From Octopus vulgaris (Eukaryota): a stretch of 64,000 nt of DNA. The translations under genes were made by a program, and so were the position numbers. The DNA lies in the NCBI GenBank assembly GCA_951406725.2, contig OX597834.1, positions 32,364,001-32,428,000 of the forward strand, written 5' to 3'. Within the stretch, counting starts at the first letter, position 1; each line of letters starts with the position of its first letter. Below the pieces are notes generated by a model. It ran no database searches. It had not been told where the DNA came from and was given only the letters and a program-made list of their open reading frames with translations. Positions 1-64,000 of the stretch are shown piece after piece.

Positions 1-639
1 TACACACAGAGCAAGCTTCTTTCAGTTTCCACCTCCCAAATCCATAAATCCATGGTTCAGAAATATAGTAGAAGACACTTGCCCAAGGTTACACACAGTG
101 GGACTAAAGCCATGGCCACATGGTTGGGAAGCAATAACAGTCCTTTCCACTTTAGAAGACAGTGGAGATGTGATTTGAAAGTGTTTTGGTTGCTCTATCT
201 AGCAAATCGAGTAACCTCCTAGAGGCTGCCACATGATTATGATGATGATCATGATGGATGCAATGAAGTACGTTGCAGTGGTGGTGTAGTGTGGTATGAA
301 GAATTGCAGAGAATAATACGAAAGAAGCTTGAATTAATAAAAGGGATATCAGCCCTCTTTAAATTAGCCCCTGAAAGCAGAGTCAGGTTAAATGGAAATT
401 AGAAATGCAGGTGGATTAATTTCTGATCCAAAGAAGCTTCCATACTTTGCAGCAGCAGTTTACGAATTCAGCAAGCGAAAGCCATTTGTGCAAAACTTAA
501 GATTCTTTGTTGTAGTGGTGGTGGTGGGGTGGATTTGAAGAATACCTAGATACAAAATATGACTGTGGCCATGCTGGAGCACCACCTGGTATGTTTATGT
601 ATTTGTTTTGCAAGATTCTTGATGTGAAAGTGATATCAT

Positions 640-1018
640 TATACTTGGGGATGGTCGGTCGTTTTTTGCCAATTAAACACACGTGCACTAATTATTTGAT
701 CTTCACTTTATTATTATTATTATTATTATTATTGCTTTTAGTTTATTTGTCAGAGTTCTTTTGTCACACATACTGTGACCTCTTCAGTGACTCTCTCCCC
801 TATGTGTCTCCTCTTGTCCTGTTTATTCCATTTTATCTTCCAGAAAGACAAAATGGAATAGGCAGGACAAAAGGAGACACATGGGACAGAAACTGAAGAG
901 ATCACAGAATGTGTGATGAAAGATCTTCGACAAGTAGACAAAAATAATGATAATAAAGTGAAGGTCAAATAAAAAGTACATGTGTTTAATTGGCAAAAAA
1001 TGACCATCTTCAAATATA
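640..1018. repeat. ~380-bp fold-back inverted repeat (MITE-like or hairpin RNA)
   Basis: Arms of about 175-200 bp are reverse complements around a tiny loop near 840, e.g. ttttttgccaattaaacac versus gtgtttaattggcaaaaaa. Confidence 0.85.
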
Positions 1019-1054
1019 AAAATATACATACTTTAATTCAAAATGTCCAAAGTA

Positions 1055-2485
1055 AATGGGTTCTCAACTCCTTTAATGCTTTTCTTGCCATATTTCTGTT
1101 GAAATATACTGACATTATTTCAATCAAATTTGAAAATGATAAAGAATTTAGCAAAATAATTTTGTCCTTATTAACTTGTATTTGTTTGATATAAGCTTTA
1201 AATTTGGATCACTTTAAAGTACATTTGTATTATAGAACTAGCTAATCCATGTATGATATTTCTGCTGAAATACACTGCCTTTTTTTCAATCAATTTTGAA
1301 AAATCTATATTATAATTCTGCATGTTTGTTTGTTAGAGAGAGTGGAGTGAGTGAGAGTGACAGAAAGAAATTTTAAAATTGTATAATATATTATTGTGAC
1401 TGGAAATAAAATAACTTAGCAAAATTTGCAATGGAATTAAACCTAATCATGTAAATAAAAACATTGTGTATATTCTCTATGTCATTTTGTGTACAATAAT
1501 TGCATATAATGTAAAGTAATTGATAAAATATTGCATAATAAGGAATATGCAATTTTATATTGATCTTGCAGCTCCAAAAGAATTAAATACTAATGAATGT
1601 ATTAAGTATTGTATAGATTGTTATTGTATATTTTTCTATAACTTACATGCAATAAAAATGCAAATAAATTTTTTTCTTCCTTAAATAGTTCCTCTCAATT
1701 CTTTTCATTCAGTGGAATTTTTACAGGTCCAACTAGTATTGAAGAATTTAATAAAATAACTTTGTCGTTATTAATCTGGTATTCAGAACATAAATTAGCA
1801 TGAAAATTTCGATAGGCGGTTTTAATTTAAATCATTTTAAAGCATGAGGTTTGTATCACAGAACCAGAAACAGCCATGAGTAGGTTGATACGAAAAGGTT
1901 TATTATTGTTAAGATATTTCTGTTGAAATATCTTAACTTTTGTCATCATTAATCTGGTATTTGCAACATAAATTAATATGAAATTTTGATGGAAGCTTTT
2001 AATTTAAACCACTTTTAAGCATGAAGTTTGAATCGTAGAATTAAAGGCAGTCTCAGGCAGGCATCAGAAGGGTTAACCATTTTGTAATGATATTTCTGTT
2101 GAAATATGCTGCCTTTTGTTTCAAGTAATTTTTACAATTATGAAGAATTTAGTGAAATAACTTTGTTGTTATTAAGACGGTGCTTGTTTGATGGAAGAGG
2201 TTGTTTGTTTTGATTTAACTTCAAACATGAAGAATGTATCGTAGAATTAGGGGCAGTCTGAGGCTGGTTTGTATCAGATGGCTTAACCCTTTTGTTACCA
2301 TATTTTTGTTGAAATCCACTGCTTTTATTTCAAATGATATTGTCATTATGAAGTCGGTGTTTCGAACATAAATTAATGTGAAATTCTGATGGTAAATTAT
2401 AATTTAAATCATTTTAAAACAAGAAGTTTGTGTCATAAAACTCGGAGTGGTGGTCTGAGGTGGATTTGTATAAAAAAAAGTTTAA
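1055..2485 (+). repeat. Degenerate tandem array of a ~170-215 bp AT-rich unit
   Basis: Recurring motifs atatttctgttgaaata, gaagaatttagtaaaataactttgtc, tttaatttaaatcattttaaa and cagtctcagg at about 1090, 1255, 1740, 1915, 2090 and 2300. Confidence 0.7.
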
Positions 2486-2604
2486 GAAATCCTTGAAAAA
2501 CTATCATCAGGTTAAATGGAAATTAGAAATAGAAGTACAGTAAACCATCCATTTAACAGACTCCAGTTCAACATGCAGATATAACAACAACATCAACAAT
2601 AATA

Positions 2605-3262
2605 ATCCTTTCTACAGTAGGCATAAGACCTGAAATTTTAGGGGCAAGGGGGCTAAGTCGATTACATTGACCCCAGGGTTCAACTGGTACTTATTTTATC
2701 AACCCTGAAAGAAGTCGACCTCAACAGAATTTGAACTCAGAATGTAAGAGCAGCCAAACTGCCGCTGAGTGTTTTGCCAGGCATGCATACAATTCTTATT
2801 TTTTTATTGCCCACAAGGGGCTAAACATAGAGGGGACAAACAAGGACAGATAAAGGGATTAAGTTGATTACATCGACTCCAGTGCGTAACAGATATTTAA
2901 TTTATCGACCCCGAAAGGATGAAAGGCAAAGTCGACCTCGGCGGAATTTGAACTCAGAACGTAACGGCAGACGAAATACTTCTAAGCATTTTGCCTGGCA
3001 TGCTAACGATTCTGCCAGCTCACCACCTTAACAATAACATATAATATTAATGGTTTAAAATTCTGGCAGTCTTTTTTGAGGAAGAGGGGCCAAGTTGATT
3101 AAATCAACCCCAGTACTCAACTGGTGCTTATCTTATCAACCCTGAAAGGATGAAAGGTGAAGTCAACCTTGGTGGAATTTGAACTCAGAACATAGAGATG
3201 GAGAAAATGCAGCTGAGCATTTTGCCCAGCATATTAACCAAGTCTGCCAGCTCACCGCCTTA
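2605..3262 (-). mobile_element. Cluster of three family-B SINE copies
   Basis: Each carries gaaaggatgaaaggcaaagtcgacctcggcggaatttgaactc or a variant; followed by (TAA)n. Confidence 0.8.
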
Positions 3263-3264
3263 TG

Positions 3265-3301
<37 letters not shown>

Positions 3302-4121
3302 TAATAATAATAATAATAATCATACAATACTGTACTACCACTAGCATCACAGCAAAATACTCTTCAACTACACTGTCAAAAAGAAAAGTAAAAAATTTGA
3401 TATCTTTTATTATAATTTAATCATTTTTATTTTTTGTGTTATATGTATTTAAGTTTTTTTTCTTTTATAATAAATTTTTTTAAAAAAACGGCTCCCAGTT
3501 TACCTCTGATTTAATGGACTTCCAGTATTAACAGACACATGATCTGCACTGTTATTAATCCATTAAATTAAGGGTTTACTGTAGTTTAATTTCTGATCCA
3601 AAGAAGCTTCCATACTTTTCAGCAGTAAAAAGCAGCAATAGCAGCAGCAACATCAGCAGTAATTTAGGAATAAAAAAAAAAACAAAAACAAAAAAAAAAA
3701 AAAAAAAAAAAGATTCCTTTACAAAACTGAAGTCTCTATCGTTTTTTTTTTTTGTTTTTTTTTTGTGTATGTTTGCAGTGACAAAAACGAATTTTAAAGA
3801 AATATTTAATAAAATATTTTCAGAAACTAAAAAAAAAAAATTCACTGCGAAATGTTTGCTGTTTTAACGAGTGAAACTAATTAACTTCCAAAAAGACTTT
3901 CCAGAAAATTTAAATCATGTATGGAGCTTGGCTTTGGAAGAAATTATATAATTTTCTTTACAGTTTCTTCTTCTTTGTGAAGTAGATATCACGGATTTTG
4001 CTGATAACCCATCTTCAGGCATATCGAATAAAAACACATTCTTTGATATTCAGGCAAAATATGAATAAGAAAAATAAAACTTAAAGTATATGCAAGTATA
4101 TATAAATATATATCTATAGAT

Positions 4122-4160
<39 letters not shown>

Positions 4161-5186
4161 TAGATAGATAGATAGACATATACACATATATATGTATATA
4201 TGCAATTATATCCATAGATTTAATATGCATGTAGATGTATGTAAACCTACATTTCATCTTGCCATGTGTATGTATAAACACACACACAAACACACACGCA
4301 CACACATATGTATATACACATACATACATACACACACATGGATAGATAGGTATATTATTTTATAGAAAAATGTTTTGGTTTGATTAAAAATTTACATGTT
4401 TCATTGATTATTTTGCAAAAGATAAATATATATATATGTATATATATATATTTATTGTTTTAAGTGTGTATAAAAATGTATGTGTACATATGTATATATG
4501 TACCAATGTGAGTCAGTATATATGTATATTTCTATGTATACCTATGTATGTATGCATGTATCTATGTGTGAATGTGAGAAGTGTTAAATACTAATGGTAA
4601 ACTAATTAGTTACTCCAGTTCTCTGTAGCAACCAGATTTGATTTGTACATAAACAGAATGGTTACTTATTTCTCTGGGATTGGTCAAGTGATATAAACAT
4701 CACTGATGAGACCTCAATAAGGATAGAAAATCGATTAAGGTTGTTCATCGTTTTTTTTTAGTCTACAGAGAGATAAGTAGAATCAACGTGTTTGTATGTC
4801 TATTATGCATTTATATATATGTATCCATACATGCACATATGTCTATGTATTTATTATATGTATCTGTATGCATGTGCAAATGCATTCATATACACATATA
4901 TATTTATATATGTATGTCTAAATATCTGGTTATAGCTTTTCAGTCTATTTACTATATAAAAGTATAAATATGCTTTTATCTATCAGCAAATAAGGTTACA
5001 GACTTAAAAAGAATGAAAAATACCACACGTCTTCGTTTATCTATCGTTGTCAGAAGAGAAAAAAAGAACGGTGAGAGAGGAAAGAGTAAAAAGAAGGGAG
5101 AGAAAGAGAGAGTGAAAGAAATAAAGACGTCTTCAAAAGGCAAATCACTGGGTTTTTTTGTTTTTTTGTTTGTTTGTTTGACATTG

Positions 5187-5387
5187 TTAAGTTTTATTGG
5201 CTGGTTTCAAATCGTTCATATCCACTCCCGTCTTATCTTTCAGATGCTGACACAAAGTTGTCAAGCAAAGATCCATAACTAAATCCAGTATGACTTGTTC
5301 TTCAGGTGAAAATTCTTCCTGGAGGTACATTCCAATCTGGTCTTTTGCAGCTGGACGATCAATGCCAATTTTCAGTCTTGTCAATTT
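5187..5387 (-). CDS. PTRH1: Pth/PTRH1-like last coding exon
   Basis: KLTRLKIGIDRPAAKDQIGMYLQEEFSPEEQ...KT* matches Pth RLRxGIGRP...YVLxxFxxxE. Long T-rich acceptor ending ttgtag; phase 0; TAA stop at 5189-5187. Confidence 0.93.
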   Translation of the reverse strand, partial: KLTRLKIGIDRPAAKDQIGMYLQEEFSPEEQVILDLVMDLCLTTLCQHLKDKTGVDMNDLKPANKT

Positions 5388-5431
5388 CTACAAAGAAAGA
5401 AAAAAAAATGAAATAGTAATAATAATAATAA

Positions 5432-5684
5432 TCATCATCATCATCATCATCATTTAGCGTCCGTTTTCCATGCTAGCATGGGTTGGACGGTTCAACTGGG
5501 GTCTGTGAAGCCCGAAGGCTTCATCAGGCCCAGTCAGATCTGGCAGTGTTTCTACAGCTGGATGCCCTTCCTAACACCAACCACTCCGTGAGTGTAGTGG
5601 GTGCTTTTTACGTGCCACCTGCACAGGTGCCAGACGAGGGTGGCAAACGGACACGAACGGATGGTGCTTTTACGTGCCACCGGC

Positions 5685-5685
<1 letters not shown>
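5432..5685 (-). mobile_element. Family-D SINE/retroposon 3' part with (GAT)n tail
   Basis: Near-identical to 7690-7962, 21008-21350 and 27690-27995 (ggatgcccttcctaacgccaaccactcc core). Confidence 0.8.
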
Positions 5686-5717
<32 letters not shown>

Positions 5718-6812
5718 TATAATAATAATTTGTTCATTTATTGGCCACAAGGGCTAACAAAAATCAATTAAAACATAAAGGGACAAAACACAGGACGAAA
5801 GTTACAAAGGGTTTTGTCCGTTTGAAAAAGGTCCGTGTACAAAAGCAGGATGACAATGAAAAATAAGTAACAATTAAAACTCCCAATAGGGGGAGGCGCT
5901 TCGAAAGGTTACTTGTGGAAAAACCCATAAAAGCCACAGGAGCCCGGTCAAAAGGTGGGTAGAGAGCCCCTTTCTCCTTTTATATTTCCTTTTAATAATA
6001 ATAATCTTTTCTGCTATAGGCACAAGCCTGGAATTTGTGGAGAGGGGGATAGTCAATGACACTGACTCCAGTACTTGACTGGTACTTAATTTATTGACCC
6101 TGTAAGGATGAAAGGCAAAGTCGACATCAGCGGAATTTGAACCCAGAACATAAAGATGGTTGAAATGCTGCTAAGCATTTTGCCCCAGCGTGCTATCAAT
6201 TCTGCCAGCTTGTTGCCTTAATAATAACACACACACACACACAGGCGCAAGTGTGGCTTGTAGAGGTAGGTGTGGCAGTGTGGTTAAAAAGTTTGCTTCC
6301 CAACCACAGGTTTTCAGGTTCAGTCCCACCACAGGGCACCCTGGGCAAGTGTCTTCAACTACAGCCCGAGAGTACCAAAGTCTTTTGAGTGGATTTCATA
6401 CAAGTAAACTGGAAGAATGTGAATATATATAATTAATATATATATTTGGAAACAGATGCGTCACGTTCAATTAAATAATAGTAAATAATATATATGTATA
6501 TATATATATATATACATGCATATATAGGTACAGGATGTTACCAACAATGCAAATAACATGAAATATGTAAACAAATGAGTTAAATATGCAAACAACGAGA
6601 AAAAATGGAAAACAGGACAAGTAAACATAGAGAAAGGACCCTTCATCAGTTGTTGGCTGTCTATCTACTCCTCATTTTGAGCATTCAGCGACAATATGAG
6701 TCTTCAAAGACAGTTGCTTGCATAAGTTCTAAAATAAAATTTAGGATTTATGGAGGGTCAAAGCTGGGAGCAAAAACATGACAGTAGACACATATAAGGA
6801 AACCGAACGAAA

Positions 6813-6893
6813 AACAAATATGGAGGGTCACTAGACCAGAACAAATATGGAGGGTCATTGGACCAGAACAAATATGGAGGGTCATTAGACCAG
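6813..6893 (+). repeat. 3 x 27-bp tandem repeat
   Basis: aacaaatatggagggtcaYtRgaccag repeated three times with no spacers. Confidence 0.9.
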
Positions 6894-7175
6894 TCCACTC
6901 AGCTAAAAATGAGTTGCCTTGTGACAGAATGGCCTTCTGATCAGGGTGAATGTTGGCCTGCCAACCCACCCAGCTAGTTGGGTGGCAGTATTCAAAAACT
7001 AAAGCAATGTAAAGTGCAATGTGACCAGTGATGTATAACAACCTTGGATAGTTTGGGGGATACCATGATATATATGATTATGTGTGTGTGTATGTGTGCG
7101 TGGGTGTGTAGAGTGAGAGAGACTGGGAGAGAGGGGATAGGGGCAGTCATTGATAAAGAAAGGTGACCAACCTAC

Positions 7176-7221
7176 CTCAGAGTCCAATGCATCCAACACA
7201 GACTTCACACCACTGTGTCCA
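7176..7221 (-). CDS. PTRH1: Pth/PTRH1-like 46-nt exon
   Basis: (N)GHSGVKSVLDALDSE corresponds to the Pth GHNGxxS motif. Acceptor tttttgcag, donor gtaggt; phase 2 to 0, exactly bridging the neighbouring exons. Confidence 0.9.
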
Positions 7222-7609
7222 CTGCAAAAAACATAACAAATAAATAAATAAAGATTAGTTTAATTACAAAAAGATAATTATCAAACAGACTGCATGCTGG
7301 TGGTGGTGGTGGTGGTGGTGGTGGTGTGTGTTTTTAGGGATTCCATTTAAATCATATCTAAAGATATAATTTCATACGGTTCTTTTATTCTTTTATTTGT
7401 ATCAGTTATCTGACTGTGGCCATGCTGGAGCACCGCCTTTAGTCAAACAAACTGACACCCAGGACTTATTCTTTGTAAGCCTGCTACTTATTCTATTGGT
7501 CGCTTTTGCCAAACTGCTAAGTTACAGGGACATAAACACACCAACATCGGTTGTCAAGCAATGGTGGGTAGGTGGGAGGAACAAACAAACACACACACAC
7601 TAATTCATC

Positions 7610-7962
7610 CATACGTGGCTGATGCCAGCGCTGCCTTGACTGGCTTCCGTGTCGGTGGCACGTAAAAAGCAACGTCCGTACGTGGTCGATGCCAGCGTCA
7701 CCATGACTGGCTTCCGTGCCAGTGGCACATAAAAAGCACCAACCGATTGTGACCATTGCCAGCCTCCCCTGGCACCTGTGCCGGTGGTACGTAAAAAGCA
7801 CCCACTACACTCACTGAGTGGTTGGCGTTAGGAAGGGCATCCAGCTGTAGAAACACTGCCAGATCAGACTGGAGCCTGGTGCAGCCTCCTGGCTTCCCAG
7901 ACCCCGGTCGAACCATCCAATTGATGCTAGCATGGAAAACGGACATTAAACGATGATGATGA
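7610..7962 (+). mobile_element. Family-D SINE/retroposon
   Basis: Reverse complement of 5432-5685, with internal gtggcacgtaaaaagcacc repeats and a (GAT)n tail. Confidence 0.8.
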
Positions 7963-8671
7963 TACATATATATATATATTGGTAGGCCCAGGCGTCTAAG
8001 GTGCCACACAGTGGGATTGAACCCCAAACTACACAGTTGCAAAGTAAGTTTGTTGAAGAGCCTAACAACCGAGCTGTATCTGCTTCCATTAGATATCATC
8101 AAACATCGTTAAATGCCAACCAAAGAATTACTGCATTGACGCAGAAAAGAAACACAACAGAATCAGTTTAAAAGATTATATAAACTGACTTTTTAAAGAG
8201 TATCACATTAAATCAGATTAAAAGATTAAAAGATTAGCCCCTCACACACACACACACACATCTTGCACGTTAGGACAATATATCATCTTGGTATAAGTAC
8301 TAGCGCACCTGATCACACTTACAGACTTTTGATGACCTTTAGACAGACAGACAGAAAGCCAAAAAGATAATTAAAAACACCCCCATACCCCGCCCCCGCC
8401 CAAGCAACCCTTCGTTGCTTTGGTTTTCAGTGATCATCAATTCATACTGCTGTTTTTCATCATCATCATCGTCATCGTCATTGTCACCACCACCACCACC
8501 ACCACCACCATCATCATCGACAGGAAGGACATCTAACCATAGAAAACCTGCCTCAATGAATTCTAGCTGATGTATGCAAGCATGCGTAAATGGATGCTAG
8601 AACAATGATGCTGATGATACATCATCATCATCATCATCAACATCATCATTGTCATCATCATCACTGCTGCT

Positions 8672-9045
8672 GTTGAGCGAATGGTCTTCGTCCCAGAGCT
8701 CGCAAGATGGGTGAAGTCCGAAAAGTGGTCCTTTGCTATTCGTAAGACCTGCAGAAGAGAAAGCAGGTCAACCCCTGACACCGAGAGCATCGACGGATGG
8801 ATGAATGTGCATCCAAACTCAGCAGTAGTGTAGGAAGTCGGGGACAGGAAACAGGAAGAAAGAGTGAGAGAAAGTTGGGGCGAAAGAGTACAACAGGGGT
8901 CGCCACCCCCACCCCCCTGCCGGAGCCTCATGGAGCTTTAGGTGTTTTCGCTCAATAAACACACACAATGCCCAGTCTGGGAATCGAAACCGCGATCTTC
9001 CGACCGCGAGTCTGCTGCCCTAACCATTGGGTCATTGTGCCTCCA
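8672..9045 (-). mobile_element. Family-C tRNA-derived SINE
   Basis: Head gtggaggcacaatgacccaatggttagggcagcagactcgcggtc...ggtttcgattccc (A/B boxes); inverted near-copy at 9676-10040. Confidence 0.85.
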
Positions 9046-9212
9046 CTGCTGCTGCTGCTGCTGTTTGCCTCCTGTTTGGCATGCAGGTATAGGATGAACG
9101 ATTTGACAGGCGTTGCTGAGTCAGAGGACCGCACCAAGCCCCAGCTGTCTGCTTCGGCACGGTTTCTGAAGCTGGATGTCCTTCCTAGTGTCAACCGCTC
9201 TACAGAATGTAC

Positions 9213-9442
9213 CTATTTCTTTACTACCCACAAAAGGGCTAAACATAGAGGGGACAAACAAAGACAGACATAAGTATTAAGTCGATTGCATCGACCCCGG
9301 TGCATAACTGGTACTTAATTTATCGACCCCGAAAGGATGAAAGGCAAAGTCGACCTTGGCGGAATTTGAACTCACAACGTAACGCAGACGAAATACCGCA
9401 AAGCATTTCGCCCGACGTGCTAACGTTTCTGCCAGCTCGCCG
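9213..9442 (-). mobile_element. Family-B SINE, full length
   Basis: Head gcggcgagctggcagaaacgttagcacg, B-box-like gagttcaaattcc, and tail aaagaaatagg. Confidence 0.85.
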
Positions 9443-9675
9443 CATACAGAAAGAATTAGGAGAAGGGAAGGATAAAGAGAAAGAGGGGTAGAGGGGGAAT
9501 ATGAAGGTGAAAGAGAGAGGAGGACAGAGGGAAAAGAAAGAGAGAAGAGACAAAGATAGAAAGAGAGTGGACAGAGAGAGAGAGAGAGAGAAAGAGAGAA
9601 AGAGAGAGGAAAAGAGAGAAGGAAGAGAGAGAGAGAGAGAGAGAGATGTTGGATAAATGTGATCAACAACAGCAG

Positions 9676-10040
9676 GAGGTGCAATGACCCAGTGGTTAGG
9701 GCAGTGGACTCGCGGTTTCAATTCCCAGACCGGGCGTTGTGTGTGTTTAGTGAGCGAAAACACCTAAAGCTCCACGAGGCTCCAGCAGGGGGTGGTGGCA
9801 ACCCCTGTTGTACTCTTTCACCCCAACTTTCTCTCACTCTTTCTTCCTGTTTCTTATCCCCGACTTCCTACGCAACCGCTGAGCCTGGATGTGCATTCAT
9901 CCATCCGTCGATGCTCTCGGTGTCGGGGGGGTTGACCTGCTTTCTCTTCTGCGGGTCTTACGAATAGCAAAGGACCACGTTTCGGACTTCTCCCATCTTG
10001 CGAGCTCTGGGACGAAGACCGTTCGCCCAACAAACAAACA
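9676..10040 (+). mobile_element. Family-C tRNA-derived SINE
   Basis: Inverted copy of 8672-9045; ends in (AAAC)n. Confidence 0.85.
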
Positions 10041-10088
10041 AACAAATAGCAACAACAACAACAGATGTTCCATTAGTCGTAAACTTAC

Positions 10089-10188
10089 TTGGCTGAGCCT
10101 CCATTCTTCAAAGCAATCTTCCCCATTCTGCGACCAATGTCATCATGAATGAGGTAGACATTCTCTGGGGGGACATCGAAATGACGAG
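10089..10188 (-). CDS. PTRH1: Pth/PTRH1-like internal exon
   Basis: (A)RHFDVPPENVYLIHDDIGRRMGKIALKNGGSA matches the Pth HD(E/D)LD...GGSA motif. Acceptor ctctttcag, donor gtaagt; 100 nt, phase 1 to 2. Absent from the ORF track in this frame. Confidence 0.93.
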
Positions 10189-10317
10189 CTGAAAGAGACA
10201 ATCAGTGAGAGAGGTCAAGTGGTGGTGGTGGTGGTGGTGGTGGAAGTGGTGGAGGCAGGTGTAGGAGGGTATTGTCTGAAGGAGAATGTCTGCATGTGTG
10301 TATGGATGTGTATGTAT

Positions 10318-10545
10318 CGAGCTGGCAGAAACGTTAGCACGCCGGGCGAAATGCTTAGCGGTATTTCGTCTGCCGTTACGTTGTGAGTTCAAATTCCGCC
10401 AAGGTCGACTTTGCCTTTCATCCTTTCGGGGTCGATAAATTAAGTACCAGTTACGCACTGGGGTCGATGTAATCAACTTAATACCTATGTCTGTCCTTGT
10501 TTGTCCCCTCTGTGTTTAGCCCCTTGTGGGTAATAAAGAAATAGG
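10318..10545 (+). mobile_element. Family-B SINE
   Basis: Near-identical to 12322-12550 and to the reverse complement of 9213-9442. Confidence 0.85.
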
Positions 10546-10575
10546 TATGTGTCTGGAGAGAGAAAGAGAGAGAGA

Positions 10576-10610
<35 letters not shown>

Positions 10611-10663
10611 AAAGAGAGTGAGAGACAATCTTTAGAAATTGTGGTCAAAAGAGATCTCCTTAC

Positions 10664-10880
10664 CTGCTTTTGAAACACTGGTTCCATTTACCATCATTGG
10701 AATCTGTGGTTTCAGGAGAATAAGGCTGACATCGTCGAGTTTACTCACAGCAACATGTCCTGCCACGGTTTCTTTGTCGTCTTTCCACTGTAGTTTCAGC
10801 TCATCAGCCAAGCAGTCAAGAAGCTGCAGACCGACACTGTGTCTGGTCAATGACAGTTTATCATGGCCGAGACCAACGAT
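10664..10880 (-). CDS. PTRH1: Peptidyl-tRNA hydrolase (Pth/PTRH1-like), first identified coding exon
   Basis: Translates IVGLGHDKLSLTRHSVGLQLLDCLA...LILLKPQIPMMVNGTSVSKA, matching the Pth motifs VGLGN, TRHxVG and LLKPxxxMNxxG. Acceptor ttcag at 10881-85, donor gtaag after 10664; 217 nt, phase 0 to 1. Confidence 0.93.
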
Positions 10881-11400
10881 CTGAAATTCAAGAAGAAACA
10901 TTGTGAGTATAACACAAATGATGTTGCGGTTTTAGGTTGGCATTTAAAATGGATTTTGATGAAGAGAGGATTCAGTAGTTAACTGGAAATAATTACAGGG
11001 TAAGATGGATAGATGGATGGCTTTGTGGACGGATAGATAGACAGACTGACAAACAGATGAATAGTGAGATAAATAGAGGGATATGCATATATATATATGC
11101 ATAAATCCATATATATATATATGCTCTCAAATCCAAATCAAAAGAAATCTTTGAGCTGACGAAGGAAATGTTGATCTTTATAGTCAACTAATCCAGAAAC
11201 GGCCGTTCTCAAGTAATCTTATGTACGTGTGATCTTTCGTTATTTTTTCCTCTATACCTGTGTGAATTATTTTTGAGTATGCATTGTCTGGGAGATTTTT
11301 CTTATAGTAGAAGAAATAGCTAAGATTTTTTGGCTGCTATTTCTAAAAGTTCGGTGTGTGGTAAAGTAAATTATTTTACTGAACCCTAATTATATAACGT

Positions 11401-11488
<88 letters not shown>

Positions 11489-12321
11489 ATATATGAAACT
11501 GATAGAATAAGTACCATGCTTTTAATAAAAATAGGCACTGGTGTTGATTTGTTTAACTAAAATTCCAACATGGCCACAGATGGATAGGTAGATAGGAAGA
11601 CAAGGATATATATATATCCTTTCTGTTGAAGAGTATAGGCTCAAAACGTAAAAGACTTTCTCACCTTCTCAAGTGTTAAACTAATACACCTGCTTGTTGT
11701 TTATACACCTGTCTTCGTCTTTTGTTTTTCTGTAAATTTCAATTATATATATAAATATATATATTTCATTCTTTTACTTGTTTCAGTCATTTGACTGTGG
11801 CCAAGCTGGAGCACCGCCTAAAGTCAAACAAATTGACCCAAGGACTTATTCTTTGTTAGAAAAAAAAGTACTTATTCTATCGGTCTTTTTTGCTGAACCG
11901 CTAAGTTACAGGGACGTAAACACACCAGCATCAGTTGTCAAGCAATGTTGGGGGGGACAAACACACACACACACACATATACGACAGGCTTCTTTCAGTT
12001 TCCGTCTACCAAATCCACTCACAAGGCTTTAATTGACCCAAGGCTATAGTAGAATATTTTGAGTCATATTTTCCATGGCTTCATACTCTTGGCTGTTGCC
12101 AACCCTCATCAATTTCCAAACAAGTGAAAATTTCATCATGGCCAGACATGTTTGTAAAGAATATTGGAAATAAATGACACTGCTTGTATGACGGTGACAA
12201 TCATTTACAACTATCACACAATGTCAAGATAAGGACACACCAACTCATGCACAGACACAAACATACATGCACACACATACACATACATTATGCATCCATA
12301 CATACATATACACACATAAAA

Positions 12322-12550
12322 GGCGGCGAGCTGCCCGAAACGTTAGCACGTCGGGCGAAATACGTAGCGGTATTTCGTCTGCCATTACGTTGTGAGTTCA
12401 AATTCCGCCGAGGTCGACTTTGCCTTTCATCCTTTCGGGGTCGATAAATTAAGTACCAGTTATGCACTGGGGTCGATGTAATCGATTTAATCCCTTTGTC
12501 TGTCCTTGTTTGTCCCCTCCATGTTTAGCCCCTTGTGGGTTATAAAGAAA
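12322..12550 (+). mobile_element. Family-B SINE
   Basis: Full-length copy beginning ggcggcgagctgcccgaaacgttagc. Confidence 0.85.
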
Positions 12551-12701
12551 TATATACACACATAAGTAAGCCCTTAAATGCAAAACAAGGTGGTAAAAAT
12601 CGTACTTAAATACCAAAGGCAAATCTGATTGATTGATTGATTCTAGTTTCAGCTCACGAGCTGTGGCCATGCTGGGGCACCGCCATTATAAAATCTAGTG
12701 C

Positions 12702-12773
12702 CTCCCCGGCGGGGAATCGAACCCCGGTCTCCCGCGTGACAGGCGGGGATACTTACCACTATACTACCGAGGA
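12702..12773 (-). tRNA. trnD-GTC: tRNA-Asp (GTC)
   Basis: 72 nt TCCTCGGTAGTATAGTGGTAAGTATCCCCGCCTGTCACGCGGGAGACCGGGGTTCGATTCCCCGCCGGGGAG. Intact cloverleaf, A and B boxes, GTC anticodon, and a TTTT Pol III terminator about 9 nt downstream. Confidence 0.96.
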
Positions 12774-13154
12774 TATTTATTAAAGCTGAAAAAAATCTTC
12801 ACAAACTGTAACTCAAGAGTTTTATATTACCGTTCGTCAGACAGGTGAGATAAACTGAAAATTTGTTCAGCTTCAATAAATAATATATAACTGTATGTGT
12901 GTGAGTGTGTAAGCGTGTGTGTGTGTGTGTATTACACGGTCACCAATTTTTTTTCCTTCTTTTTCTTTTTTTTTTTGACGTTAAAAACTGGTTATAACAG
13001 TAATCTACACCATCTGAAAGGTATTCATCAAGAAATACCTATTTTACTGAAAGTTATGAGGAAACGTGATTGGGTGAGGGTGGTGGAGAGAGAGAGGAGG
13101 CACAGTTCTGTTATGGCCAAAGAGATTATCAACTGTTTCTAGGACAGTGACCAT

Positions 13155-14110
13155 ATATGCTTGTATGTATGTATGTATGTATGTATGTATGTCTGTGTGT
13201 GTATGTATATATGCATGTATGTATGTATGTATGTATGTTTGTATGTATGTATGCCTGTATGTATGTATGTATGTATGTATGAGTGTATGTATGTCTGTGT
13301 GTGTATGTATGTATGTATGTATGTATGTATGTATGTTTGTATGTATGTATGCCTGTATGTATGTATGTATGTATGTATGTATGTTTGTATGTATGTATGC
13401 CTGTATGTATGTATGTATGTATGTATGTATGTATGTATGTATGTCTGTGTGTGTGTGTATGTGTGTATGTATGTATGCCTGTATGTATGTATGCCTGTAT
13501 GTATGTATGTATGTATGTATGTATGTATGTATGTATGTATGTATGCTTGTATGTATGTATGTATGTATGTATGTATGTCTCTGTGTGTGTGTGTATGTGT
13601 GTATGTATGTATGCCTCTATGTATGTATGCCTGTATGTATGTATGCCTGTATGTATGTATGTATGCATGTAAGTATGTATGTATGTATGTATGTCTGTGT
13701 GTGTGCGCGTGTGTATGTATGTATGTATGTATGTATGTACGCCTGTATGTATGTATGTATGTATGTATGTATGCATGCATGCATGTATGTATGTATGTAT
13801 GTATGTATGTATGTTTGTGTGTATGTATGTATGTATGTATGTATGTATGTATGTATGTTTGTGTGTATGTATGTATGTATGTATGTATGTATGTCTGTGT
13901 GTGTGCGCGTGTGTATGTATGTATGTATGTATGTACGCCTGTATGTATGTATGTATGTATGCATGCATGCATGCATGCATGTATGTATGTATGTATGTAT
14001 GTATGTATGCTTGTATGTATGCTTGTATGTATGTATGTATGTTTGTATGTATGTATGTATGCATGCATGCATGCATGCATGTGTGTGTGTGTGTATGTAT
14101 GTATGTATGG
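13155..14110. repeat. ~950-bp compound (TATG)n microsatellite
   Basis: TATG runs punctuated by recurring cctg, tttg, tctgtgtg and catg variants. Source of many spurious ORFs. Confidence 0.97.
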
Positions 14111-14430
14111 ATGGATGCATAATTTTGAGAAGGTCCGATTCCTTCTCATACATTGAAACACAGTAATGGAAAATTAAAATAGCGACAACATCAGTGAAGA
14201 ATCCTTGAGAATTTAAAATCAATCCGTCATTGAAAAGGAGGAGGCGCCTGATAATGTATTTCATGATTTATTTCATAAATACTACACGTAACCCTACCCC
14301 GGCCTCACACCCACACACGGAGTGAGGGCGCGTGGCCTAGTGGTTAAGGTGTTGCACACGCAATCGCAGGATCGCGGTTTCGATTTCCATATCGAGCGGA
14401 CCGTTGTGTTCTTGAGCAAAGCACTTTTTT

Positions 14431-14854
14431 GGCGATCTTTCGTCTCTAGTAGACCTTTCCGTCGATTTCCGTAAAAATTTTTTTTTTTTTTTACATAAGG
14501 GCTTGCAGGAACTTTTGAAGTAATATACATACATATACACATACACCGAGTAAAAAATTTCAGATATCTCTCTCTTTCACACATTACTCTGTCTCTTCAC
14601 ACACACTAACAGAAGCACTTCACTTACACAACATACTGTCTGTCTCCCACACCCCATCAAACACACACACACACACATGTCCATCAATGCTTCCCATGCA
14701 CGGTAACTTCAAAAGAACTTCCCTCGTCATACAATCGCTTTCTCTTTGTCTCTTTCGCTCTCATTACTTCAAAAGTTCCCGCAAGCCCATATGTAAAAAA
14801 AAAAAAATTTTTACGGAAATCGACGGAAAGGTCTACTAGAGACGAAAGATTGCC
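14431..14854. mobile_element. MITE with ~93-bp TIRs and 8-bp TSD, nested in a SINE
   Basis: TIR GGCGATCTTTCGTCTCTAGTAGACC... / ...GGTCTACTAGAGACGAAAGATTGCC. ACTTTTTT is duplicated at 14423-14430 and 14855-14862. The host SINE starts near 14325 and resumes after 14862. Confidence 0.9.
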
Positions 14855-15301
14855 ACTTTTTTTTACGTTGTTCCGCGATCACTTCGACACCTAACTTGTG
14901 CCTCACCGTTCATTTGTACTGACAATATCCGTTTGATGGAGCAAGTGAACTAGTGTTCAGCGCATACATTTCATCGCTAAAAGCAAATCATTTATGCAGG
15001 CTGTTTACAGGTCGTCATCATCGTCGTCTAACGACAGAAGAGTCCCTATGTACATACATACATACATACATATATATAATACACAATATAAATGGCTGCG
15101 TACACACGTCCATACGTCCACACACACATACACACACAGATATGTCTGTATAAGGAAGAATGCAGCAAAACAATGAGTCATTTTCACGAACTCACGCGTG
15201 TATTTGTATTGTATGTGTATAAATTATGAAGCCACGCACAGAACACAGGACACAGTGGTTGGTTCACAAGGAACAGCGCACACAAATGTATAAGCGCGCC
15301 T

Positions 15302-15332
<31 letters not shown>

Positions 15333-15790
15333 ATGTATGTATGTATGTATGTATGTATGTATGTGTGTGTGTGTGTGTGTATGTATGTGTGTATGTATGT
15401 ATGTGTGTGTGTATGTATATATGTATGTATGTTGTATGTATGTATCTATGTATGTATGTATGTATGTATGTGTGTATGTATATATGTATGTGTGTGTGTA
15501 TGTATGTATGCATGTATGCATGTATGTATGTATGTATGTTTGTGTGTATGTATATATGTATGTATGTATGTATGTATGTGTGTATGTATATATGTATGTA
15601 TGTATGTATGTGTGTATGTATATATGTATGTGTGTATGTAGGTATGTATGTAGGTAGGTAGGTACGTACGTATGTCTACACGCATGTATGAAACCATGTT
15701 TATAACATGTAGGAACGTATGTATGTGTATGCATGCATGCATGCACGTATGTACATATGCATGCATTCACATGTGTATGCATGTGTATAA
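15302..15790. repeat. Compound (TATG)n/(TG)n microsatellite
   Basis: Directly visible. Confidence 0.95.
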
Positions 15791-16204
15791 TGCAGGTATG
15801 CTCCATATACGCGCATGAGAGAGAGAGAGAGAGTGTGTGTGTGTGTGTATGTGAAAGAGAGAGAGAGAGAGAGAGAGAGAGAAAATATGGGTCACTTCAC
15901 GAAGAACACACCCACACACAAATGTCTACATATGTATGTGTTTATATAATATATATATCGAGCAACACATACATACACACTTGTATTGTTTATTATACGT
16001 GCATGAATGAATGATTCTACAACCAAGCATCGACAGCATCTAACACGAGGCGGTCCTCTAACTCTAACGCACGTAGGTACACGTATATCCACCCCATCTA
16101 CAACGGGGTGTGTCACAGAGGAGATTGACTTTTTTCCAAGACTACAGCATTCTCAATTGTCACTTCTAAAAGTGCACGGAATCTTTTCCTAGACGTACCC
16201 CTCC

Positions 16205-17000
16205 CCTTCTCTCTCTCTCTCTCACTCTTTCTGCCTAGGTCTCTGTAACCCTCTCGCTAATTCTCTCCTCCACTTCCTCCTACTTCACCGGTTCTTCCAC
16301 TTTTATGTTCCCCTCCTCTCCTTCCAATCTCTCTCGTGTTTTTGCTTTTAACCCTCCGTCCTTCTATACACACTCTTTCTTTCTCTCTCTCTCTCTCCCT
16401 TACTCTTTCTGCCTAGGTCTCTGTAACCCTCTCGCTAATTCTCTCCTCCACTTCCTCTTACTTAACCGGTTCTTCCACTTTCATGTCCTCCTCCTCTCCT
16501 TCCAATCTCTCTAGTGTTTTTGCTTTTAACCCTCCGTCCTTCTATACACACTTTCTTTCTCTCTCTCTCTCTCTCTTCTCTTTCCTGTCTATTCATCCTA
16601 CCCCCCTCACCAATTCTCTCCTCCGCTTCCTCATACCAAACTTCTATCGTCTGCCTCTATCGATTTACTTTCACTTCCTCCTACTTCGCCGTTTCGCTAC
16701 TTTCTTTCTCCCTGAATTCCTCCCCTTCCTATCTCCCTCTCAACCTTATAGTCTTCTTGCTTTTAACCCCCCCCCCCCACTATTTTCTCTTCCCTTTCTC
16801 ACTTTCTCCCCTTTTCTCACTCTCACTAATCTTCTTGCTTTCATATTTCCCTCTTCCCACTACTTACTATCTTTCTCGCCCCCCCGCCACTATTTTCTCT
16901 TCCCTTTCTCACTTTCTCCCCTTTTCTCACTCTCACTAATCTTCTTGCTTTCATATTTCCCTCTTACCACTACTTACTATATCTCTCTCTCTCTCTCTCT
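16205..17000 (+). repeat. Pyrimidine-rich region with local tandem duplications (~180 bp x2-3; ~110 bp x2)
   Basis: actctttctgcctaggtctctgtaacc... at about 16224 and 16402; ccactattttctcttccctttctcactttc... at about 16777 and 16887. Confidence 0.85.
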
Positions 17001-17348
17001 CTCGACCCCCTCCGCCTCTCTCTCACAGCTTACATTGCACACAGGTCGTTGCCCGGTTCCTGACGTAAAAGTGGCCATGCATGCATACACATGCATATCA
17101 CAACACAGATGCATGATGGAAATAAACCCAAGCTAAGGCCAGAACAATAACACTAGATTTAAAACATGGTAGGAATAAAAATAACAAACCCCAACTGTCG
17201 AAATACCTAATATATTACTTCTGTTCTACTCGATACTGGATTCCTTTCCTAGTTTCCAGTCATTGAACTTGCGGCCTTGCAGGAGCAGTGTCTTTTTCTT
17301 TTTTCTTTCTTTTCCTACTGTAGGCACAAGGCCTGGAATTTTGGGGAA

Positions 17349-17530
17349 ATGGGCTAAGCTGCCGGACGAGATAGTGAAGATGCCGACGACGGCTCGGTTC
17401 AAAGTCTTCCTTGACCACAAATGGCCTGAACTCTTTGCATTAACACCACCCTGTACATAACTCCATGTCCCCCTACATGGCCTTGCTTTTTGCTTTTTGA
17501 GCCAAAAAATTAACTTAACTTAACTCAACT
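17349..17530 (+). mobile_element. 3' end of a CR1/L2-type LINE
   Basis: WAKLPDEIVKMPTTARFKVFLDHKW resembles the CR1/L2 ORF2 C-terminus (WNxLPxxVVxAxxxxxFKxxLD); short 3'UTR and (AACTT)n tail. It interrupts a degenerate family-B SINE. Confidence 0.75.
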
Positions 17531-18029
17531 TATATCGATTACAATGTTCAACTTGTACTTTATTTTATCGATTCTGAAAGGACGAAGGGTAGAGTCGACC
17601 TCGGCGGAATTTGAACTCAGAATGTAAAGAGCCGGAGGAAAAGCTGCTAACTAGCTTGTCCGACGCTTTGTCAGTTCGCCGACTTGCACTGTCTTAAAGA
17701 GTTTTTAATTGCTATCAGCAACCCCTCAGCTTCTTTTACTGAAACTCTATTGAATCAACTGAGTCACTCAGCCGAAAGTGAGTAGAGTACCAGCTGAGTG
17801 TCGATGCATCTCTCTCTCTCTCTTCAACAGTGACATCCCGAGTGAACAGGATGGAAGGCCGAGAAAGCGCCCATTCTTGCTTGCGACTACAAAGGCACTA
17901 AAAGCTTAACGTATAAACACTGTCGATGGATGAATTACTTCAGTATTTGATCTGAGGTAGCATTTCTTATGGACTTACTGTGTTAAAAACGATAAATATA
18001 AGAGAGAGAGAGCTGAAAATTTATCCTTG

Positions 18030-18165
18030 CAATGGCCAGCGTGATCGCCAAACGCATTGCAGCTATACTGGACTTTTCCAATGGTGCCTACTCGCAACCA
18101 GCCGCATACTCGGACACCAAGCCATATTCCTTCACGGGGAAGAAGGCTGGATCTCATTTATGAAA
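18030..18165 (+). mobile_element. Possible decayed LTR-retrotransposon RT fragment
   Basis: AILDFSNGAYSQ...DTKPYSF loosely resembles the gypsy RT motif LDLxxAYxQ. Weak. Confidence 0.25.
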
Positions 18166-18487
18166 ACTACTAAATTACGGGAGACAAAGGAACACAACAT
18201 CAACAAACCCGATGCTAAACATAGTTAGGTGTCCACTCTAGTGGTCATTCCTCTTAATTTTGTGTGCAGCACAATTTTTTATCTTCAGATTTTTTTTTTA
18301 AATATGCTTAGCCACTGGTTTTAATTGATTAATATCAATTTCTACCCTTATTATTATGAACGGCAACGGGAAACTCAGAGTAACAGGTTTTGTTGAATTT
18401 TCTGCTGCTTTAAATAAAGCATATTACTCTACCACTGGTATTTGAGTACTCTTTTTCCACCTTGTTTCACATTTATGTGTTTACTCC

Positions 18488-18540
<53 letters not shown>

Positions 18541-18547
<7 letters not shown>

Positions 18548-18659
18548 TCCTGAAAACGGATAAGTACCATTAATTTATTAACTGCAAAAATTCAACATGT
18601 TGAATTTTTGCAGTTAATAAATTATATGAATGCTACTTCTCCATTTTCCGGACTTTGAT
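18541..18659. repeat. Fold-back with a perfect 54-bp palindromic core (18571-18624)
   Basis: taatttattaactgcaaaaattcaaca|tgttgaatttttgcagttaataaatta, plus imperfect outer arms. Confidence 0.92.
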
Positions 18660-19384
18660 TTGAATATTTATAAACCAAGATTTATATTTAAACCTATCGT
18701 TTTAGGAATATTACTATTCACAACAAAATAATAGTTAACAAACCAGTAATTCATTGGATATCTTCTATCCCTTAAGGCGGTTATTTTAACCTCTATTTAA
18801 ATTGTGTGTGTGTGTATACTTCCAGACTATTGCATGCAATGTGTATAGTGCAACGAAATACAAAATATATATTTAAAAAATACATATAAAATCGCTGCTT
18901 GCTGCCAAGACTGCAAAACAAAAATCTAATTTTACAAAATACATTCAAAGAAACTGGGATAAAAGTGGGAGGGTGGGGGAGCAGAGAAAAACTGTAAGAA
19001 AATCGATATAAATAAATATAGAGAAATGACTGAATAGGTCGCCGGTTTACAGTTTCAAGAGTTTATCGACTGTCATCAGAGACAAAAAGCAAAAAGAAAA
19101 AAAAAAGCGTTAACTGTTTTTAATTATTTATTATTACTTTTGTTGTTATTTTCTTGTTAATCGAGTATTTGCAATGTCCTAAACTTTTTTTTTCTTCTTC
19201 TTTCTTTGGCCCTTCTGGTCAATAAAGAAAGTAAGGTGGCGATGCTAGCAGAATTGTTAGTGGATCGGATAAAATCGTATATTTTGGATCGTGTTCTGCT
19301 TGTTACTATGGAAACAGGTGTGAATATGTCTGTGGCTTACGATTGGTTATCAAATTCACTCATAAGGCATTGGTCAGCCCGGAG

Positions 19385-19908
19385 ACGAAATTTTTTTCCC
19401 TTAAGAGTTCCAGACTCCAGTAATTAACTCATTTGCATACAGCCAATCAGAACAGAGCCACCTTTATCCTTTCTTCCTTTCTCGTCAGCACCGTGCATTC
19501 CTTACTCTTTCCCTCTCTACTGGCAGACAGCAACTTTTCCGTCCTCTAACTACATGGCCGGCAAACTAATAAATATATGTAAATAATATTTCTTTCTTTT
19601 TGGTGTTAATCCTTCAATGTTTACTGGTTACACCGACGTTGGTACAATAATACACTTACCCAAACTGAATTGCTGGAGTATTTAATTTTTTCCAGAAAAG
19701 AGTACATTAAAGATTCGTAGTGATAGCAAAATGTTTTTTCGACAGTGACAAAAAGGCTGTTGTCTGCCAGTAGAGAGGGAAAGAATAAGGAATGCACGGT
19801 GCTGACTAGAAACGAAGAAAGGATAAAAGGTGGCTCTGCTCTGATTGGTTGTATGCAAATGAGTTCCTTAACTGGGGTCTGGAACTCTCGTAGGAAAAAC
19901 AATTTCGG
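19385..19908. mobile_element. MITE with ~160-bp TIRs inserted in a family-A SINE
   Basis: 19385-19545 is the reverse complement of 19745-19908. SINE sequence (aaggcattggtcagccc / tagaagacacttgcccaagg) is split on either side. Confidence 0.8.
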
Positions 19909-20358
19909 GGATCGGGGCAAATGGTAGAAGACACTTGCCCAAGGTGCCATGTAATAGAACTGAACTGGAAACCACATGGTAGCAAAATGAACTTTTTTAG
20001 CCACACAGCTATGAGTTTTTACCATCGAGGCCCATCCACGCCATGAAAATCAAACAATTTTAGTCGTCATCGTCCTGGCAACATATGAAAACAATTGCAA
20101 CTGATCTCTGCTACAGCGTGTGTAACTTTTATGTCGGACAATATCTTTCTTAAATTATAATTAGGTATTCGTTTCGAAAATAATCCGGTCTGCTGGTTTA
20201 TAATTAGCAAATGAAAAAAATCAAACAGCACTTACAATAATTGTTTTCGTTTGGGTCGGGGTATGTAATATATGGGGATGGGTAAGCTGTTGCACTTTTC
20301 ATCGACAATTCCACAGTGACGGATTCTGGAGAACCTCTGTGTGTGTGTGTGTGTGTAT

Positions 20359-20395
<37 letters not shown>

Positions 20396-21007
20396 AATAC
20401 AAAATGGGACAAGAGCGCAAAACATCCAGACAGTTAGGTGATACAAATAAGGGACAACAAAACATCCAGATAGATGATACAAAGAAAACAAGGACGGGTC
20501 TTTCGGAGTTTTCTTTCCTCAGTCGAGTTCCAGATTATCTTTGCAATTTCGGCTGGTTATACTTTGCAATATTTCAGGATTAAATAAAAAGACAACGGAA
20601 AATATGACATATCTGTGTATGTACATACATACATATACATACATACATACATATATATATACATATAGTTTTTAAAAAAAACATCTCATAAATACACAAA
20701 CGAACATATACTAAATACACAGACGAACAGAAAACGCAGAAGGTCACCAACTCCTTTTCAGTTATTGGCCAGAGGGTTAAAGCACAATTTCATATATATC
20801 TATATATGTATATATACAAGGCGGGCACCTTTCAGTTTCCATATACCAAATCCACTCACAAGGTTTTGGTTGACCTGAGGCTATAGAAGACACTTGCCTA
20901 ATGTGCCACGCAGTAGGACTGAACCCGGAACCATGTAGTAAGGAAGCAAGCTTCTTACCACACAGCCATGCCTGTACGTAAATATGTAATAATTACATGC
21001 GCGTGTA

Positions 21008-21350
21008 CATCATCATCATCATCATCATCATCGTTTAACGTCTGTTTTCCATGCTGAGATGGGTTGGATGGTTCAACTGGGGTCTGGGAAGCCAGTAGGC
21101 TGCGCCAGGCCCAGTCTGATCTGGCAATGTTTCTACGGCTGGATGCCCTTCCTAACGCCAACCACTCCGTGAGTGTGGTGGATGCTTTTTACGTGCCACC
21201 TGCACAGGTGCCAGACGAGGCTGGCAACGGCCACAATCGGATGGTGCTTTTTACGTGCCACCGGCACGGAGGCCAGTTGGGGTGGCGCTGGCAACGGCCA
21301 CGTTCAGATGGTTCTCTTACATGCCACCGGCACTGGTATCACAGCTACAA
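21008..21350 (-). mobile_element. Family-D SINE/retroposon
   Basis: Homologous to 5432-5685 and 27690-27995. Confidence 0.8.
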
Positions 21351-21982
21351 TTTACGTAACCATAAAAACAGGTTTGGTCTGTTTTCTTCTCGTCTCATTT
21401 GTTCTGCTACCTGCCTACCATACACAGCAGTAAATCGAATTCTTTGATACACAGTATTCGAATTTTAATGGCTGGTGTAGGAGAGAAGACCGACTGCCTA
21501 TCGAGAACCGCAGTATTCGAATACACAGTAATTGGACTTCGCCTCTGGGTGTGTGCACGCGTATGAGAGAGATAGAGATAAAGAGAGTGTGTGTGAAGGT
21601 GTGTGTGGTGTAATGGTTAGGATGTTGAGTTTGCGATCGATAGGTCATGAGTACGATTCTCGGATTGGATAGTGCTTTGTATTGTGGCTACAATACAAAA
21701 TACTATCCAGCCTGAGTGAACAAGTATAGTCTCACGTGATTGGTCTATGAATTGGCCAATCAGCGTGAGGCTGTGACGTGATAAGGTTTTCTCGATTATT
21801 CTAGACTACAACCTCTTGTCCCGTATAAAAAACTGCTTTGGTAAATCAACTCATCGCAGACTGATGAAGGCAACTGAATGAATTGCGTCTCCACTCTTGC
21901 CATGCAGACGGTTCTGGACATTTATGTAGACAACTCCAGGTTCTCAGACACCCATTCTGAACATTCATACAAAATCTTATTA

Positions 21983-22370
21983 GGAGTGGCTGTGTGGTAA
22001 GTAGCTTGTTTACCAACCACATGGTTCCGGGTTCAGTCCCACTGCATGGCATCTTGGGTAAGTGTCTTCTACTATAGCCTCAGGCCGACCAAAGCCTTGT
22101 GAGTGGATTTGGTGGACGGAAACTGAAAGAAGCCCATCGTATATATGTATATGTGTGTGTGCGTGTATGTTTGTGTTTATCCCCCTAGCATTGCTTGACA
22201 ACCGATGCTGGTGTGTTTATGTCCCCGTAACTTAGCGGTTCGGCAAAAGAAACCGATAGAATAAGTACTAGGCTTACAAAGAATAAGTCCCGGGGTCGAT
22301 TTGCTCGACTAAAGGCGGTGCTCCAGCATGGCTACAGTCAAATGACTGAAACAAGTAAAAGAGAGTAAAG
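21983..22370 (+). mobile_element. Family-A tRNA-derived SINE
   Basis: Head ggagtggctgtgtggtaagtagcttg...gggttcagtcccac, internal (TA/TG)n, tail gaaacaagtaaaagag. Confidence 0.88.
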
Positions 22371-23676
22371 ATCATGCACGGTGTATTTTTCTTTCTTTTC
22401 TTTTCTCTATCTCAGTTGGCAATTGTAAATAATCAACACCAAATATGCCCAAGGTGCCACGCAGTGGGACTGAACCCGGAACCATGTGGTTGGTTAGCAA
22501 GCTACTTACCACACAGCCACTCCTGCGCCTAAAAAAAAAATTTAAACGTCACATGTGCCAAGCTGTATCGGCCATTGCCTTTCCCTTGGATAACACAGGT
22601 GGCATGGAGAGGGGAGGCCGGTATGCATGGGTGATTGTTGGTCTTCCATAAACAACCTTGCCCGGACTTGTGCCTAGGAGGGTAACTTTCTAGGTGCAAT
22701 CCCATGGTCTGTGTCGTGACCGAAGGGGGTCTCAGAACTTGTAACAAATACTATTATAATAACGTAGATTTTATAATTGGTATGGGTAGGGCGCATTGTT
22801 GCGGCTTACCCCAGGCATAATTTATCGTAGCTTTACCACTGCTGAATTCAAACATTGCTGGGGTCAAATATTTTGGCCTTCGTCTTCCTGGGACTCAATA
22901 AAATATAACAACACCTCATTTGATACAATGCTATATGATATTACGGCAAATGTTTGGTGTGAGGAAGTGGTGAGAGTCCATTCAGGAAATGGCTGGTAAT
23001 ATTTTAACAGTAAAGAGAAGTGGAAGGGATACAAATACTTCCTTGCATAAACGTCAGAAAACTAATTCCTGCAACGCATATTTAGAGGAAGCAATCCAAT
23101 AGATAATTATTGCCTCGATTGGCACAGAGCCACGAAACATTTTGGGAAGAAGATGAAAATGATAAATGAAAAATAAGCAGAGAACGAAAGAAATCAGCGT
23201 TGGATTATTGAACGTAAAATGCTTTGCGATATTTGTTCCAAGTTTTTTTTTATGGTTTGAGTTTGGACCCTGCCGAGGTCAACTTGATCGTTTAACCTTT
23301 CATGGGAAAGATAAGATAAAGTGCAAGTGGTCTGGTTATTTATAATCCAGCCAGAAACCAGTGGAAACATGTGCAAAGAGACTGCGATCAGACCGCATCC
23401 AAAGAGATGCTAATCTACATCAGAGGGGATATCACAAAACCCCTTATGCTTGAGAAGGGGTGTGGCTTAGTCGCTGGATTATGCGGCTCACAATCATATG
23501 GCTGTGAGTTCGATTCCCAGTGATATGTTGTGTCCTTGAGCAAGATACTTTATTTCTCATTGCTCCAGTTCACCCAGCTGGCAAAATTCATTGTACCAGT
23601 AATTGAAAGGGGACAGCCTTGTCACATTCTGTGTCACCCTGAATCTGCCTGAAAAGTACGTTAAGTGTACGTGTGT

Positions 23677-23824
23677 GGCGCAGGAGTGGCTGTGTGGTAA
23701 GTAGCTTGTTTACCAACCACATGGTTCCGGGTTCAGTCCCACAGCGTGGCACCTTGGGCAAGTTTCTTCTACTATAGCCTTGTGAGTGGATTTGGTAGAC
23801 GGAAACTGAAAGAAGCCCGTCGTA

Positions 23825-23874
<50 letters not shown>

Positions 23875-24100
23875 TGTGTGTGTTTGTGTGTCTGTGTTTG
23901 ACCCCCTAGCATTGCTTGACAACCGATGCTGGTGTGTTTATGTCCCCGTTACTTAGCGGTTCGGCAAAAGAGACCGATAGGATAAGTACTGGGCTTACAA
24001 AAGAATAAGTCCCGGGGTCGAGTTGCTCGATTAAAGGCGGTGCTCCAGCATGGCCGCAGTCAAATGACTGAAACAAGTAAAAGAGTAAAAGAGTAAAAAG
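23677..24100 (+). mobile_element. Family-A SINE nested in an older SINE (~23455-24212)
   Basis: The host element is interrupted at tacgtgtgt|...|gtgtctgtgaaatactcagccac; the uninterrupted junction is seen at about 41290-41320. Confidence 0.85.
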
Positions 24101-24592
24101 AGAGAGTGTCTGTGAAATACTCAGCCACTTGCATGTTAATTTCATGAGCAGGCTGTTCCGTTGATTGAATCAACTTGAGTACTGATCGCCGTAAACAACG
24201 GAATGCCAGTCGTTAAGAGTCTTATCAGAAGCAACCATTATTAGACTTTCTGGCTGGATTTGCAAATGGGTGGAATTCTGGTTGAAGCAATCCTTGCATA
24301 TTTGTGTTCTACACATGGGAATTCATTCAATGATGCCAAAATTAAATTTCGTGTGTGTGCGTGTGTGATTTAAGGGGGATTAAGCTGTTGTTTTTAGCAC
24401 ATCTCACGACCACATGATACCTTCCTCATTTCTTTGTCATTTTGACATCTATTGATGTTTTTCAGTATTTTTCTCCCCAGAAACACATTTAATAGAATGA
24501 TGCTGTGTTTTAAGCCCCAAATTTTGAACTGTCTACATTTTAAACACTGATTTAAAAGAAAAATTGAAAATGAGTAGAAGCTTTAGGATCTA

Positions 24593-24969
24593 CACTACCG
24601 TCAGAAATTAATTAGCACCCTTGATTTGCTCTTCACTCAAGGTATGTGCTGTCACCTAGTGGCCATATCTCGAACTATTGCTTTGTTGCGAGTTCACTGT
24701 TGCGCAGAACGATGACGTAACTTTGTTTGCAGAGCAGTTTGAGAGTCTACAGCCTTATGATGTTGACATAGCAGTGCAACAACTTGGAGTGCGGATGCAG
24801 ACAAATCTTCCTTTGTTTAATAGATATAGGTAGCGCCTCGCAAGGACCGAAATCACACCATACTAAGTTTTCTCATCGCGTAAGACGTTTTGAACAGCTC
24901 ATAGGTTAATTGATTTAACCTATTTAATGTAGAAATTTGAGAAGTGCTAATTAATTTCTGACGCAAGTG
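24593..24969. mobile_element. Tc1/mariner-type MITE, ~26-bp TIRs, TA TSD
   Basis: ta|CACTACCGTCAGAAATTAATTAGCAC ... GTGCTAATTAATTTCTGACGCAAGTG|ta. Confidence 0.85.
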
Positions 24970-26007
24970 TATGTGGAGGAGGAGAATTTGAATTTTTAAA
25001 ATTTCTTTTCATAATTGAATGTAGAACACAAATTTACAAACATCTGAAAATTCCAAAAACTAAAAAAAAAAAATGTCATGACAGGTTACAAGGGGAGCTT
25101 AAACCAGAATTCCGTCCCCCAAGTCAAACTTACTAAAACTGGATATTATCCAACCATCTTATTCTTGGTCAAGGGCTGGAGAGCTTTAATCAACAGGTTT
25201 GCTCTATTGCTCTATTGGGTGATGTACAAGCAGAAACTATAGACCCACAGAAAAGTTCCAGTGGTATTTAATTAAGACCCCTTTAAAGTCTCAGTCCAGA
25301 TGCTGCCAAGCTTGAGTTTGCCTTTTATCTCTCCAGGGGCCAAAACAAAAAAAAATGAAATACCCCTCAAATACTGAAGTCGATTTTAATATCAATATTC
25401 CTATAATGCAGTCGAGAAGTGAATGGAATTTTAGAGTCAACTAAGACGCACGGACAAACAATAACAACAACAGCAACAACAACAGCACAGCAGAAGCATT
25501 GCTGGAAACTGTTGACTCCTGGCGGGAATTTGAAGCTCAGAATACAACACAAAGAAATGTAATCAAATACCACTTGGCATTTGTTTAAGCGCTCAACCGA
25601 TTCTGCCCTTCCATTATCAGTTACCACTTTGCTTGCAATACCATAAATATTAAATACAAAAACAACAACGGTATTTATATAGGAATGCAGCAGCAAAGAC
25701 TGCCAAGCTCCTTAGTTGAGTGTGTGTGTGTGTGTGTATGATGTAATGTTTATCAGAGATCACGAGCGTAAAAGTACGTCTGTACAAGACTAAGTAAAGC
25801 AAGAGTGAATCAGTGACTGTTGAATTATAAATATAAAACTGTACAGAATATATTAAATGCCCATTGCTTTTGTTTGTATGCAGAGATGTTCGCATGTGTA
25901 TGTGTACATAGATATACATATACATATACAAACATACATATACTCATACATATATCTACACAGCCTTGGGTTTTTTTTATCTCATTACGAAAAAAAATTA
26001 TATATAT

Positions 26008-26420
26008 AGGCGCAGGAGTGGCTGTGTGGTAAGTTGTTTGCTTACCAACCACATGGTTCTGGGTTCAGTCCCATTGCGTGGCATATTGGGCAAGTGTCTT
26101 CTGCTATAGCCCCGGGCCGACCAATGCCTTGTGAGTGGATTTGGTAGACGGAAACTGAAAGAAGCCCATCGTATATATGTATATATATGTATATGTGTGT
26201 GTGTGCGTCTGTGTTTGTGTTTGTCCCCCTAGCATTGCTTGACAACCGATGCTGGTGTGTTTACGTCCCCGTCACTTAGCGGTTCGGCAAAAGAGACCGA
26301 TAGAATAAGTACTGAGCTTACAAAGAATAAGTCTTGGGGTTGATTTGCTCAACTAAAGGTGGTGCTCCAGCATGGCCGCAGTCAAATGACTCAAACAAGT
26401 AAAAGGAAAAAGAAAAAGAA
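26008..26420 (+). mobile_element. Family-A SINE
   Basis: Full-length copy starting ggcgcaggagtggctgtgtgg. Confidence 0.88.
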
Positions 26421-27689
26421 ATATACATACAAATATATATGCCAATACATATATACGTGTGTATAAATAAATATAAGATCCAAGGATCACGGTGTAGGAT
26501 GAAAGTTAGCTTCAAGCAATCTGAAGTGAATATTAAACAAAAAAAAACAACTTTCAGGGAGAATAGTGGTTTATTGAAATGGAAGGTTTTGGATATTTTT
26601 CTTATTAAAGTATGATAAATTGAAAAAAAGTTCTCATTATATTTCACAGCAGGTATGTGAATAAGAATACAAGAATTAAGGAATGGAGTAAGAAAGATCC
26701 AGGTTACATATGCTTCATAGCGAACAGAACCTGAGAAGTGGTAAATAGCCAAGCAAGGTGTACACTGCAGGCTACTCTTCAGGCCAAGGACATCTTGATA
26801 GAAAGCGCCATTTTCTATAGCCTTGGGTCAGCCCCAAACCTCGTGAGTGAAATTGAGTAGATCAGAGCTATAAAGTAGTCCTACTGGATAGATTGTATCT
26901 GTAATTGAAACGGATATTACAGCCTTGTCACAGTCACTGAGTCATGCTATTTGTGCCTTAGAATCATAAAAGGTGTAAATGTGTCAGTAGAATGCTTGGC
27001 TGCTTAGATTGTGATTCAGGAACAGATAACTCAGTTGATTGGACACCTGAATCCTTGTGGTCACATGATGGAGATCCACCTTACACATACATATACAACA
27101 TAACACAAACACACACTTACATACATGCATACATACATATATTGGATTTTTATATTCAGCAACTTTATTTGCTAAACTGTGAGTCATATATTGTCCGTCA
27201 TTTGTCACTTGTACCAGTTGCATAAATGCTTGAAGCTTACTAGCTTCCTACACTTGGACCCCTGGATCATACTTATCTATTACTATGTATGTATAAATAT
27301 AGGCACAGGTGTGGCTGTGTGGTAAGAAGCTTGCTTTCCAACCACATGGTTCAGGGTTCAATTCCCACTGTTTGGCATCTTGGGCAAGTGTCTTCTACTA
27401 TAGCCCCAGGCCTTGTGAGTTGATTCAGTAGAAGGAAACTGAAAGAAGCCTGTCTGATGTGAGCGTGATTTTTTGACACTTCACTATCACTTGACGACTG
27501 GTGTTCATGTGTTTATATCCCTGTAACTTAGCAGTCAGCAAAAGTGATTGATAGAATAAGTACTAGACTTTCCCAAAATAAGTATAGGGGTGAGGCAGGC
27601 ATTTAACTGAAAGTCTACAAGGCATTGCCCCAGTCTAATGACTGAAACAAAACATAAAACATAAGATATATATAAGTATACATACATAC

Positions 27690-27995
27690 AAGAGAACCAT
27701 CCGAACGTTGCCTTTGCCAGCGCCGCCTCGACTGGCTTCCGTGCCGGTGGCACGTAAAAAGCACCATCCGCTCGTGGCCGTTTGCCAGCCTCGTCTGGCA
27801 CCTGTGCCAGTGACACGTAAAAAGCACCCACTACACTCATGGAGTGGTTGGCATTAGGAAGGGCATCCAGCCGTAGAAACATTGCCAGATCAGACTGGGC
27901 CTGGTGCAGCCTTCTGGCTTCCCAGACCCCAGTTGCACCGTCCAACCCATGCCAGCATGGAAAGCGGACGCTAAACGATGATGATGATGATGATG
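27690..27995 (+). mobile_element. Family-D SINE/retroposon
   Basis: Homologous to 7610-7962; (GAT)n tail. Confidence 0.8.
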
Positions 27996-28666
27996 ACATA
28001 CCCATATAATTGGCGGGCAATTTGGAATGGCCTTGTACATACGTACATATATATGTATGCATGGACGTTCGTATATGTAAGTATAATGTATGTTCTGTAT
28101 ATATATATATTTGTATTTATGTGCCCATCTGATATATTCAACTGATGAAGGCAGAGCTTATTTGAAGCAAAGCTAGAAATCCAGGATCTTGAATTATCCA
28201 GTAATATCTTTTTGCTAGTTTATTTTGTCCCTCTGTCATATCTCATGGTGCGATATGAACATTTTAGGTGGTTTTTAGAGTCAGGGTTTTGACTGCTATT
28301 TCGGCATGGTGGTGTCTCTCAGATACCCTTATTTATAGTACCCATATATATTTCAAGAGAACTTTCCATACAGTGTATGTAAGTGTGTGATTGCATGTGT
28401 GTTCACGCACACGGTGAAGACTGGATTAAGTATTCTAAAAGTACATGGAGATTGATGGAAATAAGAGGGTGGGTGAGAATAGGTGAATAAAAGGAAAGTA
28501 AGACTACGGTGGTGGGGGGGGGGGGAGAAAGCATGATGAAGAAGGGAGAGAGAAAGAAAGAGAGAGGGAGCATGAAATAGAGAGACAAGAATGAAGTAGT
28601 AAAGGAGAGAGAGGTGAAACATATACCTGAAGTGGGGAAAGCAGAAGAGACACAGATAGAGAGACA

Positions 28667-28715
<49 letters not shown>

Positions 28716-29144
28716 TACGAAGGAAGAGAGGGGCTAATCAAACAATCATTTGATAGTCAAGAAAATACAAAAGCAAAGAGAAACTGGCGGTGGAGGAGGC
28801 CGGTGGGGCAGCGCAAAGAAGATACCAGACTACAGACTAAGGGGGTGGGGGCTATGTTGTTGTGGTTGGCATGGTCTGTGTACTTATAATTCAACAGCTG
28901 AATTCGTTTAGCTCTATGTAGGAGGCATGACCTAGTTGTCGAGGAAGAGAATGGGGTCTCATTGATGAATGAACTGCAGGGGAATAATGGGCCTTGGTGG
29001 TTTAGCCCAGGATCATTAACTATGATTGGGTGGAGGCACATGGCTTAGTGGTTAGGGTATTGGACTCATGATTCTAAGATTGTGGTTTCGACTCTTGGAC
29101 CAGGTGACATGCTGTGCTCACCACCTTTGAACACAGAATAACAA

Positions 29145-29575
29145 TTCTTTCTACTATAGGCACAAAGCCTGAAATTTGTGGGGAGGGGATTAGGCAATTA
29201 CATTGACCCCAGTGTTTCACTGGTACTTAATTTATCGATCCCAAAAGGATGAAAAGCAAAATCGACCTAGGCAGAATTTGAACTCAGAATGTCAAGATGG
29301 ACGAAATACCACTAAGCATTTCACCCGGCATGCTAACAATTCTGCCAGCTCACAGCCTTAGTAATAATAATAATTTTTGCTACAAGGGTAGCTTGTGGGA
29401 GGGGATTAAGTCTATTGCATCGTCTCCAGTGTTTCACTGGTACTTATTTAATCAACCCCAAAAGGATGAAAAGCAAAGTCGACCTTAGCGGAATTTGAAC
29501 CCGGAACATAGTGACGGACAAAATGCCACTAAGCATTTAGCCTGGCATCCTAACACTTCTGCCATCTCACTGCCT
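29145..29575 (-). mobile_element. Two tandem diverged family-B SINEs
   Basis: Two copies of the aaaggatgaaaagcaaa.tcgacct...gaatttgaac core. Confidence 0.75.
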
Positions 29576-30579
29576 TTTGAGATACAATTATTAATCCTTC
29601 AAATTGTTTCAATTCAAACCCAATAACGAATTTATAAAAAAATTCATATTTATGAGTATGAAGCTCACCAGGAAAATATTTGACAAAATTACATGTAAGG
29701 ATTGTTAAATCCCAGAATAAGACCACATACATACATACATGTATGTTGCTGTGTTTATTCCCACCCATTGCTTGACGACCAGCGTTGGCTTGTTTACATC
29801 CCTATAACTTAGTGGTTTGGCAAAAGAAACAGAGTAAGTACCAGACTTTTAAAAAATAAGCAGTGGAATTGATCTGTTCAACAAAAACCTTTCAAGGTGG
29901 TGCCTCAGCATGGCCACAACCAATAACTGAAGCAAAGAAAATAATATGAAAAAAAAAAAACAAAGGGCATGGCTGTGTGGTAAGAAGCTTGCTTCCCAAC
30001 CACATAGTTCCAGGTTCAGTCCCATTGTATGGCACCTTGGACAAGCATTTTCCTCTATAGCCTCAGGCCAACCAAAGCCTTGTGAGTTGATTTGGTAGAC
30101 GGAAACTGAAAGAAGCCCTTCGTGTATACATATGTACACACACACACACATCTGTAAATGTAATATATGACAGTTATTCAGTAGCCATGATAAAACTCCG
30201 AATTTCGGATGTTGGGGTGGAAATCCACACCGCCATCTCTTACCATTTCTATCAATATATATATATATATATATTGCCCTGTGGGCAATAAAGAAAGAAA
30301 GAAATCTTCAGGCCAGATCTAATACCAGGATCGTTTTAGGGAGCTGTACCAAAGAAAAAGCTAAACCCAAGTTGATTAAACCCCCTTTGGGGGCTGCTGG
30401 AAGGAGGATTGGGGGCCCGCAGTTGAATACAGTTGATTTTAGTGTGTAATTCATTTTTTAAGGCAGTTAAAGCAAGTGAGTTCATGGAGACATAACTGCT
30501 ATTTCTAGCAGATCAGAAACACATATACACACACACATATTTATGTATTTATATCTATATGCATATATCTGAGAGAGGT

Positions 30580-30656
<77 letters not shown>

Positions 30657-30838
30657 ATAACTTTTATAAATATCATTGTCCATAAATGGTTAGATTGAGG
30701 GAGATCGTTTTGAATCAGTGAGCATTGGGGGAATGGATGAGAGGGATTAGTAAGGTTAATCTGGGTTAGCTAAGTTCAAAGTGAGGTTAATGTAGAGAGA
30801 GGGAACAGAGAGATTGAGACAAAAATAGACAGACAGAC

Positions 30839-30880
<42 letters not shown>

Positions 30881-31023
30881 AGGAGACAGAGACAGGAAGA
30901 GAGATATAGAGAAAGACAGAAAAAGGAGACAGAGAAAGATAGATAGGTGGAAAGAGAGTAAAGAAGACGAAGAGAGCTGAGAATTTCTAGCAAGCAAGTG
31001 TAATGTTTTTAGTACCAGTTTGA

Positions 31024-31107
<84 letters not shown>

Positions 31108-31787
31108 TACGTGAATTTGGAGGGGAGGTTTATTAAATCTTAATGAAAGTCTAATAGTGATGGGGGTGGAATGGGAAGACAAGGGATTATGTGATGCTGT
31201 GACTTCCATGCTTCTCTCAGTAAGATGTGTGGGCATGTGTGTGTGTGTGTGTGTGAATTGTGTATGTGCGTATGTGAGTGTGTGCATGTGTGCGAGTGTG
31301 TGTATGTGTGTGTGTGTGTGTGTGTGTCAGTTAAGAGCCCTCTGAAGAACAGACTAAGAGGAATTTAGTAGGTGAGAGAAGAAAAGGAAGGAAAAAAGCA
31401 AAAAAAAACAAACAAGAAAACAAGAAAAAGTAAAAAAAAAGAAAGAAAGAGTAAAAAAGAATATGAATGAAGAAAATGATGAAAAAGATAAGACCAGGAA
31501 AAAAGGTAAGAAGAAAGGGAGACAGAACAAAACAATAAAAAAAAGGGGGTGAAAAGAGAAGGGGACAAAATATGAAAGAGTGACAAGAAAAAGAAGTGGA
31601 AAAACATGATGAAAAGGGAAGAACCATCGTCTTATCATCATCATCATCATCATCATCATTCAATGTTTGATTTCCATGCTGGTATGGGTAGGATGGTTTA
31701 ACAGGGAATTGGTGGACTGCAGGGATGCTTCAAGCCCAAATGTCACCTAATTTGTATGTGTGTGTGTATATAGACATACAGACAGAC

Positions 31788-32113
<326 letters not shown>

Positions 32114-32115
<2 letters not shown>

Positions 32116-32955
32116 TAGCAGTATAGCCCAGCGTTGCTTGGGCTTGTTTTCTTTTCAACCCTTTAGAATTGGAATTTTTTTGAAAAGTAAAAATGTTGCA
32201 TTATGTAGCTTGTTATTCTCTTTAAGTGAACATTTTTTCTGGTTGAAATACACAGAAAAATGGCGACACAGCAGTAAAAAAAGATTGTAAAAATAGGGAT
32301 TTTCATAGAAAAAATGCACCTTTTTGATGTAAATAATTTTTGGTGTTAACATGGTCCAATTTGAATTTTTTCTTCTACAGAAGGAAGAGCAAGCCTTCTT
32401 CTATCATACTCTCAATTTTAGTCAACTTGCGCTGCAGGGCAGGGTCTCGGAGGAGATAGTGTTAGTTGAAGGCTACCAAACCTGCCATACACAGACAACT
32501 TCAGGTTTATATATATACTAGCAGCATAGCCCGGCGTTTCCCAGGTATGTAAGAGCCCCTAGTAGGCAACGACTAATCCCAATCTAGTCCTTTCCCTCTA
32601 GGGAACGAAGGCGCATGTGTAGTTTGCAATGTCTTCTCTTCACTCGAATACTTCTGTGTATACGATGTTCCTAGCTGTCCCTTTGGGTGATAAAAAGGTC
32701 GAGTTGTGTCCCCTAGACAGAAAATGTGTTGCATATAAAAAGCTTAGATTCTCGACCCCATGTCGAATTTATCGATTTTTTTCAGAACTGGGAGAACTTT
32801 TCAAAATTTTCGCTGCGTTAGTTTTGAATTATGACATTGGGCTATGTGTGTGTCGAGTTTCATCAGAATCGGTTGAAAGCCGTGGTCAAGGTGAGGGTAC
32901 AACCTGACAGACACACAGACACACAGACAGACAAACTGCCATTTATATAGAGAGA
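32114..32955 (-). mobile_element. Two tandem non-autonomous Helitron-like elements
   Basis: Both begin on + with actagcagYatagcccRgcgtt (on - a GC-rich subterminal hairpin followed by CTAG) at about 32114 and 32517, and end with cagaca...tttatata. Their internal sequences differ. Confidence 0.6.
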
Positions 32956-34812
32956 GATATACAGTTGTCTGTCTGTCAGAGAGTCTGTCTATGTATCTAG
33001 CTAGGTGTCTAACTGTCTGGCAATCCATCCATCCATCCGTCTGTCTGTCTACATATCTATCATTTTACCTATTTCTGTATATGGGCAGAAGGATGGATGG
33101 AGGGGTAGACAGACAGACAAACAGAAAAAGAAAATGAATAAAAACGATAGTAAGGAAAAGCAAGATAGAAAAAAAAACAATGATAGAAAGTAGTGTATGA
33201 AAGAAAATGAAAAAAAAAAAAGAAAAATGAAGGAAATCAAGAAGAAAAAAGGGTAAAAGAAACAAAAGAAAATGAAGACAAATAAGAAAGAAGAAAAAAA
33301 AGAAAAAAAGATAGAAAAATAAGGAGAAAGAGGAGGTAGAAGAATGGGGGGGGGAGAGAAAAACAACACAATGAAGAAAAAAAAAATATGGATGACTGAG
33401 TAAGAAGAGAATTTAGAAGGGATTTTTGCTATAGTTAGCCTCCCCTCCAAATTTCCATTGACCAATTTTAGAATATTACTGACCAACATCTGTGGTCAAA
33501 TATCTCCAGTGACTGAAATAGCAATGGTCAAGCCTGCAATTTACATTTTCGGTTGATCTGTGGTATGATAGGGTCAAGTATTAATTGACTGGTGGTGTCT
33601 AGTGGTGTCTGGTGTGGAGCGTGTGGGTGTCAGGTATTAAGGTGGACAGAGGGGAGATGCATTTTCCGCTAGTGACCGAAACAGGAAAAAACAACAACCT
33701 TACTTTAGATATCTTAAATTAATAATAATTCATACCTTCTTGTAAAGATGGTGTGGATGTGTATGTATGTGTGTGTTTGTGCATGTGTGTGTATACATGG
33801 CATGGCTGTGTGGTAAGAAGCTTGCTTCCCAACCACATGGTTCCGGGTTCAGTCCCACTGCATGGCACCTTGGGCAAGTGTCTTCTACTATAGATTATGT
33901 GGTCGGTTGTGCTGAAAATATGCACACCTATGTTAAAAGTGCTGGCAAGTTTGCATGACAACTATTTTTTTCCTCAAATGAAAGGCGTGACCTCCAGGAC
34001 AAAATTCTACATCTTATAAAATGTGGTCCGAGTAGACCCGAATGAAATCGGGTTATATTAACCAAAATGTGAAAAGGGGTCTAAATGGGGCTGGAAGGTG
34101 ATTAAAATTTACAGGAGCGGGTGTTTAGGAATTCTCTGTTACATCAAGCTAAAAAATTTGCGCTAGCCTTTAAATCGTTAATGTGTTGTCGTCCATGATG
34201 AAGAAGTTTTGAATGCTTGCCATGGTGAGTCTACTGTTGTGAGAAAGAATCACTTCAAAACTTGGTGTTTAGGAATTTTCTTTTACATCAAGTTCAAAAT
34301 TTTACGCCAGCCGTTAAACTGTCAATACGTTGCTGTCCATCGTTAAGAAATGCCAGCCATGGTGACTCTACTATCCTCAGATTCTATCCCTTCAAACTTT
34401 GGTTTCCAATATTTTATTATTTTTATTCAGCTCGCAAGTTCGTCTGTCCCTTTTAAATGTTAGTGTTTTGCTGTCTGCCTTGAAGCAGACCTTTCCGTTG
34501 TCACTGCCTGATATTTATGATTGATCTTTCAAAATATTTTACTTTCTCAACTTACTCAAGATCTTTTGTTGTTTATAAATGGGAGAGAGATAGAGAAAGA
34601 TAGAGAGTAAGAGAAAGCGAGGGAGAGTCTGAGAGAAAGGAAGAGTAAGAGAGTGGGAAAGTGAGAGAGAAAGGAGAGAGAAACAAAGAGGGAGAATGTG
34701 GTGATAAAAAACAGAAAGTAAGAACCACACTCTTACCCGCGTGTAGAGTGGGTACCTTAAGCTAGTATATATATATATAGGCATATATATATATGTATAT
34801 ATATTATATATA

Positions 34813-35683
34813 TGAAGAGGTATCAAAAGGACTAGTTGTGTTTAATAAAAGATAACTTATTTAGCTAAGTTTTACCCTCATCATCTTCGAAATTGTTACC
34901 TTGTGTAGCAATACATTGGTTCCAGTGTTCCTGCCACTTTTGGAATCTGGCCTGGAAGTTGTCTTCCATGAGTGAGTCAATGACCTTCAGCAATTTGCTC
35001 TGGATCTTAACAACAGTGTTAAAACAGCAACCTTTGAGCTGCATTTTCACCTTGGGAAGAGATGGAAGTCTGCAGGTGCTAAATTTGGTAAATAGGGTGG
35101 TTGCGGAAGCAATACCATGTTGTTTTTGGCAAGAAACTCACAAGTGAGAAGAACTTAGTGAAGAATCCAATTCGTCACATCCCACAGTTCTGGTCACTTT
35201 CACCAAATGTCCCCTTTCAAACACTTCAAAATATTGCAGTAGAACTCTTGATTGACGGTCTGGCCCTGGGGGAGGAATTCTTGATGCCCAATACCACATT
35301 TCTGGGGGTGACACTAATGGCAGGTCTTCCAGATCACTCACCGTCTTCCAAGGACATTCTTCCACTTTTGAAGCACCTGTGCCACTTGAAACATTGCATA
35401 CGACCCATTGCCTTGTCGTCGTAAGCTTGCCAAAGCATGCTCAGTGTCTCTGTAGCAGACTTTCTAAGTTTAACACAAATATTTCATGTTGGCTTTTTGT
35501 TCTTTTCATTGACAAAGTCACAGACTACAGCAGACACACGTGATCACAAAAACATAGATTTCACAACTTGTAGAGTAAACACCACAACGTCACTGCTAGC
35601 TGTCACTGCACACACACAACCATGTGCTACCATCTGTTGGTGCACTACTGAACTAGTTTAGGAACTTTTTTGATACCACTTCA
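34813..35683 (-). mobile_element. Decayed, internally deleted mariner transposon
   Basis: TIRs tgaagaggtatcaaaa / ttttgataccacttca flanked by TA. Remnants EDGE.SGRP and FQKWQEHWNQCIATQGNNFE match mariner transposase motifs (RSGRP; WxxCIxxxGxYFE). Multiple stops and frameshifts. Confidence 0.85.
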
Positions 35684-35697
35684 TATACATACATACA

Positions 35698-35771
<74 letters not shown>

Positions 35772-35778
<7 letters not shown>

Positions 35779-35937
35779 AATAAGAACAAACACATTTAGT
35801 TTGTTCATCACTTATGAATATTATAATGTTGGATTATTTATTCATTTTACAAAATGAGAACATATGCAAAAATATTATATCCAACATTATATATAGTTGT
35901 GAACAAACCAAATGTCCATTGTCTTATTTGTATTATA
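35772..35937. repeat. ~165-bp imperfect inverted repeat
   Basis: acatttagtttgttca...ataatgttggat versus atccaacattat...tgaacaaaccaaatgt. Confidence 0.75.
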
Positions 35938-36038
35938 TGTAACTGACTTAATTGTAAAAACATTTATGTATTAAGAATCTGTATTTTGTATGATATGATA
36001 TCCCATATGGGTTACACCCATAACCCCTATCTTACTTT

Positions 36039-36100
<62 letters not shown>

Positions 36101-36269
36101 CATGTATGTATGTATATATACTTTTGGGGAATGGCGACATCAACAATATTTATATATGTATGTGCATATGTATCAGATCATCATCATTTAACATCTGGTG
36201 AAAGAGAGAGGGGGGGGAAGGAGGGAGAGAGATGTAGTTATGATGGTTTAGACACCAAGCTGAAATACC

Positions 36270-36800
36270 AATCCACAACAAATAACAACAAACATAGACA
36301 CAGAAAAATTATCTGGTTTAACCCTCCCAATATACTTAACTCTAATCTGTACGTACTTCTCTTGCTTTGCACACAAAAATTCTGTTAAGGATAGTTATAA
36401 ATGTATGGGTAACATATGATGAAAAATCTCTAACACAGCCAAGAAAGTATAAATATCAGACAATATCAAAGACATGATTTGATGCCCTTTGAATGGAGAA
36501 TGCCAGTTGAAAGGAATAGTTTACAGACCAGATGTACAACTACCTAGCAGACTGTACTGAAAAAAAAAACAAAAACAGAAGCACACACACATATCAGGTT
36601 AACTGGAAACATCTTTAAACCTAAATTCACATATCACATACATTTGTTCAGATCTAAAAATAACTAAAGTAACTATGCAGAGCAGATCTAGTATTGACAG
36701 AGCATACTGTAGAAATGCACATCAGGTTAACTGAGAACATTTTTAAATGTAGATTCACACATCACACTCATTCATTTAGATCCAGAAAACAATGTAAAAA
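36270..36800 (+). mobile_element. Penelope-like element relic (GIY-YIG endonuclease region)
   Basis: Remnant peptides RKIIWFNPP, CPLNGECQLKGIVY and IxLTxNxFKxxFxxHxxxFR, the last present twice (about 36590 and 36718). Disrupted. Confidence 0.7.
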
Positions 36801-36814
36801 GTTGTGGCCTTAGG

Positions 36815-37460
36815 CACAATTACAATTTCACTTGGCTTGACAAATCTGCTCAAGCATGGCATATCATCAAAGGTCTCATGTCATTGCCTCCGTAAGGCCC
36901 AACATTCAAGGGGTCCTTTTTATGCGCCACTGGCACAAATGACAGTTACATGACACCAGCATCAGCCACAGCTACAATTTCATTTGGCTTGACAGGTCTT
37001 CTCTAGCACAGCAAATCACCAAAGGTCTCAGTCACTTGTCATTGCCTCCATGCAGTCCAACATTCAAAGATTATGCTTCACCACCTCATCCTATGTCTTC
37101 CTGGGTCTACCCCTTCCACAGGCTCCCTCCACAGTTAAAGATCGGCACTTCTTTACACTGCTGTTCTTGTCCATACACATCACATGACCATATCACCAGA
37201 CTGTCCTGCGCACCACATCTAATGCCTCTTATGCCCAACTTTTCTTCCAAGATGCTTACACTCTGTCGTACATGTACACTGACATTGCACATCCAGCGAA
37301 GCAGACTAGCTTCATTTCTCTCAAGCCTGTGCATGTCCTCAGTGGTCACAGCCCATGTTTCACTGCCGTGTAGCATAGCTGTTTGTACACAGGCATCTGT
37401 CTTTCACTCTGAGAGAGAGGCCCTTAGTTACCAACAGAGGTAGGAGCTCTCTGAACTTTG
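36815..37460 (-). mobile_element. RTE-clade LINE 3' fragment
   Basis: MLHGSETWAVTTEDMHRLERNEASLLRWMCNVS is typical of the RTE RT C-terminal region (LYGxETW...MLRW). Decayed downstream. Confidence 0.8.
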
Positions 37461-39719
37461 CCCAGCCTGTATAAAAATAAAAAAACTACATCCCTCTGCC
37501 AAGCCATATTGAGCCAGTGTGGTAAAGTAAGCTCAAATTCATGGTCTCCACATCAGGCCATGGTTGGACTGAGTGAACATGCTGAGGCCTTTGTTCTACA
37601 GTGGACTGATTACAGACAACCCAATCCAATTATTATCTAATAATATATTGAATAATATACTAAATATATTGTCTAGTAATTAACTGAACTTAGATAACAA
37701 TTTAAATGTTTTATCATGTCTTTTTAATTTATAGCTAATTTATACAATTAAGCATGAAATAGATTTGTTTATTAATTGTGGATATATTGATAGAAAATTG
37801 CAATGTAACTTCACAGTATAACCAAAACAAAATTATAAAAAGAATCTGAAAAGAAAAGAAAACAAAATAAAATGCCTTCTCATACTTCTCATACAAAGTT
37901 AATTATCAGGTGTCTGTTTGTCTCTACAATGCTTGGAATCCAGTGTACCTGTCTTTGCTTGTTTACTACTGACCCACCAACTTAAAATTTTTCTTTTTCT
38001 TTTCTTTTCCATGGATAAAAACAAAGTTTCAAATATACCTTTAAGACGGCAAAAAATATTTTTTAAAGTTTTGTTGAATTTTCCCTTCCTCCACCAAACA
38101 CTTTACATATTTTCTGATTTTTTGAAGGATAGATGAGAAAGTAACACCGTGATAAAATGGAGCACTCTTACAAAGATAAAGGCATATAATATCAGTGGTA
38201 ACCACTCCAAATTTTGACTCTATTTAGAGCCATCTTGATCAGGGTAGAGGAAATATTCTCACCATGCTTCCACGTATACAAATATATTCTACAAGCCTTT
38301 AAGTGTATTCCTGTAACTGTGGATTTTGAACAACAAACTGTCTGACTGCACAAGCTAAAGCTAATTCATGACCAACCAAGCAATGTGATACGTAGAGACA
38401 ATCATTTCATTGGGGCCGATGTAATCAACTTAATCCCTTTGTCTGTCCTAGTTTGTCCACTTTATGTTTAGCACCCTGTGGGCAGTAAAGAAATAATTAT
38501 TATTTATACACACACACACACAGACACACACACATATATATATACATATATATCAAGAAGGCTCATGGCTTAGTGGTTAAGGTATTTGGCTCGTGACCAT
38601 AAGGTTGTGTGTTCAACTCCTGGCAGTGCATTGTGTCCTTGAGCAAGACACTTTAACATTGTTCCAGTTCACTCAGCTAGCACAAGTGAGTTGTGTCTAT
38701 AATTGAAAGGGCCAGCCATTCTATTTCATACTGAATCTCCCGTTAATGGTATGCCTATCTGTGGGGTGCTCAGCCACTTTCACATTAATTTCACAAGTGG
38801 CTGTTCCGTTGACCAGATCAACTGGAACCCTTGTCATCATAACTAACAAAGTACCAGTAGTATATACGTATGTATGGCAGGCTTCTTTCAGTTTCTGTCT
38901 GACAAATCCACTTACAAGGCTTTGGTTGGCCAAGGCTATAGAAGAAGATACTTGCCCAATGTGGGACTGAACTTGAGACCATGTGGTTATGGGAAGCGCA
39001 GACTACTTAATCACACACAGCCAGAGATTAAAAGCCTGTGTGTGTCTGGCAGACAGACACTGTTGCATTCTATCAGCAAATAGGATTTTCTCTCATCTAC
39101 TCCAGATAACAACAAGAAACATGGCTACTAATCTTCTTAACAGAGAAACTATTGAAGTTTTTTGAAAAAATTTATTAATTTTTCTTCATTTATTTTTATG
39201 TGTCTATACCCATTCCTTCACCACATACACACACACTCTCTTCCCTCTGGACTTGCACTGCATATCCTGTGCACTGAAAAACACTCTGCGTCATGATGCA
39301 TGAATCCTGCAGTTTAAAATTCCAAGTTTAATTGCCAAAATATGTCAATTATATATACATTCATATATGTCAATTACAAATAGTTTAAACATGTTATATA
39401 ACATTATATAACACACAAATGCACACACGCACACATATATATATATGTGTGTGTTAGGTAATGCTAGGTAATAGCTTCAGCTTTTGAGCTGCGACCATGC
39501 TGGGGCACCACCATTAACTTTGCAACACCTTCAGTACTTGAAACTTCCTTTGAAATGTGGAATTTGGTGAATGAGGGAGTTTCATGCTGCTGCCCTCATC
39601 TGCATTTCCTGTCATGAAGTAGGCTCCTCTGGAACTGTTGACAGAAGAAGATCCAGCTTTGTTTTGAAAATACCTCTATATACATATACGTACATACATA
39701 CATACATACATATATATAC

Positions 39720-40190
39720 TAGCCTTGATGGGTAGTAGGTAGCGATTTTCTTCATTACTTCAGGGAGTGGCAACCCTGCCAGACATGAGTCACGGGCTTA
39801 GCTGGCTCCGGCTGACAGTACCCGGTATGGGCCCCTATCCAGTGTTACGGAAAGGAGACAACCTTCAAAGAAATCCAAAGTGGAGCCCCGTAGGTGGTTT
39901 AGTGTTCAACTCGACACTCTTCCGGCAGCTTCTGCAACTAAGCTGGTGCCAAACATAATGCTCTGCACTCCTTTGGACTACGTCAGCAAGGTTGAGAGAG
40001 GAATGCTGATGATTGGGCTACTGAAGATTTTCTTATATCTAGCCCAGGCCTGTGCAAAACTGGAGAGGACACTTCAGTGCTGCTCTAAAAAGCTTTGTTA
40101 CATCTGCATCACCTGCCAGAGGGAGTGTTTGTCCAGGATAGGACTACACAGCCACAGCAGGAGATGTAAAGGACATGAAATGTAAAAACC
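39720..40190 (+). mobile_element. RTE-derived element ending in a C2H2-like zinc finger
   Basis: YICITCQRECLSRIGLHSHSRRC matches the RTE/BovB-type terminal finger; followed by (GA)n. Confidence 0.65.
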
Positions 40191-40210
40191 AGACTGGAGA
40201 GAGAGAGAGA

Positions 40211-40306
<96 letters not shown>

Positions 40307-40609
40307 TGAAGTTGCATGGCTTAGTGGTTAAGGTGTTGCATTCCTGATTGTGAGATCATGGTTTCAATTCCCAGACCAGCCTTTGCGTTGTGTTCTTGAG
40401 CAAAACACCCCATTTCACACTGCTCTGCAATCATTTTGTCATCTGATATGTAGCACATTGTGCACCTGTACAGGTAATGTTGATTAGATGGAGGGGGTGA
40501 GTGCTTATGTGAACACAAACATTTGATCACAATCAACAGATCATCCATGAGGTTGTCCAGCAAGAAATTGCAGAACTTTCATGCATCTTCTAACGACAGG
40601 AGAGTCCAT

Positions 40610-40935
40610 AATGTGATGGCCATCCACTTGTGACTGAAAAGACCCAGCACTGACCTTTAGGAACATTGTGTGCTCAAGACTACCGTATACTTTACACTTG
40701 TGGCTCCATTGGTGACCAACAAGCCCTGCTCTTGACAAACATACACGACTGCAAACATTGCAGACCAAGCTTTCCCTGTTCCGTATACTAGCAATGTGTT
40801 TTTGAACAGCATGTTTAAATTCTTCATGAAGAATACGGGCTCTTTCAAAGGTATTGACTCTCTGCTTTACCCGTTTCCTCCATCCATGGCAATGACAAGC
40901 ACTGCTCTCCCAGTTAGCATCCCGCATTTCACAGG
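40610..40935 (-). mobile_element. RTE-clade LINE 3' fragment
   Basis: WESSA...WRKRVK...VCNVCSRVCLSRAGLVGHQWSH matches the RTE C-terminus. Confidence 0.7.
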
Positions 40936-41033
40936 CCTTTAATCAGGACTTACATAGATATATACATACACACATTTAAACATAAGTGTGTGTGTGTGTG
41001 TACACTCATACACAGACACACACACATATATGC

Positions 41034-41400
41034 AGTGGAGGCGCAATGGCCCAGTGGTTAGGGCAGCGGACTCGCGGTCATAGGATCGCGGTTTCGATTC
41101 CCAGACCGGGCGTTGTGAGTGTTTATTGAGCGAAAACACCTAAAGCTCCACGAGGCTCCGGCAGGGGATGGTGGTGATCCCTGCTGTACTCTTTCACCAC
41201 AACTTTCTGTTTCTGTTGTACCTGTATTTCAAAGGGCCGGCCTTGTCACTCTCTGTGTCATGCTGAATATCCCTGAGAACTACGTTTAGGGTACACGTGT
41301 CTGTGGAGTGCTCAGCCACTTACACGTTAATTTCACGAGCAGGCTGTTCCGTTGATTCGGATCAACCGGAACCCTCGTCGTCGTAACCGACGGAGTGCTT
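41034..41400 (+). mobile_element. Family-C SINE head with an alternative 3' body
   Basis: First ~170 bp match 9676-9840; the rest matches the element at 23590-24212 and 38690-38860. Confidence 0.85.
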
Positions 41401-41789
41401 CCTCCTAAACACATATATGCAAATGCATGATGTATAAAAATAATTATTGATTAGTTTTTTGGTGAAACAGACATTCCACGGTCCATTTGGATTCCTTTTT
41501 AAGCTAAAACATTCCAATGAGGTTTATTGTTCACAAATGCAATTAAGAAACAAAATTAAACGATGACCTCTACAGAGGTGATGAATATATATTGTTTAAT
41601 ATAAATAGAATTAAATGACTCCTGTTACCTGCTAATATTGATTAGCCTCTGGTCAGTTTTGATCAAAGAGAGGAGACATATAAAATCTGTTTTAGTTCAA
41701 ATGCAATCTGTCTTTTGAGGCATATCATCATCGTCCCCCTCCACACCATCATCATTTTAATGCCTACTTTTCCATGTTTGCATGGGCTA

Positions 41790-42187
41790 CTCTCTTTTTA
41801 CTCTTTTATTTGTTTCAGTCATGTGACTGTGGCCATGCTGGAGCACCGCCTTTAGTTGAGCAAATCGACCCCCAGGACTTATTCTTTGTAAGCCTAGTAC
41901 TTATTCTGTCGGCCTCTTTTGCCGAGCCGCTAAGTTACGGGGACATAAACACACCAGCATTGATGGTCATACGATGTTGGGGGACAAACACAGGCATACA
42001 AACACACACATGCATATATATATATATATACGACAGGCTTCTTTCAGTTTCCGTCTACCAAATCCACTCACAAGGCTTTGGTCAGCCCGAGGCTATAGTA
42101 GAAGACACTTGCCCAAGGTGCCACGCAGTGGGACTGAACCCGGAACCATGTGGTTCGTAAGCAAGCTACTTACCACACAGCTACTTC
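41790..42187 (-). mobile_element. Family-A SINE
   Basis: Reverse complement of the family-A consensus; inverted partner at 42523-42940. Confidence 0.88.
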
Positions 42188-42522
42188 TATGTTAGAGAGT
42201 TTTTTGAGGCAAACTTTCTCCAGCTGGATGCATTCCCTGTCACCAACCCTCACCTGCTCCCAAGCAAGGTAATTAGGATTGGCAACAGGAAGAGCACCCA
42301 GCCATAAAAAACATCTGCCTCAGTAAATTCCGTTCAACCCATACAAGCGTGGAAAAGTGGATGTTAAAACAATGATGATGATGATGGTGGTTTGTGAATT
42401 TAAGTCACCCTGCAATTTACCTATTTACAGCCAGGTAGGTGTTGCTGTCCAGCAGGTGAGTTTTGATTATTAGGTGTCTTGACCATAGATAATAATCATC
42501 AAGCTGATTTGGTGATATGATA

Positions 42523-42692
42523 GGGGTGGCTGTGTGGTAAGTAGCTTGCTTGCCAGCCATATGGTTCCAGGTTCAGTTCCACTGCATGGCACCTTGGACA
42601 AGTGTCTTCTACTATAGCGTTGGGTCAACTGAAGCCTTGTGAATGGATTTGGTAGACGAAAACTGAAATAAGCCTGTCCTTTATATGAATAC

Positions 42693-42737
<45 letters not shown>

Positions 42738-42940
42738 TGTGTGTGTCTGTGTTTCCCCCCACCACCACCATTGCTTGACAATGGATGTTGTGTGTTTACG
42801 TCCTCCGTAACTTAGCGGTTCGGCAAAAGAGACCGATGGAATAAGTACTAGGCTTACAAAGAATAAGACCTGGAGTCGATTTCCTCGATTAAAGGTGCTC
42901 CAGCATGGTCGCAGTCAAATGACAGACAAATAAAAGAAAA
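42523..42940 (+). mobile_element. Family-A SINE
   Basis: Full-length, slightly diverged copy. Confidence 0.85.
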
Positions 42941-43450
42941 TCCTACTGATATACACACACATAACAAATTCCTTGTTAAAAATATATATATATTCCTTTA
43001 CTTAAGTAAAATATTGTGACTAAAATTTTTTAAAAAATTCTTTTGTTGGTTTCAGTCATTGGACTGCAGCCTTGTCGTGGCAATAACTTTAAGTGTTAGA
43101 TAAAAACTTAGATCCAGCCCAGGCTAGTACAATAAAGTTATGTCTGTTGGCCTTGTGGCATATAAAGCAGTCGTCAACAACAACAAATAGCAACAAGAAT
43201 ATTGTAGAGCGATCTTTGGTTTCGGGTATATGTATTTGCGGAACTAATCATTCATTCTAACTTTGGTACCTGGCTAGCAATTTTAGGAAAGAGGGCGAGT
43301 CGATTACATCGATCCCCAGTGCTCAGCTGGTACTTATTCTATTGACTCCGAAAGGATAAATAGCAAACTCGACTTCGACGAAATTTAAAATCAGAACGTA
43401 AAGTCGGAAGAAATATCGCTAAACATTTCGTCCGGCTTGCTAACGATTCT

Positions 43451-43670
43451 ACCTATTTCTTTACTATCCACACAGAGAGGACAAACAAGGACAGACAAAC
43501 GGATTAAGTCGATTACATCGACCCCAGTACGTAACTGGTCCTTAATTTATCGACCCCGAACGGATGAAAGGCAAAGTCGACCTCGGCGGAATTTGAACTC
43601 AGAACGTAGCGGCAGGCGAAATACCGCTAAGCATTTCGCCTGGTGTGCTAACGTTTCTGCCAGCTCGCCG
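43451..43670 (-). mobile_element. Family-B SINE adjoining an older family-B copy (43270-43450)
   Basis: Core gaaaggcaaagtcgacctcggcggaatttgaactc. Confidence 0.8.
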
Positions 43671-44094
43671 AAGGACTAATAACAAAACCAAAACAATTTG
43701 GGAAAATACAAAAATAAACGAACTTGGATATCCTGAGAAAGCGGAACGAATAATAAGTAAATCCTTAAAAGTCACAATAAATAACCTATTTAGTAACCTG
43801 TTAGGACTATTTTTTTTTATTTATTAAAAGATTTTACAGTTTAAAAGGCAACACTATTGTTTTGACTTTAATGATGAAGTTGTAAATGTAACGTCGAAGA
43901 CCAACAAATAAAATAATAATGATACTGTTACACTTCTTCAAACACTTAACCAAATCTTAATAAGGTTTACAAGAAAAAAAACCCCCCAGCCCCTATTTCT
44001 TTCCATGTAAATGAAAGTTTATCCAGTGTTATTATAAATTTAATAAAGAGATTTTTTTTTACATTCAGACATCATTTTTTTCCAGTTGTATGGC

Positions 44095-44440
44095 ATCTCA
44101 CCTGTCAGCATTTAAATATGCAAATATCTTGTTTCTTGACATCGCTGGCAGAGACTTAGGCGCAGCTTGTAGAAATTAAAGCGAAGCCAAAACATAAGAA
44201 TAACGGAAACTTTCCGAGGAAGTTATAAAAGAAATTTGCGAAGATTTAACCGAAGAGAATATCAAATTAATACATATATTTAATAAAATTTAATAAATGA
44301 CTTTTATCTATTTATATTCGTTTCGCTTACTCGGATACCCAAGCCAAGCTTTTGCATTTCCCCTGATTATTTTGGTTTCGTTATCAATACCGCAGATGTT
44401 ATGTACTTAAAACCGAAGACCGCCATATTCCAGTATTAGA
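44095..44440 (-). promoter_or_regulatory. Candidate CpG-rich promoter / 5' exon region
   Basis: Repeat-free and CpG-retaining. YY1-like AATATGGCGG at about 44420-44430, GGAA ETS-like cores near 44205-44222, and minus-strand donors CGA|gtaagc (44331/44330) and CAG|gtgaga (near 44101). Confidence 0.35.
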
Positions 44441-45164
44441 AATATCCAGCCAAGGCTAGACTGAATACTTTTATTAATCTTTTATTTGATACTTTGATGT
44501 AAAAACCTTTTTCAAATCGTCTTAATCTTCTGTTGTAACCGAATTCGCATCTAAGATGCTTCTGTTATCTTTGTTTTTTACTTGTTTCCGCCATTGGAGA
44601 GCGGCCATGCTGGGGGGGTGAACAAATCGACGTTAACAAGCCAACCACTTGTCTTGGGGACAATGTGTGTAGAGGGGATAGGATGTGTTATAATACCATT
44701 CCACATATACAAAAACAGTCATACCAACAATCCAACATACCTCCACCATCAGCTGCCCAACGGATATTATTATGGTTTCGACACCTGAGCAGTACCATTC
44801 AATCCGTCGGTGTCAACAGCACTAAAATAAGTTTTGATTAGGAACAAATAAACCAAAGAAACCACATCTTTCAAACACATTATATACACACATACACAAG
44901 TTAGCATTAAACTTAAGGGTTACTCAATACTCTTTAGTAGATTACACGTTTATAAACTTTTACATAAAGAGGGTTGATAGTGCACATACATACATATATA
45001 TAGTTTCCATCTAACAAATTGTACTCGCAAAGCATTAGTCAACCCAAATCCATCATTAAAAATATTAGCTCAAAAGTAATGCACATAGGGATCGAATTGA
45101 AAGCATGTGGTTGCTAAGTGAAGTTTCTTTACCATACAGCCATGCCTGCGTTAAGACTATCATT

Positions 45165-45430
45165 TCCTTACATTATTTACAACAGATGGAAAGGTATCCT
45201 CACCTTGTTTGTTGTTATCACAACATTTCGGCTGACGTACTCTCCAGCTTTCATCAGGTGTTTTGGTGGAATTTCGAACCCGACCCTTTATTTGACTAAT
45301 GGAGAGAACATCAGCCGAAACGTTGTGATAACAATAAACACACAAGTTCTAATGAAAGACAACGTAGGAACACCTATCCGTCCATTGTAAATAATGTACA
45401 TAATTCCTCATCCCCAAAATATAGAACAGT
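45165..45430 (-). mobile_element. Penelope-like terminal fragment with a hammerhead-like core and a partial inverted copy
   Basis: Minus strand CAC-CTGATGA-AAGCTG...CAGCC-GAAA-TGTT-GTG at about 45265-45218; inverted partial copy at about 45300-45335. Confidence 0.6.
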
Positions 45431-46159
45431 TTTATCATTTCCTTCTTTCAGATCCAGTGTTGCCATTGTTGTTGTACAAAGTTCTTTTCAATAAATGTTA
45501 TTGTTTAGCCCCATACAGACTTCCAAAGAAATGCATTCCAACCGCGAGCATCTCGTCTTCTTTCCACGTTCAGAGAACACGGGCTTACATCATCCAACAT
45601 GACCTTTCCCAAAATGCTACGGTTTGATTTGAGGAAACTCCGTTATTTCCAGCAGATCTAGAGACCACGTAGGAGCTTTCACATAGACTCGTTACTCCTT
45701 ATGGAAAAAAGATATGTCTTTAATAGTAAACATAAATGCTTGATTCTTTGTGTAGGTTTTCACACTCAAATATAATTAATCCTTCTATAGTCACAAGGCC
45801 TGAGATTTTGGAGGAGGGGCTAGCCAGTAACATTGACCAATTAACTGTACATATATCATCGACCCCGAAAGGATGAAAGGCAAAGTCGACCTCGTCGGTA
45901 TTTGAAAACATAATCACTAATATTAAACTAGAAAAATCCCCACAAAATCGTTTGAAATTGGCCAAAATAGAATTGTAAAGAATTAACCATAGGTAGGTAT
46001 AATTGCCAACCATACAACCAGAGATGAAAAAATAAGTTGATCAGAGAGCCCTTTCTGCATGGTCGTCTGACACACAAACAATAATAGCCAAAGCTAGTCT
46101 CCGTTAGTCTCTTGGTTAATTTTATCCAAAATACCCTAGACAACGTATTATAAAACCTC

Positions 46160-46482
46160 TTTTTCTCTTGGCTTTATTGAGAAAATTCTATAGTTTGTAA
46201 GATATTTGTTGTTTTTTCTTCAATTTCTGCAATTTCAACCAATCAATGACGTCTATTGAGGTGAAAACATTCTGTGCCGTATGAATATGTCCCTCGTTTA
46301 AGAAACAGATTGGGTTTATTTACATTTGTGAAGAAAAAAAGATAACCTTCCCCCACCCCTAACTCTAACCCTAACCCTAAAACAGATTGAAATGCAATAG
46401 ATCGACACTAGGGTCATAATTATGGGTGACAATTTCATATGACGCCGCTAGAAAAAACTGCCGTTCAAACCGAAAAGATCCC
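46160..46482. mobile_element. Truncated DNA-element fragment containing (CCCTAA)n
   Basis: ccctaactctaaccctaaccctaa at about 46357-46380 and a terminus-like ccgttcaaaccgaaaagatccc. No second TIR is visible. Confidence 0.35.
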
Positions 46483-46979
46483 TAATGTATTCTTCGCCGC
46501 CTTTTATTTTTTATCGGACAGCAGAGAGTACTATGAGGTAGTTCGGGCTGTTATTTTTCTTAAGTCGAACGACCGCATAGAGCTCTCTTCTTAGCTTATC
46601 ACGTTCTATCTCTGGTCGTATGTTTAGCAAACTTAGCTATGGTTGGTTCTTTTTCACAATCACTGTAATGTATCCATACATATTATTACATCATTATAAC
46701 TGCCGATATATCACTATCATCGTTGTCATCAAATTTGCAGAGAAGGGCAAGGTGTTTTCTTTTTATCGAGTACCCCAGGCAATTGATATAAATCTACATC
46801 TGCCCTAAGCATGCAAACACAAGTTTTACTTTATAGGGTAGCATGGGGTGGGTTTCGCTGAGGCGCTTTTCACAATGTCAGGTTCTCAAAATAAAATGAT
46901 AAATAAGAAAAAAAACTACTAGTATTTTTGTTTTAATGACAGAGAAAAATCACCAAATTTGCTTCCAGTTGTGTTAAAA

Positions 46980-49900
46980 AAGTCAACTACAGTTATCTTT
47001 GCTAAGCATAAAACCAGAGATAAAAGGATATTAAGTTAACGAGAGACCCTGTTTTCGTGCTAGAAGTAACAGGTAAAGCTACCGCCTCATCACCCTCTTG
47101 GATAATGCAGTCTTAGATACATTGGGTAATGTATCATAGAAGGACTGCATTATATGAAATATCTTTCCCTCTATTTTTTTTTCTGGACAGCAGAGAGTGA
47201 ACTGAGGTGATTATGACTGTTATTCCTAGCATGTCGAACGACCACGTAGAAGCGCTCTGTTGTTGGCTTATCATGTTTTCCCCTGGTGATGGCATGTTTG
47301 ATAAAGTTAGTCATGGCTGTTACTTTTCCGTCGTTTTATTTAGACGAATACCAAGCGATTTTGTGGGTGGGGAATTTTCTATTTTGATATTAATTATTAT
47401 ATTTCATTAATTTAATTATGAAGCCCTTCACAAAGAATTAGACATATTTACTGCTGAATAATGCATTATACCTGTTACACAAAAGGAGTAGCGAGCTTGC
47501 GTGGAAGCTTCTACGTGGTCTCTAGATCTGCTAAAAATAGCAAGTGAGCTCCCTCAAATCAAGCCTTAACATTTTAGAAAAAGACGCGTTTGGTAATGTG
47601 GTTGAGGGTTCAGTGCATGTTGAAAAATGAAGAGATAATCACGGCTTGAGTGCCTTTGATTAAAGGTCTTTTTTGATGAGGGTTGGCCTGGGGCTAAACA
47701 GGGACTATAATAACAATAATGGTGATAGTAAATCAATTTGAGAGTCAGAAATAGGATTAAAAAAAAGCAAAGAAAAGATCGGATCGGATGGGCATTGTAG
47801 GAACGACTGTTTAATCAGACTAAACAACAACAAGAGATATGATGAGTCAACAAAGGTAAACCAATAACAAGACATGGAAATATAGAGATTTCTAAAATGG
47901 TCACAAAAATATTTATGGGGATATGAATCGATCTTAGTCATTCCTTGACTGGGTCCGACCTTACTATGAATGTATTTGCTCGTCGTTCGCTCGACTGAGC
48001 CAACCCACGGGCCTCAGCACAGAAATTTTATTAAAAATATACTATATCAATATGTCTGCTTCTCATAAGGGAGACTTCAAAACAAAAACAAAAACATTCT
48101 CGAAAATATTGAGAAACTATTTAATAAAACAATATGTTATAAATCTCTATTTTTGTAAAATAGAGTTCTATAAATAATATAGACCTCTATATTTAAAAAA
48201 AATAAAGATGCTACTATTAATAAAACTTCTTAACGACATATAATTCTCAAAAGTTGATAGAGAACGGGAGGAAGAGAGAGGAAGATAGCTTCCATTTTGA
48301 AAAACCAGCAAACGTGTTGACATTTTATAAATATAATCTCCTTATCAAACATCATTTTTCTTTTTAATTATTTTTGCAGGATCGATATCCTGTTATGATC
48401 TTCTTTCGCTCTAATTATTTCCTTTTATTTGCTTCGTACAAAAACATTTCTCCAAGAAACACCTAAGGCTAAGAACATTAGAGTATTTATTTATATTTTG
48501 CTAATGTCTGACTAAATATCAAACACGTCCATATTTGTTTGGCCAGATTTTGTTTCGAAGCAAACATTAGTAATTTTCTATGACTTTTCTCTCCTATTTT
48601 TATCCATTTTCTCAAGAAACTAATTATTTATTTATCATTATATTTTGAAAACCCCATTTTGTGAAAAGTGACCACGTCAACGAACCCTAAAAAATATTGG
48701 GTCGACAAACTTCTTATAAATATTTACATATATCAACTGAATGGCAGCGATCGAATGAAAATAAAGCATCATGCCCCTTTCTCTACAAAGTTTGACGGTT
48801 TTGGTGATGGTGATATGATGTAATATTAATGTGGATACATTATGATGATCATCGAATTTTCGTATACAAACAACAAATATCGAATTTGAATGGTGAGAGA
48901 GAGGGAGGTAGGGGCGGTGCATCTGGGAACATATAATGTACTTTTACTAGAGATGGAAACTTAGGTCATTGACTTCTCCACAACAAAGCTTGCGAGGGAA
49001 TCGATCTGGTCGGTTGACCTGCTACAAAATTACAGCCAAATCTCCCTCAAACTACACCCTTCTGTATTCAAGCCGTAAAGGCAGTAATTAAGAATATAGG
49101 CATAGAAACACTGCCCGGGAAAAAACAAAAGATGTTGTGGTCACGGCTGGAACGTCTATGGACATTAGTTTACTCTTTAAGGGCTGAGTTGGAAATCTAA
49201 ATAACAATATAATACTCGCGACTGCAATGCTCAAGATGAACACTATAATGTTTGTATTAGAAGGGAACTTCAAGAGTTACAATGAATGAATAAAATTGTG
49301 ATGTGGTGAGAAGCATGCCTTACCCAGGCACGTTAGCAATATAAGCAAAGTGAAATAGTTATGACTGGGAAATGAAATTTAACTGACGAACTCAGAATGC
49401 CATTAAAAATCTCCGAAAAACCCATAATGTAATATTTAGTGGGCATTTTATGTTCCGAGTTCAAATTCCGCTGAGGTCATCTTTGCTTTTCATCTTTCCA
49501 AGGTCGATAAAAGAAAGTACCAGGCAAATAACTGGTGCCGATTAGATTTATATTCCAATAACGCATCCTGGATGCAAATGGAAATATCATTATTATAACG
49601 GAATAAGATCCTTCAAAAGTATAAAACGGCAAAGTCACCCTCGGCGTGATTTGAACTCAGAGCGTAGAGGAAAGTGATAAAAGTACAGTTAAGTGGTTAA
49701 TCCGGAGCAAAATTAGAAGAGAGGGGGAGGAACGATGGGAAGAAGAGGAGTGGAAGACAAGCAGACATTTCAACACTTAAACATTCACACAGATAAATAT
49801 TTACAAATGTTTGCCCAACGCACGCATTCAAGTATTCACTCAAAACTCACACACACATAAAGCAAAGCTGCAGAGTCAACATTAACACAAACATCTATAC

Positions 49901-52900
49901 ACACACTTACACAAATACATACGCAACACTTCACACCCAGGCCTAGACATAATCAACGAAGTACGCATTCGATGTGTTTGTATGTATACATGTATGTATA
50001 TATGTATGTATGTATGCATGTATGTATACCCCCCACACACACACACACAAACACATCGTATTAGCTCTGAACACTTGCACACACTACGACACATACACAA
50101 AAACGTGCCGTCATACCCATACACACAGAGACAATGTGTTTTTGTAACAAAGAATTCGTATGTTCTCAAAGTAAAGTGAGAAAAAGTTTAGCAGTGTTTT
50201 TTTTTCTGTCTTAATTGATTGAGATAAATGGGGAAAGAATAGCAAAAGAAAATCGCCAAAGTTTGCTTCGAAATCAACCATAAATGTCTTTGCTAAAGTA
50301 TAAAAGCAGACACGAAAATGAGCAAACAAGAGGGCTCTCTACGCGATTGTTGGACATGCAAGGGTTAACAGCCAAAGCTTTCTCCATATCACTCTCTTGG
50401 GGAATATAACCCTAGATATACTAATAATAAATATATCCCGGAAGGAAAACATTATCTGGCGTATCCTTCCTTATTTATTTATTTATTTATTTTACAGGAA
50501 AAGGTGATTTTGAGGCAATTTTGGCTGCTATTCTTTGTATGAACGACCATGCAGAGAGTCCGTCTCCCTGGCTTATTGCGTTTTGTCTCTGGTGATTGTT
50601 TGCAAAAGTTAGCAATGGCTGTTACTGTTTCATCGTTTTATTTAGGCATATATCAAACAATTTTATGTGTATATGAGGGGAAGCTTTCTATTTTAATATT
50701 AATTATTATATTTCGTTAATTTAATTATGAAGCCTTTCACAAAAAATTAGACATATTTACTGTTGAACAACACATTGTATCTTTCTCACAAAAGGAGTAG
50801 CGAGCCTACGTGGAAGCCTCGACGCGGTCTCTAGATCTGCTAGAAATAACAAGTGAACTTCCCAAAATCAAATTTTTGCATTTTTGAAAAGGTCACGTTG
50901 GATGGGGTGGTTCAGAGTCTTGTGCATGTAGAACAAAACCGAGATAGTCACGGCTGGAAAGCCTTTGATTTGCTATCTGTTTCGATAAGAGCTGACCTGG
51001 GGCTAAGCAACGACTACGATAATAATAACATTGAGAGCCACAACACTGGTGACAGTAAATCAATTTGGAAGTCGGAAATATTTTAAAATCTGCATGAGAA
51101 AAGCAAAGGAAAAGATCGGACGGACAACTGCAGGGAAAAGCTAACCTGAGCTAAACAACAATATATTTGACGAACTAACAAATGTAGACCAAGAATAAAA
51201 AGTGTGGAAATAGATTTCTAAAATAGGTACAAAGTCAGATTTTTATGAGGATTTTGTATAGACCTCAATTATTCTTTGAGGGATTCGAACTTATAACGAA
51301 TGCATTTGCCCGCGTTATCCTGATTAAGCCAAGCAACGGCCCTCACTAAAGCAACTATATTAAAAAATATGTTGTATTAATTATGTCTGCCGTACAAAAG
51401 GGAGACTTCGAAACAATCAATTTCTCCAAAATATATAGAAAATATTTAGTAAATAACATCAACAATATAATGTCTATTATAGATCTTTGTTGTTGTGATT
51501 TTAAAAGAATGCATTATTTATTTATCTTTTGAAAGGGTGCTTTTTAAAGTTACGTCATGCATTTATTGTAATAAAAACTTCACAAAAACATCTAATTCGG
51601 AAAAGTAGGTGGATAGAGAAAGTTAGCTTCCATTTTGAAAAACTAACAAACGTGTTGATATTTTAAAAATTTAATATCAACAAACATTATTTTACTTTTT
51701 AAATATTTGTGCAGGATCGATGATATCCTGTTTCGATCTGTAACGCCCTAATTCTTTTCTTTTTCTTGAACTCGAAGGAACAGCTAAGACTAAGAACATT
51801 AGCTGAGGCCTTTATTGACTCTTTAATGTCTGACTAATATCAAATACTGCCATTTTTGTTTGGTCAGATTTTGCATCGAAGCAATCTTTGGCGGTTTTCT
51901 CTTGCATTTCTCTCCCGTTTTCACCCATTTTCTTGACTATTTAATACAAAGACACAGCTAAATTGCTTTGCTTTTTTTTCTTTTATGCAACATATTTTTA
52001 AGAACTCGATTTGTGAAAAGCGCCTAAGCTAAACTGCCCGATAAAATACAACTATACCCAGTCTTTGTGCGATTGGGTTTTGTTTATATATATACATATA
52101 TATCATTTGTGTGAGGTGATCGAATGAAAGTAAAGCATCATGCCCCTTTCTCTACAAAGTTTGTCGGTTTTGGTGATGGTGATATGATGTAATATCAATG
52201 TGGATACATTATGATGATCATCGAATCTTCGTATACAGACAACAAACATCGAATTTAAATGGTGAGGGAGAGAGAGAGGTAGGGGGCGGTGCATCTGGGA
52301 ACATAGAATGTACTTTTACTTGAGATGGAAACTTAGGTCATTGACTTCTCCACAACAAAGCTTGCGAGGGAATCGATCTAGTCTGTTGACCTGCTACAAA
52401 ATTACAGCCAAATCTCCCTCAAACTACACCCTTCTGTATTCAAGCCGTAAAGACAGTAATTAAGAATATAGGCATAGAAACACTGCCCGGGAAAAACAAA
52501 AGATGTTGTGGTCACGGCTGGAACGTCTATGGACATTAGTTTACTCTTTAAGGGCTGAGTTGGAGATCTAAATAACAATATAATTACTCGCGACTGCAAT
52601 GCTTAAGATTAACAATATAGTGTTTATATTAGAAGGGAACTTCAAGGGTTACAATTGGTGAATAAGATTGTGATGTGGTGAGAAGCATGCCTTACCCAGG
52701 CACGTTAGCATATAAGCAAGGTGAAATAGTTATGATTGGGAAATGAAATTTAACTGACGAACTCAGAATGCCACTAAAAGTTTCTGCCTAATGTGTGATT
52801 CGATTTGATGCGACATTTCGTTGTGACATTTTATGTTCCGAGTTCAAATTCCGCCGAGGTCAATTTTACTTCTTCACATTTCTGGGTTCAATAAAAGAAA

Positions 52901-53200
52901 GTACCAGGTAAAATCTGGTGTTGATTTAGATTTTAATAGAAGACCCTTCTGAAGTATAAAACAGCAGAATCACCAACCCTCGGCGTGATTTGAACTCAGA
53001 ACATTAAATTAAGAAATAAGATATAGTTAGACATTTTAGACCCGGAGCAAAATTACTTCGTAATGTGTGTGTGGGGGGGGGGGTTAGAGGAAAGAAGAGG
53101 GGTGGAAGGCAAGCAGACATTTCAATACTTGTACACGCACCCAAACATATACAGGTATTCGCTCAACATATACACATATATACACCAAGCCCTACTTATA
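46980..53200 (+). repeat. Tandem segmental duplication, period ~3.35-3.4 kb
   Basis: Collinear matches 47385/50685, 47775/51110, 48288/51624, 48750/52120, 49450/52830 and 49755/53105. Block 48750-49410 versus 52120-52775 is nearly identical. Confidence 0.9.
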
Positions 53201-53474
53201 ATCGCAGAAGCGCGCACTCTCCTATATACATGCAAACACATACAATTAACATTCAATACTTGCATACCGAGATATATACGCATAAACACAGAATGCGTGT
53301 GTAAGAAAGAGTTTGTGGGCGTGTGTGCGTGTGTGTGTGTGTGTGTGTGTATGTCTGTGTGTGTGTATTATGTATGTATGTATGTATGTATGTATATAGG
53401 TGTGTCAAATAACCAAAGGTTTGGGCTCAGTATGTATTTATACATATACGTATGTATATATGTATAGATGTATG

Positions 53475-53557
<83 letters not shown>

Positions 53558-53914
53558 GTAGGTTGCCAACCAACAAGACTCAGGAGTCGGCTTCGTATAA
53601 ATAAAAATAAACGAGATCTTAATTGTTGGCCTGGAAACAACTCATGTGTGACTTGCTACGGTATGACACGAATTTCACAAAAACATACACAACCGATGCT
53701 TGCTTGGGTCACTTCATGCTTTCGTTAAACCACAAATATTTGTAAACAGGTTGTTGTTGTATCTCTTCAACTTTCTTGTTAACAACTAGGTTTGGTTTTA
53801 ATTACATGGAACCTGATTAATAAAGGATTGTGATATTTGCTTGGAGTATCTAGCGGTTAGGTGTTTTCGAACCCTCGCTGCAAAAGCAATTTCGAATCCC
53901 CCAAAACTACATAC

Positions 53915-53967
<53 letters not shown>

Positions 53968-53968
<1 letters not shown>

Positions 53969-54142
53969 CTACCCATAAGGGGCTAAACATAGAGGGGACA
54001 AACAGGGACAGACAAAGGGATTAAGTCGATTACATCGACCCCAGTGCGAAACTGGTACTTTAATTTATCGACCCCGAAAGGATGAAAGGCAAAGTCGACC
54101 TCGGCAGAATTTGAACTCGCTAACGTTTCTGCCAGCTCGCCG

Positions 54143-54144
<2 letters not shown>
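53968..54144 (-). mobile_element. Internally deleted family-B SINE inside (TA)n
   Basis: gaactc joins directly to gctaacg, a loss of about 45 bp relative to other copies; (TA)n on both sides. Confidence 0.8.
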
Positions 54145-54208
<64 letters not shown>

Positions 54209-56924
54209 CATAACTTTCTTTGATTTGATCACGATTACCTCCTCCTGATTCTTTTAAGTGCCCAATTTATGTAGAGAAGGGTGACCTAGTCTTTTGTGTA
54301 CAGAAACCTATAACATACACTTATACACACACACACACATATACACATACACACTCGTGCCCGGGCGTACTGCATGTTTCACGCGAAAAAAAAAAAACAA
54401 TTTTGCAGAGTGTCATTAAATAACGAGCGTCGAATGTAGGGTTTTTTTTTTTGTCATTTTAACAAACATTCTGAAAATTCGTGTTGGTGCTGTGTGACGA
54501 GGTTATGAAAACTTGTGTGAAACATTGCTAAAAAAATAAATAAACAAATAAAAAAACCTCATCTCGCTTTGTTGGCAGCTGCTGCCGCGCGCGCGCAGAC
54601 AACATACATGTAACCACATATATAAACAAACACACGAATACATACATGCACGTTTACACTTACATGCGCGCGCTCACACGCAAAACCACGCATGCATACA
54701 TATGCTTACACCTACTTACATACAAATATATACATATATACACACCGCTTTCACTTACATAATCATACACACACACATACATACGTACATACATACATAC
54801 ATACATACGTACATACATACATACATACATACATTTGGGTGAGAAACCGGCTCTTTATTGGCCTGAAATATCGAAAAACACCTAAATAACAACGTACATA
54901 CATATACATACGCACATATATACATACGCTCACGCACGCACGCGCGCACTATTATGTTCCGAATTCATTTGCCGCCCAGGTAGTCTTTCTGGCTTTATCC
55001 TTCATTCTTCTGGCGGAATTGGCTGGAGATCGATAAAATAAAATACTAATCAGTCACCCAATTTGATTTATATTCCTCTATAGAAAACGCGAATAGAATT
55101 ATAATGGAATACATTCCGAAAAAGAATAGAAACACGGCCGCACTCGAATGTGTACGCAGAGAATCGGTAACATGTACTTTAACGTATGGTTGAATAAATT
55201 ATGATAATCTTGTTATGCTTGGAACCTATGATCACAGCGACCCAGTCGTGCCCATCTCATTTCTGTGCTTTTTGCTATTTCATTTTCCTTTAGTATATAT
55301 CTGTAACAGATGAATAGAAGAAGCGCAAGGCTTGAAAAAATATAATTTTTCTTTTTTTAATAAAATTGGGGACGATTCGTTCGAATAAAACTCTTCAAGG
55401 TGATGCCACAGTCCAATGACAGATTATCCCATTCGTATTATTAAATATTTTTATTATCATTAAGGCGCGATTTGACGGACATTTAGCTGCGATTTCTAGC
55501 AGAGCGAGCGAGCGAGCGAGCAAGTAATTTAAAGTAAAAAAAAAAGACCGTATTGATGCGAATGGGGAATGTCAAGGACTAATTCGATTTTGCTCACGGG
55601 AAATCGATTCCCTGACATGGGGTTCGATACCTGATCGAAGCTCAATGCTAGAGCCTCAGAAATCATCATAAACAAAATACGCTTTAACTTCCTACAATTT
55701 CCGTAAACTAACCCAGTGATACCCCGGTGTTTTTGAAAGGGTGCTTGTTATGTAAGAAGAATCTTTAAACCTCAAACTTTTACAACAAGACATTGAAATG
55801 CTAATTTCAAAAATAAGATTTGATTTCGGAAATAATGTTTCTTATAAACGAATTTAATGACAAGTATAACGATTAGAAAAGAAAAAGACATTTTTTTCGG
55901 TTGATAAATCTGAATGCATGACAAGAAAATAATCTTAATCAGTTGGAAAGGTAATCTCACATATTGCGCTTTTTTTACGGGTAGTTCTGAAGTCGAAAAA
56001 CTTCACGGATACCGTGTTAAGGACCAGAGAGAGAGATAGAGAAAGAAAGAGAGAGATAGAGAAAGAAAGAGAGAGATAAAGAAAAAAAGAGATGTATTTA
56101 CCATGTATTTTTCGCTGAGACGGCTCCCGATTTTGTCGTTTTGTAATTTCACCGGTTGGCTGCTAAGTTTTCTTTGAGACATAAACCTGCCAAGAAGTTG
56201 CGTGAAGCGCAGGACATGTCGGGGTATTACAGGTGACTGCATGATAAGGGTACAAGCCTGGATGGGCAAAAGACCCCCTTTTTTTTTTCTAAATTCACCG
56301 GGGTATTTTTTTCTTTTCTTTTGGATGGGGCTTACCCCTTGGTTTCTTTTTTTTCTTTTTGCTCAGGGGGTACAATATATAGCAATAATTACATTTAGAA
56401 AAAAGAGCGGATATTGTTGCTTAAACTTTCGCAACCCCAACGAAAAATATCCACGAATGCTCAATGAATAAAGAAATAAACAAATCCCAGATTTGCCCAA
56501 CCAAATATAACCTCCTCCTTTAGAGGAGAGAAGCTGAAAAGTGTCTGTTAATGTGTGTGTGTATATATATAAATATAAATATATATATATGTATATAAGT
56601 ATACGCACTCACATACATACAAATATATTACATTATATATATGTATGTGTGTTTGTATGTATGAGTAGTTATCAGATAGAATTGTGTGTATTTATGTTTG
56701 CGTGCAAATACATACGTGCATACATACGTATGTATGTATGTATGTATGTGTGTATATATATATAGATATTACAAGAACTCAAGTATTGTTGATGTTGATT
56801 ATCACTATTGCGACTGCGGCTGCTAAAAGTGCGCGAAGCTTCGCTCGTCCTACTTTTGCAGTATTATGCATAACACACGACCGTGTCTGGCGGTGGCGAG
56901 GGCAGGCGTGTCGGGAGAACGGTA

Positions 56925-57300
56925 TAGTGATGTTGGTGGTGGCGGCGGCGGCGGCGACGGTCTTGGTGGTGGTGGCAATGGTGGTGGTGGTGGCGGCGGC
57001 GGTGGTGGTGGTGGCAATGGTGGTGGAGGTGGTGATGGTGGTGGAGGTGGTGGAGGTGGTGGTGGTGGTGGAGCAGTATGACGACGATATGACGTTGGTG
57101 GTGATGATGGTGGTGGTGGTGGCGGCGGTCTTGGTGGTGGTGGAGGTGGTGGTGGTGGTGGTGGAGTAGTATGTCGGGGATGTTTGTAGTTATATGTAGT
57201 AGTAGTAGTAGTAGTAGTAGCAGTAGTAGTAGTAGTAGCAGTAGTACTAGTAGTAGTAGTAGTAGTAGCAGTAGTAGTAGTAGTATTGGTGGCGGTGGCG
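56925..57300. repeat. (GGT)n/(GGC)n followed by (TAG)n trinucleotide repeats
   Basis: Directly visible; internally duplicated blocks. Confidence 0.92.
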
Positions 57301-57632
57301 AAGAACGAAGGTGAAAGTATAAGAAGAGAGTAAGGGAGGTGGGAAGTTCACACACACACCCTCCTCCACCATCACAACCACAACCACCATCATCTCATAC
57401 AATAAGTGTCTCCCGATTGGCCGTTGCTTTAACATCTCCTCCCTCCCTCCCATATTATTTTTAACCTCCTCCTCCTCATATGTCCCCTCACTACGATGAA
57501 GTATTATAGTTTTTTTTTTTCTTTTTCTTTTGTACTTTTTTGTTTGTTTGCAAGTTCCCATAATTGTTGAATACACGCGTAGAATAAGCATAGAGGTATA
57601 TAGGAAGCTGATGCGGGTAGCCTCTGCATGCA

Positions 57633-60119
57633 CGGTTGATCTGCTAAGAGTAGCAACAAAATTCCTCCCAAACCACAACATTTTGGAGAAGGGACAGAAT
57701 GGAGAATGCGGTCCTGGATGTATTGCCTCTAAAATAAGATGCAATGGTCATGACTGGAACGCTTTGGTCGTTGACCTGTTAAGAGCAGCAACCAAATTCC
57801 TTCCGAACCACACCATTTTGGAGAAGGGACAGAATGGAGAAGGGACAGAATGGAGAATGCAATCCTAGATGTTTTGGCTCTAGAATAAGATGTAATGGTC
57901 ATGACTGGAACGCTTTGGTCGTTGACCTGTTAAGAGCAGCAACCAAATTCCTCCCAAACCACACCATTTTGGAGAAGGGACAGAATGGAGAATGCAGTCC
58001 TGGATGTATTGCCTCCTCTAAAATAAGATGTAATGGTCATGACTGGAACGCTTTGGTCGTTGACCTGTTAAGAGCAGCAACCAAATTCCTTCCCAAACCA
58101 CACCTTCATCATTTTGGAGAAGGGACAGAATGGAGAATGCAATCCTAGATGTTTTGGCTCTAGAATAAGATGTAATGGTCATGACTGGAACGCTTTGGTC
58201 GTTGACCTGTTAAGAGCAGCAACCAAATTCCTTCCGAACCACACCTTCACCATTTTGGAGAAGGGACAGAATGGAGAATGCAGTCCTGGATGTATTGCCT
58301 CTAAAATAAGATGTAATGGTCATGACTGGAACGCTTTGGTCGTTGACCTGTTAAGAGCAGCAACCAAATTCCTCTCAAACCACACACCATTTTGGAGAAG
58401 GGACAGAATGGAGAATGCAGTCCTGGATGTATTGCCTCTAAAATAAGATGTAATGGTCATGACTGGAACGCTTTGGTCGTTGACCTGTTAAGAGCAGCAA
58501 CCAAATCCCTCCCAAACCACATCATTTTGGAGAAGGGACAGAATGGAGAATGCAGTCCTGGATGTATTGCCTCTAAAATAAGATGTAATGGTCATGACTG
58601 GAACGCTTTGGTCGTTGACCTGTTAAGAGCAACAACCAAATTCCTCCCAACCACACCATTTTGGAGAAGGGACAGAATGGAGAATGCAGTCCTGGATGTA
58701 TTGCCTCTAAAATAAGATGTAATGGTCATGACTGGAACGCTTTGGTCGTTGACCTGTTAAGAGCAGCAACCAAATTCCTCTCAAACCACACCATTTTGGA
58801 GAAGGGACAGAATGAAGAATGCAGTCCTGGATGTATTGCCTCTAAAATAAGATGTAATGGTCATGACTGGAACGCTTTGGTCGTTGACCTGTTAAGAGCA
58901 GCAACCAAATTCCTCTCAAACCACACCATTTTGGAGAAGGGACAGAATGGAGAATGCAGTCCTGGATGTATTGCCTCTAAAATAAGATGTAATTGTCATG
59001 ACTGGAACGCTTTGGTCGTTGACCTGTTAAGAGCAGCAACCAAATTCCTCTCAAACCACACCATTTTGGAGAAGGGACAGAATGGAGAATGCAGTCCTGG
59101 GTGTATTGCCTCTAAAATAAGATGTAATGGTCATGACTGGAACGCTTTGGTCGTTGACCTGTTAAGAGCAGCAACCAAATTCCTCCCAAACCACATCTTC
59201 ACCATTTTGGAGAAGGGACAGAATGGAGAATGCAGTCCTGGATGTATTGCCTCTAAAATAAGATTAATGGTCATAACTGGAACGCTTTGGTCGTTGACCT
59301 GTTAAGAGCAGCAACCAAATTTCTCTCAAACCACACCATTTTGGAGAAGGGACAGAATGAAGAATGCAGTCCTGGATGTATTGCCTCTAAAATAAGATGT
59401 AATGGTCATGACTGGAACGCTTTGGTCGTTGACCTGTTAAGAGCAGCAACCAAATTCCTCCCAAATCGCACCATTTTGGAGAAGGGACAGAATGGAAGAA
59501 TGCAGTCCTGGATGTATTGCCTCTAAAATAAGATGTAATGGTCATGACTGGAACGCTTTGGTCGTTGACCTGTTAAGAGCAGCAACCAAATTCCTCCCAA
59601 ACCACATCTTGACCATTTTGGAGAAGGGACAGAATGGAGAATGCAGTCCTGGATGTATTGCCTCTAAAATAAGATGTAATGGTCATGACTGGAACGCTTT
59701 GGTCGTTGACCTGTTAAGAGCAGCAACCAAATTCCTCCCAAACCACACCATTTTGGAGAAGGGACAGAATGGAGAATGCAGTCCTGGATGTATTGCCTCT
59801 AAAATAAGATGTAATGGTCATGACTGGAACGCTTTGGTCGTTGACCTGTTAAGAGCAGCAACCAAATTCCTCCCAAACAACAACATTTTGGAGAAGGGAC
59901 AGAATGGAGAATGCAGTCCTGGATGTATTGCCTCTAAAATAAGATGTAATGGTCATGACTGGAACGCTTTGGTCGTTGACCTGTTAAGAGCAGCAACCAA
60001 ATTCCTCCCAAACCACACCATTTTGGAGAAGGGACAGAATGGAGAATGCAGTCCTGGGTGTATTGCCTTTAAAATAAGATGTAATGGTCATGACTGGAAC
60101 GCTTTGGTCGTAGATCTGC
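57633..60119 (+). repeat. Satellite array of 18 x 135-bp units
   Basis: 18 occurrences of the actggaacgctttggtcg motif; period 135 bp (e.g. 59641 to 59776). Variants carry small indels. Confidence 0.97.
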
Positions 60120-60356
60120 ACGACCAGAGCTGATCGGTAGGCTATAGAACAACAGCAGCAACGTTTTCAGTGGTGAATCGGTCCCGGTTCGCACGGGTTT
60201 GTACGAACCGGTTAACGTAAGTTTCATGGACCTGCTCGGTAGAGTCCTGATGTTGGTCTCGTCAGAGTCAACTGACTCTGCCTTCTCTACTCAGTTGGCC
60301 ATTTAATGGTTTGATGTGAAAGCCAATTCCCGGTAATTTATGGGAAAATATTCTAT

Positions 60357-60722
60357 ACTAGCACTATGACCCGGCGTTGCCGGGTCATACTGCTAGTGCG
60401 TGCATATACAGCTGCGTGCATGCGCACATACACGCGAGTACTGTCCAAATCTCCGACCAATCACATACAGCTAGCTGGCATTCAATTGGCGTATCAAGTT
60501 CCGGGCATTTTGATTGGGTTTTGGATAGAAAATTCACAAAAAAGTCACTTCTATTGATTTTTTTAATGGCTTTGCGGGGTGACTGGGGAAATGTAAAGAC
60601 GTGCACGATCACCCTTGGACGGTTTTGAATGACCATAGAAAGAGCGAGCCCTCTAACTGAAAAATTGTGGATTTGTATAAAGGACACACACACACACACA
60701 GACATTTTGACATTTATATATA
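60357..60722 (-). mobile_element. Helitron-like element with a palindromic terminus
   Basis: Starts actagcactatgacccggcgttgccgggtcatactgctagt and ends cagacattttgacatttatata, the same architecture as 32114-32955. Confidence 0.55.
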
Positions 60723-61125
60723 CTCTTTACTCTTTTACTTGTTTCAGTTATTTGACTGCGGCCATGCTGGAGCACCGCCTTTTAGTCGAGCAAATCGACC
60801 CCGGGACTTATTCTTTGTAAGCCCAGTGCTTATCCTATCGGTCTCTTTTGCCGAACCGCTAAGTGACGGGGACGTAAACACACCAGCATCGGTTGTCAAG
60901 CAATGCTAGGGGGACAAACACAGACACACAAACACATACACACACACATATATATATATACATATATACGACAGGCTTCTTTCAGTTTCCGTCTACCAAA
61001 TCCACTCACAAGGCATTGGTCGGCCCGGGGCTATAGCAGAAGACACTTGCCCAAGATGCCACGTAGTGGGACTGAACCCAGAACCATGTGGTTGGTTAGC
61101 AAGCTACTTACCACACAGCCACTCC
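60723..61125 (-). mobile_element. Family-A SINE
   Basis: Near-identical to the reverse complement of 26008-26420. Confidence 0.88.
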
Positions 61126-61627
61126 TTTCTACGCGTCATATATCCATGCCCGTCGCTAAGGGAGTGAACTAGACAGCACTGCCCCATCACTATTCAACGG
61201 TATTTACAGCGAAACATTTATTTCGAAACAGTACTTTAGCATTATGACAAATTAGTAAATACCCAGGATATCCTGAAGCACTCCCAGGAACCAAAATCTG
61301 GCGACGGGCCTGAGCAGGCGCGGTCCCAGAAATTTCTCAAAGGGAGGGCACAAGGTCTGAAGGGAATACAGCTCCAGGAGAAAAGGGCATAATAACATTA
61401 TTTAGAAGGGTGCACTTCTTTTCTTGAGTGGGACACGTGCCCCTCATCACCCTGGGTCCGTCCCTGCTGAGTCTGTACCTAATCCATTCTTTCTGTTCGT
61501 TTAATTTGCATAGTCATAGCACCAACTAATTGTTGAGATGTTTTGCTGTCCCAGTCCTTAGATATCTCAGACGAACTTTAATGTTCAGCCGAGGTTCTCA
61601 TGCATTCATTAATAACTGATATCTATT

Positions 61628-62047
61628 ACCTATTTCTTTACTACCCGAAAAGGGCTAAAAACACAGAGAGGACAAACAAGGACAGACAAACGGATTAAGT
61701 CGATTACATCGACCCCAGTGCGTAACTGGTCTTTCATTTATTGACCCCGAAAGGATGAAAGGCAAAGTCGACCTCGGTGGAATTTGAACTCAGAACGTAA
61801 AGACAGACGAAATACCTATTTCTTTACTACCCACAAGGGTCTAAACACAGAGAGGACAAACAAGGACAGACAAACGGATTAAGTCGATTATATCGACCCC
61901 AGTGCGTAACTGGTCCTTCATTTATCGACCCCGAAAGGATGAAAGGCAAAGTCGACCTCGGCAGAATTTGAACTCAGAACGTAACGGCAGACGAAATACC
62001 GCTAAGCATTTCGCCCGGCGTGCTAACGATTCTGCCAGCTCGCCGCC
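61628..62047 (-). mobile_element. Family-B SINE tandem dimer
   Basis: A full copy (61815-62047) is fused to a 5'-truncated copy (61628-61815) at the gaaatac microhomology. Confidence 0.85.
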
Positions 62048-62377
62048 CTCAGATATGTAGCAACGTTTATCTTTTACTTGTTTCGGCTATTTAGATTGTG
62101 GCCATGCTGGGGCACCGTTCTGAAGAATTTTAGTCGAACAAATCGACCCCACTGCTACTTATTCTATCGGTGTCTTTTGCTGAACAACTAAGTTACGAAG
62201 ATGTAAATACGCCAACACCGGTTATCAAGCTATAGGGGATAAACAGATACACACGCGCGCACGCGCAAGTCTTTGGTCAGCCTGATGCTATAATAAAAGA
62301 AACTTGCGCAGTGGGACTGAACCTGGAAACATGTGATTGGGAAGCAAGCTTCTTACCAAAAAGCTACACCTGCGCTC

Positions 62378-62445
<68 letters not shown>

Positions 62446-62447
<2 letters not shown>

Positions 62448-62743
62448 GAAGCGCAATGGCCTAGTGGTTAGGGCAGCGGACTCGCGGTCGCAGGATCGCG
62501 GTATCGATTCCCAGGCCGGGCATTGTGAGTGTTTATTGAGCGAAAACACCTAAAAGCTCCACGAGGCTCCGGCAGGGGGTGGTGATCCCTGCTGTACTCT
62601 TTCACAACTCTTTCTCCCACTCTTTCTTCTGTTGGCCTGCTCGCTTAGCCAACGGGGTGGCGTCATTTGAAGGCTAAAACAATGCAAACGCATTGTGACC
62701 AGCGATGTGTAACAACATCTGATGGTCTGGTCGGTCACGTGAT

Positions 62744-62750
<7 letters not shown>
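62446..62750 (+). mobile_element. Family-C SINE head with a third type of 3' body
   Basis: Head as in 41034; diverges after about 62630 and ends in cacgtgatcacgtga(TA)n. Confidence 0.8.
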
Positions 62751-62799
<49 letters not shown>

Positions 62800-63380
62800 A
62801 TGTATGTATTATGTGTGTGTGTGTATGTTATATATCAAAGGTTAGTAGTGTCAGAGGCTGGAATAACCATCTAAGGGATAATAGTATCCATTTTAGTACC
62901 GGTAAAATTACCTATGTTAACCCTGGTCATAAATATGCAAAACATGGAAACATATAATGCTCATAAGTTACAGGAAATGACTTATCAGGAATCAAATTTA
63001 AAGTAAACAGAAAATTAACCCACCAATTAATATTTTTTAAAGTTTAGTCATTTATTCAACGTCCTGAAGAGTAACATATGCAAAATGGTATGATTTAAAT
63101 ATGTCAAGCCTCTCATCTTCTTCTCAAGGCTCTTCTTTTCTTTTCTTTTCTTTTTTCCTTTTATGTATTTTTCTTCACTCTGATGAAGCTCCATGTTCTC
63201 TACATCGGATGTGTTACCAAATATGATGAATATTATTTCCAGAATTTTCAATGGCAATACAGTGGGACATTGGAAGCAGAAACAGCTGTTAGATGGGATA
63301 CAGTTTATTTGTATTAAAAAAGTAATAATCGATGTTAGTCAATTGTTGCTGATCAATATTTCTCCATTTTCTGTTTACTT

Positions 63381-63458
<78 letters not shown>

Positions 63459-64000
63459 TTATGAGCGGTAATGGTGTCATTGAGACCTAGGGGTGCCAGG
63501 TAATGCTGAATAAGTGCTATAGATAGAACATAGTTAAGTTTCAGGTTCGGTGATTATGCGAATAAGGGGCTCAACGTTGGTCATATGTCAGCGTGTGTAT
63601 ATAAAAAAAATTTTATAATGAGATAAAAAACCAAGGCTGTGTAGATAGTCTTGGTTTTTTTTATCTCATTACGAAAAATAATTATATATATAAATATATG
63701 AGTGTGTGTGTACGTTATAAATGATAGCAGTATTAGTTCAAAATACCAATCTGTGTATCATACTTAAAGCAGATACATCGTTGAAAGCCTGATTAACTGC
63801 GGTATTCGTCTCTCCCAATAGAATCTCTTATAGATGTATGGTGTTAAAAACACAGAAATATAACAGTGGCAGACAAAAGTCTCCAACAGCGGTCATGTCA
63901 TTTCTAAATACGTATTTCTGCATCTTTTGGCTCCGATACTAGCAATGGCAACCGTATACTAAGATGTGTGTGTGTGGCGCGCGCGCGCGGTGTGTGTGTG

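Follow-up and report, generated by a model that had tools for sequence, protein, structure and literature searches.

What does an intact PTRH1-like gene encode when the conserved asparagines of its active site have been lost? This question is raised by a locus within a 64,000 nt window of the Octopus vulgaris genome (contig OX597834.1), the window being the whole stretch of DNA analysed here. Re-splicing of the minus-strand exons bore out the four exons of the initial annotation, which have canonical AG/GT ends and join in frame to encode 187 aa followed by a stop codon. The gene was incomplete in that annotation, however, as a fifth exon carrying the ATG, 45 kb upstream of the other four, had been missed (Table 1). 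The product of all five exons is 234 aa long and matches the O. vulgaris PTRH1 record CAI9738483.1 (P0036) exactly. Exon 2 alone scored above the PF01195 cut-off (E=5e-8), while the whole domain reached 114 bits against TIGR00447 (cut-off of 100). In a FastTree phylogeny (local supports), coleoid sequences formed a clade (1.0) nested in a mollusc group (0.958), and the octopus domain is ~50% identical to chiton and bivalve PTRH1; by tree and identity, the locus is the octopus PTRH1 (Pth1) gene, a member of an ancient enzyme family that strips incomplete polypeptides off tRNA.

Table 1. Positions within the window of the PTRH1 coding exons and of features associated with them (residue names at active-site positions follow E. 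coli Pth).
Feature	Position	Strand	Details
Coding exon 1	56102..56242	-	Carries the ATG and encodes residues 1-47 (likely mitochondrial presequence); located by tblastn and an exact match of the peptide; GT donor
Intron 1	10881..56101	-	45,221 nt
tRNA-Asp(GTC) gene	12773-12702		Inside PTRH1 intron 1
Coding exon 2	10664..10880	-	N10H CAT 10865-10863; H20 kept CAC 10841-10839; N68M ATG 10694-10692
Coding exon 3	10089..10188	-	D93 kept GAT 10144-10142; D96G GGT 10135-10133; K105 equivalent kept (K147)
Coding exon 4	7176..7221	-	H113 kept; N114S AGT 7214-7212
Coding exon 5, to stop	5187..5387	-	R133 equivalent is K174; K142 equivalent kept (K183); lid V149L 5324-5322, L150Q 5321-5319

Four sequencing runs were compared with positions 5000-9500, where the match of two run contigs stopped at 5387, with other letters beyond; the joint of exons 4 and 5 was not among the 15 matches listed out of 1,399, which are dominated by repeats. 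Contig depth in this repeat-swamped comparison gives no basis for ranking exons. The single difference in exon 5 in the run of a second organism was synonymous. At the other end of the protein, the first 30 residues contain five K/R, no D/E and an amphipathic segment (residues 12-22), a presequence composition suggesting that octopus PTRH1 is probably mitochondrial.

Alignment with E. coli Pth (K-12 record) placed N10, H20, N68, D93, D96 and N114 opposite octopus H53, H61, M110, D135, G138 and S156, respectively. The motifs GLGH, PMMVNG, HDDIG and GHSG, with codons CAT, ATG, GGT and AGT at the altered sites, read as initially claimed, and the alignment agrees that the H20 and D93 equivalents are kept and those of N10, N68, D96 and N114 replaced by H, M, G and S. 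The octopus protein thus has the catalytic base H20 with D93, and lacks both the peptide-binding N10 and the oxyanion-hole pair N68 and N114 (or R/K). All four substitutions are common to octopus and Argonauta. An alternative register, with N112 in the position of N68, was ruled out because other animals carry both N110 and N112. Rescue by A-to-I editing was also rejected, in agreement with the earlier codon reasoning: A-to-G changes in CAT, ATG and AGT never yield AAT or AAC, and GGT contains no A.

According to PMC5238795, mutation of N10, N68 or N114 in E. coli Pth each lowers kcat ~100-fold with little change in Km, and H20 mutants are dead, with H20N still binding substrate; all kinetic data considered here derive from bacterial enzymes and from Ala or Asp mutants rather than His, Met or Ser. 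The oxyanion hole is described as N68 plus N114, with N10 holding the peptide carbonyl, and an active Thermus Pth is described as naturally carrying R or K at the N114 site (PMC11994314). N10 also serves as the peptidyl/aminoacyl discriminator. Since the Thermus lid mutant L138A retains 55% of kcat/Km, the change at L150 (V149/L150 correspond to V153/L154 in Vibrio numbering) proves little.

N68M was found in all 15 cephalopod entries and in none of 267 non-cephalopod homologues, 266 of which carry N. At the N10 site, N was observed in all 255 non-cephalopod homologues with a residue there, and at the N114 site 260 of 265 carry N, K or R (Mytilus and Nematostella, for instance, have K). Among these 267 homologues, the octopus substitutions were not common in other animals. 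The conservation initially attributed to D96 holds among animals (D in 91% of 35 other animal sequences) but not across the family (152 of 267 non-cephalopod homologues), and D96G was dropped as strong evidence because the site is variable among homologues.

Within the cephalopods, N68M, V149L and L150Q/K/N were observed in every coleoid sampled, with N10H and N114S confined to octopods. H20N is restricted to some decapodiform-like entries (3/15, namely P0004, P0005 and P0038, from two sources); H20 is kept in the remaining 12, and octopods and the Sepia cluster retain both H20 and D93. The domains of P0004 and P0005 are 87-93% identical to the Sepia-cluster protein. Because the residues differ by coleoid group, the proposal of one coordinated change in one gene gave way to a stepwise, coleoid-wide history. 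Abalones and one shark were also found to have degenerate PTRH1s, representing independent losses. In the literature, no publication on these coleoid changes was found; supplementary alignments of Pth or cephalopod genome papers could mention them.

The gene is otherwise preserved, as the initial annotation held, its domain being conserved rather than decaying. Domain identity between octopus and Argonauta is 89-91% (presequence 48%), and between octopus and decapodiforms 72-75% (presequence 29%). Across seven coleoid sequences, 109 of 169 domain positions are invariant, and no full-length cephalopod entry has a disrupted ORF. The coleoid stem is long (0.595), with short branches inside the clade. 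When the 39 sites with at least 90% conservation across 35 other animals are considered, octopus differs at 6/11 in the cleft versus 2/28 elsewhere (Fisher p=0.003). This enrichment is partly circular, as the four sites that motivated the comparison are among those counted (2/7 versus 2/28 without them), and it does not reach significance in the Sepia cluster (p=0.08).

An AlphaFold2 model (mean pLDDT 85.9; 174/234 residues with pLDDT >=90) predicts that the Pth alpha/beta fold is kept; Foldseek matched it to 2z2j (E=7.5e-21, TM 0.90) and to maize CRS2 1ryb (TM 0.89), both by target length. On the tRNA side, all seven coleoid sequences retain K105 and K142 and are basic at the R133 position and acidic at E94. 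In the octopus clamp, R133 is represented by K and K103 by A, the latter position being non-basic in other animals too. Binding of tRNA may itself be affected, as D96G/A and V149L change the A76 pocket.

One rival reading is that the locus reflects a fault of assembly or annotation, or that it is a side paralogue while a canonical copy sits elsewhere; such a copy could be missed by genome searches that score only the best candidates, exon by exon. Yet independent records of O. sinensis, O. vulgaris and Argonauta carry the same residues (as does O. bimaculoides at the first three sites), a canonical chiton query matched this locus alone, and the search for a canonical paralogue found no second Pth1 locus in the genome among the best candidates scored. 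No canonical PTRH1 of the cephalopod clade was present among the sequences examined, including those in the tree. This reading is already largely refuted and is scarcely credible. Elsewhere, no relative was obtained in 111 pattern matches when metagenome contigs were queried with P0004, and the ESM Atlas returned ordinary PF01195 clusters only. Decay of a dispensable gene under relaxed selection, heading to loss, would accord with the non-essentiality of Pth1 in fission and budding yeast tests and with the degenerate genes of abalones and a shark; it is nevertheless very unlikely given the intact ORFs, the 109 invariant positions, a domain far above the presequence in conservation and the synonymous nature of the sole exon 5 difference.

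Retention of the H20-D93 pair in octopods and the Sepia cluster means that some activity may remain. A slow but still required hydrolase would depend on this pair, with His53, Ser156, Asn112 or Gln191 partly replacing the lost asparagines. His and Ser are possible hydrogen-bond donors, other donors are tolerated at N114 in nature, and the protein exceeds the TIGR00447 cut-off. However, Met cannot replace the N68 amide, H20 has been lost in close relatives without a drop in conservation, N112 is the ancestral residue of animals and hence no new compensation, and position 191 (L150) varies between Q, K and N among coleoids; we consider this explanation unlikely. A remodelled enzyme acting on another substrate (e.g. 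aminoacyl-tRNA, fMet-tRNA or a non-tRNA ester) would accord with the discriminator role of N10, and both the long stem branch and 25 positions at which all seven coleoid sequences share a residue seldom seen in other animals are consistent with remodelling. Such an enzyme should, though, have a constant base and pocket, whereas the residues at H20, N10 and N114 vary from one coleoid group to another, which renders it distinctly improbable. The existence of relatives with H20N is why a non-catalytic role is favoured over altered specificity.

On balance, a coleoid-wide pseudo-enzyme kept as a tRNA/RNA binder, in the manner of maize CRS2, is the probable explanation. The initial suggestion of a pseudo-enzyme or repurposed protein survives the checks that were run, i.e. 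the rarity of the substitutions elsewhere, the paralogue search and the conservation of the domain. With the rest of the protein well conserved despite the catalytic losses, octopus PTRH1 is likely an RNA-binding protein rather than a cutter: with its predicted fold and tRNA-side basic residues kept and three asparagines lost, it would likely cut little or nothing, serving instead to bind peptidyl-tRNA or some other RNA, probably inside mitochondria. Fixation of N68M, D96G/A and the lid changes on the coleoid stem may have removed most of the chemistry, after which other catalytic residues would have been free to vary independently, giving N10H plus N114S in octopods and H20N in some decapodiforms, with the remainder of the protein presumably held by selection for a non-catalytic binding or scaffold role. 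Peptide release would likely fall to GGQ release factors, PTRH2 and ANKZF1, perhaps together with a CCDC25-like protein; the genome encodes a PTH2-family gene, two GGQ exons, a Vms1/ANKZF1 domain and an NFACT-R domain. Pth is described as essential in E. coli, and fungal pth1 deletions are reported to show no respiratory phenotype and no cytoplasmic release role (PMC3919214; bioRxiv 10.1101/2025.09.04.673968).

Among known systems, the octopus protein shares with animal PTRH1 its nested position among molluscs (with a domain 50% identical to those of chitons and bivalves), an N-terminal extension and the RHSVG and xNG motifs; unlike the coleoid protein, the PTRH1 of other animals retains N10 and N68, along with N or K at the N114 site. 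With E. coli and Thermus Pth1 (PF01195, TIGR00447; 2PTH, 8X5T) it shares the fold, H20-D93, H113, K105 and K142, but differs by N10H, N68M, D96G, N114S, V149L and L150Q. The engineered E. coli single mutant H20N, which binds and does not cut, has natural counterparts in P0004, P0005 and P0038, whereas octopus retains H20 and loses asparagines instead. By analogy, CRS2 offers the best precedent for how octopus PTRH1 may work. CRS2 is a paralogue beside active Pths with its main catalytic residues kept, while the octopus gene is the sole Pth1 found in the genome and has the catalytic residues themselves altered. CRS2 (1RYB) is described as an organellar protein of Pth origin that gave up hydrolase activity and became an RNA-splicing factor (PMC10226603, PMC9275481); it acts on chloroplast group II introns with CAF partners (CAF1/CAF2), and the octopus gene, an animal gene grouping with animal PTRH1 in the tree, falls outside this splicing-factor group.

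Human Ptrh1 is described as freeing nascent chains in vitro (Kuroha 2018, via PMC7026593 and PMC6514570); PTRH1 cuts in vitro, with its in vivo role presented as unsettled in bioRxiv 10.1101/2025.09.04.673968, and in PMC10337161 it is handled as an mRNA-binding protein. The coleoid proteins are probably misnamed in databases as 'probable peptidyl-tRNA hydrolase'. A whole animal group in which the gene is under constraint but the chemistry is lost would separate two roles of PTRH1, and the octopod, cuttlefish-type, H20N-type, abalone and shark proteins provide natural variants for direct comparison. We tentatively raise the possibility that the sole Pth1 of coleoids became a mitochondrial factor that binds RNA without catalysis, as an animal equivalent of CRS2, and that the same conversion took place independently in abalones and at least one shark. 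If such a CRS2-like conversion took place, animal PTRH1 would have a conserved second function that outlives its chemistry.

The initial annotation had described a complete four-exon PTRH1-like gene. On re-splicing, these exons were AG/GT-bounded and yielded 187 residues and a stop, and the motifs and codons assigned to them were reproduced, but the gene was not complete, as a fifth, initial coding exon was found far upstream. The five-exon product of 234 aa is identical to O. vulgaris CAI9738483.1 and differs by one residue from O. sinensis XP_029649272.1, both of which carry the name 'probable peptidyl-tRNA hydrolase'. By profile, fold and tree, the protein belongs to the Pth1/PTRH1 family. 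Alignment to E. coli Pth, whose numbering is used here, placed octopus H53, H61, M110, D135, G138 and S156 at N10, H20, N68, D93, D96 and N114, respectively, and the lid residues V149 and L150 at L190 and Q191, upholding the register of the annotated changes (N10, N68, N114 and D96 to H, M, S and G, with H20 and D93 retained). Among the collected homologues, the O. bimaculoides model P0035, of 154 aa, does not extend beyond the region of exon 3, and entry P0001 lacks 19 residues spanning exon 4, reflecting either gene-model errors or alternative splicing.

Positions of PTRH1 coding exons and neighbouring features in the window
Feature	Position	Strand	Remarks
PTRH1 coding exon 1	56242-56102	-	First, with ATG
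PTRH1 coding exon 2	10880-10664	-	AG/GT ends
PTRH1 coding exon 3	10188-10089	-	AG/GT ends
PTRH1 coding exon 4	7221-7176	-	AG/GT ends
PTRH1 coding exon 5	5387-5187	-	AG/GT ends; to stop
tRNA-Asp(GTC) gene	12773-12702	-	Inside PTRH1 intron 1, same strand
Tandem array, 135-bp unit	57835-60118		16.7 copies, 94% matches; begins ~1.6 kb upstream of the PTRH1 ATG; contains stop-free frames of 228 and 230 aa
Second tandem, 184-bp unit	begins at 61627

According to a study on E. coli Pth (PMC5238795), mutants of N10, N68, N114 and D93 exhibit a kcat lowered by about two orders of magnitude with a similar Km, H20 mutants are inactive, with H20N retaining substrate binding, N10 tells peptidyl- from aminoacyl-tRNA, and K103, K105, R133 and K142 form the tRNA clamp. 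A second source (PMC11994314) describes the oxyanion as held by N68 and N114, with Arg in place of N114 in Thermus, an acidic A76 pocket formed by D93, E94 and D96, and a Thermus lid mutant, L138A, with 55% of kcat/Km left. Thermus L138 would be the equivalent of E. coli L150. Given the known roles of N68, N114 and N10, the octopus protein therefore has neither of the oxyanion donors nor the peptide anchor and, as judged from its residues, lacks two defining features of an active Pth1, namely the oxyanion hole (N68 plus N114, or R/K) and the peptide-binding N10. The effects of these combined losses presumably multiply.

Three word-index searches and one profile search of 1.84 billion representatives returned 285 proteins, of which three shorter than 100 aa were removed; the 282 scored comprised 15 cephalopod entries, including several near-duplicates, and 267 others. 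As the sample consists of the best matches from mollusc-profile-ranked lists (120 of 330, and 150 of 683 under 1e-30), degenerate or distant homologues are under-counted. Among these 267 non-cephalopod best matches, N10 was Asn in all 255 with a residue there, H20 was His in 257 of 259, and N68 and D93 were each conserved in 266; the N114 site (265 proteins) held Asn in 231, Lys in 24, Arg in five and His, Thr or Ser in five, and D96 was Asp in just 152. The PTRH1s of Mytilus and Nematostella (P0013 and P0057) carry Lys at N114, basic as in some thermophilic bacterial Pths.

The two H20 departures among the 267 best matches were Haliotis asinina and the shark Heptranchias perlo. The abalone protein carries H20Y, D93A, N114S and L150W, changes common to H. 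rubra; the two (P0194 and P0286) are 92% identical, possess an R/D/N/W-rich tail, lack the basic clamp and have an acidic, not basic, tRNA face. The shark protein (P0225), a long branch among vertebrates, carries H20C, N68K, D96H and N114T. Abalone and shark PTRH1s form long branches apart from coleoids in the tree. As read from these sequences, catalytic residues of PTRH1 have been lost seldom, yet more than once, a pattern consistent with a second function or with dispensability.

Within the cephalopod matches listed, N68 is replaced by Met and D96 by Gly or Ala in 15 of 15 entries, with N10H and N114S additionally present in Octopus and both Argonauta copies. The Sepia pharaonis cluster retains N10, H20 and N114; grouping with it, three entries (P0004, P0005 and P0038) retain N10 and N114 and carry H20N, which arose either once or twice (support 0.81), the catalytic base thus being lost in some octopus relatives. 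Lid residues V149 and L150, invariant wherever present in 35 other animal sequences, are changed to L and to Q, K or N, respectively, in all seven coleoids. The coleoid stem is long (0.595, support 1.0), with short inner branches (0.009-0.209), and could be a cephalopod stem, because Nautilus was not identified among the sampled sequences. Argonauta hians has two PTRH1 copies (P0003 and P0037), each listed on a contig of equal size, with 94% identical domains and the octopod substitutions in both. A canonical octopus paralogue, a possibility raised by the initial annotation, was not found: searches of the 2.8-Gb genome with PF01195, for any second Pth1 locus, and with a canonical chiton PTRH1 matched the PTRH1 locus alone, both being lower bounds because the best candidates alone are scored, and the cephalopod clade of the trees held no canonical protein.

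That the gene is in decay is improbable. Its domain is 91% and 89% identical to the Argonauta copies (presequence 48%) and 72-75% identical to decapodiform-type proteins (presequence 29%), compared with 43-64% for bivalve pairs and 59% for rodent versus goby; across seven coleoids, 109 of the 169 domain positions do not vary. Of the 39 positions conserved to at least 90% across 35 other animals, six of the 11 in the cleft and two of the 28 elsewhere are altered in octopus (p=0.003, a partly circular comparison); for the Sepia cluster, this enrichment fell short of significance (p=0.08). K105, K142, a Lys at R133 and an Asp at E94 are retained in all seven coleoids. The structure prediction gives a Pth fold with confidence, except at the N-terminus, where confidence is low; residues 1-30 (five K/R, no D/E, one amphipathic segment) appear to resemble a mitochondrial presequence. 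An artefact is hardly credible. Complete decapodiform-type ORFs on contigs of 0.9-4.3 kb, one protein occurring on 42 contigs, suggest spliced transcripts. In two putative-RNA runs from two studies, one contig each matches up to exactly 5387, with other letters beyond, one having a single, synonymous exon 5 difference; this pattern, as expected of a spliced transcript, is only a hint, the exon joint itself not appearing among the matches listed.

Loss of activity, as suggested by the residues, is testable but unproven. A slow enzyme is an unlikely alternative to it, and an enzyme with a new substrate a distinctly doubtful one. As to other release activities, the octopus genome encodes a PTH2-family gene, two release-factor exons with a GGQ motif, a Vms1/ANKZF1 domain and an NFACT-R domain (in CCDC25 or NEMF). 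Elsewhere, S. pombe deleted for pth1 showed no respiratory phenotype (PMC3919214). In budding yeast, no action of Pth1 on cytoplasmic substrates could be observed, and the same preprint places mammalian PTRH1 in mitochondria and calls its role in vivo unresolved (bioRxiv 10.1101/2025.09.04.673968). Reviews credit Ptrh1 with nascent-chain release (PMC7026593, PMC6514570, PMC13628044), and human PTRH1 is reported as an RNA-binding protein regulating PD-L1 mRNA stability (PMC10337161).

In the main texts of the open literature, no report on peptidyl-tRNA hydrolase in cephalopods, no relevant report of a peptidyl-tRNA hydrolase as a pseudoenzyme and, among the papers listed, none on PTRH1 in cephalopods or molluscs was found; octopus PTRH1 is a real, lineage-wide variant of a known protein, apparently so far undescribed. 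The most likely reading, and a probable one, is that it would serve in mitochondria to bind tRNA, peptidyl-tRNA or other RNA, without catalysis. Maize CRS2, according to two papers, is a Pth that is no longer active and has turned into an RNA factor (PMC10226603, PMC9275481); by analogy, octopus PTRH1, although not itself a CRS2, would work likewise.
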